From Harriotta raleighana (taxonomy: Eukaryota): 64,000 nt of DNA. The position numbers and the translations under genes were made by a program. The notes below the pieces were generated by a model. It saw nothing but the letters and a program-made list of their open reading frames with translations. It was not told where the DNA came from and made no database searches. Shown piece after piece: positions 1 through 64,000 of the stretch (position 1 is the first letter of the stretch; each line of letters starts with the position of its first letter). Location of the stretch: NCBI GenBank assembly GCA_050575255.1, contig JBNZDD010013729.1:12539576-12603575 (forward strand). The letters run 5' to 3'.

Positions 1-1110
1 TCTTGGTGCATCCCAAAGAATTGCTCTGGGTTTACTTTTACAAACCCAATAAAATTTTTATTGTAAAAGCTGTAAAAGGTCCCTTGTGAGATGTCTTCTT
101 TCGAAACCTAGTTTATCCAATTATTTCTTATATCTCATTCTTCTAAAACCAGGGATCCCCACTGCCTTCCAATGCACTCGCTTTAGTTACTGGAGAGCTC
201 CCCTTTATGTTATGGTGAGCAGAATTGTAACTAATATCCTTTGAGTACATGCATTTCCTATCCTTACTTCCTATTTGTAGGATGGTGCATTTACTTGTAT
301 TCATTTTCATCCACCAGTTCGTTATCAGCCAAGAATACGCCCTATCAACCTCTCTTTTTAAAGGCCTTTTGTAAACCTGATGAAGCACAAGAAGAAATAC
401 TTGGGCTTGAGTTGTATCCGAACAGTAATTTGAAACGTTACCATGGGTTTCCAATTATCAGTTACACACATAGGTCAAGTATAAGCCATGATATGAGAGA
501 GACATGATTAATGCTCCTCGTTTTTTCAATCCACTAAGTAGTTCTTAATACTCAGAGAAGTCAATGACAGTGAACAAAACATACAATGAACAAAAGTACA
601 AGGACATGAAGAAAGAAGATAGATTTGCTGGATGGAGCTTAATTAACGAAGATATTTAGTAAAACCTACATAAGGATAACAGCGCTGAATGGGGCTTTCT
701 TTTTAATAATAATCCTTGTATTATTATTATTGAAGGGCTCTAATACGCCATCCGGCGTGGAGGGCGCTATATAAATCAAAGTTGTTGTTATTATGAAATA
801 CATCAGTTTTGTTCAATAGAAATATTTACATAGCAGCTATTTCTATTCAGCATGTAACAAAAAAGTTAATATTGGAAACTTTAATGTAGGCACCTATTAG
901 GACAATGAGTAAATTCTGACTTTCTCCAAAATAACTGAAAGCGTTTTTGTGCTGAGACAGAAGCGTTGTTAGCTTAAAGGCTGTTTCCAGTCTGGATGTG
1001 CTGAAATGTTCATCCCTGTCATTATCAGATAGCACCAATGTACATCTTAATAAATTTGATCAAAGAACATTTGCTGTCTTCTTTTAGCTTGTTTTAAGCT
1101 TGTTCTCCTT

Positions 1111-1440
1111 AACAACAACAAAATTACATTTGTATGGCGCCTTTCAAGTCAGGAGGACGTCCCAAGATGCTGGACAGTCGCTGCTTCAGCTCTGAGCTGA
1201 GGACAGGGTGGGGTTTGGGTGGGGGGAGGGAAGCAGGGAGATTAGGAGTTGCTGATGGGTCCATCGAAGAGTCTTGAGGCGAGATTTGAAGGAGGCCAGG
1301 GAGAGTGCAAGGCAGAGGGATTGCGGGATGGAGTTCCAGAGGTCGGGGGAAGAGTAGCTAAAGGCTCGTCTGCCAATGGAACATAGGAAGTGTGGGCGGG
1401 TTGGCTGAAGATTGGGTTGGGTGAAGAGAGGGAGGAGACG
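1111..1440 (-). mobile_element. L2 LINE 3' end
   Basis: (AAC)n tail and GGCGCCTTTCAAGTCAGGAGGACGTCCCAAG; similar fragments at about 2125-2320, 38620-38840, 46085-46420, 56955-57210. Confidence 0.75.
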
Positions 1441-2454
1441 TTTTTGCAGTTTGTTTCATTGGATGTTCACTTTGATTGGAGGATTGTGGGAACTACTGTA
1501 AATGTCCATTGCCCGATATAGAATTATTTCCCAGTGTTAAGATGATGACTGCAAATGCATTTTGTTTTGTTATTAAGAGAAACGCATTACAAAGACTGAA
1601 AAGTACAGTCACTGCAGTTTGCAGTTAACCGTGAAGACCCACGAAGACATCCTCATACTGTTGTCAATAAACTAGGTTACATTGCTGTTCTGAGTTGAGA
1701 ATAGGTGACTGATTCCCCTACCCGTCAATTGAGCTTTTAAATGCATTGAAAAGCAAGCAAAAATGGAAACGATAAGCTTTGTGTGTGGGAGTGGGAATGT
1801 ATGAAGAATTTCTGTAATTGGAGTCAAGAGACTCAAGAAATTAGGATTGACAATTTGAAATGGGATGTTTTGGCCTGGAACCTAGCCAACAATCTGATTA
1901 AAATAATAACCAGAACAACCCGACTTGGGAACATTCACAAATAGCAACTCCCTAACTCATTCCAGAGCAAAAGAGTTTAACAGAAGTTGAACCATGCTCA
2001 CTTCTCACAAGATCATCGATGAATATTTGGTGGAAAGCTCACAGCTATTGCCGCAGATGAAAATCATCCAAAGTAAGTAGATTTTATTGTGTTTCAAATG
2101 TCTCCAAAGATTTCGAGATGGGACAATAACAACAACAAAATGTCACTCGTATAGCGCCTTTCACGTCAGGAGGACATCCCATTGTGCAGGACAGACACTG
2201 TTTCAGACCCAAGTTGGGGACCGGGACAGGGAGTGTAGAGGGAAAGGGGTGGATGGAGTGACCGATAGGACCGTCGAAGAGGAGGGTCTTGAGGCGGGAC
2301 TTGGAGGCCAGGGAGACAAACCATGACTGTTAAGTTTTACTTGTCTTTTCTGCCCACCTCCCACTGCTTCACATTAATATCCCTGAAGATTTGCTTGCCA
2401 CATTAGTGCTGTGCAGATATCTTAAACATCCAAACCCAGAAGGTCAGGGAAGAA

Positions 2455-3435
2455 ATGGATGAGAATACAGCAACTTTTGTTGGCGGTTACAATTCCTCCC
2501 GTACATTTTCTGCCGATCTGAACTCATCAATCTGTCCTCTGTACGAAGACTACAAACACACGCTGCTGCCCGTCACCTACAGCTTGGTGTTTGTCCTGGG
2601 TTTGACCCTCAACGGAGCAGTCCTCTGCTTCTCCTGGCGTCTCACTCTCAAGTGGAGTTGCAGCACAATCTACCTGGTGAACCTTGCTGTTGCGGATCTA
2701 CTTTATGTCTGCTCCCTCCCTTTGCTCATCCTCAATTATGCTTGGAGGGACAGGTGGCCCTTTGGCGACTTCCTGTGCAGACTTGTGCGCTTTCTCTTCT
2801 ACGCCAACCTTTACGGGAGCATCTTATTCCTGACCTGCATCAGCGTCCATCGCTACCTGGGGCTTTGCTTGCCCATGAAGTCCATCAAGTGGAGGACACG
2901 GCGGCTGGCGACGGGGACTTGCTTCGTGGCCTGGATTATGGTAGGTTTGCAAGTTGTACCCACTTACCTTTACGCACACACAGGCAGCCTGGCCAACAAA
3001 ACAGTGTGCTATGACCTGACCAGTCCTGGTAATTTCCACAACTACTTGCTCTATGGCACTGTGCTCACCGTGACTGGGTTCCTCATCCCTTTTGTGATCA
3101 TCACTCTGTCTTACTGTTGTATTATAAAGACGCTCATTGTTTCTGGAGATGGTGCACAGTTGCAGAAGCCAGTGCGAACCAAAGCGATCCGTACCATCCT
3201 GTTGGTGTGTGGTTTGCTGGCTATCTGCTTTGTCCCCTTTCACATCGCCCGCACCATTTACCTCTTTGTCCGAGCATATCTGGTGCGAGACTGCGATATC
3301 TTGCAGACTGTCAGTTTGGCATACAAGATCTGGAGACCAGTCATCAGCTTCAACAGCTGCATCAATCCTCTTCTGTATTTCCTGTCTGGAGATAAATACA
3401 GCCCCAGACTGCTGCTGAGACTCAGAGCCAGATAG
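2455..3435 (+). CDS. P2Y purinoceptor-like class A GPCR (P2Y2/4/6/P2Y3-like; possible GPR79 orthologue), single coding exon, 326 aa
   Basis: Intact ORF with 7 hydrophobic segments, N-glycosylation sequons, LN in TM1, NLAVAD in TM2, W-P-F-G-D-x-x-C, SVHRY, CYD in ECL2, TM6 CFVPFHIAR (HxxR), TM7 YKIWRP (YKxxR) and NPLLY. Confidence 0.93.
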   Translation: MDENTATFVGGYNSSRTFSADLNSSICPLYEDYKHTLLPVTYSLVFVLGLTLNGAVLCFSWRLTLKWSCSTIYLVNLAVADLLYVCSLPLLILNYAWRDRWPFGDFLCRLVRFLFYANLYGSILFLTCISVHRYLGLCLPMKSIKWRTRRLATGTCFVAWIMVGLQVVPTYLYAHTGSLANKTVCYDLTSPGNFHNYLLYGTVLTVTGFLIPFVIITLSYCCIIKTLIVSGDGAQLQKPVRTKAIRTILLVCGLLAICFVPFHIARTIYLFVRAYLVRDCDILQTVSLAYKIWRPVISFNSCINPLLYFLSGDKYSPRLLLRLRAR

Positions 3436-4642
3436 ATGGGTTCACTGAGTTAGGAGTCGGGGTACAGGATAGGAAGAATTCAACTCTCAATGGATCTTAA
3501 TCACCTCAAAAGTAAACTGGTGTAAATGAGTGATCCTATTTCACAGTACATTTAGACAGTTAGACAGGGTAAATCTTTGCAAGTGGGTTTTCAGAAGCAG
3601 CCAGAATACAATGAGTTTGGTAAAGAGTTATTTATTGCTTCAATCTCACACATTGCAATTCACACATATACCACAGTCCGGAGCTGCTCTTTTCCCCATT
3701 ATTACATATTCTTGAACTGTTTGATTGGGGTGGGGTAGGGATTGAAGAAAGGAGATTGAAAAGAGAAATACCCATTTCTTTTTGTGCTGATATGGTACAA
3801 AACATTTTTTTTTGCTAAGCCAACTTCAAATATTTTGAATTTTACTTTATCAAAACATGCATTATAAACATTGAAAATGGGGGAGTGAAGGTATTTACTA
3901 TCTTCCATAGACGAACAAGGAGATTATTAAAATCCCATCCTCATACTATAGTAGTTGGATTTAAAATAGTTTGATGAATATCTTTCCTGATTTGCAGCTT
4001 TTCTGATCAAGTTTGATATTTGTTACCTTATTTTTGCTGGGATATCTTAATCACAGAAGTTAATGATACAATTTATTTAGAGCTACTCAAGTTTTCAATC
4101 CAGTGTTAATGTGTGACCGATAATTAAACGTTACTCCAAAATAGCAACACAAGACATTTACAAGTTTATTACATACAAAACTGTCATTTACAATGAATGT
4201 GCAATTCTTCGCATTCTAAAGTTTGTATAAAAAGTGAAGGAAGACTGGACACATTTTGCCATGACTTCAATAATAATTATTGTGAAAAATATTTAAAAAT
4301 TACATTATTCAAGCAGAAGCATGGTTTCAAAATTTTCTAGAGGCGTATAAATCTCCAAAGGGATTTTGTCACTTAAAAACACTGTACACATTTCTACTAA
4401 AAAAAACTAGTTGATATTGAATTCTCCAGTGCAACAATTCAGATAAAATGTGGCAAATACCAGTACTGTAATATCTATTTTGATCTTAGGTTTGTTGTTG
4501 AAACGTATCTTGTAGTGAAAGACACCTCATTTAATAAAACTTTAATCGTTTAGTCACGACTTCTTAAAAGACTTGCAAGAGTTCTGTGCCGCCACTTTCA
4601 CTGTCCTTAAAATGACAGACGTGACCTTCTGCCAGTGTCTAT

Positions 4643-4702
4643 TTATTTGAGCGTACATCTGTACTTCAGTGCAGATATATGAATGCAATAATGTTCTGGC
4701 AA
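4643..4702 (-). CDS. MFSD1: MFSD1 long-isoform last exon (LPEHYCIHISALKYRCTLK*)
   Basis: ttttcttgcag acceptor, phase 0 matching exon 5298-5409, ends TAA; minus-strand AATAAA at 4165-4170. Confidence 0.75.
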   Translation of the reverse strand: MPEHYCIHISALKYRCTLK

Positions 4703-7700
4703 CTGCAAGAAAACAAGCAAGAATCAGGCTAGATTCACACAGCAACATTTCACTGGTATATAAAGCTCTTAAAAAACAAAATTAATTGATGAAGTTGCTA
4801 ACAGAGAATGATAATAATAATTCTTACATTTGATACAGCGCTTTTCACGTCTTCTAGACGTCTCAAAGCGCTTCACAAAATACTGTATACTGTTAAGTGA
4901 ATTGATTGTATATTTGTGGAGGAAGCAGCCAATTGCACACAGCAGTGTCCCCACAAACAGTCGTGGATTGAAATGACCAATTTTTATTTTTATTGGGTGG
5001 GATAGATTATTATTAGGCGTGCAGATTCTATGATTCTGTCAGTGACAGGCCTTTATGTGAAAAGAACCTCGAGAATAATGGAAAAGCCACAGAACAGAAG
5101 CAAAATATCCAGAAAACACATGCCTCTGGTTGGATCATAGGTTGGACAAAATTACAGCACAATAAAGCTCTCAAAAACTAACCTGGACAATGACCGCATA
5201 CAAACAAACTATCGCCCATTTGAGTAGGACTTACATTGTACTTTAAAGGGAAGAGATTTTAAAAGAAGAAAGTTGTAAAATGTCTAGTTGTTCTTACTTG
5301 TGCTCCGAGTCTGGAAAGATACCGGTTTCTTACTGCAAACGCGCTCATGGGTTGAATCTTGGCTAAATCCTCTTCTTCCCATTGACGAATGCGCTCAGCA
5401 TTCTCAACTCTGCGAAACAAAGAAGCCAAAACGATGAGGAATTTCAGCTACTGGAGTTGTCAAGGTATCATACCCGGTAATTACATTTTCCAATGAACCA
5501 AGGAAAATATGATCATCTTGATCTGAAGGGATTTAATTATTAAAGTTTTATTGTCACTAATTAGTTTCAGTGAACACAAAAATCAGCCCGAGCAAGAGCA
5601 TTGTATGTATTAAGTTTTACTAAGTTGTGCAGATTTAAGTAAGACATTAGTAAAATTCAGTGTTTTTTTATTAGATTGTTAAACGCAGTATATAAAACCT
5701 GAAATTTGGAACTGTTAATACATTACAGAACAATCTTGCACAGGTTCCATTTCAGTTCAAAGTTAGTGTCGCCAAAGATAACTTTTAAATGCTTCTTACC
5801 TAACAATGAACGGTTTATGTCACAAGTTACAGAATGGACCAGCCACCAGCATTGCCTTGAATAAGCGAATTGCAATACATAAATTGAACACGCACACATA
5901 AAAAAAAAGTGCAAACAATTAAGTGGTTTTGCGAATGAGTTATCACAGACATCAAGCCATTCCAACAGTTTCGAAACGCATTAACACAGCCACATTATTT
6001 ATGTTTGAAGTTTACTGAAGTTACTTGTTCCAGGAAGTTCCATGCACAGTTCCAGCAGTTGTAAATACATTTCTAAGGTTAATTTTCAAGTGCAAAATTG
6101 GTATACAACATTGTAAAATATCTGGTCTACAGTTTGGAAAAATTGGAATCATCGTAAACATAATTGCTCTGAAACACATGAAAAATATAAGCTCTATTTA
6201 AAACTTTCCCATTCATGGCGCACTTGCTTAAATGTAGATGACAAAACTAGGTAGCACAAAATTGATTAAAAAATTATTTGAATACAATTAAAATATCATT
6301 TTACAGAAAGGATATGGAAATTAGACGCATTGATTAATTAACTAAATGTCCCAACAAATAAAACAAATTGTCACACCACAATGATTTTGGGGGTAAAGTC
6401 AACTAAAAGCACAATTATTAAACGTTATTTTAATATTGCTGCCTTAAGAGTGTCTGGAGGCTATTAAAATTGGAATATAAATTGACAGTAGGATGTCAAG
6501 GACTGCAACTACGGCATCGCTGAATACAATTTTGGGTGAGGTGTTGCTCTCTCCCACTACACATTGAAAGTATTAAATACAGTATATTCTTCATGTTGAT
6601 GCTTTGACGCTCAAAAGTGTTGTATACTTCTGGTCGAAGGCTGCTACTGACAATTCTCATCTGTAAGAAATTGTAGTGAAAGTTAATGTCATGTCAATGC
6701 CCACATAGAACTACACTTAGTCCTCCCTTAACATCACAGTCACGTTCGCGAAAAGTGTGACTTTAAGCGAACCCGCACAAGAATATCAGATGTTCAGCAT
6801 CTATATATGCCTAAACTACCCAAAGTAGTTTGTTTCCACCAGTATGAATGACGTAATAGCGAAGATTGCAACGATAAATTAATATTTATCAGCAACGTAT
6901 CAGCTATGCATCAGCAACGTAATAACGAAACAACATTGACAGAAGCAAAGTTAAGCGAGGTCTTCCTGTATTTAACAATGCTAAACAGACCACCTGCAAC
7001 TTTGAATTCCAGGTAATGGTTTGACCCGTATTATAAGTTACTCCCAAAGTACCCAACTCGGAAAGTGATTCTGGGTGGACAAATTAAAGCTTGTCCGAAT
7101 CGAGGCAATGGCATCTGTCTGGATCGTTCAGTTGAGTTACAGCTGTTAAATGTCTTGTTTATACACAATGATTGCTCATGAATGAAGAAATTAAACAGTG
7201 CCTTTTAATACTCGTCTTGTTAATACTTATAAGAGGGAAAGTGAAACACAAGAGAATGAGCCCAGGAAGGTATCATCAACTTTAAGTCATGATCAATAGT
7301 CCTGTAGCTGTGGAGTCTTGTAGCTCAGTGGTTAGAACACTCGCTTTGCAAGCGTGAAACCTGTATTTCAAAACCAGGCAGGTCAGGTCAGGACGAAACC
7401 GTGGGCAAGTTTCCTTACTCCAGGCGCCTAATAATAATCCATCCAAAAAAAACCTATAAGAAATTTCAATCAAGACTGTTTGTGGGACACTGCTGTGTGC
7501 AATTGGCTGCCGTATATTCAATCAATTCACTTTAGAGTATATTCTGTGAAGCGCTTTGAGACACAGTCTAGAAGACGTGAAAAGCACTGTATGAAATACA
7601 ACTTCACTAATTGTTTTCCATTTATGTTGACGGATGGCAGCTTTGCTTTGGAGGCACAAACAGATGCCAACACTATATAATAAATTTCACAACTTTTGGA

Positions 7701-10700
7701 GACATCTGCACTATCTGCCAATTGTGGGTTACTCTACTTATTACCACCTCATCTGAAATAGGCAATGCAGAAGTAACAGGGAACAATTAACTACATTGTG
7801 GGACTATGCTCGGGTAAATCACAACACCTCATTCCAGAAGTACAAAAAAAGGGTAGGTTTTAGTATAATATTTTGACTGGAAGCCAAATAATCCAAGCCA
7901 GTTTTGGTGTGGAAAACACACACCCACGCACACCACAAACAAGAACAGGGTGGTAAGAAGCTCAAAGAATATTCCAATAGGCACAACTGCGCATGGCATT
8001 TCAGGTTTTGTGGAAACATTTAAGCAGTTCCACAGCCGAGTGACAAAAAAAGGCATTTACTTCCAAAGAGCAAAAATCTTTCCATCTATATCAGTGACTT
8101 CTTCCATTCACATGCAACTGAAGTTAAGTAACAAAGCGAAGGATAACACAATTGGGCCTGTGGGTTTTGAACGGGTTAATTTGGGAACAATTTCTAATCC
8201 AAAAAAACAAATCCCATCATGTGGAATTAAGCAGATTTAACAAAAATGTTAAAGTATAATGCTTCCACAGTGAATTTAATTAAGATTGTATTAAAATGCT
8301 GGATTAAAGAGCCTCAAGCAAGCTGTTTAACATAATTCATGCTTTTTTCACAGTTCAAAGTGTATTGTGTGTGACAGTTTTCTCTGAGCACTCTGCAGAG
8401 CATTCATTGTATGTATTGCACAGAACTCTTTTACAATGCAACTCATCTCCAGTCTAATACTATTTCTCAACTATAAACCCTCATGCAGTTTGGGAAGAGC
8501 AAAATAAGAGATAAATTGTTTGCAATATAGATTTCAAGGCCTTATTCAGATGAATGAGCAGAAAGTGGACTTAATAGTTTGTGTGTACCACTGATTTCAC
8601 AAAGATAAAAATATTTTGAATACAGAAACAATGAATTGCATTTATAGAGCGCCTTTCATGTCCCAAGGATGACTAGGATTTCTGGACAATGTCAATGCTT
8701 CTTAGAAACTTGTTTATAGTTTACAAAGTCCCACTGTTCAACAATTAATTCTTCCACTTGTTACTCAATCTCAACCTGAAGATGTCTTCAATTAGTCAAG
8801 TTAAACTCAGCCATTTGCTATGACGAGGCGTAACTTATATCCAACCGCTGTTTCCCTCTTCCCCCGAATTGAAAAGAAATGTACACTTACTCTTCTGCTG
8901 TAATATTCTGCAATTCTGAACGTTTCCAGGCTGCCAGATTGAGTTCACCTCCTAGCAGGTTTATAACAAACAGCATTATGAACATCTTTTGTCACACTCT
9001 GAAACAAATGGTGTTTCAAAGAAAATGATTTCAACGAAATTCATACCTGACAACAAATCCCAAAAATATAGTACTAGGGCAGCCATCAGCGCCACTGAAA
9101 ACAGAAAAAACACAGAAGGAAATAACTGTCACAAATCAGACAACAACAGCACTGAACTTGAAGCAAAATTCTACAGAACAGATACCATAACACACAACAG
9201 TTATTTGAAAAGTAAAAGAAGATCTGAGTCAGCTAAACTCAAGACTATAGAAAGGGTACCATCAGAGCCTGCAAAACAAATTCAGAATTGTGACACGAAT
9301 TGTAACAAATTCTATCTTTTGGAAAAGCATCGAACAGCATCCCCAATAAGAGAACACATTGCAAAAATTCACATGTTATTAGGGTTACACAACAGGAAGA
9401 ATGGCACAAGTTTGGGATGTATAAGGTTGTTTTCAGCACCTTGGGACGTCCTCTTGACGTGAAAGGCGCAATACAAATGTAATTTTGTTGTTGTTCTTCA
9501 GTGCGGTAAGGAAACATGAGTACAGGAAACCCACAAATTGGTTGCGATCAGTAAATAAAACCTTCCCCTGGCCTTGGATCGCAGGTCAATAGCTTTTGCC
9601 TTTGGATCCAGATTAAGTGGTGTTTAAATATGATAAAACAGTGTTGTTTATTTTCCATATAAACATTTAAATAGAGCTAGCACAATCAATATCTGCCTCT
9701 GAGTCAGGAAGGATTGAGTTTAAGATCCACATTGGGACTCTGTGCCCATAGTCCAGGCTGATAATCCAATGAAGTGCTGGGAGAGGGGCTGCATTGCCAG
9801 AGATGGTGTCCTTCAGTAAGATGTTAAACCAATTTCCAGTGTAATATTTTGGAGGATGTTAGAGATCCCATTGCATTATTTGAAAAGTGGACAGTTTCTC
9901 TCCCAGTATCCTGGTCAGCAATCCTAAAATTGTTGATTCTCTTCATTACTATTTGAGGAACACAGCTGTGTTCAGCTACAATCACATACCTCACTACACT
10001 TTACTGTGAAGCCTGTTAAGTGTTGGGAGACATTTTGACAATGTGATCAATGTAAGAATTACTTAATAACTTCAATTGTCGTGTTTATTCAGACAGAGTT
10101 GTTTCATTTATTTTCAATCAACTGAACAGTATTACCTCTGCAAGTGAAATGGAATACAGGAGACTACTTCAAACATATGGTACTTACAAAAGACACAAGT
10201 ACAGAAAAATACTTCAAGTAGAAAATATCCTTTGGAATCCAGTATGGCACCAGCAGCAATTGAAACCACTGCAAGACCCAAGTTCTGTATGGACTGCATG
10301 CTAGAAAAAAGTTCAATTTTTTAAAAGAAAGACACAAATTGACAAAAAAAAAACTTAAGTCATAATCTTAGTCTTACAACAGCTAAACATCCACGCTAAA
10401 TGAAAACCAAGAATCTCCTCCAACCAAGAAAGGGCTTCAGAATACTAGAGTACTGTATGTTGATCCGTGAAGCACTTTTAGGTGTCTAGAAGTGAAAAGC
10501 ACTACAGTATATCAGATGCAAGGATTATTATTTTTATTACTTACAAACCATAGGCTGTTCCGATCTGATGTTCAGGAACCACAAAAGCCACCATTGGCCA
10601 CAAAGCACAGGCAAGCAAAGAATAGGAAATTCCCAACAGACTCTGAAATTAGAGAAAATTATATGTCAAAAACAAATCTCTATTCGATTCCAAATATTCT

Positions 10701-13177
10701 TTTAAAAGCAGCCAGCCTTAAAATAAGCCTAATCAAGGGACATTAGAAACATTAAAGTTGTTGAAGTTTTTTCCAATTTTCTTCTTTTCTCCTCTGTTAA
10801 ACGGAATAGAAGCATCCTTTCACTAACCTCCCCTGATGTATAGAAAACTGTAGTAGGAACAAACCAACTCATTTGATAAGTAGTGTTGAACTTCACAATT
10901 GCCACTGTAGCTTCAAATAGTTTAACCCAACAAGGCAATTTCTAAAAACATTATCATCCAGTAAATCATCACTGATGAGGACTGTTCTTCCATTGAAATT
11001 GTGCTGTTTCAATTCATTGTCTCTTCCAAAGTCTTACAAATAAAACCATCCAGATCAGATTGTCATTGAACCTGATTGCTTTAATGAAATCCAGTTATAT
11101 GTTGAGAAGATTCAAGTGGCCTAAAAGAATTTACAAACAGAACTGAGGACAGGAATATCTTAAACTCCAATTTATCATCTATAAAATAATAATAATCCAT
11201 AAAAATTGGTTATTTAAATCCACGACTGTTTGTGGGACACTGCTGTGCATAATTGATGGTTGATGTGGGGAATTGAATTGTTCACACTCAAGAGCAGTTA
11301 TATTGACCCACAATTATACTTTGCCTCAGTCTTCAGATTTAGTGACATTTGGGCAAAATAGTGATACATTTTCAAGCAGTCAGTTAACATTAAACATGGC
11401 AAGTATGAATCTGATTTATCAATTGTACATTTCTTTCTCCTCCCATAAACATTTTGCATTCACTATCCAGAAATCCATTTCGTGCAGGATTCACAAACAA
11501 TATTATCTGTCCCGACTTATGTTTTTCAACATAGAAAATCCTTTCATTTGAGTTAGAAGCATTCAAATATTCCTTTAGATTGCAGAAGTAGATTCAACCT
11601 TGCCCTGCCCTCTGCACCTTATTCTACCGAATCCTTCCTTCCCCCTTCAAGCAATAAATCACAGGAAATTTACTATCGATGCACATCTAAAGTCTCTTTC
11701 ACATAGCTATTTTCAAAGATGGCAACATAAGTATTTCATACAAACAGTGCATACAGGCATTTCAGGCAGACAGTTGCTTTACCATTGCAATCCAAGGGTT
11801 CCAGAAGGTGAATGCCATCATCATGTGAGCAATCAAAGTTAATAACACAGCGCACATAACCCAAAAGATATTCTTTCCCACTTTGTCCACCAGAAATCCG
11901 AGGACAGGCGAAGCTGGTGCTGAAATTATATACACAATACTGGAAAAGAGGAATCAGAAATGAGTGGAATATTCAAGTGTATTCATATTATCGTACGAAC
12001 ATCTTACATAAACAACTTTTACGTTGCGACATTCATGTGGGTTAGCGTCCTGGAGCACTTGATCTTTGAACACAAAGGGTAAAAGCACGACAAAGCACTG
12101 GTCTTTTAAAAAGATGCAATTTACTGGATTTGCGTGTAATTGCCACACTTTTTTTTAACTGTTATCCTGCAGTTCATCTGCTGGTAGCAGTTACCTGTTG
12201 ACGGCACTGGCTTCTGCGGGAGAGAACTTGAACTTCTCAATGAAGAAAACCCTAAGACGGGAGAGAAAAAAAAATAGTTGTTGCTCTTTTATGTGATATA
12301 AAACAGGAGATGTGCTTGTGTTGTGTTCTCATGGCAGACGTCTGTATTTTATACAAGTTGCCATTCGCTCATTACAGTAAAACTATTGCAATGTCCTCCT
12401 CTCCAGTCTCCCCTCCACCACAATCCATAAAATCCAGCTAATCCAAAACTGTGCCGCCCACATACTCACCCGCTCCAAACTTCGCTCCCCCATTACCCCA
12501 GTCCTTGCCAGACTTCACTGGCTCCCTATCCCAGAGAGGATCGACTTCAAGATCCTCACCCTAGTTTTCAAATCCCTCCACTTCTTTGCACCCACCCTAC
12601 CTCTCTGACCTCCTCTCCCCCCAAACCAGCACCCGCTGCCTTCGCTCCTCTGGGTCTGACCTCCTCTGGGTCTGACCTCCTCCATGTCCCCCGATTCCTC
12701 CGCCCCACCCTCGGCAGCCGTGCCTTCAGCTACTACGCCCCAAGGCTCTGGAACTCCCTTCCTCACTCCCTTCGCCTCGCCCCCTCTCTTCCCAGTTTCA
12801 GGTCACAGCCGAAGACCTTTCTCTTCGACCGCGCTTTTGGTCACCTTTCTGCCCCTGCCCCGGTTCGGTCCCGGGATCTGCTATTGTGAAACGCTCCAGC
12901 GTGGAGGGCGCTATATAAATTGAAGTTGTTGTTGTAAAACCCCGTTTATCTGGCATCCACAGGTCCTGGTCAGTGGCGGTTAAACGGTTTTTCCGGATTT
13001 TTTAAAAATTAAAGAAATATATATTAAAAAAATTAACACATACCGTATTAATAATAGACTAAATAATAATGGAATAGCTTTGCAATCGCAGCACTGGTTC
13101 GACGGAGGTAAAACAAAATGCGACTTTACAAAGCAACGAGTTTAGACTTGACTAACGGCCAGCACCCACATAAATAG

Positions 13178-13209
<32 letters not shown>

Positions 13210-16200
13210 TCAAGATATTCAGTCTGAATCTATCATATAAATTCTGTCCACAACCCTCACTCTCCCCCTCCCTTTCCTCTCTTTCTCTCCCTCCCTCTTT
13301 CTCTGCATCAACCTGCCTGCATCACTCTCTCTCGCTCCATTATGCTTTCCCCCCATCTCTCTCTCTCTCTTTCCCCCCCCATCTCTCACTCCCCCCCTCT
13401 CTCTTTCTCTGTCTCTCCATTTCCTCCATTCCCATCTCCCCCGCTGCCCCCCCGCCCCCCATTCCTCTCTGGCTGCTACCTGCAGCAGTATTTATTATGT
13501 ATGCATTACTTAACTTCCCAATGGCAGGCACTCATCTGAACAAGGTAAAAAAAAAACACGACTTTTAAAAGGAGTAGGAATGAGTTTAGACCCAACATTA
13601 AATGCGTCGCCGGATAACTTCCGATTAATCGAATCGGGACTTTTTTTTTGAGATGGCGGTTGAACGGGTTTTCTGATTATTCGAGTCACGGATAAATAAG
13701 GTTTTACTGTATTCCCACTCCCAACATAACATACTGGAGTGAGTCTGACAACTGAGGTGGCAGGTCACTCTTCTAAATCTAACAAAACTGAGCTAGAAAT
13801 TAAATATAATTTCATAATTTTTTGGCTTCATAGGCTTGAGGGAATATTTTGCTAAGTGATGCTCCCCTGGACTACCCTTCACCTTGTATGGTTTTGATGC
13901 TTGCTGATTTACACAGAAAATTTACACAGGTATTATTAATCTTAACACATTTTGAACGATTCATTTAGTTTAGATGTGTGCAGCAATTTTTTTTATATAA
14001 TGGAATTTCTCAGAGATAAACATACTGAATACATAACATACTCCTACTAGCCATGGAAGGAGTATATTTAAAAAAAACTGAGAGTGGTGCAGTTAAGTGT
14101 CAAGTATTAGTCAAACTACTAGTTTCCAATGTTCCTGGAAGAATTAATCCACACTAGATTAAGAGTTTAGGTTGAATGAAATACAGATACTTACTTTCCA
14201 AGCCCAATAAATGGGAAAACAGCTACATAATAGCCAACACAGATAAAAAATATCAACCAGAGGGATGCTGGAAAATGTTTCACATCTGTCAATTTAACGA
14301 CTTCACCTAGAAAGATTTAAAAGGAGCCAATATTAGATGAAGCATTTCACCATTTGCATTCCATTTAGAAATTCTGATAAATTGCTGTGTACCTTGGAAA
14401 ATTTACAAGCTTGTGGGCTGCATATTGAATAGAATGTCAAGGCTAGCAGCCAGTTTTACAAGACTGCCTCAAGCATTTTATCATAGCGTCAGAAATTGCC
14501 AAGACCAGTTACCCATTACTGTTATCTCTTAAACTCTTTAAGTGAAGCGCTTTGAGACGTCCTCCTGAACTGAAAGATGCTATATAAATGTAAATTGCAT
14601 TGTGGATTACCTGGGCATCAGCTCTCCACATATTTTTTTTCTGTGTGCAATATGATTGTAGGAGTTGCCATTGTTGTTAAATTTTTCCATCACACACAAA
14701 ATAAAATGAATGGTATGAGATGGCTGAAATTCTCCATGTCAAGCAAAGCGGTTAAGAGATAAAATAAACAGACAAACACCACCAGAAGAGAACATCAACA
14801 CGTTAATATTTCAAGGTTGTGGCAACAGCAGGTATTTGAAAAAATGCTACCAGACGTTTAAAATTTAGACATTGGCCAAAATCTTCACAACCAAAATGTT
14901 TTTTTTAAATTAAATCTAATGCATCTGCAACATATTTACAAAACAGAATATTCAAACATTCCAGCCAAGTTATGACAATAATACTAATATTAATCTTTGC
15001 ATTTTATATACAGCCTTATCACGTCTTCAAAACATCTCAAAGCGCTTCACAGAATATACTGCAGTGGATTGACTGTAAATCTGGTGGGCAAAATTACAAC
15101 TGTACACACCTCTACTGGCATTTCAGTAGCACGATTTGCAATTTATCCGATTAAAAAACATGCAAGGCTAACCTTGTTAGCTTTGAAGAAATTAATAGAA
15201 TATTGCTATGCTTCAAGTGGATAAACTGGAAAATCAGACTACAAATTATTTGAGTAAATGGTGCAAAGAAAAACCTGGCATTCAAATGGTAACTCAATTT
15301 TTAAAAATAGTTTGTCAGAATAAATTCAATTTTTGAACAGAAGTTTGAGTGACTTATTGAAATTGAAATCAATTTCAAGGAGCTATATGTGCAGTGTGAT
15401 TGTATTTGTATGTGTGCAGATGGGAAGGAGTTGGGTGGGTGGTAGGAGGAAAAATCTCACCTGTATTTCCTTGTTCTTTATTTAATATCTTTGCAGCTCT
15501 TCTGTCTAAGTAACCAAGAAATAATGCACACAGCAAAGAAAAGATACACGTTGAAGCACCTGCACAGAGAGAAAAGGAAAGAGTACTGTTAAGGCAACAT
15601 CCTGTTAAGGAAGAATGTTCTACAATATTCAATAGGGACCATTTTCAGCACCAAAAGACTAAAACCTTCAGAAAATCAATGACACGATACTCCTTGCACA
15701 TGCAGATATCGAGCAACAAAACACAGCACTGATGCCAAAAAATTCCTGAGCTTCAACCACAATACCGGATGACAGAGTGGCCACACTGGGAATTACAAGC
15801 AGCTGTTCCAAACTTCGGGAGATTTGCTGGACATCAGAAAAAAATTAATACTCTTCTGTATTTTGAAATCTTGCCAGTTTAGGGAGTTGCCAGTTTTCAG
15901 AATGTCAGGTTATCAAGGTTTTACTGTAATCATCTTTACAGGTAGAGAAAGGGACGACTTTTTAGGCGCATCCGAGATTCTCTGGTCGTCTTTTAAACTG
16001 TTAAAATAAGCTTGAGAAGTGGTTACATGGAATGATTCTGCTCATTGAACCTCAAATGAACACAAACAAACCTATCATGAGACTTATGCCAAGTGCGGTG
16101 GGACTCTCTGATCCCACCATTTGCGATGCTCTGGAGAAAATCCAACCCATTATATTCATGTTTACGGTGCTGCCCTGTCAAAAAATAAGGCATCTATTTC

Positions 16201-19200
16201 AGTTTGTCCCAGCACAACAACTTAACTTAAGACACAGTTTATGTTTCTCACAACTGCTATTTTTATAGTGGCAAAATCAGTTCTAAAATAGATATGCTTA
16301 AAAGACAAACAAATCTAATACTGTAAGTACTGTATTCAGTCTACCACAAAGTGATCCGTTAAGCAGTGCAGTGGAATTGGCTGGACTCAAACAATGACGG
16401 GAATTGAGATAAAGCAAGTATTAGAATTGAGCTCCAGTTATTGAACGAGAATATACTACTCCTGAAACCTGGTACCCATCTTCTCTCCACACATATGCCT
16501 GGGTTTTGGAAAATTACATTCAGTTTTATTGACAAATATCTTCCCTTTCCAATAGATATACAGTAAAACCTAGTTTATCCGGCACCCACGAGACCTGGCC
16601 AGTGGCGGTTAAATCGTTTTTCCGGTTGAACGGATTAAAATATATATTTTTTTTAAATTAAAAAAATATTTTAACACATACCATATTAATAATAGACTAA
16701 ATAACAACAGAATATTGTATTAGTACTTTTATTTATACTTAACTTTGCACTCACAGCCCTCACCCGACCTTTTTTAGGTCAAATCGATCAATGTAGCAAC
16801 TTCTGTGTTGCGATGCTTAGAGAAGCATCACTATGCATGAGTTTCCATTAACAAGATAAAAACGAACGAGGTAGNNNNNNNNNNNNNNNNNNNNNNNNNN
16901 NNNNNNNNNNNNNNNNNNNNNNNNNNNNNNNNNNNNNNNNNNNNNNNNNNNNNNNNNNNNNNNNNNNNNNNNNNNNNNNNNNNNNNNNNNNNNNNNNNNN
17001 NNNNNNNNNNNNNNNNNNNNNNNNNNNNNNNNNNNNNNNNNNNNNNNNNNNNNNNNNNNNNNNNNNNAGTGTGTCTCTCTCTCTCTGTTTGTGTCTCTCT
17101 ATCTGTGTCTGTCTCTCTATCTGTGTGTCCCTCTCTCTCACCTGTAAAAATGGCTGCTGCTCCAGGGCTCTGACCGTCTCACCAGTTTAGACGCCTAGTG
17201 GCCAACTGCGAGTACTGCACTCGCGAGTACTGCACTCTCTTGGAAAAGCCCATTCAATAAATGCAATCACTATTTGCCGGATAACTTACGGTTAATCGAA
17301 TTGGGACTTTTTTTTGAGGTGGCGGTTGAACAGGTTTTCTGGTTCATCGAGTCACGGATAAACAAGGTTTTACTGTAATTAATGTGGAACTATCCATTTG
17401 TATTACCAACTGGATGTTAATACTGGAATTGATTTTGTTCTTCCCCTATTCCAATGAAAATATATATTCCTTGTCTTGAGACATATCACTGCTTTCAGAA
17501 GAGGTGAATGCTTTACAGATTAATTACAGAATGAATCTTGTGTCAAATGACAATTACTGGATTTATTTGATGACATCACTTTCAGGACTTAATACTGGAA
17601 CTCCTCTCTATATGTCGTGCAAATATACGTTGTTTCAATTATACGTTGTTGACGAACTAATAAATAATTAGGAAAAAAAATTGATTAATTGAAGGGACAT
17701 TAGCTGATTACATTTATATTAGTTGTTTAATAAATATATAAATAAGATAATAAATACAATTAAGAGAACACTTACTAGAAATGGTTGATGTGGTCAGTGA
17801 GCGGGAGGGGGACGGAGTCATTCAGATGAAGGGGCTGGGTTACCTGACTCTTGTACGGATCCTCAGAGGAGCCTGACCACATCAACCTTCTCCAGTAAGT
17901 GTTCTCTCAATTGTATTTTTATCTTATTTATGTAGTCATTAAACTTTTAATTTTCAAAACTAGTGGTGTTGTTTTTGGACTTTATTTAATATTAGTGTGA
18001 GAAAATTTAGACCAGAAATGTACTGAAGGAACGTAACCTCTATTGATAGCATTAGGGCCAATGGTAATTTAGGTTTTGCTATACGTTGTTTCACTTAAAA
18101 TCACACTTTTCAAGAACACATCCCCAACGTTAATTGAGGACTCCCAGGATATGAGTAAATTACAACTAAAAGGTTAACCTTTCATTGTCATGCACCCCTT
18201 CAAAAAGTAACCCAATAAAGATCTTTAGGAATTATTTGGGATAAGATGTTGAAGGCTTGGGATTACTGTATTTCCAATTGTTTAAATAATGTGGAACTAA
18301 TTGTCTGATCCTCATGACCCATTCACATCCTGCAGCTCCCAACAAAAAGCTACTATTCTTACCAGTCTAGCCATGCTCAGTTGTAAACCAAATACAAGGT
18401 TTAGCTTTTTGCCTTTAAACCAACTGACGGCATACGTGTTTTGTGCCACTGCTAGAGACTCCCCTCCAATCCTGTGCAAATAAAAAAAAACTGTGATTAA
18501 GTAACAATTACACAACCATACAATCAATTTTAAGCACAATCCATATTACCTACTTGTCAAATAAAGCCACTGTGATGCTATTCTATCCATTCAAAATATC
18601 TTATTAAACGAAGCAATTTCTTGACTTTCCTCACCACTCTTGTTTTCAAATATGAAACCATTTTGCTTGAGATCTTACTGCCTTTCAAACATCAATGATT
18701 GCTACACTGGGATATAACCACAACTGCTCACACAAAGCCTAATTTAAAAGCATAAAACAAAAGCGTTGACTTGTACACCAGACATTTGGGCTAGGATAGA
18801 ATTCCTCTACGTCAATGCTAATGGATTCTTTGCACAGTAAAAGCCCGTTTATCAGCGACTCGATGAACTGGAACTTCCGTATAATCGGCATGTTAAAACA
18901 AAAGTCCCGATCCGATCAACCAGAAGTTATCCGGCAGAATAGCAATGGCGCATTCAATGAATCGACTGTCGCACGAGAGTCCTGTACAGGTATTTTGGCT
19001 TGCCACTAGTACAGCCTTAAACTCGCTCCACCGTTTTTTTTCCTTCCAAGGTGGCCGCCATTGCAGAAAGTTAAGTCTAAATAATAAAGTACTAATACAA
19101 TATTCTATTATTACAGTATCTGTTATTAGTGTATTTATATGGTACTATTTACAACATTTACAATAAAGTACCCATACAATATTCTGTTATTACAGTATCT

Positions 19201-22200
19201 GTTATTACTGTATTTAGTCTATTTCGCCCACAAGTATACAGTCGATTTTCCTACTCCTTCTCATTACCACGACCCCTTTCCCCCCTGCTCTGGTCCCTAC
19301 CCCTTCCCCCCCTTTCTTTTCTCCCGACCGCCCCCCCACCGGGATGCTGTTGTATTCTGTAAAGCGCTTTGGGACGTCGAGAAGATGTGGAAAGCGCTAT
19401 ATAAATTAAAGTATTATTATTATTACTTATATGGTACAGTGTGCAACATTTACAATAAAGTACCCATACAATATTCAGCTGTTATTATTTAGTCTATTAT
19501 TAATATGGTATGTTTTAAAATAAGTTGTTTTGGTGTTGGTTTTAGGCGTCGGATCGGACCGTTTAACCAGCATTGGCCAGGTCCCGTGGGTGCTAAACGG
19601 GCTTTTACTGTACTATGATGTTACAGAACTATTTACTAGTGTCTTGGTCATTCCTTACTGATTGCTTTTGATAGAGCAGATCGAAGAGATAGAATCCCTT
19701 GACGAAACATCATTAAGTGAATGTTCCACCCAGCCTATCATTACTATTCATGGATTCACTGGAATGTAACTTCATGCCACAACAAGAACACTTTGCATAA
19801 ACCATCTGCTTCAGAGATGCAGCAGTTTACAGCAAAAAGGGCAACAGACAAACAACAGACATTGTAAAAACATGAGATGTTTTTAACATTTGTGGGAAAG
19901 TAGAATTAAAAAAAGTAGTTGGGTTTCTCAAGGATATTCTGAATATTTCAATTCCAACCACATGCAGTTTGCTCATTTCTTGCATAGCCTCAGCCCTGAC
20001 TCTTTCTTCAAATAAACCAAGTTGACAATCTTATGCGAGCTTCGAAAATGCAGTCGTAATATATTAGTAATTGGAGATAATACAATAAAACAAACAAATT
20101 AAGACGGAAAGCATAACTCACCCAAACACAAATCGTCCAGCTTCCATTAACCAAAAGGCATTCAGCAAAGCTCCAGCAGCAAAAATAACCTCAAAGCAAA
20201 ATAAAATTAAATGTTTTGTAATTGAACCACATACACATCTGATTCTTTCATATTTTGTACCATTACTCAGCAGCCTGGACTATGCTGCAGTAAACTTTTT
20301 CCACCACATAATTACAGTTCAAAATAACAAGAGACATAGGTCTAGAGCAGTGGTTCCCAACCTTAGGTCCTGACCCAAATCAAGGTCGCGGGAGCCCTTT
20401 GGGTCGCAAAGGGTCATCAGAAATTTTAATTTTTTTAAATGTTCGAAATGCTTTTTTAATGCTACAAAAGCGACCGAGGCAACACCACCGATCAATTTGT
20501 ACGAAAGAGTGTACTTACGAGTTGTGCTGAGTCCAAAAAGAGATCAAGATAATGTTTTGGCTGAGCTTTGCTTCAGTCGTGATGTCACCCCTAGTGGTGG
20601 GAGGACCGGTTGGAGGCTAATTTGGGTGGCAGCAAAAAAAAGTTGGGAACCACTGGTCTAGTGCCACACCAACAACTGTCCAGAGGGATACTTCTGAATA
20701 ATGTAGAGATTTAAACACACCCACGATGACACTACTGAAATGCTCATGACAACACCAATGTAGCTCCAAAATGTCACTTAAAATTATTACTATGGGAATA
20801 AAAAGTACTCAGTGTTACACATCTCCCTCTGTATACCCTCTATGTTTCATGCAAATCTTATGGTTTCAACTCGCTTTCAAGACATTTTTACAATCATGTC
20901 TTTTGAGGGCTTAAAACAGTAACAATAGCATTTTATAACTATTCCTTGATTTCTGCCACGATGTGGACTGGAATTTCTCTCCCTCTAGCTCAGGAAGTTA
21001 CTCTACAGATATGCACGAACAAATGTTACTGCATCAGAAAATACAGCAGCTTAGGAATGCACAGTACAGTAATTTTGAGATACAGATGCATTGCCAAGTT
21101 GTTAAAAATTTATCAATTCTGAACAGCACTTAAATTCAAGTTAATTATAACTCAGCATAAACATTTCCAATTACATGATGTACTTTGTGAATAATAGTTT
21201 GGCAATATTTAATTTCTACTCACTTGCCCAACACAGACGAACGAGCTAAATAGTATTGTTCCAAAACTGTGCGAGATAAAAAAAAGCATTAAATTGAATT
21301 GCTTTTTAGAAAGTTCATTATATCAATGGCAAACGTAGGAAAATCCATCTCGGACTATGGTTTGCAGCAAAATACCGTCAAAAAAACAAATGGTTGATTT
21401 TGACAATTGTTGGCAGAACACAAACAATCCATTAAAGGTCAGCAGCTCTGGGCTTGTACTGAGATACAGCAATATTCAACATGGGACAAGTTGAATAAAA
21501 ACACGTACACTGTACCATATGAATAAGATGCAAGTTGACCTTACAAAATGGAATAGGGTCTATGCTCAACTAAGACAAAATAATTCAAACTCAGTTGATT
21601 CCCTGGAGCAAATCATAGACTGGACTTTACAATAATCCAATACATTATATAAAAGGATGGTCACAGTACTCTGCATTCTGTATCCAATAAAAATTCCTCC
21701 ATGTCTAGGAACAAAGATTTTATTCTTAGATTCGAAACACATAATCTGAAGCAGGAGATTAAGTTTTCTTTTTTAAGAAAATACTTAATTTATTGGTATA
21801 TCATCAGCACTTTGTTGAACATTTGATCTGAGCTCCTATTTAAATTAGGGAAGTTATTTCTGTTTCTTTGCAGAAAAGAAAAATTTTGCAGAAAATTTCT
21901 GTAAATTTTATATATACTGTATTGCACGCTTCCCCTTTCGTTTTTACGCGATCAATTTTTACATTCCTTTTCCAACTCTGTAAAGATGGTAACCAACATG
22001 TAAGACAGAAAGTTACTTTGTGCCTTTCTCTAACCAGCAAAAAACAAAACAACAAACTTTGATGTTCAATTATCAAAGCAGTCAAACATAAATGTATTTC
22101 ATCCACATATATACAGTCTATTCACTATATATTCTGAGAAGCGCTTTGAGTCTTGAAGATGTGAAAAGCACTATAGCAAATGAAAGGATTATTATAGAAT

Positions 22201-25200
22201 AAAATAACTTTGTATTATATATCCATCATCAGAAACGGTATGCTACATTGATCTATTTCTTCAAGTCCAGTTCCAACAATCTGTTCTGATAACCTATTCT
22301 AGTTCTTGAGTATAAATGTTAAAGGTGGAAATTGGTTTAAAATGAGACTTACCGTATGCCAAACACTCTGTCCAGTAAAAATCCTCCAAAGAAGCAGAGG
22401 ATAACATTGGGCCAAGAATACCATGCATATAGCTGCATGAATGAGGTGGTATTAACTTTCATAACCTGTTAAGATAAACATTTGATGCTGGATTACTCTC
22501 ATTGACGTTGCATTTCATTCTGGCAAATTATAATATACAAGAATTAAGATGACATGGCAAAAGGGCTTGATGTCCATTTGGATAAAGATCAAATTCCTGA
22601 GGCAAGCATGATTGATTTTTGTTTTTTTAATCAAATATTAATGGTACAGACATGGCAAACTATATCAATCCTCATAGTCACTATGTGTTTTCAGTATCTT
22701 TGTTTTAATGATTGCTATGATTTTTCAATAATTCAACACTTCCATACTTACCCCCTGAATTTGAGACTGAAGAGCAGCTGGATTATCATAACAGAAATAG
22801 CTACCTGAAGGGAGGAGAATATTTTTTTTTTAGTTTTAATAAAACCAACAAAGTCAATTAAGTCTTGACACTTTGTGCCAGACTGGTGAGGCACAACCAA
22901 TTTGCAATAACACATTTGCTATTTTTTTCTTGGTGGCTTGTTGGGTCATGATAAGACTATATATAGGCCTAGTGATTTGCCTGCACTTTCAGCTCTGCAT
23001 GGTGGAGTTAAACAATTAAAAATATTTCACCCAGTAACTCTTTCTCACAGGCTTGCAGGTACCTCCTCAACAAGGCTTTATTCATATGTAAATATTACAG
23101 CTATTTGTTGGCCCTGATTTATTTAAACAGAAAGGGTTGATGGAGGCAATCTTCAACCTGAACTCACTCAACATAATCACACATCTAATAGTTTGCTGGA
23201 TATTTATCAGGAGCTGAATGATGTTCCTCTACTTGAACCATGTTTACTGAGGTTAGCAAGATACTCTACACAGGTCAGGGATCAAACCTTGTGTTTGATA
23301 GCTACAAAGAGTCATTGAATAAATCACTTGAACAAACGAGGCGAAGAAAGTTCATTTTACCATTTCATCCACTATTACAATTAAACAAAGCTACAATTTT
23401 TATGATAAATTTTACTTGGTNTACCATTTTACCATTACTATTACAATTAAACAAAGCTACAATTTTTATGATAAATTTTACTTGGTATTTTGTATATAAA
23501 TGAGTGTTCATGTATTTTTCATGAGACACAGGCTGTATCAAATATTATCACAAAGTCTTATCATTTGTTCAATAGATATGTTTTTTCTGATGATAAGTGA
23601 ACTGCTTAAAACCAAACACTAAGTTTTTACCATTTATATTCTTAAGAGAAATATGAATGATCTTAAAACTACAGCTGATAAGATTTCATTAACGGAATTG
23701 AAAGAAATATTGACAAGACTAATTTTAAGATTCAATCTGCTGGGATCGACTACAAAAAAGTGAGTACACTGGTAATTCCAGTGAGGCATTTTGAGCTCCT
23801 GATATACAATTTATAATTGTATAGAAGGAGGATTTCGCCTTTCAAGGACATCTCAAAGCATTTATTGTCCATCTGAATAGGACAGATGGTCCTCAATTTA
23901 ACATCTCATGTGAGGGACAGCTCGTCCGACCATACAGTACACTCCCCTCCACCCCTGGAGTGTCAACCCAGACTGTAAACTCAACGTCAGGTACAGAGAT
24001 GGGGGAGGAAAAGAGGGACAGTAAAAGGGATGGGCTTAACCCTGAGTTCCATCATTGGCAGTTGTGCTGTCAGCCATTAAGCCTCCGAAACTCTGTAGAT
24101 CTCTCCCTCAATCCCTCCGCCTTGCAGTCCTTCCCCTTTTTTTAGATCACTCATAGAGCTTCCTCTTCGACTGTGGTTATTAAATATACGGTCACTTCAC
24201 TTGACAGTTTATTCTGTGAATTGCTTTGAGACGGCTGTAAGATTCTAAGACATCTGTAAGAGTTATTATTATAAAATTATTCTTGTATTTTTATAATTCT
24301 TTTATTCTATAGTGTTATTATTCTTATATTATTCACCCACATATATACAGCAAATTCACTTTACAGTATATTCTGTGAAGCGCTTTGAGATGTCTAGAAG
24401 ACGTGAAAAGCGCTACCAAGGATTATTCTTTTTATATAATAATCCTTGCATTTGATACAGAGCTTTTCACATCTTATCGACGTCTCAAAGCGCTTCACAG
24501 AATATATTGTAAAGTGAATCAACTGTATATTTGTGAGTGAAACGCGGCAGCCAATTGCGCACAGCAGCGTCCTCACAAACAGTGGTGGATTGAAATGACC
24601 AATTTTATTACTGTGTTTTTTTGGAGGGATTATTAGGCGTATGGAGTAAGGAAACTTGCCCAAGGTTTCGCCCTGATCTGCCTGAACACAGATCTCACGC
24701 TTGTAAGGTGAGTGCTCTAACCACTGAGCTACAGGAGCTCCTTCGTATATTATAGTGTGAATTATTTTATAGTATTCTTCTATTGGTGTTATTTTTATTA
24801 TGAGCAGCGCTGTATTTTGCCTACAATTCACAGTCGATTCACTTTTACAGTATATTCTGCAAAACGGTTTGAGACGCAGTCTAGAAGATATGTGATCACA
24901 GACAAGGATGATGATGATGATTCTCATCGTGTTGTTATTATTCTGATAGTAATATTCATTACACAGGCTTAAGATGATATGAATTCTTATTGTGATCATT
25001 ATTACAGTTTATGATTCTATTTGATTATCAGTCAGGTCAGGTCAGTCAGTTAGGACAGGTTAGGTCAGTCAGGTGGGTTTGGTTAGTCAGAGCGGTCAGG
25101 TCAGTCAGGTTAGGTCAGTCAGGTTAGGTCAGGTCAGTCTCACCGAAGCCCAGGAAACACATGAGGACAAGCACCAGGAGGAGGTGGAGGCCTCTGGTCG

Positions 25201-25483
25201 GGTCACACAGAGAGGAGGAGGCGCTGCAGCAGCCGCCNGGGTTTGGTTAGTCAGAGCGGTCAGGTCAGTCAGGTTAGGTCAGGTCAGTCTCACCGAAGCC
25301 CAGGAAACACATGAGGACAAGCACCAGGAGGAGGTGGAGGCCTCTGGTCGGGTCACACAGAGAGGAGGAGGCGCTGCAGCAGCCGCCGGTGCCGGGATCT
25401 GTGTCGGTGCCGGTGAGGAGGGAGTCGGAGAGGCCATCGCCGCCCTCCCTCTCCCTCTCGGTGTCGGTCTCCGTCTCCTCCAT
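4643..25483 (-). CDS. MFSD1: MFSD1 lysosomal MFS transporter gene (15 shared exons plus alternative terminal exons; 475 aa short form, 531 aa long form)
   Basis: Exons 25294-25483, 22752-22804, 22353-22465, 21224-21266, 20122-20189, 18363-18471, 16072-16174, 15461-15559, 14195-14306, 12195-12251, 11783-11939, 10545-10642, 10188-10300, 9047-9094, 8891-8951, then 6657-6660 (short) or 5298-5409 + 4643-4702 (long). All GT-AG with consistent phases; motifs CFLGFGSYFCYDNPAALQ, GIGGESLAVAQN, MQSIQNLGLA. Confidence 0.95.
5298..5409 (-). CDS. MFSD1: MFSD1 long-isoform exon (VENAERIRQWEEEDLAKIQPMSAFAVRNRYLSRLGAQ)
   Basis: gtttcgcag acceptor, phase-2 start matching exon 15, open frame, gtaag donor. Confidence 0.8.
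6657..6660 (-). CDS. MFSD1: MFSD1 short-isoform terminal exon coding part (GA|A TGA)
   Basis: tttcttacag acceptor then A TGA completes Glu-stop; same split-codon arrangement as I recall for human MFSD1. Confidence 0.65.
6717..6968. mobile_element. Degenerate mariner/Tigger-like MITE
   Basis: Imperfect TIRs AGTCCTCCCTTAAC / GTTAAGCGAGGTCTTCCTG-TA; related element at about 17594-18149. Confidence 0.55.
7312..7598 (+). mobile_element. tRNA-derived SINE with Deu-like core and L2-shared tail
   Basis: A-box head TAGCTCAGTGG, core CTGCTGTGTGCAATTGGCTGCC, tail GAAGCGCTTTGAGAC...GTGAAAAGCAC. Confidence 0.85.
8891..8951 (-). CDS. MFSD1: MFSD1 exon 15
   Basis: GGELNLAAWKRSELQNITAEE; ag/gtaag; unspliced read-through also gives GAG TAA. 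Confidence 0.85.
9047..9094 (-). CDS. MFSD1: MFSD1 exon 14
   Basis: LALMAALVLYFWDLLSG; cag/gtatga. Confidence 0.85.
9690..10035 (+). mobile_element. Old DeuSINE (SacSINE1/AmnSINE1-like) copy
   Basis: Degenerate Deu domain GCTGCATTGCCAGAGATGGTGTCCTTCAGTAAGATGTTAAACC...GATCCCATTGCATTATTTGAA...CCTGGTCAGCAAT; other remnants at about 23830-24000 and 29380-29700 (-). Confidence 0.7.
10188..10300 (-). CDS. MFSD1: MFSD1 exon 13
   Basis: MQSIQNLGLAVVSIAAGAILDSKGYFLLEVFF; tag/gtaagt. Confidence 0.93.
10545..10642 (-). CDS. MFSD1: MFSD1 exon 12
   Basis: SLLGISYSLLACALWPMVAFVVPEHQIGTAYGF. Confidence 0.93.
11783..11939 (-). CDS. MFSD1: MFSD1 exon 11
   Basis: IVYIISAPASPVLGFLVDKVGKNI...WNPWIAM. Confidence 0.93.
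12195..12251 (-). CDS. MFSD1: MFSD1 exon 10
   Basis: VFFIEKFKFSPAEASAVNS. Confidence 0.92.
12384..12933 (+). mobile_element. L2 LINE 3' fragment with 7-bp TSD
   Basis: LHWLPI/RIDFKIL-type coding remnant and (GTT)n tail; flanked by GTAAAAC at 12377-12383 and 12934-12940. Confidence 0.88.
13178..13204. repeat. (CA)n microsatellite
   Basis: Directly visible. Confidence 0.9.
14195..14306 (-). CDS. MFSD1: MFSD1 exon 9
   Basis: EVVKLTDVKHFPASLWLIFFICVGYYVAVFPFIGLGK. Confidence 0.93.
15461..15559 (-). CDS. MFSD1: MFSD1 exon 8
   Basis: ASTCIFSLLCALFLGYLDRRAAKILNKEQGNTG. Confidence 0.93.
16072..16174 (-). CDS. MFSD1: MFSD1 exon 7
   Basis: GSTVNMNIMGWIFSRASQMVGSESPTALGISLMIG. Confidence 0.92.
16561..17375. 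mobile_element. Tigger-type MITE spanning an assembly gap
   Basis: TIRs CAGTAAAACC...GGTTTTACTG, TA TSD. Confidence 0.82.
16875..17067. other. Assembly gap (N run)
   Basis: Run of N. Confidence 0.99.
17725..17944. repeat. Long inverted repeat (about 73-bp arms, about 75-nt spacer)
   Basis: 17725-17797 is a near-perfect reverse complement of 17873-17944. Confidence 0.85.
18363..18471 (-). CDS. MFSD1: MFSD1 exon 6
   Basis: IGGESLAVAQNTYAVSWFKGKKLNLVFGLQLSMARL. Confidence 0.95.
18835..19610. mobile_element. Tigger-type MITE containing a SINE/LINE tail
   Basis: CAGTAAAAGCCCGTTTA...TAAACGGGCTTTTACTG. Confidence 0.8.
20122..20189 (-). CDS. MFSD1: MFSD1 exon 5
   Basis: VIFAAGALLNAFWLMEAGRFVFG; uncommon gAG acceptor, gtgagt donor. 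Confidence 0.92.
20348..20655. mobile_element. hAT-Charlie-type MITE
   Basis: TIRs CAGTGGTTCCCAAC / GTTGGGAACCACTG; 8-bp TSD GTCTAGAG / GTCTAGTG. Confidence 0.88.
21224..21266 (-). CDS. MFSD1: MFSD1 exon 4
   Basis: FGTILFSSFVCVGQ. Confidence 0.9.
22353..22465 (-). CDS. MFSD1: MFSD1 exon 3
   Basis: VMKVNTTSFMQLYAWYSWPNVILCFFGGFLLDRVFGIR. Confidence 0.95.
22752..22804 (-). CDS. MFSD1: MFSD1 exon 2
   Basis: SYFCYDNPAALQSQIQG. Confidence 0.93.
24436..24740 (-). mobile_element. tRNA-derived SINE, near full length
   Basis: Reverse complement of the same family. Confidence 0.85.
25294..25483 (-). CDS. MFSD1: MFSD1 exon 1 coding part
   Basis: MEETETD...LCDPTRGLHLLLVLVLMCFLGFG; gtgag donor. Confidence 0.9.
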
Positions 25484-25619
25484 TGCTTTGCCCCCCTGCC
25501 CCTCTCCTCCTGCCCTCCTGCCCCCTCTCTCTCCCCCTGCCCTGCCCTGCCCTGCCCCTCTCCCTTGCCCTGCCCCCCTGCCTCTCTCCCCCTGTCCAGC
25601 CCTCCTGCCCCTCTCTCTC

Positions 25620-25810
25620 CCCCTGGCCGGACCCTCACACCCCGCGCGCGGCAGGTCCTGTCCCGTGACTGACTCACGTCAGGCGACGAACTCCCGCGTC
25701 ATCACGTGACAGACCGGCCGGCCGGCCCCGCCTGAGCCAGGCCCCGCCCCCCCACCCGCGGCTTTTCCTGGAGACAGCGACGTCACTTCCTGGTGGAGGC
25801 GGGAGGACAG
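25620..25810 (-). promoter_or_regulatory. MFSD1 CpG-island promoter with CLEAR/E-box, GC box and CRE/ETS motifs
   Basis: CpG-rich; TCACGTGAC at 25702-25710, GCCCCGCCCC at 25741-25750, GACGTCACTTCC near 25779-25790. Confidence 0.7.
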
Positions 25811-25919
25811 AGGAGACAGTCGACAACAACAAGAACATTAAAACGACCAAAACACCCCCCCCCCCCCAAAAAAATGGTATATTCTGTGAAGCGCTTTGAG
25901 ACGTCTAGAAGATTTGAAC

Positions 25920-26037
25920 TAAACTCCACTCCCCCAGCCCTCACCAGACTGCGCTGACTCCCTGACCCGGAGAGGATCGATTTCCACAACCTTCCTCGCT
26001 CGCTCTTGTGTTCAAATCCTTCCGCTCCTCTGCACCC

Positions 26038-26075
<38 letters not shown>

Positions 26076-26346
26076 NCCCCCCCCCCATCTCTCTCCTCAC
26101 AACAGCTCCCATTGCCTTCGCTCCCCCAGGTCTGGCCTCCTCCTTGTCCCCCGAATACTCCATTTCATCATCAGCGGCCGTGCGTTCCCTGAGTTTCTGG
26201 AGCTCTCCTCCTCACTCCCTCCGCCTCACCCCCTCTCTTCCTATTTTCAGGTCACAGCTAAAGACTTCGCCCACAGTCTCGGTCACCTTCCCCCCCCCCC
26301 CCCGCATCCATTATTGTGAAGCGCTCTGAGACGCCGTCCGGTGTGG
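25920..26346 (+). mobile_element. L2 LINE 3' fragment upstream of MFSD1
   Basis: Same 3' sequence as other copies (CCGGAGAGGATCGATTTC...GAAGCGCTCTGAGACGCCGTCCGG). Confidence 0.75.
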
Positions 26347-26658
26347 AGTGAGGGCGCGATGCATGCGGGACCAGCCAGCCGAGGAATCATCGGATGTAGT
26401 CGGAAGATGCCGGTGTCCTCACAAGTGCACATGCGCGCGGGGGACAGCTAGCGCGTATACAAAAGTTTTATGCGCGATGCGCAAACAAGTGATGCTTTTC
26501 TTCTGTCGCATATGCTCGAATTCACTATTGATAAAGTCGCGTTTGACAAGGGTTGACTGCACAATCAATTCACTTGATGGTATATCCTTTGAAGTGCTTT
26601 GAGGCGACTCGAAGATTTGAAAAGCGCTGTATCAAATATAAGGATTATTATTATAATA

Positions 26659-27042
26659 CAGTAAAAGCTTCATTATCTGGTACCCTCGGGACCTGCCCGT
26701 TGCCAGTTAATTAAAAATGCCGGATATTCGAGAGGCAAGTTGCCGAAAATCCTTCACAAAAAACGAACTTATTTTAAAACATACCATATTAATAAGACAA
26801 AATAATAACAGAATTTTGTATGGATACTTACCAATAAAGCATTCTAGCACACTCGGTAAAATGATCGGTAAAATAAAAATTCCAATGTTCAGTAAATTTA
26901 ATAAGCGCAAAGTGAGCATATCACGAGTGTCCCGGGTAGCTACGGTATGAGATCCGGTTGCTGGAATGGTGAATTATACTGGGATATACTGGTTGGTTGA
27001 GCGTTCCGGTTGGTTGGGTGCCGGATAACCAAGCTTTTACTG
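26659..27042. mobile_element. Tigger-type MITE
   Basis: TA-CAGTAAAAGCTT...AAGCTTTTACTG-TA. Confidence 0.82.
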
Positions 27043-30000
27043 TACTGTGTTTTAATTCCTGATAACTCTGGCTCTGAATCCCTCTTGTGATTCTCCCTCT
27101 CTCTTTCCCCCCACCTCCCCCCTTTCCATGTAATGCTTACACTGTCACCCAGAGGTTTTCATGTGGACTCATCTTATTGTGTGGATAAACAAACATTGGC
27201 AAGAAAATCAAACAGAGATTGAAGATCATGCAGATAAAAATGAGAAACAAAACAACCAGAAGAGGGCACTAGCATGACCAAAGATAAGTCGATGATTATT
27301 TTAGACAGTGTCAAAATCATCTGGTCAATCACCAGGGCCATTTCAGCTAACACTGTTCACTTGGCGAGCCGCACTACACAGAATCGTTCCTACATTGCAA
27401 ATTTGCATTGCAAATCAGATATTTTGCCTTTCCCTAACATTTAATGAAAAAACAATCTGTGCCAATGATCTTCAAAATTTCTATGTTCTCTCTGCACCTT
27501 TTGCTTGCATGACATCTCAAACTACATTTTTGCAACTTATTTTAAATTTAATACATAGTAAAACAGTTTAAATATGACTTTGCTTTGCCAGATTACTCAT
27601 TGCTACTTGTGTGCTGTTACATGCATAAGTGAGTAAACGCATCTGGCTACTTTTACTAACTGAGCTGTCAAACTTAATGGGAACATCACTCATGCAATGC
27701 AGAATGCAGGTTTGAATATAAATCTTATAAAGATAGCTGATTTGAAGAAAAATACTGGTCATATATTAGTGCGATTTTAGAAACTAATGGGCGGACTGCC
27801 AAATATCCTGTAGACTGCCTGATGACACCATCGATTTATACTGCCCAGAACCAGGCCACTCGGCTCAATCAGTCCGTGTTGGTGTGTATACATACTCCAC
27901 AGGAGTAACACAAAGCATTATAAAGCACTTAACACAAAAATCTGTTTCTCTGTTCCATTGTATCGAGATTGTATCCTTTGCAAATGACTCTCTTTAATGC
28001 TAAGCAAAAGCATAACTGGGTACCATATTATCTGAAGTACAGCTTTCACCATCCTCAGTATTGTATGGTCCATATGGAATAACTGAATCCTGAGCTCCAT
28101 TAAACTTTATTCTCACAGGGTGGTGTTATCAGTGATTCAAAATGATACTACGATGATATTTACTGCTTGGATCTTTACACATGCATTAAATCATGTCGTG
28201 CATACCATTGAGTAAAAGAACTGTGATGTCCTCTACTATGAAAGCCAACATCTTAAAAAAATTATAAAGAACAGAAAGTACCAGAAAGGCATCAGTAACA
28301 GGCCGTGGTAATAAAAAAAAAGGACAGAGCTACTGGATTGGGTTTCTGCCCACTTATCCATGCACCATGTGCAGCTTTTATATTTTTTGGCTGTGCTGAA
28401 TTACAACACGTCTGCAAGATGGAAAAGTGCAATTATATTATTTATTTTTATGAATCCTCGGTGTCGATTGATTCAACATCCAAAAAGAGAACCTTGAGTT
28501 AATATTGTAACAAAACTAAGAAAGAACCTTTTGTAGGATCGTACTGGCAGTAGATGAACCGGAAAATTTAAGATAATAAAGAATGCTGATTCCAACAAGA
28601 ATGGAAGACTTTTCCAGTGACTTGGATTCCAATGTAAAACAAGTTTGTATCGCTCTAAACTCTGCAATGCAAAACGGTTGTTTTCAATCAGTTTCCATGG
28701 AATGCAAGTCAACAGCCTAAAATTATTCATAACTTGGCTCTGAAATTTAAGAAAATTTAATCTAGAATCCACAAGGATGGGCGTTATGGAAAATTGCTTT
28801 CCTGTCCTTTTGTCTGCCTTTTCCTTCGTATAAGCACTCAGCAAAATGAGTCATTGGAGTCTCTCATATCATATGTGGTTCAAAAAGCTGTGAAATTCTC
28901 AAGTTGCACCAAATTCCTTTTTAAAAAAAAGTACAATATAAAACTTCTGTATCACTCTCTTTCCCCATTTTAAAAGGTACAGTTGTTCTCTACCCCCTAC
29001 TCACTCCCTCCTTCCCCTCGCCCTGATCATTTCTCCCTGCTCGGGTCCTAAACCAACTGTCCAGCGCCTTGGGACATCCTCCCAACATGAAATGTGCTCT
29101 ATAAATGCAATCTTGTTGTTTTCCTCAACTTCAGAAATTTAGTCAGTGATAAATTTCAAATTTATTTAATCTTTGGACAGTCCTTAGTCAAAGTGTAGAA
29201 ATAAAATTACTAACAGCTTCTATACCGTTAATATACCATTATTTATGTATTTATTTCTTAACTATAACACCCTCAGATATATAACTTACAGTGTATGGTT
29301 CCATGAAAACAAAATATGAAAATCACAAACTCATGAAGATAATGGGACATGCCTCTCAAATTCCCAACTGGTTTTCTATCATTTTGAACTGAATTGAAAC
29401 CCGTGTCTGAAGGGAAAGGACAAAGTGCTGACTGTACCCAAAGTCGTCTTTATTACAGTATCTTCCTTATATATCCCAGGGTGAAGAAATTACTTGATCT
29501 TTCCTTCCTTGACACAAAGTGAAGTCACCGTGTATTTACAGGCAACATAGCCAAATTGGGCATCATGATGTGATGAGAAATTTATTTCAAGGATTGTTGG
29601 TCAAAACATCAGGAATTACTACTACTTTCTCTTTTCGGATAATGTTCATCTGACTATGCAGATGGAGTCTTGGTGTAATGCCCTAATTGACAAGGGCAGG
29701 CTTTATTACATATCAATTGGAAACCAGAACTGAAAATAATAATAATAATACTTGCAAAATCCAAAATACTGCAGATGTTGGAAATCTGAAACAAAAACAG
29801 AAATCTCGGGGAACACTATGAAGAAAGACGAGAATGAACGTTTTAGGTCCACGACCCTTTGTCTCATAATAATCCTTGTATTTGATATAACGCCTTTTCA
29901 TGTGGCTGAGACGTCTCAAAGTGCTTCATGGAATATACTGAAAAGTGAATTGACTGGGCGAAAAACAATAAATACATGATCTGATATAAGCAATTGGCAG

Positions 30001-30792
30001 TATTCCATTTGAAATACAGAAGACTATTTTAAATGATTTTAAAAATAGAAATCTTATTTTTAGAAAATACAATAAATACAAGGGCAATTGTAATGATACA
30101 TTGAATTATATGGTTTGTGGAAAATAAAACCCTGTTCAAATAAGTATATACATCATTGAATGTGATGTAATTTTTCAGTACAGAAAAAAAACATTAAAAT
30201 GTACAGAACACATGTGGTATACTTCGGGTCTGGATCAAGATTTCATATACAGTATATATAAATAGACTTTGCTTGGATCACAAATTCTGTACAATAATTC
30301 TGTTAAATGAAAAGAGTTGGGGCACAATAAGCTAATAGTTAAATCAAGTATGAGGTTACTTGAAGCTGACATGTATTTGTAGAAGAGTTCCTGAAAACGC
30401 TGCAGATTTTCTTTTATTCCCTAAAGACTTTTCAACTAGACATTGGGTTTGATAAAATGAAATCAAGTTGCTTTGGGGGCAAAGTGCTCAGATGAATGAA
30501 CATCATTCTTCCTGATGATGTTCAATGACTGCACCTGGACTGCCCAACAGAGATTTGCTGAGTGCAAAGTGATGCTTTCATTTTCTGAATACAGATTTTG
30601 CTCGAGTTTGCTATTTCTGACATAGTTTTCCATTCTACCAGTTGATACAATTAGACATGACTGCAATGTCAGTTGTTTGTTTGTGCTGCGCACCCAATTT
30701 TGCAGTCTCGCATGTTGTATTCTGAATATGGTTATCCATTTGTCTATTGTGGTGCTGAAAGTCCCCACAAGCAGCTGAGTATGGAATGATCT

Positions 30793-30924
30793 TTAGTTCT
30801 TGGCTTTGCCCTTTTTGACTGAAAGTTGACCTGTGGCTTCCAGGTATTTATTGACCAATTCATCCTGTGCACTGGGCAAACAGGGCTGATTCCTGCCGTA
30901 TTCCATAGTGTATTCACCTTTACC
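30793..30924 (-). CDS. GFM1: GFM1 exon 18
   Basis: [43 protein letters not shown]. Confidence 0.95.
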
Positions 30925-33900
30925 CTAGAAAACATCATTACAAACGCAATTAAATTACAATTAAGCTTGAAAATGTTTTTCTTTGTTCTGCAAATCATTT
31001 AAAAGATTTCACATCAATTTTTAACTTTTTTTTAAAAAGTGCATTTACTCTGCAAGTATTTAAAGAAGCTGAATGCAGTCAATATACCTCTGTGCAAGAA
31101 CGAAGTTCAGAAGCATATCCGAACATGTTGTTCAATGGAACCTGAAAAATAAAAAATACATTTTACAACTCTGACGGAATCTCTAGTGTCCCACACCAAT
31201 TTATTGTTCACCTTTGCTTGAAATTTAAGTATTTTATTTAAATAAAGGAGAAAATTAGATTGCTGAAAGAGTTAAACAGGAAGCAAATCTCAAGTAATAT
31301 TTTAGAAACAATATTTAAATTTTTTGCATAATTTATAATAATCCTGGCATTTGATATAGCGCCTTATCACATCGATGAAACATCTCAAAGCGTTTCACAG
31401 AATAAAGTGGATTGATCATATTGTGTGGAGGAAATTTTTAATTATAAACAAAGTTGTGATAGTGCGGGGTCACTTTCAACGGTATAAAACTGAACAAACT
31501 TAATACATACATCAGAGTAAAGTGTAAAGTATTCATTTGTTCCATCCTGACCAGTGATGACACCATGACGACGATTAATCCCAGCGATGACTATTCCCTG
31601 AAACTCACTCGGTGCTACCACTTCTACTGACATGATGGGCTCCAGAATAACCACATGGGCCTTTTCCATAACTGAGTAATGGAAACAAATCAATAAGTAA
31701 TCACTGCTTTGATAGATTTGCACCAAAACATTGCAATGATGTCAATACCGCTTGGATTGATCACAGCTCCAGAATTAGACTTTTAATAGATTAGAAAATA
31801 TTTTCCAACATTTATGTAACATAATTGGTATTAAATATTTGCAAGAAGAAATCATTTTAAATATCCTGGTTTTGATAACACAGTTTTGACACAAACAAAC
31901 GCACACATTGAAGTGCTTCCAGTATATCTAAAAAGATGTGCAATTTTGAATATTTGCATTGTCTGTATAGTTTGTATTACATTTTGCTAGGTTATGTGTG
32001 GAAATTTTGTACATTTCTTGGCAAGATGGTAAGAATTACGAATATTGCTTGCAATTCTAACCTACAACGATTTCACAAACCTTGTTTAACAGCACCCTCC
32101 CCAGCTCTGATGAAGGAAATTTCATTGGAGTCCACCATATGATTGGCACCATCTTGCAATACAAATCTTACACCAGAAATCTTATGACCTGTAAGGGGGC
32201 CTTTTTCACAAGCCTCAAGGAATCCCTGTGAAAGTAATATAGACCAAAAGATTTAAAAAACAAATATAATCTCACACACATTCCTAATTGCAATCCAGAC
32301 TTCCTGCTGAAGAACCAGATGTGGTCAATCAAATTAAGGCAGCAATTGGAAGCAATGCAAAACAACTGTTTTTCTTTGAAAGACGACATAAAGATTTCTT
32401 GCTCCTAAATTCAGCCCCACTTTTTTTTTTGGGGGGAGAAACAACTCCAATTGCAAGATCTATACCATAAAATCATTAATGCTGAGCAATGACGTTTGTG
32501 CTAGTGTCAAGGAGATATGGCATGGACCAGGGTGTGCATTACATTGCACACTGTCCTTTCACATCTAAGCCTCAAGCTACAAATAACATATTGTTTAGCT
32601 CCTTTACCTTTTCAATGGCTGGCACAAACTGCTTTGGTACATTTGTTCCTACAGTTCGATCAACAAATTCCAGCTTCGTGCAGTTTTCTGGCTCCAGAGG
32701 TTCCAGCACACCAATAACCTTGCCATACTGACCTGAACCACCAGACTGCTTCTTGTGGGTAAATTCAAAGCTAGAAACAAATTGCAAAAGAAAACCAGAC
32801 AAGTTAATTACGACTATTACAATTTAGTTCTTTATCTAACCCATAATATAAAATACATTTTATTTTTTGAAAAAAATATTAACTTTGTGGTTCAAGATAA
32901 ATGACCTATACAATACAAAAATGAATAGACTTGGAATAGTTGCAAGAGCTCAAAATCAACAACAGCAAAGTAACAAACAAGCCAACAATGTTTATTAAAT
33001 TGCTTATTTGTACTGCATAGCCCCAAACCTGGAGGAAGGTTTGGAAGACAGAACTGAAGGTTTCAAACATGATTTGCCCGTCTGCCATCTCATGAACAGT
33101 TAGTTCTCTGTAACTAGCCAGAGCCTGAGTATCTGCAGGGGTAACAATAACAAATGGCCTCTGCAATGTAAAAGTGGCATGAGTTTGGAACCAAACATTG
33201 CTCATTCAATCTTCTGTTCAATTGTGACTTAACTATATATTAATGCTGCTGGTACCCACCTCAACCGATTCCATTATAAAAGGAATGCCGATTAAATTAA
33301 GATGTGAACAGGCCACGCATCATCAAGTTTACTGCTGCTGGGACACACCTCGTCAACTGAATCCATTATAAAAGGAATGTGAATCACATTAGACTGGGAA
33401 TGGTATGTATCACACGTTTAATGTGATCGGTATCCAACTTTCCAGCTAATTCACCATGAGTTGAATGCAAATAAACTTACTCACTTATTTGGAATCAAAA
33501 ATGAGTTTGGTCAAACATAAATGAACACAAAGAAAGCATGGTAAATTGAAGGAGTTCCAAACCAAACGTTTTGTTTTTCTCTGTTATGCGGAGAGAAAAA
33601 AAAAGGGAACAGCTGAACTTCCTGTTATGCACTGAATATTTTGGGAAGAGTCAGATATACACAATAAAACGAATGATGGGAATGGGATTGTTGTTTGCGG
33701 CAAAATATATTCTTGTAACCATATAATCCCACACCTGAAGCTATCCCTCACTTTTGGTTGTAAACCAGCATCAACAAAGAACAAGAGAAATCTGTAACAC
33801 TGTAAGAGGCGATTTGGCCTATGGTATTTGTCAAAATTTATCTCCTCAAATTAATTAATCAATTTAGACCCTTCAATTTGAAGCAAAATGTGTTCAGCCC

Positions 33901-36900
33901 TATCCAATGGACTTCATTTTTTGTTTAAAACAACAATTGTTTACCATTTACAGGTGAATGTTTTGCAAACTTGCCAAAGTGCGAAGTAAACTAGTTTTGA
34001 AAGTAGTTTAAAAGAACAAAATCAGTTATAAACAAAGTGAAGTAGTGGGTTAGGATGTCCTTTGAGCTTTTCAGATTACTTCATGATCATTCCAAATGTA
34101 CTTCATATTTCTTATACTAATTTTACATCCTTTCTACTGCAGTATGAGAAATTAACAAGACTAACAATTCCATCCTTTTGTAACTAGTTATGAAATTAAT
34201 CTGCTCTAAAGAAATTCAAATAATCTGCACATTTATAAAGCCTTTCAGTCAAGTAAAAGTTTAAATATCTGTAATAACCACATATCCTAAATAGGTTGAG
34301 TCACTTTCTTGACTCAATACCTTATTATGTAAATCTTATCATCCTATATAATAAGAGTACAATACTACAAAATATTTAATCATGTTATATTTATATTTAA
34401 ATGCATACAATTAATAAAGACAAAGGTCATAAAAATTGATAAAAAAGTGCAGTGAATTTGCATCCTGCTCACTGGCAAGACATCAACAAATTAAAAAAAT
34501 GGAAAATTCATTTGAGAGAATTTAGCATGTAAACATGAACTTTGGCTCAAGTTCAGAAGTTAAAGGAAACCACATCTTTTTAGGAAGTGAAAAAAAACCA
34601 AGATTTATTAGATGAAGCCAAACGTCCATTCCAGAGCCTAGCACAACCACTGGCAGCTGAATTAGAGCAAAATCAGAAGTCAGAGTGTGTGTGGTAAAAT
34701 TCTAAAGATAAAGTCCATAAAACACCACAATCTCATCATTTATTTCCTGGAAAAAAAATCATTAAGGCTGGGAGGCAGCTGCACTCCTTACCTAACTACT
34801 GAAACTACTCCGTCCACAAAAGCAAAGGTTACTTGAAAAGTTTCCTTTTCAACTGGACTTGTTCACTCAAACATGTATTACGTAGGTTTGTGTTTCGTGG
34901 CTTGGTTCCTACCATTCGTATATGGAGAAACAAAAATGATAAACGACTCCAATGTCTCAAAATCAAACCTGGGATTTCGGAAAGCTGAACAAGCTGCAAG
35001 AGTGGCTGTACATTATCTGAACTATCAAGAAGGATCTCCCAATGCAGTTTATGACCTACATGAACTGAAGAATCATGACTCGGAGGTAAGAAACTTCCTT
35101 TTTTTAAAAAAGGAATACAGTACTTAAGAAGTGAGCAACTTCAAACTTTTGTATCCTAACAATGTATCAATCATGACCGACTTAATTGTGTTCTAAGTAA
35201 TACACATTATTTCACACACTGTACACATTTAAAACAGAAAATTCACTGTACCTCGTTGTCCTCTACATTAAGATTACAAAGTTGAAAATCACAATTTAGG
35301 TTGAACATTTCAAAAAACAAGCAGCGCAACAGAATTAAAATGCATGTCACATAAACGGAGATGGCAAACTCTTTTGTTTATGAGAACCTCACTGAATTGG
35401 AACCTGAACACATAAAAGCTTGTTAGAATTTCAACATAGTAACTTAGAAACAAATAAAAAAATATTTTAATGTCAATAATCAAACTTTAACAAAAGAAGT
35501 TTGCATTGTATTTTTGGGTTTCTGTTTTAGCCTACATGCTCAGTAATTCAACAGTAGTTTTTTCCTTTTAAACTTAATGAAAGATTGATGTACATATGGA
35601 AAACTATTGGTTTCAAATATTCAAAGCTTACAGTTATTCAGTTCAAAGTCAATTAAAGTGGATATCTGCACTTCATCCAGCTTAATTTTACTAAGAGTTA
35701 ATGAATTACATAACTGCCAAAATGCTTTGATTCCCACATGGATTACATTGTATATCCGGTATAGAAACCATTTTACAATTCTAATTCAGTCAATTTGGCA
35801 TCGAAGAACTTTCTCACACTGTTTCAAACCATAAGCATTAAGAATTTTAGTTTCATACAATGCCTCTTTAGAATGAAACCAAATGTTGCTCAATAAAACC
35901 ATAGCTCTGAGTTACCAGCTCAAACATTTTCTACAGGAAATGTTCACAAAAATCTTTCATAAACACATTTTAGGGTTAGAGAATCATTGGAACATTGGGT
36001 TAGCACATTGACTCTTGGAAATATGTTCAAATATAGTCTTGTGATGGTCTGGAAGTAGCTGTTATTTGCTGATTGTAAGAGTGCTAGGTGAAATCAGTAT
36101 TCAAAAAAAAGCAGAAAACAGCCATTTTTTGCATGCTCTCGGGATTAGTGATTTGCTGGACGTGAAGTTTTGCAAACATGAGGTTATAACAATAATAAAC
36201 TAAGTTATTTGCTGTGGGGGTTTTATTATGCTGTCAAAATGTATCAAAGAGCTTCTTAGAATTTGCTTAAAAATGCAGTTTCTGGCTACTGTATTTGTAG
36301 GAGAACCAATTATTCTCACATTTAATATACAAACGTATCAGAAGTTACCCTCAATGGTATAACAATGTCTCTGTGTAGTAAAATTACACCAGGAGTATCG
36401 GATCACTGTTTTGAAACTTTTATAAATTTACTACTTTAACAAACCTGATACTGTATTTGTTTCTTCAAACATAATACAAGTTAAATTGTAAACACCATTC
36501 TTAGTATTAAAACTCCTACCCCAACCCCTCCCCTTGCCCTCTTTCCCCCTTTCATTCCTGGCCCTCTCGCTTCCATGACTGTTTGTGGAACACTGCTGTG
36601 CGCAATTTGGCTGCCGCGTTTCGCCCACAAATATACAGTCAGTTTTTCCTGCTTTTCTTCCCCCGACCCCACCCCCCACTTGACTGTACAGCGCCTTGGG
36701 ACGTCCTCCTGACGTGAAAGGCGCTATATAAATATAATATATAAATAAAACAAACATCAAACAACAATAATTTGCTGCAATTATTGAATACAACAATTTG
36801 AATAATTGCTGAACACAATAATGTAAAACCATAATTTGAATAATTGCTGAATACCTTTCAATGGGTGATATTGAATGTTTTTTTCAACAGGTGATTCCAG

Positions 36901-39900
36901 ATTTAGGAATCAAGTACAATCTCCAATTTGATGTGGATAATAAAGATAGCTCTACGAACGTAAGTATGAAAATCAAATAGCCACATTAATATCATAGTGA
37001 GGTGTTTGTACCAAATATGCCAAAAAAGAAAAAAAAAAGTTGTTTTAATGTTTTTACATTATATTGTTGTGAACGTCAAGCGTTGCCATTACGAAGAGCT
37101 CTGAGATGCTGTCCTGTGTGATAGGTGCTTTATAGACTCAAGTTGTTGTACATGCTCTTCTTTGATAATAGATTTGTCAGAAAAAAGTAAAAATGTTTCA
37201 CTGCTCCACCAAACATGATTAAACAGTAATAATAATCGCTGCATTTAATATAGTGCTTTTCACATCTTATCGATGTCTCAAAGCGCTTAATAGAATATAC
37301 CGTAAAGTGAATTGGCTGTTTATTTGTGGGCGAAATGCGTCAGCCAATTGCCCCATTGCAAACAGTCATGGATTGAAATTATCAATTTATTATACAGTAA
37401 AACCTCGTTTATCCGTGACTCAATGAACTGGAAAACCCTTTCAACCGCCATTTTTTAAAAAAGTCCCGATTCAATGAACCGGCAGTTATCTGTCAAATAG
37501 TGATGACGCATTTAATGAATCGACTGTCGCACACAAGTACTGGTGGAGGTACTCGCGGTTGGCCGCTAGTCTTGTCTAAACTCGCTCCTGCTCCTTTTAA
37601 AAGTCACGTTTTATTTTACCTCTGTCGGGTGAGGGCTGCCGTTGCGAAGTTAAGTATAAATAATAAAGTACTAATACAATATTCTGTTATTATTTCGTCT
37701 ATTATTAATATGGTATGTGTTAAAATAATTCTTAATTTTTTAAAAAAACCGTTCAACCGGAAAACCGTTTACCTGCCACTGGCCAGGTCCCGTGGGTGCC
37801 GGATAAATGGGGTTTTAGTGTAGTGTTTTTTTTTTTTATGAATTATTATTAGGCGTGTGCACGAAGGAATCTTGCCCTAGTTTCTGCCCTGACCTGCCTG
37901 GATTCAAAACAGGTCTCATGCTTGTAAGGCAAGTGCTCTAACCATTGAGCTACATGCTGAAAGAACACAAGAGTAATATAAAGGGATCACCACTCAATAA
38001 TATAAAAGGATAAAGCTAAAATTGGATGGACTAAGGATTGTAATAGTCGTTTCTCACACCAGGTTATTGGCAGCTGTACAGCTATTGTAATCTTCAACAA
38101 AAAGAACGCAAGACCATACACAAATGTAAACTGCAACATAGGTAAAAAATACCAGAAAGAGGCTGCGAGGAAAGATCTTCAGTTTTATCTCAAGATGATC
38201 AAGAAAACGCCACTAGCGGTCGTGAAAAATATTCCTGGTATGAAGTTTCAACTTTAATGTGTCACTTAGCAGTAAACAACGGTAATCTTTCAGCATGATT
38301 TGAAGTTATAATAATAAGGGAATATTTTAGTGCAATTAAATTGAAGCGTAAGATAATTTCCATGTTTGTTTTATTTTAAACCTGCCTTTTCTTCTTCCCC
38401 TTCTCAGATAATTTTGGATTAATAGATCCTGAAATTATGCCATTCTGGCACTTGGCAAAGATTGCTGCCAGTTACATCATGTGGGAAAGGTCTACTGAAA
38501 ATGTAGCCTACAACTTGGCCCGTCTACAGAAAATGAACCAACTTGTGAGCAACATTTAACACCAATAATAATAATAGCAACAGCCTTTTGCATTCCAATT
38601 CTTTCACATCATTAATATAACAACAACAACAACAAAATTTCATGTCAGGAGGACGTCCAAGGCACTGGACAGAACTGAGCTGGGGATGGGGTGGGGAGGA
38701 AAGGGGGGGATTAAGAGATGCCGATATGATCATCAAAGAGGAGAGTTTTGAGGCGGGACTTGAAGGAGGCCAGGAAGGAGGTGAGGCGGAGGGACTGCAG
38801 GATGGAGTTCCAGAAGTTGGGGGCAGAGTCGCTAAAGTCTAATATATAATATGTAAAGGTTATATATTAATATAACTAATTGTACAATGACTTTTGATCC
38901 CCTCAGAACAGGCATGAAAAATATCTTTATCTCGCTTTTATTGTTCTTCTGCACCAGATACCAAGAGAGGTAAGTTAATCCAATTCTAGCGGCCACAAAA
39001 TTGTCTTTGAAGATAATAAATTTACTTTTCCACCATCAATTACCTGCCAGTAATACATTCTCTCTGAATAGGAAATAGTCACTTGCTATGTTGACGTGAA
39101 CTGGTATCCAAACCTACCACTGAATCCGAATTACCATTGTGTGCCTTTGTCTCAACAAGAAAATATCGTCGAAGGTTCTGGAGTTGAAACGATCGAAGGG
39201 TCAACTATGGAAGAAGGATCTGCTATGATCTGAGCAGTAGCCACACATGAAATGTCAGTTACACAAAATGTATTTTACGATTGTAGCATTTAAAAATAAC
39301 TCAAATCTCTCAAAAAGGACTTTAGTAAAATGATACAATTGAATGCTAACTCTCAGCTAAAACAGCTGCTTCAAATGTGGTCTATAAAGGTTGCAGAATA
39401 ACAACATAAAATAAATAGCTAAATGGTATGGCAACAGTAGATCAGCGAACTACAGCATTGTCAACGATTACTAAAACCACTAACATTCTCAACACACATG
39501 CTATATTATTGAACGTTTTATTGCTAACCATCAATAAAGAAATGCATTAAAATTACATTTATTGTATAAGTACAATTTTATAAGCATTCTCTGAAAAATA
39601 GAAGTTTGAGTTGCTGCTCTCCTATATATTTTTCTCCAATCGCTGCATGTGGAGGATCAGTTACAGTCAATGAATGCTTTGGCATTCAAGACTGCATCTC
39701 TTACTAAAAAGCAGATAAATGTATAAAATTTTTATGCAAATAATGTCAAGAAAACTCCTGGAAAATCTGGCCCATGAATTGGCCAGAGAATGAGCCTTGG
39801 CTTTGCGTGCCTGGCAATATGGTACAGGATCGAATGAAAGCAAAGCACGAACAGTATATATATATTTGTATATTCTTTTACCTATATTGAATTACAATTA

Positions 39901-42900
39901 ATGTTGTTTTGACAATTGACTATCTTAACAAAACAATTCTTTAGAACTCAACGCAAAATGCTGCAGATGCTGAAAGTCTGAAAGAAAAACAGAAATCACA
40001 GTTCCCAGCGATTTCTGTTTTTCTTTCAATTCTTTAGAAGAGTCCTGTTCAAGGATAATTCGTGCAAAGTCACCCAGAATGTGATTAGACAAGTAGATGC
40101 TTTTGGTAATGTTTTTGTTGAAGATGTATTTCATTCAACATCAGATAAAATGTTTCAGCCCCATGGCACCCCAATCTAAACTACAAACCAGAGGATTTGG
40201 AAACACAGACATATAACTAGATGGTTCCTTAAAATAAATGGGCGGTAGAATATTTGGAGGCCTTGATGAAACTATCAGGCCAATAAATAGACTTCTAAAA
40301 AGAAAATCCTTCATCTAAATCAAGTGTATTTCTATTTTTCTGACAACATCCCTTTTTACTACTGAAAGACATTTAAAATAACAAAACAAATAATTTAGTG
40401 AATTTATAGGAATAGAACTATACTTACGGGACAGGGGCAGATATTGTTTCTCTGAAGGCAACTTTAGGTTTTCCCATTACACACGGGCAATTGTATTCTC
40501 TCTCGAGTCTCTGAATGTTAAATAAATAACATCATTTTTAAACACAAATTAAGGAAAGTTTACAACGGATGCTTTCAAAACATTGAACAAATGAAGATTA
40601 CTTTCCTTCTCCAACTTGGAAATTAAAATAAATTAGTACTGCAAGTTTGATAGCATTTCTGTGCATGAAACATATCAGTAATAAAAATGCGGTTTCCCTC
40701 ATACTGATCACTTAAAATGAAATAAATGGATGCTTTCACATCACTGGTCTGAAATCATACCATACAATAAGCCTAGATATATATATATATCTCAAATCAA
40801 AAGGTATTTGAAACTCCTGAAACACTGAAATAGTTAATACATAAAGTTCAGTAATCAAACTGCAACAAATTCAGACTATAGAGTGAAAGAATAAAACACG
40901 GAATGTGGTACCTGGGCATAAATTTCCAAGTGCAATTCTCCCATTCCAGATACAATCGTCTCTCTGCTCTCTGAGTCGTAAAATATTCTAAACGTGGGAT
41001 CCTCTCGTGTAAATCTTCCAATTCCTTTGGAAAATTTATCCAAATCATTCTGAAACAAAATTGAACATACATTTAGGTTTTTTTTCATTTCTGATCCACA
41101 TTTTCTGTCGTTTGGAGATATTAAACTAAGGTGGTCCAACAACAACTTGTATTTATATTCACTTTACAGTATATTCTATGAAGCGCTTTGAGACATCTGG
41201 AAGATGTGAAAAGCACAATAACAAATGGAAGCATTATAATTATTATCATTTAGCACCCAGATGACATCTGCACGCTGCTTTTACCCTTTGTTTGCTGACG
41301 GCCAGTTAAGTAATATTGTTGTAGTTTCTCTTCCGGAAACATATGACCATAAGAATCATATAGAAATCCTGTGTTTTAAATTGTGTCCAATTGAGCTGTT
41401 ACCTATCTATCTTCAAACACTTGTTACCTATCTATCTCGATCACTTTTTGGTACGGACTTTGGCTTCGTAATCAAAAGGTCACCGTGAAACAATAACGCT
41501 TTCTATGGTTTTAAAAATTAAATCCTTAATCCTCCTTACCCGTAAAGTTGCTTGCAACATGGTAAACCATAATACAGTAAAACCCCGTTCACCCAGCACC
41601 CTGGGGGGGGGGGGGGTCGACTAATTGACTGTACCAGATAAAGGGGGGGGCAAGTTGCCGAAAACCCAACATAAAAAATTAACTTATTTTAAAACATACC
41701 GTGTTAATAATACACTAAATAATAACAGAATTGTATGGATACTCACCAATAAAGCATTCCAGCACACTCGGTAAAAAGATCGGTAAAAAAGCAAGTCCGT
41801 AAATTTAATAAGTACGCATTGCACGCATGCACAAAGTGAGCAAACTCGCGATTGCTAGAATGGGGAATTGCCCCGAGAGGGGTTGAGCAATCAGGTTGAT
41901 TAGGTCATGGATAAACGAGGTTTTACTATATAATAATACTTGATACAATGTCTTATCGTGTCGTTCAGGCATCTCAAAGCCCTTCGCAGAACGTACTGTG
42001 ACCTAGCAAAGGCTAACATTTTGTGGGAGAAAAAGAGGAAAGAAGACTCCTTTTAGAAAGGATCTGTCCATGATTTACCTTGTTGGTAGGTTTTATGGAT
42101 ACTGATATCACAGGCTCAGGCACATGAATAGATTCCTGGATGGTGGAAAAAAGGAAAGACAAACAGCTTAAATATCAACACAAGCGATTCAAGATATTAT
42201 TTGAAAACTGGCAAATATTGTAAGTTTTCTTTATTGCGCCTCAGAAACATAGAAATGAGGTTCTCATCAATTTACTGCTGATCTATCACAGTAACTAAGA
42301 TTTTAAAATACAGTAGCTTAAAACAATTAAATCAATGTAAAGTTACATTTGTTATGCTATCCATGTGGTGTTCTCCTGTCAATCATAGTGACCTTGTTTG
42401 CCTTCATTGAGTAAGTTTAACACTCTTTTGCAGTGCACGTTTAACAGCAGTTGAAACAGCTGTGAGTCAATAAAGATAGCAATTCTCTAAGAGTTACCAA
42501 TTATTATCGCTTTTCAAATGCGAGCAATTTTCCATCTGGCTATGTTGCTGCTGATAAGAAGTGTAACAATTACATTTAATTTTAATTAAATACTGATTTG
42601 CACAAATCAATTTGACTTTGATTTAAAAAGTTTACCATAACAAAAACAAGTCATGTATTTTCATTTTCTCCTATCTGGCTTGCGATTGAAAATTAAGTGG
42701 TAAATGTGGATGATAATTACTGTTTACCGCTGCAACAATGTGTTGATTTGGAATATCAGGACATAGTTAACGCCTATGATTCCTCCCAAAATCAAATTCC
42801 TGAGGCTAACTGACAGAGGAGTCCTGTAGCTCAGTGCTTAGAGGACTCACCTTCCAAACGGGAGACCTGGGTTTAATTCCAGGCACAGGGTGAAACCTTG

Positions 42901-45900
42901 GGCAAGTTTCCTTACTCCACACACCTAATAATAATCCCTCAAACTAAACAATACTAAATTGGTCATTTCAATCCACGACTGTTTGTGGGACACTGCTGTG
43001 CGCAATTGGTTACTGCATTTCGCCCACAAATATACACTCAATTCACTTTACAGTATATTCTGTGAAGCGTTTTGAGCCATCTAGAAGACGTGAAAAGCAC
43101 TATATCAAATGCAAGGATTATTATTAGAAGTACCACACGGAGACAAAGATGGAAATTAGTTTCCTCTTGTACACTTTCCCAACAATAATAATCGTTGCAT
43201 TTGATATAGCACCTCGTCATGTCTTTGAGAGCACAGACGTGATAAAATGTAACAATTGATTAAGAGTTAAACTGCCACTATTCTTAATCTGCATCCACCT
43301 GTGACATGGCATAATTGCCTCCACTGAATGCAATACAATTGATCTTTTTTTAATATCAATCAAAATTATATTTATACACCTTTCACATCGGGAGGACGTC
43401 CCAAGGCTTTGTACAGTCAGGTAAGGATCAGAGTGGGGGGGGGGGGGGAAGGGGAGAGGTCATGGGAAGGAAAGTAGGAAAAATTGAGTGTATATTTGTA
43501 GCGAAATATACAAATTGACCAAAGATAAACAACATTCCAAAGGAAAAACGGAGTCAAATAGGTCACAAAGGTGCAAGGTTTGATCTCTGTTCTGTGCTCA
43601 AAACATGCTGATATTTTAGAGCAGCGTCACCCGGACACTCAGTTGATCCACATGGAAGCTGTTGCTTCACGGCACTTATTTTTCTCCGCTCCAGTTGCTG
43701 TCGCAAATTTACGAACATAAAGTTCCTGCTGTTGGTAAAATTCCCCCTATTGTTTACAACTGCTTCAGGGCATTTTCATTCTGAACAAACGTTAAGGAAC
43801 TGGACTCAACTAAGAAGAACAAGAGATTTCTTCCCTCCACAACATTTTACGGCTCTAACTAGTAATTTGCACATGGAAATCCTGTAATCCTCACAAATCC
43901 AATGCAGCTCTAATAATCTGCTGAATAGCATTTAACTGTCAAATATATTTTTCCCCCCTCAAATGGCCCATCCACCTCTGGACACAGCTAACGATTGCAG
44001 TTTTTTCTGCCAATTTTGTGTGGGAACAAGGACATAGACAGAAGGAAGGGGAAGATGAAGGCAGTTCGGATTACATTATTTTATACAGAGATGAATACGT
44101 GGAATAAACTAACTACGGAGGCAGTGGAGTCAGACTTTTTAATGTTGTGGTCTAGCCAGATAGACTGCAATGTTATTTTATGGTCTGTTGCTGTACCCAT
44201 TTCTTATGAGTCATTTTATGTTTTACATGCCTGTGAAATTCTTGCCATATAAATGTATGCAAGTCTCTACTTCATCCTCCCTCAAAACCAGTTGTGTCTG
44301 TCTTATTATTCTTGGTTGAATAGGAATGGAGTCCTCAAAACAGCCAATTTCTTTAAAAAAAAAGTATTTTTGTTATTTTTATTACTGTATTATGAATGTT
44401 CTTATGCAATGTGCTTTTCCTTACCATTGATAGGTGGGTGAGGGCTTTTGCGGTAAGTGTGTCACCACTTGCACAATCAATCCCAAACAAAGCACAGATA
44501 TCACCAGCATAGACTTCCTCAACATCCTACAATGAAAAAAATGCAAGAAATACAAGCTTTTATATCAACAAAGTTAATAGACTTAACCATTTTCAAATCT
44601 CTCGCCTCCTTCAAAAAATACTCTTAGTGAACCCACTAGAAGTGGACTGAAAAGCCAATTGATTCTAACTAACTAGTTAATCTCCATTTCCCAAATTGAT
44701 TTACCAGTGCAGCAAATCAAACTAAACGTCATTCAAAATAAAATGCTGTTTATAGAAATAATAATAAACATAATCCTTGCATTTGATATAGTGCCTTATT
44801 ACATCCTTGAGATGTCTCAAAGCGCTGTATCCTGTAAAGTGAATTGACTGTGTATATTTTGCAGGTGAAACATGCCGGCCAATTATGCACAGCCGTGTTT
44901 CACAAACAGTTGTGGATTAATAAAATACAGCAAATACAAAACTCTCAATAAATCAAATGATTAACTGGTGATAATGAATCAGTCTCGACACAAAAAACCC
45001 TCTAATGACAATCTTGGACTGACCAAGAGTTTTTAAACACACAGATGGTCTTCCAGTACAAGTTCAAATCAGAATTGTTTATTCAGTGTTGGGACTGATA
45101 AGTGGTCACTTTGACAGCTGGTCTCTCCACATTTGGCAGCTGAGACAGATTTAATTGTGGATAACAGTAAATTTTCAATGTAATGTGGCATTTGGGAGCC
45201 ACACAGAAACAACATCGTACAGAGGGTAAAACATAAGGTCAAACAACTATGGAGTTCCCATTTTTTAATCTGTGTGTGTGGACGTGATCAAATAACAATG
45301 GAGGGTCACCAAAAATACGAAAGCTAAATAATATCTACATGTACAGTAGATATATGTTATCTATCAATCAATCAAAATTACATTTATATAGCTCCTTTCA
45401 CGTCGGGAGTCCCAAGGCACTGTACAGTCAAGTAGGGATTCAGAGCGGGGGGAGGGGGGGGTTTCAGGGGAAGGAAAGTAGAAAAAATTGACTGTATATT
45501 TGTGGGCGAAAAAAAAATATATTAAAAAATATAAAAAGTTATATTCCACACTTACATGCAGATCATATATGAGGTTTTCCTTTATACAATTTAAATTTTA
45601 TATTATAGCTGAAGTAAGTACATCAAGTATAATTTTAAATTTCAGAAAGTCAATTACATATTTAATTTAGAAAAATTCCAGAATGGTAAATGACAGCTAT
45701 ACCTATAGTAATATAACAGCCACCAAAACACAAAATCACCATTATTTGAAATGTCTTGAGTACTTGATAAAGTGCAACAATTAAATGCAAGGATTATTAT
45801 GATTATTATATATTATTGTTAGGCTATATCTTGGTCATCAACTTTGTATTCAATCTTTGGAATTTTTTGTAAAATCAAAGAGAACGGACGGCTGGAAATG

Positions 45901-48900
45901 GAAACAGAAATGGTGGGAGTCCACAGTGGGCCAATCAGCATCCAAAAGGGAAAATGGAACACTTACTCAGAAGGAGGAAATAAACAGTAATAAAATAGAC
46001 AAGCATAATGGGGGGAGGTGGGTAAAATTTCAGTCATGTCAGGAATAAAGCCATAGAGAGGATTAAAAAAAAAATTAAAGCCAACACAACAACAAAATTA
46101 CATTTATAGAGCGCCTTTTACGTCTGGAGGACATCCCAAGGCACTGAACAGTCTGGTCTGACTCGAGGAAGGGAGAAGGGCAAGGTAGAGTGGGCAGGAG
46201 TTAGAAGGGGAGGGAGAGAGTTGGGAGGGCAGCAGAAGGCATGGTCAAAGAGGAGGGTCTTGAGACCGCCCTTGAAGGAGGCGAGGGAGGGAGCAAGGCG
46301 AAGGGACTAAGGGCAGAGAGGCTAAAAGCCCATCCGCTGGTAGGGCGGATCGGGTGGGGGACATGGAGCAGGGAGGAGGCAGGGAGATTCTTAGGGGGGC
46401 AGCAGGTCGGAGAGGTAGGGAAAATCCAGAAAGCTGAAAAAATAATAGTGCTTTCAAAAGTTGTTTGGGGTTTCATTCAAATAACATACAAGGCCAAGGA
46501 GAACATCTCTTGGGGAGAGACCTGGGAAGTGGAATTGACTTTGAATATTCTTTTCAAAGGCATGACACAGTCACAATGGGCCGAATGGCCTCCCTTTACG
46601 CTGTAAAATTCTATGATTCTATGATCAGCAATAACTTGCATTTGTATAGCATCCTCCACGCCAGGCGGAGTCTCAGAGCGCTTCAGAATGGTGAAGCCCA
46701 AGGCCGAGCCAGGGGGAGCAAGAACAGAATGTTTTTATTTATTTATTTATTGTATTTATATAGCGCCTTTCACGTCAGGAGGACGTCCCAAGGCGCTGTA
46801 CAGTCAAGTGGGGGGAGGGGTCGGGGGAAGAAAAGCAGGAAAATACTGACTGTATATTTGTGGGCGAAACGCGGCAGCCAAATTGCGCACAGCATTGTCC
46901 CACAAACAGTCATGGAAGCGAGAGGGCCAGGGATTGAAAGGGGGAAAGAGGGCAAGGGGAGGGGTTGGGGTAGGGGGAAGAGAGAAGGAAAACCAGCTGT
47001 ATATCTGGGGAGAATATCTGGTTTCGGGTCACCTTCACAGATTAAACCAAGCTGTTTGGCAAAACAACACCACAATCCTTCTGTTTTTTTCTTTTGCCTT
47101 TTTCTTTTATGTTGGGTTTTGCATTTTGTCCAGAAATAATTGCATAATAAAACAAAATGTGAATTTGGAGTTCGATGGGTCGATACAGGATAAAAAGATC
47201 CTTCAAAATATGTGCAGTGAGTGATGGTGGTGGGGTGGAAAGATAGATATGACCAGCAGTGTGATCAGCAAAAAGCTATACCTCCATTTGATTGGAATTC
47301 ATTCGGACCAAACGCTGGACTCTGATCTTCTTTGCAGTTCGTGTGTTGTAGATATATTCAGTCTTTTTAAGCATACCCTGATACACTCGAATGTATGTTA
47401 ACTGTCCGAATCGGCCAGCCTGACAAACGCAAAGGAAAAATAATTAGCAAATGGCAATCCGATTCACCTCTATCTCCACTGATTTCAAAGTACTGCTGCT
47501 AAAATATTTATTCACAATACGGCATAGAAGATAAATCGAGGATACAGTTGTGTGCATTTTACTCTTAATGTATTTATAGTGAATGCAAATCAACAAATAA
47601 CTTCATAGCGGAGCTGCAATGAACAACAACAACAACAAAATTACACTTGTATAGCGCCTTTCATGTCGGGAGGACGTCCCAAAACGCTGAAATGCTGCAC
47701 TTGTTTTAAAAATCTAAAACAGATTACATGGGAATCCTCAGGACATTCAAATTAGGATTCCGATGTCACAACCCACTCAACGATGGCATCCTGCCTTAAA
47801 ATGCTAACAACAAAAAAAAACCTAAACATTAGACCACTCACACAATAACACACGGACCGTGTTTTTCAACTAGAGTTGCCAACCCACTGTTGGCTAAGTA
47901 CACAGCCACTCATCTTAAATGAACGGCTTATTCTACATCAACACAACAACATTGTCAGACAAAGGTCTTTGAGAGACGCACAGCACATTTAGGAGAGGAT
48001 GGGGAGTTGTCAGTTCAACATTTATAATTCCAACAAGCCATTCTTATGATGCTTCTTGGATTTCCATGTGTAAAATCTCTGCACAAATCGACTGTATGTT
48101 TAGTTATAGAAGTACCTCCAGTTTAAAGGCCAGGCCAACAAAGGGTTGAGAGCCATCTCTTGTGGAGTCCATAATAATTCTGTTTACATCTTCAGAATTC
48201 CTAAGATAAATAACATGTCACATGTTATTAGAACCCATCTAGAAACCACATTTTGGTGGGTTCTAGATCCAAAATACGTACAGTTAATTTACCTTTAAAG
48301 TATATTTTGCAAAGCGCTTTGAGATGCCTAAAAAAAAGGCATAATATCAAATTCAAGGTTTATTATTATTATTATTATTAACCCGATTCATGTAAAAATA
48401 AACCCAAACGTTCCTTTTTAAACTACAAAACAGTTTGTAATGTGCTCAGTTATTATTAGAAGTCTTATTAGACTTTAAATATTAGACTGGTAACCGTAAA
48501 AAGATCAACAAGCAATATCGCAAATCATTTTTTAACTTTGCAAACTTGGCTGATGATGAATGAATGCCGTTTGACTTATTTGATCACATTCTTACAGTTA
48601 AAATCATATTATCTTCTCACGGTCTAGTAGACTAGTTTTGAATGAGTATCTCAGCCAATATTTAACTGTGAAAGTTTTGTGATTTAAAAAAATGTATTCC
48701 TTTACGATACCACCGAGAATAAAAACAGAATGTGTACAAAAAGACAATGATCAGCTAGTTACTAATCCAGAGTAATAATGATGGAAATAAAACACTTACT
48801 CGTGATTACATAGTGCATAATTTGGGACTTCACTTGGGTTTGGTAAATAGTCCAAAACAGCATCCAGCAATGGCTGTACTCCCTTGTTTTTCAATGCACT

Positions 48901-51900
48901 TCCTACTAACACAGGTGAGAACAACCTGCTGATAGTTGTTCTCCTTATAGCAGCCTAGAAAGAAAATAATTATTTTAGAATCCATTCATATGGTCAATTT
49001 ATCTTAATAAAATGGTTGGTATTTTCTCGTGGAACAATCTGTTTTGGTCAAAACAATACACGACAAAGAAGATGCCATGGTATCCATCAATTTTGCTTCA
49101 CTTGGAAGAATGGAACATTTACAGAATCCAAAATAAGAAAAGATGTTAGTTACAGCTTTAAACTATCCAAGGTAACTGTATTTAAATCATATTATACCTG
49201 AGAGATTTGGTGTCACTCACATTAACACTTATCCTTAAATTAATACTGTACTTAAAAAACAATAATAAAAAATTGGAGATTTCAATCCACGACTGTTTGG
49301 GGGACACTGCTATGCAGAATTGGCTGCCACTTTTTGACCACAAATATACAGTCAATTCACTCTATAGTATGTTCTGTGAAGCGCTTTGAGACATTTAGAA
49401 GATGTAAAAAAGCACTATATCAATTGCAAGGATTACTATTATCCTATTTAACCTACTTAAGCAAACTGGAGTACCATAGAAATTAAATCATATTGGGGAA
49501 CAGAACTCATGAAATAAACACACACCTTTAGGTCAGTAACTGTAGGGATTTTCTCTTCCAGAAACATCTCTCCCAGCTGTTCATCCACATTCGCTACACA
49601 CTCTACCAGCTCTTGACGTCGGTCAGCAACCTCTGCCCGAAGCTCAGCAGGAATGTCTGCATACTTCACATCCTGACTGAAGGAGATCATTTATTTCATA
49701 AACATTTCCAATCAAGCAATACATTTGGTGTTGAAGAAGCAAAGCAGNCTGACGTCGGTCAGCAACCTCTGCCCGAAGCTCAGCAGGAATGTCCGCATAC
49801 TTCACATCCTGACTGAAGGAGATCATTTTATAAACATTTCCAATCAAGCAATACATTTGGTGTTGAAGAAGCAAAGCAGCTGAACAATATTCTATCAATT
49901 CCGTGATAAACTAAATTCTTTCTTAAAAACAGAAGTCGCTGGGAATACTCAGCAGAGGATCTACGGAGAAAGGAAAAGTGAGTTACTGTTTCGGGTCCTT
50001 CTAATGAAAGGTCATGGACCTGAAACATTGACTCACTTTTCCTTTCTCCATAGATGTTGCATGACCTATTGAGTGTTCTCAGCCATTTCTATTCGTGTTT
50101 CAGATTTCCAGCATCTGCAGTATTTTGTGATTTAAAAAAAATCTTTCTCACTCCATTTTATTTTACGATGTCGTCTTCAAGAAAATAGCAGGTAAAGTAT
50201 TCCATCAGTGCTACGATCCAGAAGGTAAATAATTTGACAAAAGTAGAATACCGCAAAAGGTTTCTAAACTCCAATGACTAATGTGACACAGGTATGGAGA
50301 AAATCCCATATTAAAACTTAAAATGGTGCTTTAAGGGACTCTATATGGTCTCAAGCAATTAAAGAGGTTTGTCCACATTACTTTATCTCTGTAACAGCTG
50401 ATATTGAATTAATAATCAAACCATCTCATTTTTTAGAATAAAGTACAGAAATGGAAACCAGTGAAGGGAAATTTGTTGAACTCTTAACAGACATAAGAAG
50501 ACTTGGTAAAATACACATTATTAATCTGGTCTAAGAATTGGGAGTATTCTCATAATAAATATTAGTTTGGAATATTCTTACATTTAACCTGTGCTAGATT
50601 TCTCAACTCTTTAAACAATAACAAATTACATTTTTATAGTGCCTTTCAGGTCAGGAGGACATGCCAAAAATCTCATAGTATGTGTATGGAAATTAAGATG
50701 ATCCTCAGCACATTTGAATAATAATGCAATAATGCTACTTACCCAAACTGGCCTTCAAAATAAATAGCCCGCTCCTCAATGAGATCAATAATTCCTTTAA
50801 CATTTCCTTCCAAACCAATTGGAATTTGAATGTATGCTGTGTTGTGATTCAGTTTTGACCTGCAATTGTAAGACATTGAACATTTGATTCTGAGGACAAA
50901 GATCAAAAACATTTTAAAATTAAATTCTAATTGTTTATCATCTCATAACTTGGAATTATTCCCCTTGGTGCTGTATCCCCTTGGTGTGCAGTTGGATATT
51001 TTTTTACACACACAATACATTATAGCGGTCTTAGTCTGCCCTCGGGTGGCAGTAACTAAGCACTGCAAGATTGCTGCATAATGCAGCTGCACCTTTTACA
51101 TTCNCTCCCCTTGGTGTTGTATCCCCTTGGTGTGCAGTTGGATTTTTTTTTACACACACAATACATTATAGAGGTCTTAGTCTGCCCTCGGGTGGCAGGA
51201 ACTAAGCACTGCAAGATTGCTGCATAATGCAGCTGCACCTTTTACATTCACAAAACAAAAATTTCAGCTTCGAGTCCAGTATATGCAGATGAAATACTGA
51301 GCAAGATTAATTTATATTTAATCACTAGATATGTTAATTACTGGGAGAATTTAGGGTCATGATACAGACTTTGTGTTTGACATAATTCAACCTTTTACTC
51401 ATCACCCACACTGAGCATCCCCTCCTCACCCAGAGAAATGTTTCCCCTCGTCCATTCTTTCCTGCCTGTGCAACAGGTTCTGTTATGAGTTCGTAGGTCT
51501 GGCAAATTAATCCTGTATTAAGGTTAATCTTATGCCCCCTAAAACCACACTTTGGCTGTGCAATTTCCTAATAAACCTTGCGTTTAATAATAATAATCCT
51601 TGCATTTGATATAGCACTTTTCATGTCTTCTAGATGTCTCAAAGAGCTTCACAGAATGTACTGTGAAGTGAATTGACTGTATATTTGTGGATGAAACGCG
51701 GCAGCCAATTGTGCACAGCAGTGTCCCCACAAACAGTTGTGGATTGAAATGATCAATTTTATTATTGTGTTTTTTTGTGGATTATGAGGTGTGTGGAGTT
51801 CTCAAGGTTTCGCCCTGACCTGTCTGGATTCGAACACAGGTCTTATGCTTGTAAGGCGAGTGTTCTAACCACTGAGCTACACAACTCCACAGTGTATATA

Positions 51901-54900
51901 GTGTGATGTTGCGCCTGTCATGTCTTACGATGATGATGTGACGGATGGCTAATGTNTGGATTATGAGGCGTGTGGAGTTCTCAAGGTTTCGCCCTGACCT
52001 GTCTGGATTCGAACACAGGTCTTATGCTTGTAAGGCGAGTGTTCTAACCACTGAGCTACACAACTCCACAGTGTATATAGTGTGATGTTGCGCCTGTCAT
52101 GTCTTACGATGATGATGTGACGGATGGCTAATGTCACAGGAGTGTAAGTGCCAACATGGTTTCAGTCTGATTCCTGAAACATGGGATTCTAACCACATTC
52201 ACCTCTCATNCCAACACGGTTTCAGTCTGATTCCTGAAACATGGGATTCTAACCACATTCACCTCTCATCACAGGAAATGTGGATTGAAACACCATTTGT
52301 CAAAACTGTGCATTCAGAGCAATTAGACGAGTAAGTCCAAAGGCCAGACACAAACCTTAATTGTTGAAGAGCTCGGTTAGGGTCAGCTCCCAGCCTGTCC
52401 AGTTTGTTTATAAAGGTAAGAAATGGCACATTGTAACGCTTCATTTGTCTGGTTACTGTCATTGTCTGACACTGGACTCCACCAACTGAGCACAACACCA
52501 AAACAGCTCCATCTAACACTCTCAAGGAACGCTCAACCTCGATTGTGAAATCCACATGACCTGGGTAAATAGCAAACATGCAGATCAACAAACACATCAA
52601 TAAACAAGGAAGGAGACACGCAAGATATAGTTTACGTTCCAATAAGCACAGAAAAACATAAGCAGGAAAATATTGATGAGATGCATGCTGTTACTTCTGT
52701 AAACACCAAACTGGTCATTTTTGTCTGCTGAGTGAGAAGAACTAAGACAGTTTTGGCAACAACCAGCAAATTCACACATGAATAATAATAAATTGTTGCA
52801 TTTGATATAGCACTTTTCATGTATTCTACACCTCAAAACGTTTCACAGAATGTACTGTAAAGTGAATTGACCTGTATATTTGTGGGTGAAACCGGTTTGG
52901 TGTTTACAGAAGTTACAGCATGTATCTCATCCATATTTCCCTGCTTGCGCACAGCAGTGTCTCAAGAAGGGAAAGTTATCGCCCTTTATATGAGCTGTTG
53001 CCTTCTGCTCAAATTGTGCTAACAGTTCATCTCAGGCATTTTGTGAGTCTTAAACCTGGCATTGCCTACAACAACAATGTCAATTTATATAGTGCCCTCC
53101 ACGCCGGATGGCGTATCAGAGCGTTTCACAACAGTGGATCCCAGGACTGAGCCAGGGGCAGGAGTAGAAACATGACCAAAGGCGTGGTCGAAGGGAAAGG
53201 GCTTCAGCTGGGACCTGAAACTGGAAAAAGGGGGCGAGGCGGAAGGAGTGAGGGAGGGAATTCCAGAGCCTCGGGGCATAGTGGCTGAAGGCACGGCTGC
53301 TGAGGGTGGAGTGGAGGATTCGGGGGACATGGAGGAGGCCAGACCCGGTGGAGTGAATGCAACGGGTGCTGGTTTGAGGAGAGGAGGTCAGAGAGGCAGG
53401 GGGGTGCAGAGGAATGGAGGGGATAGGGAGCCAGTGAAGTCTGGCAAGGACTGGGGTACTGAGGGAGGGAAGTTTGTTGCAGGTGAGAACGTGAGTGGCA
53501 GAGTTCAGAATAAGATGGACTGCGTGGATTGTGGAGGAGGAGAGAACAGAGGAGGGCATTGCAATAGTCCAGCCGAGAGGTGACAAAGGCGTGGACCAGG
53601 GTTTCAGCGGCTTTTGGGGTGAGGTATTGGCAGAGACGGGCGATTCGTCGGAGGTGGAAGAAGGCGGTGTTGGTGAGGGACCAGATTTGAGGGAGGAAGG
53701 ACAGTTGGGGGTCGAACCTGACACCTAGATTGCACACAGGTTCGGAGAGTTTTAGGGGCAGACCGGGAAGGTGGAAGGTGAGAGCCGTACGAATGGAGAT
53801 GTTGATGAGAGCCAAAGAGTATGGCCTCCATCTTGTCAACATTCAACTGCAAGAAATTTGCGCTCATCCAGCTCCTGATGTCAGATAGGCAGGCTGACAG
53901 AACATCAGGAGACTGCGGGTCGCAAAGTGAAGAGGAGAAATAGAGCTGGGTGACATCCGCATGTGAAAGTGTGTCCAATCATCCGCAAGAGGGAACATAT
54001 AGATGAGGAAGAGGAGGGGGCCAAAGATGGATCACTGTGGTACCCCACAGGTAACAGGGTAAGAGCGAGAGGAAAAACCATTTGTGGTGATGTAATGCTG
54101 GCAGTTTGTGAGGTTGGACTCAAACCAGGTTGAGTGCAGTCCCACTGAAGTGGATGACAGAAGTCAGGCGGTGGAGGAGGATAGTGTGGTCGACTGTGTC
54201 GAACGCAGTGGACAGGTCCAGGAGGATAAAGAGGCAGAAGAAGTCCTGGTCTCAGATAGAGAGGACGTCTTTTGTGACTTTCACAAGTGCAGTCTCTGTA
54301 CTGTGGGCAGGGTGGAAACTGGACTGGAGGGGTTCGAAGAGGGAGTGGGAGGAGAGGTGGGCGCGGAGTTGGCTTGCAACAACACGTTCAAAAACTTTTG
54401 AAAGGAAGGGCGGATTTGAGATGGGGCGGTAGTGGCTAGGGTTTGAGGGATCTAGGAGTTTTAAGGAGGGTGGTGATGGCAGCAGGTAGTTGGCTTCATA
54501 GAGGTGAGGGTGAGTGAGAGGGAGGAAAGAGAGATGGAAGAGAAGGAGTGTAGGAAGGGGGTTGAGGTAGGAGCTGAGGACGGGGCGGATGAGGGGGATG
54601 GAATGGGGATGGTGGTGGGTAACAAGAGGCGGGAGGATGACGCTGCCTGGTGGATTTTCTTTATCTTGGAGCAGAAGAAGTCCATGACCTCCTCGCAGTT
54701 CGCATTTGAAGTGAAGATTGAGGAGGCCTGTGGGGGTGCACGGAGGAGATTGGGGTTGTTATTTGCCTCTAGGATATGCTGGAGCAGTACTCCGTTTTCG
54801 CACGGGACATGGAACGGCGGTAGCTGTGGAGATGCTTGAGCCACAGTTGGTGGTGAACCGTGAGACCAGTTTTCCGCCACCTGCACTCGAGCAGCCGGGT

Positions 54901-56619
54901 TTGAGATTTAAGGGTACAGAGATGAGTGTTGTACCAGGGGGAATGGGTGGGTTTAGAGATGGTCCTGGGTTTCAGGGGGAACGAGAGAGTTGAAGGTGGA
55001 GGAGAGGTGATCGTGGAGCAGCTGGACGGCTGCTTCAGGATCGCTGTGGGTGGAAGACCAGAGGGGTAGGAGGTCGGAAGATGTGAGGGCCTATGTGAAG
55101 GTTTCAGGGGGGAGACTTTTCCATGGGTGGAAAAGTACAGTTGAGGGCTTAGTGGAGGAGACAGGAATGCAAGAGAAGGAGATGAGAAAGTGGCCCAAGT
55201 TGGCCTTGTCCGAGATGCTGAGGTCGGAAATGTACCTGGAGTATCAATGATATTAATATTGTTTTCCTTCCATTCAGTGTACGTGGCTGCAGACTGGATA
55301 GTGATACCTCTCTGTCGTTCTAGTTCCATGGAGTCCATAATGGCTCCCACTCCATCCTTTCCTTTCACCTGTTGAATGGAATTAAAACTTTAATATTAGG
55401 AGACAATGTACAGAGATCAACTTTTCAAGACAGTCTTTCTTAACTTTTCTGGATGTTCATCAAATTCACTTTATACACAACAACCTTTCGCTGTCTCCTC
55501 ATCCTCCCATCCCACCCCAATGAATAACAAAACACTGAACCTCATGCATTTGTGTTATTCTTCCTGTGTAGAACAAAACTCTTTCTGTAAGGGTGGTTTT
55601 CCCAGAGTCTATATGTGCAGAGATTCCTATATTCCGAATCCTCTCGTTTGGTAATATTCCAGAAGAACATCGTCGACAGCTGTTTAGAAGGATCTGTAAG
55701 AAAATATTGAAGACATTCTGTTCACTGTTTCAGTTTATAATGAATGTTCCTCGGTTGTTTCACATCCGCTCCGAACAACTTTGACTTGATAGTTATTCAG
55801 TCTTTTAAGGATTTATGATCTGAAAGGGTACATTTCAGGTAAAGTCGGTCAGATAGTTTACGTCACTTTTCTCCAAACTACCAACCCGAGGACTTAAGCT
55901 CTTCCCCTCCCCCCACCCCAGTCAGTGGTTATTACAAGGAGCAATAATATAAAAAAATAACCCCTGCATTTGATATAGCGCTTTTCACATCTTCTAGACG
56001 TCTCACAGAATATACAGTAAAGTGAATTGACTGTATATTTGTAGACGAAGCATGGCAGCCAATTACGCACAGCAGCGTCCCACAAACAGACAAACAGTCG
56101 TGGATTGAAAATGATTTTATTATTGTGTTGTTTTTTTTTTGGGGGGGGGGGGGGAAGGGCCTGTGGAAACTTGCCCAAGGATTACGCGCTGACCTGCCTG
56201 GATTCGAAACACAGCTCCAGAACACGACGCTTGCTCAGGCCACCTGGCCTTGGAGAGCGGGTGGAACAGGCTGGAGGGGCTGAATGACCTCCCGCTGCTC
56301 CTATCCCAAGCGGCTGAGAGACTCTTGAGATAATTTCATTCATATAAAATATTAAAATATTAAAATATAAAGCAGATTTGACAGTTTGTCACACATTCTC
56401 TCCCCCCACCCTCCATACCAACCACCCTACCCTTCCCCCCCACACCCTCCACCCCTGGGTGGTGAGGGGGGGGGAACCATCATAAGCCGGTGTCTGGCCC
56501 GCGGGCCGGTGCTGGCTGTCAGGGGCCGAGTGGGTGTGAGAGACGTCTCTTACCCGCCTGATGGTGAAGGGAGCCGCCGGGTTGCCGGCCAACAGCGCGG
56601 ACACTTTAAACAGATGCAT
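30793..56619 (-). CDS. GFM1: GFM1 mitochondrial elongation factor G1, 18 coding exons, 745 aa
   Basis: Exons listed separately sum to 2238 nt; G-domain motifs [31 protein letters not shown]; GMGELHLEI; C-terminus KKGKAKN*. Confidence 0.97.
31088..31141 (-). CDS. GFM1: GFM1 exon 17
   Basis: [18 protein letters not shown]. Confidence 0.93.
31511..31671 (-). CDS. GFM1: GFM1 exon 16
   Basis: [25 protein letters not shown]...YFTLYSD. Confidence 0.95.
32081..32225 (-). CDS. GFM1: GFM1 exon 15
   Basis: [38 protein letters not shown]. Confidence 0.95.
32608..32770 (-). CDS. GFM1: GFM1 exon 14
   Basis: [18 protein letters not shown]...FVPAIEK. Confidence 0.95.
34873..35085 (+). CDS. LXN: Latexin/RARRES1-like exon 1 with signal peptide
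   Basis: [21 protein letters not shown]...; gtaag donor. Confidence 0.88.
34873..39233 (+). CDS. LXN: Latexin/RARRES1/ovocalyxin-32-family protein, 6 exons, 272 aa, nested antisense in GFM1 intron 13
   Basis: Exons 34873-35085, 36891-36959, 38063-38237, 38408-38544, 38907-38969, 39072-39233 (819 nt, all GT-AG, in phase). Motifs [44 protein letters not shown]; AATAAA at 39533. Symbol assigned by position; sequence is partly RARRES1-like. Confidence 0.9.
36891..36959 (+). CDS. LXN: Latexin/RARRES1-like exon 2
   Basis: [23 protein letters not shown]; caacag/gtaagt. Confidence 0.88.
37228..37953 (-). mobile_element. SINE split by a MITE insertion
   Basis: SINE tail and core 37228-37392, head 37825-37953, MITE between. 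Confidence 0.8.
37395..37820. mobile_element. Tigger-type MITE inserted in a SINE
   Basis: TA-CAGTAAAACCTCGTTTATCC...GGATAAATGGGGTTTTAGTG-TA. Confidence 0.82.
38063..38237 (+). CDS. LXN: Latexin/RARRES1-like exon 3
   Basis: [24 protein letters not shown]...DLQFYLKM...KNIP. Confidence 0.88.
38408..38544 (+). CDS. LXN: Latexin/RARRES1-like exon 4
   Basis: [46 protein letters not shown]. Confidence 0.9.
38907..38969 (+). CDS. LXN: Latexin/RARRES1-like exon 5
   Basis: [21 protein letters not shown]. Confidence 0.88.
39072..39233 (+). CDS. LXN: Latexin/RARRES1-like exon 6
   Basis: [23 protein letters not shown]...[20 protein letters not shown]. Confidence 0.88.
   Translation, partial: EIVTCYVDVNWYPNLPLNPNYHCVPLSQQENIVEGSGVETIEGSTMEEGSAMI
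40428..40510 (-). CDS. GFM1: GFM1 exon 13
   Basis: [28 protein letters not shown]. Confidence 0.95.
40912..41049 (-). CDS. GFM1: GFM1 exon 12
   Basis: [20 protein letters not shown]...[12 protein letters not shown]. Confidence 0.95.
41575..41928. mobile_element. Tigger-type MITE
   Basis: Same TIRs; closely similar to 62905-63209. Confidence 0.82.
42079..42135 (-). CDS. GFM1: GFM1 exon 11
   Basis: [19 protein letters not shown]. Confidence 0.93.
42818..43105 (+). mobile_element. tRNA-derived SINE, full length
   Basis: GGAGTCCTGTAGCTCAGTG head through GCAAGGATTATTATT tail. Confidence 0.88.
44425..44526 (-). CDS. GFM1: GFM1 exon 10
   Basis: [34 protein letters not shown]. Confidence 0.95.
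47282..47419 (-). CDS. GFM1: GFM1 exon 9
   Basis: [19 protein letters not shown]...[11 protein letters not shown]. Confidence 0.95.
48116..48200 (-). CDS. GFM1: GFM1 exon 8
   Basis: [28 protein letters not shown]. Confidence 0.93.
48800..48954 (-). CDS. GFM1: GFM1 exon 7
   Basis: [43 protein letters not shown]. Confidence 0.95.
49526..49676 (-). CDS. GFM1: GFM1 exon 6
   Basis: [50 protein letters not shown]. Confidence 0.93.
49925..50130. mobile_element. Palindromic chondrichthyan repeat, probably Penelope-derived
   Basis: Self-complementary arms GGAGAAAGGAAAAGTGAGT / ACTCACTTTTCCTTTCTCC; related fragments at about 29750-29865 and 39950-40030. Confidence 0.65.
50743..50859 (-). CDS. GFM1: GFM1 exon 5
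   Basis: [39 protein letters not shown]. Confidence 0.95.
51586..51888 (-). mobile_element. tRNA-derived SINE, full length
   Basis: B box GTTCGAATCC and A box on the minus strand. Confidence 0.88.
52356..52560 (-). CDS. GFM1: GFM1 exon 4
   Basis: [23 protein letters not shown]...[12 protein letters not shown]. Confidence 0.96.
53070..55232 (-). mobile_element. 5'-truncated, frameshifted L2-clade LINE in GFM1 intron 3
   Basis: Decayed RT motifs (HADVTQLY for [56 protein letters not shown]); 3' tail GGAGGGCACTATATAAAT...(TTG)n. Confidence 0.92.
55236..55368 (-). CDS. GFM1: GFM1 exon 3
   Basis: [45 protein letters not shown]. Confidence 0.96.
55541..55693 (-). CDS. GFM1: GFM1 exon 2
   Basis: [51 protein letters not shown]. 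Confidence 0.95.
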
Positions 56620-56860
56620 TTTGCGTCGGGGCCGGTCCTCCGGGAGGCCTCAGTGTCCGGCGGGAGGTGGGGGCGGGGGGGGGGGGCGGTCTCGTGGCTC
56701 AGTCTCCGCCGGTTGAGTCGCCAGGAGACACGGGGGAAGGTCAAAGCTACAAACCCGCCCCTTCCTGCTCCCCGCCCCCGGCCGTCCGCCCGCCCGTCAT
56801 CCATCCACCCGACCCTGCTGCACACCGCCAGCCCCCCCTGCTGGCCGGAGGGCAACATAA
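56480..56860 (-). promoter_or_regulatory. GFM1 CpG-island promoter
   Basis: GC/CpG-rich stretch with GC boxes (GGGGCGGGG, CCCGCCCC) around exon 1. Confidence 0.65.
56554..56619 (-). CDS. GFM1: GFM1 exon 1 coding part (mitochondrial presequence)
   Basis: [22 protein letters not shown], no acidic residues, gtaag donor, inside CpG island. Confidence 0.85.
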
Positions 56861-57714
56861 CATCTCAACACTCCATGAAAGCTCATACTCACTCTCCACA
56901 CACCCCCCCACCCCCTCCCCCTCCCACATCCACCCTGGCTTCATTTATCCACCACCAACAACAGCAACAACAACAAAATGACATTTATATACCGTCTTTC
57001 ACGTCGGGAGGACGTCCCAAGACGCTGGACAGGTTACTGCTTCAGACCCGAGCTAAAGACGGAAGGAGGAGCGGAGGATCTGGGGGTGGATAAGGAGGAG
57101 GAGGCCAGACCCAGTAGATTGGAACAGTGAGTACTACTATGTGGAGAGAGGTTGGAGAAGTGGTAGTTGGGAGGTGCAGAGGAGTAGAGGGATTTAAACA
57201 CGACTGCCACTTAAATCATCACACATTTTGAGTCAATATTCCAGTTGCATTTATAATAATAAACAAATAATAATAATCCTGCATCTGATATAGATTAAAG
57301 CCACCAAGGTATCTTGGTCTTGAATGAGTGATCTGTGTGGCATGGTAATGTTATAGCAAGTAAGAATTCACAAACACGAGAATTAATGGTAAGATTTTAT
57401 TAACTGGCTTTTGTGGGCTTATGAGTTCAGACAACAAGTCTAGTTACCATAACCAATAAAAAAAACACTACAGTACACGACGTACTTGTCTGAAATGCTT
57501 TTTCAGATATCTTCAGTATTTCCATAAGTTCCATAAGTATGCTGCATACTCCTAATAACGGGTGGTCATTGTGAAGTATGTGAAAGCCAGAAGTTATAAG
57601 AGACACAACAATAGTTCTACAGGTTTGTAAACTAGAACATGAAAACACAAAAACTCGACATTGATGAAAAACTCGACATTGATGAAAAACTAGTGGAACA
57701 AGCTTTTGGCTCCT

Positions 57715-57869
57715 CTATTGCTTCCTATGTGTATTCCGGTTTTGTATTTCACATGTGTTTCCTTTCCCACTCATGTTCTCCCAAGTGCAAGAAGGTCGTG
57801 CAGATGATCCATCTCTCCTAAAACTTGCCACATGATTTTCCCATTCTTGATCAAAGGCACCTGCTTCAT
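57715..57869 (-). CDS. MLF1: MLF1 apparent terminal coding exon
   Basis: NEAGAFDQEWENHVASFRR...HRKQ*; no strong internal donor seen; minus-strand AATAAA near 57396-57401. Confidence 0.75.
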
Positions 57870-60800
57870 CTGTTAATCAACAAAATAATGTTACTGACAA
57901 AATGGTGGAAGGAAGTCAATCTTAAATACAGGTCTTCCACATAATAGCCATAAACATTCACTACCATGGCAAGTATAGTCTATAGAAGATAGCATTACAG
58001 GTACCTGCACGAGTTTATCATCAAATAAATATTGTCCAAAGGAACATCTGCACAACAAATACAAGTCCTGTAACATTGGCTACAATAAGAACAACCTTTT
58101 TCCCCCTGGTAACTGATTAAAAACTATTCCTCTGGTATACATGCTACTGTATCTTTCAAAATGTACTAAAAATGTCAGTTTCAAATAAACCTTACTTTCA
58201 TCCACATTGATAAATTCCTGATTCACTTCTGATGCCCCTGATTGTTTATTTTTGGACCTTTCAATTACATGACCACGATCACGAATGTGATGACCAATTG
58301 TGAATTTATCTTCTCCGGTATCAGAGTTTCTGACTGTTTTTCGTATCTCTTTAATCTGCAAAAGAAAACCCAATTTTAATTCCTTTTCAACAATCCAAAG
58401 ATGTGAACTAAACTCAACATATTCCACAAAATATCTATCATACATCATTGGGGTAAGACCTTACCGTGAAAAATTTCTTCAAAATTGATGACTGTTTAAG
58501 CGTTTGACAAATTCTGAAATGTTACGTTAAAAGAGTAAATCTAGATCTAGGTTTGAATATCTCCCTACTTATTTAGGATTCTACTAAATGGACAATAAGG
58601 GCAATAAAGTTAGACCTTCCCATTGTTTTTGTTTTGTTTTTCTGTTATTCTGCACATTAACCCCATTCTAAGAACAGTTTACTATAAAGATAAAGGACCT
58701 TTGTTCTAGATGTTTTATGCTGTATTCCACATTACATTTTGAAAATTTCACTTGTGGAATTTGAAGGATTACCAAGGCTGTATTGTTGGACATGCAGCTT
58801 TGACATGGCTTGTAGCCTGGTGCAAATTTATTTTTCTACTTATTATTATTAACTAAATAGAAAATCCAGAAAGCAATATTTTATGCATTATACATAGAGA
58901 CTTTTGATTTAAAAAAATTCTATGGCCTCAAATTCCTTTTCATATACAGGTTGACCAAAATGTCATGATATCTACCCTACTATCTAACAACAAATCAAAA
59001 ATCCAAATTTCTTTTTTATAAGGCATTATAATTACATTTGATATAGAACTTTTCACGTGTTCTAGACATCTCAAATGCTTCACTGAATATACTATAAAGA
59101 CTATATTTGTTGGGGAAATGCGACAGCCAATTGCCCACAGCAGTATCCCACAAACAGTCATAGATTGAAGTGACCAATTTTTTTTTGATGAGGGATAATA
59201 TTTGATGAAGGATAATGAGGCATGTGGATTTAGCCAACTTCCCCAAGTTTTCACCCTGTCTGGAATTGAAACCTAGGTGTCTCATTTGCAAGGCGAGTGA
59301 TCTAACCACTGAACTACAAGACTCCACTGTACCATTGTAATAGTATCACAAATTTATGATCACCCTATACATAGTTCATACATCCAGGAATAAAGTTAAG
59401 GTTAATTTTCTTAAACCAGATGGTTTGAAACTCGAAGCTACATATACTTGGGAAATACTATTCATGTTCACCATTCCAACACAAACTGAATGAATGAACA
59501 TATTACCATTTCAGACATGAAAGGTTAGCATCTACTCAGTATGTATCATTGGTTAAATGTTCTCAGGTTCTCTCTCTGTCCTCTTAACTTATTATTAGCT
59601 TTTATTACGATAACTCAATGTGGTGCTTAGTTCTGTCATCACATCTACAAGTTATTTTAAACTGCATGGAGGCATATTACCTTTAATCTGTTTTGCAGTT
59701 CTAGCTAAATTTTCCACATATTTCCAACAAAAATTGCTTTGCACCGCTAATTTTTAGCAAGTAATTTAAGTTTCTTAAATTTAAATGTAAAATTTCCTGT
59801 AGACAGGAAGTACATGTGTGTAAAGAAATATGGATTGCTAACATTGTAAATACTATTTAGTGGCACCAAATACAAGGCAGTTATTACATTGAAAATTACA
59901 GAGAAGAAAAAACTTCTTCACTCAGAGGGTGGTGGATGTATGGAATTCTTTACCCCAAAGGGCTGTTGATGCTCAGTCCTTGAACATATTCAAGACTGAG
60001 TTAGATAGATTTCTCACTAATAAAGGGATTAAGGTGTATGAGGTTAAGGCAGGTAGCTGGAGTTAGAGTAGAATATCAGCTATGATTGAATGGTGGGGAA
60101 GGCTCGATGGGCCGAATGGCCTACTCCTGCTCCTATTTCTTATGTTCTTATAAGTGTGTTTACAACACTGTTGAGGATTTATATTTAATCTAGCTCAAGA
60201 TGGCAAATAAACTGTTTTCTGATGAAGGATGTTAATGAGACAAAATAAAAGATTGAGATTTAAACCATTTGCACCATCAAACTGCCTAATTCTATTTTTA
60301 GTGGATTATTTTTAGGTTAATAAAAGTCTATACAAGTGCTGATTTATCGCTATATTATTATATTAATTTAAAAAAAGTTAACCACTGATTATCAATCAGA
60401 GATAGCTTTGCTAATAATAATGCTATGTTGACAAGGCCTCGCAGTTTTCCTACAAATATACCAGTCACTACGCTGTACTGTTAATTTTGCGAAGCGCTTT
60501 GAGATGTGTCAACGACGTAATAAGGTACTACACCAAATGCAAGGATAATTATCATTATTATAACTACTACCTCTCTTCTGCCAACTCCTGTATCTATACT
60601 ATTCTCAACTTTTATGTCCAGCGCTTCACAGCTGAAGAATCTCAGTGTTCGCCTTACACTGTCACCAGTCAAGGCTTAAGCAGTATGGGTTGTCACACAC
60701 AACTTTGTTAAGTCGCTTATCTCTTAGATATTTCCAGGGTTTGACCATTCCTTTCTCAAAATACTGTAGCCAAAATAATCGCTTTAGACATGATAAAATT

Positions 60801-62893
60801 TGTGATTAAAATAGCACAACAAATTCTGAGTATCCCCACATAAAACAAATGTCATGATTTCCCTAGTGAATCCAGTTTAAGTAAATAATATAATGCTTCT
60901 TTTCTTTATTTAGAATACCTACTTACCCCACCAGGAGCTTGTATGGTTTGACTTGTAGCCTCAAATAGCTTTGCAGGTTTATCTCCCAATTTTGAATAGC
61001 TCTTTACAGAGGAGGAGCTGAAAGAGTGACCATTAGAATTGGAAGGCTGTTCATCCTATGGCAGAAAAGACATACTGTACTCTGAAATAAATAAACTGCT
61101 ACAGTTTTTCTCAGCTAGACTTTATCCCTACTCACTCAAAGAATTTATGAACTGCAGATTAAACATGACGACATATCGTTTAACTCCCTTAAATATACTC
61201 CTTTTAAGCAGCCAAACTTTTACAGTATTTATAAATGAATGTGACCATGCCTTTCTTGTAAAAAAAAGAGAGATTACTTAGCTTGTACAATCTTCCTGAT
61301 TCTTGAAATTGAAGCATTCTCCATACACCATTAGAAAGTGATTCACTAGAATTTTTATGTGGGTGTTGTCAGGGGAGAAACAACAACTTGCATTTATACC
61401 CGAGGCTGAGCCAGGGGTCGGGGAAGGTGACCTTAAGCGTGGGCGAAGAGAAAGGTCTTCAGGTGCATATAGAGTGGACCCAGTAGTGGAGGCAGTGGGT
61501 ATTGCTGTGAGTAGATTGGAGGTTAGAGAGATAGGGTGGGGTGCCGAGGAGTGGAGGGATTTAAACACAAGAATGAGGATCTGAGTTGATCTTCTCTGTG
61601 ACAGGGAGCCAGTGCAATTTGGCAAGAACTGGGGTAATCCGGGTATGAAGTTTGGTGCGGGTGAGAATGCTGGCGACGGAGTTTTAGATGAGCTGAATTT
61701 TATGGATGGTGGAGGAGGGGGTTGGAATAGAGTAGCCAAGAGGTGACAAAGTCATTGACCAAGGTTTCAGCAGCTTTTGGGGTGAGGTATTGACGGAGAT
61801 GGGCAATGTGGCAGAGATGGAAGAAAGCAGGGCTCGTAAGGGATTTAATGTGGGGGAGGAACGATAACTGGGGATTGAACCTGACACCTAAGTTGTGCAT
61901 GGGTTCAGAGAGTTTTAAGGACGGTCAGGTAGGTTGAAAAGGTTGGAACCATGGGACAGTTGACCGGAGCCAAAGCATATGGCTTCCAACCTTGTTGATC
62001 CTTAAGTGCAGGAAGGGAGGTAAGGGAGAAGAAATCCCAAGTAATACATCTAAAATAAACTCAGAATCTCATTTCTATTTGACAGGTCAGGGCTGACTGG
62101 TTGCAAGTTCTCATCAGATTCTACATTAATGATCCAGTTGCATGGCATTGGAGGTGTTAATCACATTGCTAAGAATCACTAGAGGTTCAAGGGAAAAGGA
62201 CTGAAGGAGTGGAGAGGTGTCTTTAAGGCTTGACAAGATTTGGACTTGGATTATAGAAGAAAACTGTGACTTCTGCTTTCAGGTTCTGGTGTCAGAAGAA
62301 GCTGAGTGTTAAGATGTATAATTTGAGATAGATGTTTCATTGATCCTGACAGGTAAACACAGTTTTTTCTTCCTAAACATCTCAGAAATATTATGTTCTT
62401 GAACAATTGGGAGGACAGAAAAATCCTATATATATGCTGCATTTATCTTTGTTGTGCTTGTCTGAATGGAACCTGAAACAAGAGTTTCTAGGCATTGGGC
62501 AGTGCAAATGTTATAGAACATTTGAAACAATGATTACATTGTGAATGAGTTAAAGAAGCTATCTTGTTACCGAACTATTAAGGAAATTTTAAAACTAACC
62601 ATTGCAGTACCAAGTAATGAATTGGACAAATAGATCATTAAATAAATACATTTGCTAGATCTTTACAAACAAAATAAACTTGGATCAGAAAACATTAATA
62701 GATTATGAGCAAAACATAACTAACGTGACAGAACCTTCAGTGGTGTATAGAGGATTCAAAATTAAGAAGGATGGCATGTGCTTTGGTATATAAATTAGAC
62801 TATACTTACAAATATTCCACGCCCGTCAAACATTCTCTTCATCATGCTAGATATGTTCTCCGTGTGCTTGAATGGGTCCATTGGCTCAGCAAT
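57715..62893 (-). CDS. MLF1: MLF1 myeloid leukemia factor 1, 3' exons (5' end outside window)
   Basis: Exons 62810-62893, 60927-61055, 58196-58355, 57715-57869; motifs GHSFSSSSV, QAPGGIKE, IGHHIRDRGHVI, NQEFIN, AFDQEW; syntenic with GFM1. Confidence 0.92.
58196..58355 (-). CDS. MLF1: MLF1 exon
   Basis: IKEIRKTVRNSDTGEDKFTIGHHIRDRGHVIERSKNKQSGASEVNQEFINVDE. Confidence 0.93.
59027..59325 (-). mobile_element. tRNA-derived SINE
   Basis: Same family. Confidence 0.85.
59890..60150 (+). mobile_element. CR1 LINE 3' end
   Basis: FFTQRVVDVWNSLP remnant and 3' UTR GATGGGCCGAATGGCCTACTCCTGCTCCTATTTCTTATG. Confidence 0.88.
60927..61055 (-). CDS. MLF1: MLF1 exon
   Basis: DEQPSNSNGHSFSSSSVKSYSKLGDKPAKLFEATSQTIQAPGG. 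Confidence 0.92.
61378..62015 (-). mobile_element. L2 LINE 3' fragment
   Basis: NLGVRFNPQLSFLPHI...AAETLV remnant plus tail; similar to 53070-55232. Confidence 0.85.
62810..62893 (-). CDS. MLF1: MLF1 exon (84 nt)
   Basis: IAEPMDPFKHTENISSMMKRMFDGRGIF; tag/gtaagt, phase 0. Confidence 0.75.
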
Positions 62894-62904
62894 CTATCAT
62901 AATA

Positions 62905-63209
62905 CAGTAAAACCCCGTTTATCTGGCACCCTTGGGGGGGTTGACTAATTGACTGTCGTATAAACAGGCGGCAAGTTGCCAAAAACCCAACATAAAAAAA
63001 TTAACTTATTTTAAAACATACCATGTTAATAATAGACTAAATAGTAACAAAATATTTGAATGGATACTTACCAATAAAGTATTCCAGCAAACTCAGTATA
63101 AAGATCGGTAAAAAAGTGAGCAAACTCGCGATTGCTGGAATGGGGAATTGCCCCGGGAGGGAGTCGAGCAATCCGGTTGATCAGGTCACGGATAAACAAG
63201 GTTTTACTG
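62905..63209. mobile_element. Tigger-type MITE beside an MLF1 acceptor
   Basis: TA-CAGTAAAACCCCGTTTATC...GATAAACAAGGTTTTACTG-TA. Confidence 0.85.
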
Positions 63210-63594
63210 TACACCAAATACATTGTGAGGAAGTAAGTGAAGTGGATTTAAATGCAATGGATGGCATCAACAGTGCACGATGATCCCCACTGTGAAATAG
63301 ATTTTACCTGGACGTCTGCTGCTTGCATTAGAAGAAAGATCAATGTAGGACTTCATGATAATCATCATATCACTAGGATGATACAAGGTATAAGACAATG
63401 TATTCTATATGAAGAAATACTGGCTAAACTGGGACTCTTTCCCCTGGAGTAGAGGAGTTTGAGAAGGGAAATTGAGGCAAGTTCAATCAGTCTGAAGGGA
63501 ATGCGATTCTATCCGAGCTGCAAATTATTAAGAGATAACGGGAATGAGATGTAAAGTAGGTTTAATAATGAAGGGTGATAAATAATAATAATCA

Positions 63595-63893
63595 TAATAA
63601 TAATCCTTGTATTTGATATAGTGGTTTTCACATCTTCTAGATGTCTCAAAGGGCACACAATATAGTGTATATTTATACGTGAAATATGACAGCCAATTGC
63701 ACACAGGAGTGTCCCACAAACGGACGTGGATTGAAATGACCAATTTTATTATAGGTTTTATTTTGAAGGATTATTATTAGGCGTGTGGAGTAAAGAAACT
63801 TGCCCACGGTTTCGCCCTGACCTGCCTGGATTCGAAACACAGGTCTTATACAGTTTATAAGATGAGTGCTCCAACCACTGAGCTACAGGACTT
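63595..63893 (-). mobile_element. tRNA-derived SINE
   Basis: Same family; further partial copies at about 4811-5021, 44770-44920, 49260-49442, 52790-52895, 55957-56213. Confidence 0.85.
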
Positions 63894-64000
63894 CACGATT
63901 AATCTCATGCTGTTCAATGGTTTCACAGTACATGGACAATGGACTTCATTGCTGTCAAATTAAAAAATGTTTTATTTTTCCAATACAAAATACATGTTAC

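What the first reader, a model, noticed from the sequence alone, without database searches (positions are those of the whole stretch)
34873..39233. Secreted latexin/RARRES1 mosaic at the LXN position: candidate pre-duplication gene
Seen: a 6-exon, 272-aa latexin-family gene antisense in GFM1 intron 13, with an N-terminal signal-peptide-like segment ([20 protein letters not shown]), an N-glycosylation sequon cluster (NDSNVS) and a tail ...YHC...EEGSAMI. Known (from memory): mammalian LXN occupies this GFM1 intron but is cytosolic with no signal peptide, while RARRES1/TIG1 and bird ovocalyxin-32 have a hydrophobic N-terminus, and RARRES1 ends YHC...EEGSAVV and lies between GFM1 and MFSD1. The N-domain mixes both (YLNYQEG is LXN-like; AVH...GSP is RARRES1-like). 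Inference: a single secreted ancestor that later gave rise to LXN and RARRES1, or an LXN that kept ancestral secretion.
Basis: partly seen in the sequence, partly recalled or inferred. Interest (0 to 1): 0.75.

Follow-up and report, generated by a model that had tools for sequence, protein, structure and literature searches.

The report
Secreted ancestral-type latexin in a chimaera
A chimaera-like cartilaginous fish has one latexin-family gene, sitting where mammals keep latexin but built like its sister gene RARRES1 and predicted to be secreted, so it likely shows the family before it split in two; the same gene is already in databases for the elephant shark.

Summary
The gene is real. It has six GT-AG exons, encodes 272 aa and lies antisense in the GFM1 intron counted as 13. 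It is 72% identical over its full length to elephant shark RefSeq 'latexin precursor', so secretion is already annotated for the orthologue. It is not a mosaic: both cystatin domains stay outside the LXN clade, and the 'LXN-like' YLNY motif also occurs in coelacanth and lungfish RARRES1. Signal peptide, four cysteines and acidic EGS tail match RARRES1/OCX-32. No second copy lies in the window, including the 5.3-kb GFM1-MFSD1 interval. Trees separate three groups: chondrichthyan genes, RARRES1-type and LXN-type. Coelacanth has both paralogues and ray-finned fish genes are LXN-type, so the duplication predates the ray-fin/lobe-fin split (AU p=0.0035), earlier than the published tetrapod date. 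Best reading (0.6): a single-copy pre-duplication pro-orthologue, with RARRES1 keeping the ancestral build and LXN derived. The root could not be fixed and no genome was held, so orthology stays open. Secretion is not special to this gene: teleost LXN long forms also have hydrophobic leaders. Function as an extracellular carboxypeptidase inhibitor is inferred, and this species has changes in a conserved hairpin. Modest interest.

The parts
34873..35085 (+). Coding exon 1 (aa 1-71): leader, sequons, first helix of the N-terminal cystatin-like domain
   Evidence: PF06907 E 1e-6; 72% to elephant shark; in-frame stop 12 codons upstream and no strong acceptor just upstream
34873..34926 (+). Predicted cleaved signal peptide, aa 1-18, ending V-Y-G; too short and weak for a membrane anchor (best 19-residue hydropathy 1.27)
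   Evidence: same pattern in 4 other chondrichthyans and coelacanth RARRES1; no SignalP run
34942..34959 (+). N-glycosylation sequons N24 and N27
36891..36959 (+). Coding exon 2 (aa 72-94)
38063..38237 (+). Coding exon 3 (aa 95-153), with C99 (38075) and C118 (38132), predicted hairpin disulfide 1, and the linker helix
38408..38544 (+). Coding exon 4 (aa 153-198); the P-D-x-x-G loop spans the exon 3/4 junction and is intact
38907..38969 (+). Coding exon 5 (aa 199-219); carries Q215, R218 and E219 where relatives mostly have E/D, S/T and Q
   Evidence: letters confirmed by reads of X13 and a contig of X2
39072..39233 (+). Coding exon 6 (aa 220-272, stop): C224 (39084) and C242 (39138), predicted disulfide 2; acidic tail with an E-G-S-G motif at 39171-39182
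39410..39538 (+). Two candidate AATAAA polyadenylation signals (39410, 39533)
   Evidence: sequence only
32771..40427 (-). Host intron of GFM1 (counted as intron 13)
25484..30792 (.). GFM1-MFSD1 interval, the RARRES1 position in other vertebrates: no family member found; one assembly break (N at 26076) inside a poly-C run
58196..58355 (-). MLF1 exon, upstream neighbour of GFM1 (synteny marker)
   Evidence: PF10248 E 2e-20
5298..25483 (-). MFSD1-like multi-exon gene, downstream neighbour (synteny marker)
   Evidence: exons; name recognised from memory, Pfam gave no MFS hit on the three short exons sent

Best explanation
This is the holocephalan latexin-family gene, nested antisense in GFM1, and it is likely the single-copy descendant of the gene that existed before LXN and RARRES1 split, predicted to encode a secreted carboxypeptidase inhibitor. 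Shown: gene structure, position, leader, four cysteines, acidic tail, placement outside the LXN clade, and both paralogues in coelacanth. Inferred history: the ancestral gene sat in this intron. A local duplication in the stem of bony fishes put a copy between GFM1 and MFSD1; that copy (RARRES1/OCX-32) kept the leader, both cysteine pairs and the tail. The intronic copy (LXN) changed the C-domain Cys to Trp, lost the tail and later lost the leader in amniotes, while teleosts kept a leader. Inferred mechanism: the leader is cleaved after Gly18, the protein is N-glycosylated, folds as two cystatin-like domains each with a hairpin disulfide, and blocks the active-site funnel of secreted A/B-type metallocarboxypeptidases as latexin does with CPA4.
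For: Orthologue: 72% full-length identity to elephant shark P0001/P0046, named 'latexin precursor' in RefSeq. Tree of 30 rows: LXN-type 13 rows 100/99, chondrichthyan 6 rows 100/100 and outside LXN; the same holds for each half and without the Cys columns. RARRES1 monophyly, which the pre-duplication tree needs, is not rejected (p-AU 0.086 and 0.119). A duplication confined to lobe-finned vertebrates is rejected (p-AU 0.0035 and 0.0025). Coelacanth holds both types on a contig of the same length with near-adjacent accessions. No second copy in the window. Every named chondrichthyan protein fetched (5 species) is of the four-Cys type and none is Trp-type. Aligning the two domains places C99/C118 on C224/C242, which suggests the two-pair state is older than the family and the LXN Trp is derived. 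Fold: AlphaFold model of the elephant shark orthologue, pLDDT 87, matches 2bo9_B at E 1e-18, rmsd 2.1 A. Both branches have inhibitory members: latexin in 2bo9 and recombinant OCX-32 (passages of PMC8144736, PMC9363672).
Against: The root is unresolved: a non-reversible model kept all three roots and slightly preferred the LXN branch (delta lnL 1.5, p-AU 0.055 for the chondrichthyan root), and domain-reciprocal rooting gave a nonsensical root. The free tree nests chondrichthyans weakly inside RARRES1-type (85/78). No genome was held, so a copy elsewhere is untested, and one assembly break lies in the GFM1-MFSD1 interval. The N/C-domain alignment is weak (14% identity, probability 2.5%, E 0.006). 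Little-skate RefSeq models have a non-hydrophobic start, and 7 Logan proteins of that cluster start at the Met just behind the leader. The window protein has E at a position where 130 of 142 aligned relatives have Q, and Q where 131 of 137 have E or D; my recollection is that this hairpin is the CPA4-contacting loop, so inhibition may be weakened in this species. Human LXN and RARRES1 did not pull down CPA4 in LNCaP cells (PMC3641360 passage). No mammalian full-length LXN and no gar, bowfin, sturgeon or lamprey sequence was in the tree.
Confidence: 0.6

Rival explanations
1. True LXN orthologue that kept ancestral traits: the duplication is older than jawed vertebrates' crown, and chondrichthyans lost RARRES1 or hold it elsewhere.
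For: Position inside GFM1, as for mouse Lxn (PMC5390104 passage); databases name all chondrichthyan members 'latexin'; this root is not rejected (p-AU 0.054); named ray-finned fish proteins fetched are all LXN-type, so loss of RARRES1 seems to happen.
Against: Needs one more loss than the best reading; no LXN-clade derived trait is consistently shared (of 4 diagnostic core columns the window protein matches LXN at 1, RARRES1 at 1, neither at 2, and the LXN match is absent in the five other chondrichthyans); RARRES1 stem length is zero in the constrained tree.
Confidence: 0.2
2. RARRES1 orthologue: the LXN lineage split off first and was lost in chondrichthyans, and the surviving gene occupies the intron by relocation, conversion or because the intron was its original site.
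For: Higher identity to RARRES1-type rows (core mean 36% v 30%); weak nesting in RARRES1; the non-reversible model prefers this root slightly; leader closely resembles coelacanth RARRES1; one GenBank name is 'Retinoic acid receptor responder'.
Against: The shared traits look ancestral, so they do not show orthology; LXN has a long stem that attracts roots; needs a loss plus a change of position; the other roots are not rejected.
Confidence: 0.15
3. True mosaic: recombination or gene conversion joined LXN and RARRES1 segments.
For: Exon 4 segment of the window protein scores slightly higher on the LXN profile (72.3 v 69.0 bits); in the 72-120 segment three elasmobranchs lean to LXN by 3-6 bits.
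Against: The five other chondrichthyans favour RARRES1 in that exon 4 segment; N-half and C-half trees both keep chondrichthyans outside LXN (93/90 and 100/99); YLNY is shared with RARRES1-type fish proteins.
Confidence: 0.05

Closest known systems
Callorhinchus milii latexin precursor (NP_001279868.1; AFK11131.1; XP_007886599.1)
   Same: 72% identity over the full length, same leader, four mature Cys and tail; sister in every tree.
   Different: Window protein keeps P-D-x-x-G where the elephant shark has P-G-K-F-G, but has lost the conserved Q of the S/T-Q-E hairpin motif, which the elephant shark keeps.
RARRES1/TIG1 and ovocalyxin-32 (coelacanth XP_006002224, lungfish XP_043926411, caecilians, birds, mammals)
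   Same: Hydrophobic N-terminus, four Cys, acidic EGS tail (66 of 74 Cys-type rows, 0 of 58 Trp-type), about 270 aa.
   Different: Position: here inside GFM1, whereas RARRES1 is drawn flanked by MLF1, GFM1 and MFSD1 (legend in PMC8144736; between GFM1 and MFSD1 is recalled). Human RARRES1 is described with a putative transmembrane segment (PMC3641360); this leader is short.
Mammalian latexin (LXN; PDB 2bo9, 1wnh; MEROPS I47)
   Same: Nested in GFM1 (mouse: PMC5390104), same two-cystatin fold, exon 4 boundaries match mammalian fragments.
   Different: Human LXN has no predicted signal peptide (PMC6435711), no disulfide (PMC2212644), Trp at the C224 position and no acidic tail.
Teleost latexin
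   Same: Long forms carry a hydrophobic leader (28 of 29 long Trp-type rows).
   Different: They are LXN-clade (Trp-type), with a long acidic spacer and annotated short isoforms that start at an internal Met.

Membership tests
Latexin family (PF06907, I47) | Sequence match to the LXN profile above the curated cut-off | tested here: met
   Three single exons exceed 24.1 bits (28.9, 36, 56.7)
Latexin family (PF06907, I47) | Two cystatin-like domains joined by a helix | tested here: met
   Model of the 72%-identical elephant shark orthologue matches 2bo9_B and 1wnh, rmsd 2.1 A; the window's own spliced protein was not folded
Latexin family (PF06907, I47) | Inhibits A/B-type metallocarboxypeptidases | not testable with these tools
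   Needs an assay; P-D-x-x-G loop intact, S/T-Q-E motif altered
LXN orthologues (bony vertebrates) | Nested antisense in GFM1 | tested here: met
   mouse Lxn lies within Gfm1; the intron number in mammals is recalled
LXN orthologues (bony vertebrates) | Groups inside the LXN clade | tested here: not met
   LXN clade 100/99 excludes it; being sister to the whole clade cannot be excluded without a root
LXN orthologues (bony vertebrates) | Trp in place of the C-domain Cys, no acidic EGS tail | tested here: not met
   C224 and C242 present, tail present
RARRES1/TIG1/OCX-32 orthologues | Hydrophobic N-terminus, four Cys, acidic EGS tail | tested here: met
   probably ancestral traits
RARRES1/TIG1/OCX-32 orthologues | Located outside GFM1, between GFM1 and MFSD1 | tested here: not met
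   Gene is intronic and the interval is empty
RARRES1/TIG1/OCX-32 orthologues | Forms a rooted clade with RARRES1 to the exclusion of LXN | tested here: inconclusive
   All three roots within the 95% set by AU

The most novel reading that the evidence does not exclude
All cartilaginous fishes keep one undivided ancestor of LXN and RARRES1: a secreted, disulfide-bonded carboxypeptidase inhibitor whose acidic Ser-Gly tail carries glycosaminoglycan chains (1 E/D-G/A-S-G motif in chimaeras, 5 in sawshark, 10 in zebra shark). LXN would be the derived copy, born before the ray-fin/lobe-fin split and turned cytosolic through an internal start codon, which would explain why mammalian latexin inhibits enzymes of a compartment it no longer enters by the normal route.
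Probability: 0.3. Interest if true: 0.5.

Novelty: new member of a known kind. Interest (0 to 1): 0.3.

Why it matters
The gene itself is an ordinary orthologue of an annotated elephant shark gene. Its value is comparative. It suggests that RARRES1/OCX-32, not latexin, shows the ancestral build; that the published tetrapod origin of TIG1 (Kordis and Turk 2009, PMC2784779) is too late; and that the zebrafish gene used as RARRES1/OCX32 in PMC8144736 likely belongs to the LXN clade (inferred from other cyprinids; zebrafish itself was not in the tree). It also offers a natural secreted protein for testing whether extracellular carboxypeptidase inhibition is the family's original job.

Tried and rejected
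Whole genome: none held. RNA: no RNA holder listed. Reads over 22000-41500 to check the assembly break were swamped by repeats and did not settle it. Rooting by N- against C-domain put the root on a bird LXN with a 4.4 inter-domain branch and was discarded. Rooting with NQ.pfam was inconclusive (6 of 30 rows dropped and two mis-modelled mammalian N-termini masked). Membrane anchor rejected on length and hydropathy. Mosaic rejected. Assembly error at the hairpin changes rejected (low depth, about 2x in each of two runs). The internal-Met test matched 45 of 58 Trp-type rows (all with Met) but only 3 of 74 Cys-type rows, so it is one-sided. The link between AFK11131.1 and the oligo-capped cDNA paper PMC3466250 could not be confirmed: no mention in the main text and supplements unreadable. 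A fold job on the lungfish protein added nothing. The bacterial promoter scan does not apply. No complex prediction was sent: no chondrichthyan carboxypeptidase was on hand, and the pair resembles a solved structure. Earlier findings of the scan: none.
Full report
Observation. The ATG at 34873 is the first in-frame ATG after a stop 12 codons upstream and has A at -3. Three exons pass the Pfam latexin cut-off alone, and a profile built from 74 relatives finds all six exon frames and nothing else of note among 2832 frames. E. coli EF-G maps GFM1 on the minus strand from about 55.6 kb to a stop at 30793, and the gene lies between the exons at 40510-40428 and 32770-32608. An MLF1 exon lies at 58.3 kb and an MFSD1-like gene starts at 25483 (name recalled).

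Organism and database status. The nearest protein is Callorhinchus milii latexin, 196 of 272 identical, so the window comes from a holocephalan. Its cluster holds NP_001279868.1 'latexin precursor' and AFK11131.1, named 'Retinoic acid receptor responder' in UniRef. By NCBI convention (recalled), NP records rest on transcripts and 'precursor' marks a leader. So the spliced form and the leader are already on record for the orthologue. Sawshark, zebra shark and thorny skate proteins have the same leader type, four Cys and acidic tail. Against uniform secretion: little-skate RefSeq models start differently, and 7 of the 12 Logan members of that cluster start at the Met right behind the leader, the other 5 being shorter. 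Whether that is gene calling or biology is open.

Is it a mosaic? No. Identity to RARRES1-type rows exceeds identity to LXN-type rows in the N-domain (35 v 30%), linker (30 v 20%) and C-domain (39 v 34%). Segment profiles favour RARRES1-type in 4 of 5 segments; the exception is exon 4, by 3 bits, and only in this species. Trees of either half keep chondrichthyans outside LXN. The YLNY motif is in coelacanth and lungfish RARRES1-type proteins too.

Family history. Of 164 proteins fetched, 72 have all four Cys; the named ones are chondrichthyan proteins, lungfish 'latexin-like', one coelacanth protein, and tetrapod RARRES1/OCX-32. Another 58 have Trp at the C224 column; the named ones are ray-finned fish, coelacanth, turtle and bird latexins; the rest are mostly fragments. 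In a 30-row tree (209 columns, LG+C20+F+G4) the 13 LXN-type rows form one side at 100/99 and the 6 chondrichthyan rows at 100/100. Rows were chosen by hand from the 156 proteins then held; most birds, teleosts and fragments were left out, and no full-length mammalian LXN was available. Coelacanth has one gene of each type, and bichir and teleost genes are LXN-type. Forcing chondrichthyans with ray-fins, which a lobe-fin or tetrapod-only duplication needs, is rejected (p-AU 0.0035; 0.0025 on 26 rows without the Cys columns). The duplication is therefore at least as old as crown bony fishes. Kordis and Turk 2009 (PMC2784779, passages seen; figure and additional files not seen) date latexin to the jawed-vertebrate ancestor, list it in Chondrichthyes, and date TIG1 to tetrapods. 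A lone chondrichthyan gene is thus already implied in print; the earlier date and the RARRES1-like build are what this analysis adds.

Where does the chimaera gene belong? Pre-duplication gene, LXN orthologue and RARRES1 orthologue differ only in the root. RARRES1 monophyly is not rejected (p-AU 0.086, 0.119), but the free tree nests chondrichthyans weakly among RARRES1-type rows (85/78). Two rooting attempts failed. The choice rests on parsimony. A chondrichthyan root needs one duplication and one loss (RARRES1 in the sampled ray-fins). A RARRES1 root needs two losses. An LXN root needs two losses and a change of position. The GFM1-MFSD1 interval is 5.3 kb and empty. Six of the seven single Ns in the window are joins with duplicated flanks; the one at 26076 sits in a poly-C run inside that interval and could hide sequence. 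The rest of the genome could not be searched. The two cystatin-like domains align Cys pair on Cys pair (weak alignment), and type-2 cystatins are secreted and disulfide-bonded (established knowledge). Both points suggest that leader and cysteines are ancestral and carry no signal of RARRES1 orthology.

How it works. Shown: leader of 18 residues ending V-Y-G, too weak for a membrane span; latexin fold for the orthologue, with each Cys pair on neighbouring strands. Inferred: cleavage, N-glycosylation, two disulfides, secretion. Inferred from relatives: inhibition of A/B metallocarboxypeptidases, shown for latexin (PDB 2bo9) and reported for recombinant OCX-32 (PMC8144736 and PMC9363672, passages). 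Human LXN lacks a predicted signal peptide yet is found in medium (PMC6435711, passages) and has no disulfide (PMC2212644, passages). Against the mechanism: no CPA4 pull-down for human LXN or RARRES1 in one cell line (PMC3641360, passages), a cis-proline mutant of axolotl Tig1 still slowed proliferation (PMC8894484, passages), and the window protein differs at three positions of the conserved C-domain hairpin, confirmed in low-depth reads. That this hairpin is the inhibitory loop is recalled; the supplement that shows it was unreadable. The tail has an E-G-S-G motif, expanded to 5 and 10 copies of the motif class in sawshark and zebra shark and absent in two skate rows. It fits the glycosaminoglycan attachment pattern described in PMC8418075 (passages), which also lists human RARRES1 as a chondroitin sulfate carrier, but at Ser40, not in the tail, and warns that motifs alone are ambiguous.

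Secretion is not unique. 28 of 29 Trp-type proteins of 265 aa or more have a hydrophobic start, two teleosts have annotated long and short isoforms, and an older coelacanth LXN model has a weakly hydrophobic extension that the newer model drops. Loss of the leader is therefore a later event than the duplication.

Literature. I found no paper on chondrichthyan latexin: latexin with Callorhinchus gave 0 papers, the top 20 of 1,195 had no mention of latexin, and searches returned only the papers cited; (glycoproteomics terms) gave 0 and one search failed. Subscription papers, including the two 2005 structure papers, were not seen, and public gene-tree resources may already show the coelacanth pair. 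PMC8144736 supplementary table 2 (read) uses zebrafish gene 494053 ('ltx') as RARRES1/OCX32 and has no cartilaginous fish. PMC5390104 (passage) places mouse Lxn inside Gfm1. PMC12876459, PMC11353285, PMC9966942 and PMC3466250 were seen as passages and added nothing decisive.

Verdict. Real gene, known family, orthologue already annotated as a precursor; not a mosaic; probably a pre-duplication pro-orthologue (0.6); useful for re-dating and polarising the LXN/RARRES1 split. Interest 0.3.

Noticed in passing
window 2455-3435 (+): Single-exon 326-aa rhodopsin-family GPCR (7tm_1 E 3e-51), P2Y-like by recall, tail to tail with MFSD1.
   Followed up: partly
window 23421, 25238, 49748, 51104, 51956, 52210: Single Ns with 60-180 bases duplicated on both sides: assembly joins that falsely duplicate the end of MFSD1 exon 1 and part of a GFM1 exon. 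A 193-N gap lies at 16875-17067 inside MFSD1.
   Followed up: yes
window 38952-38969 (+): Three changes in the conserved C-domain hairpin of this species; the elephant shark instead alters the P-D-x-x-G loop. Chimaeras may have relaxed or shifted target binding.
   Followed up: partly
P0047, P0002 (zebra shark, sawshark tails): Tandem expansion of an acidic Ser-Gly repeat, 10 and 5 motif copies: proteoglycan-like tail.
   Followed up: partly
P0095, P0096, P0048 cluster (skates): Little-skate models lack the leader and Logan proteins start at the Met behind it; a leaderless isoform in skates is possible.
   Followed up: no
P0128, P0052: Coelacanth XP_006002224 ('latexin' at NCBI) and lungfish XP_043926411 ('latexin-like') are RARRES1-type by tree and cysteines; database names mislead.
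   Followed up: yes
window 36500-36750, 37400-37950, 38640-38830, 24350-24750: High-copy interspersed repeats in the introns and in MFSD1 intron 1 (depth in the thousands).
   Followed up: no
window 34936 (+): In-frame Met22 just behind the predicted cleavage site; a Met lies 1-5 residues behind the leader in all five chondrichthyan proteins that have one, so leaky scanning could give a cytosolic form.
   Followed up: no
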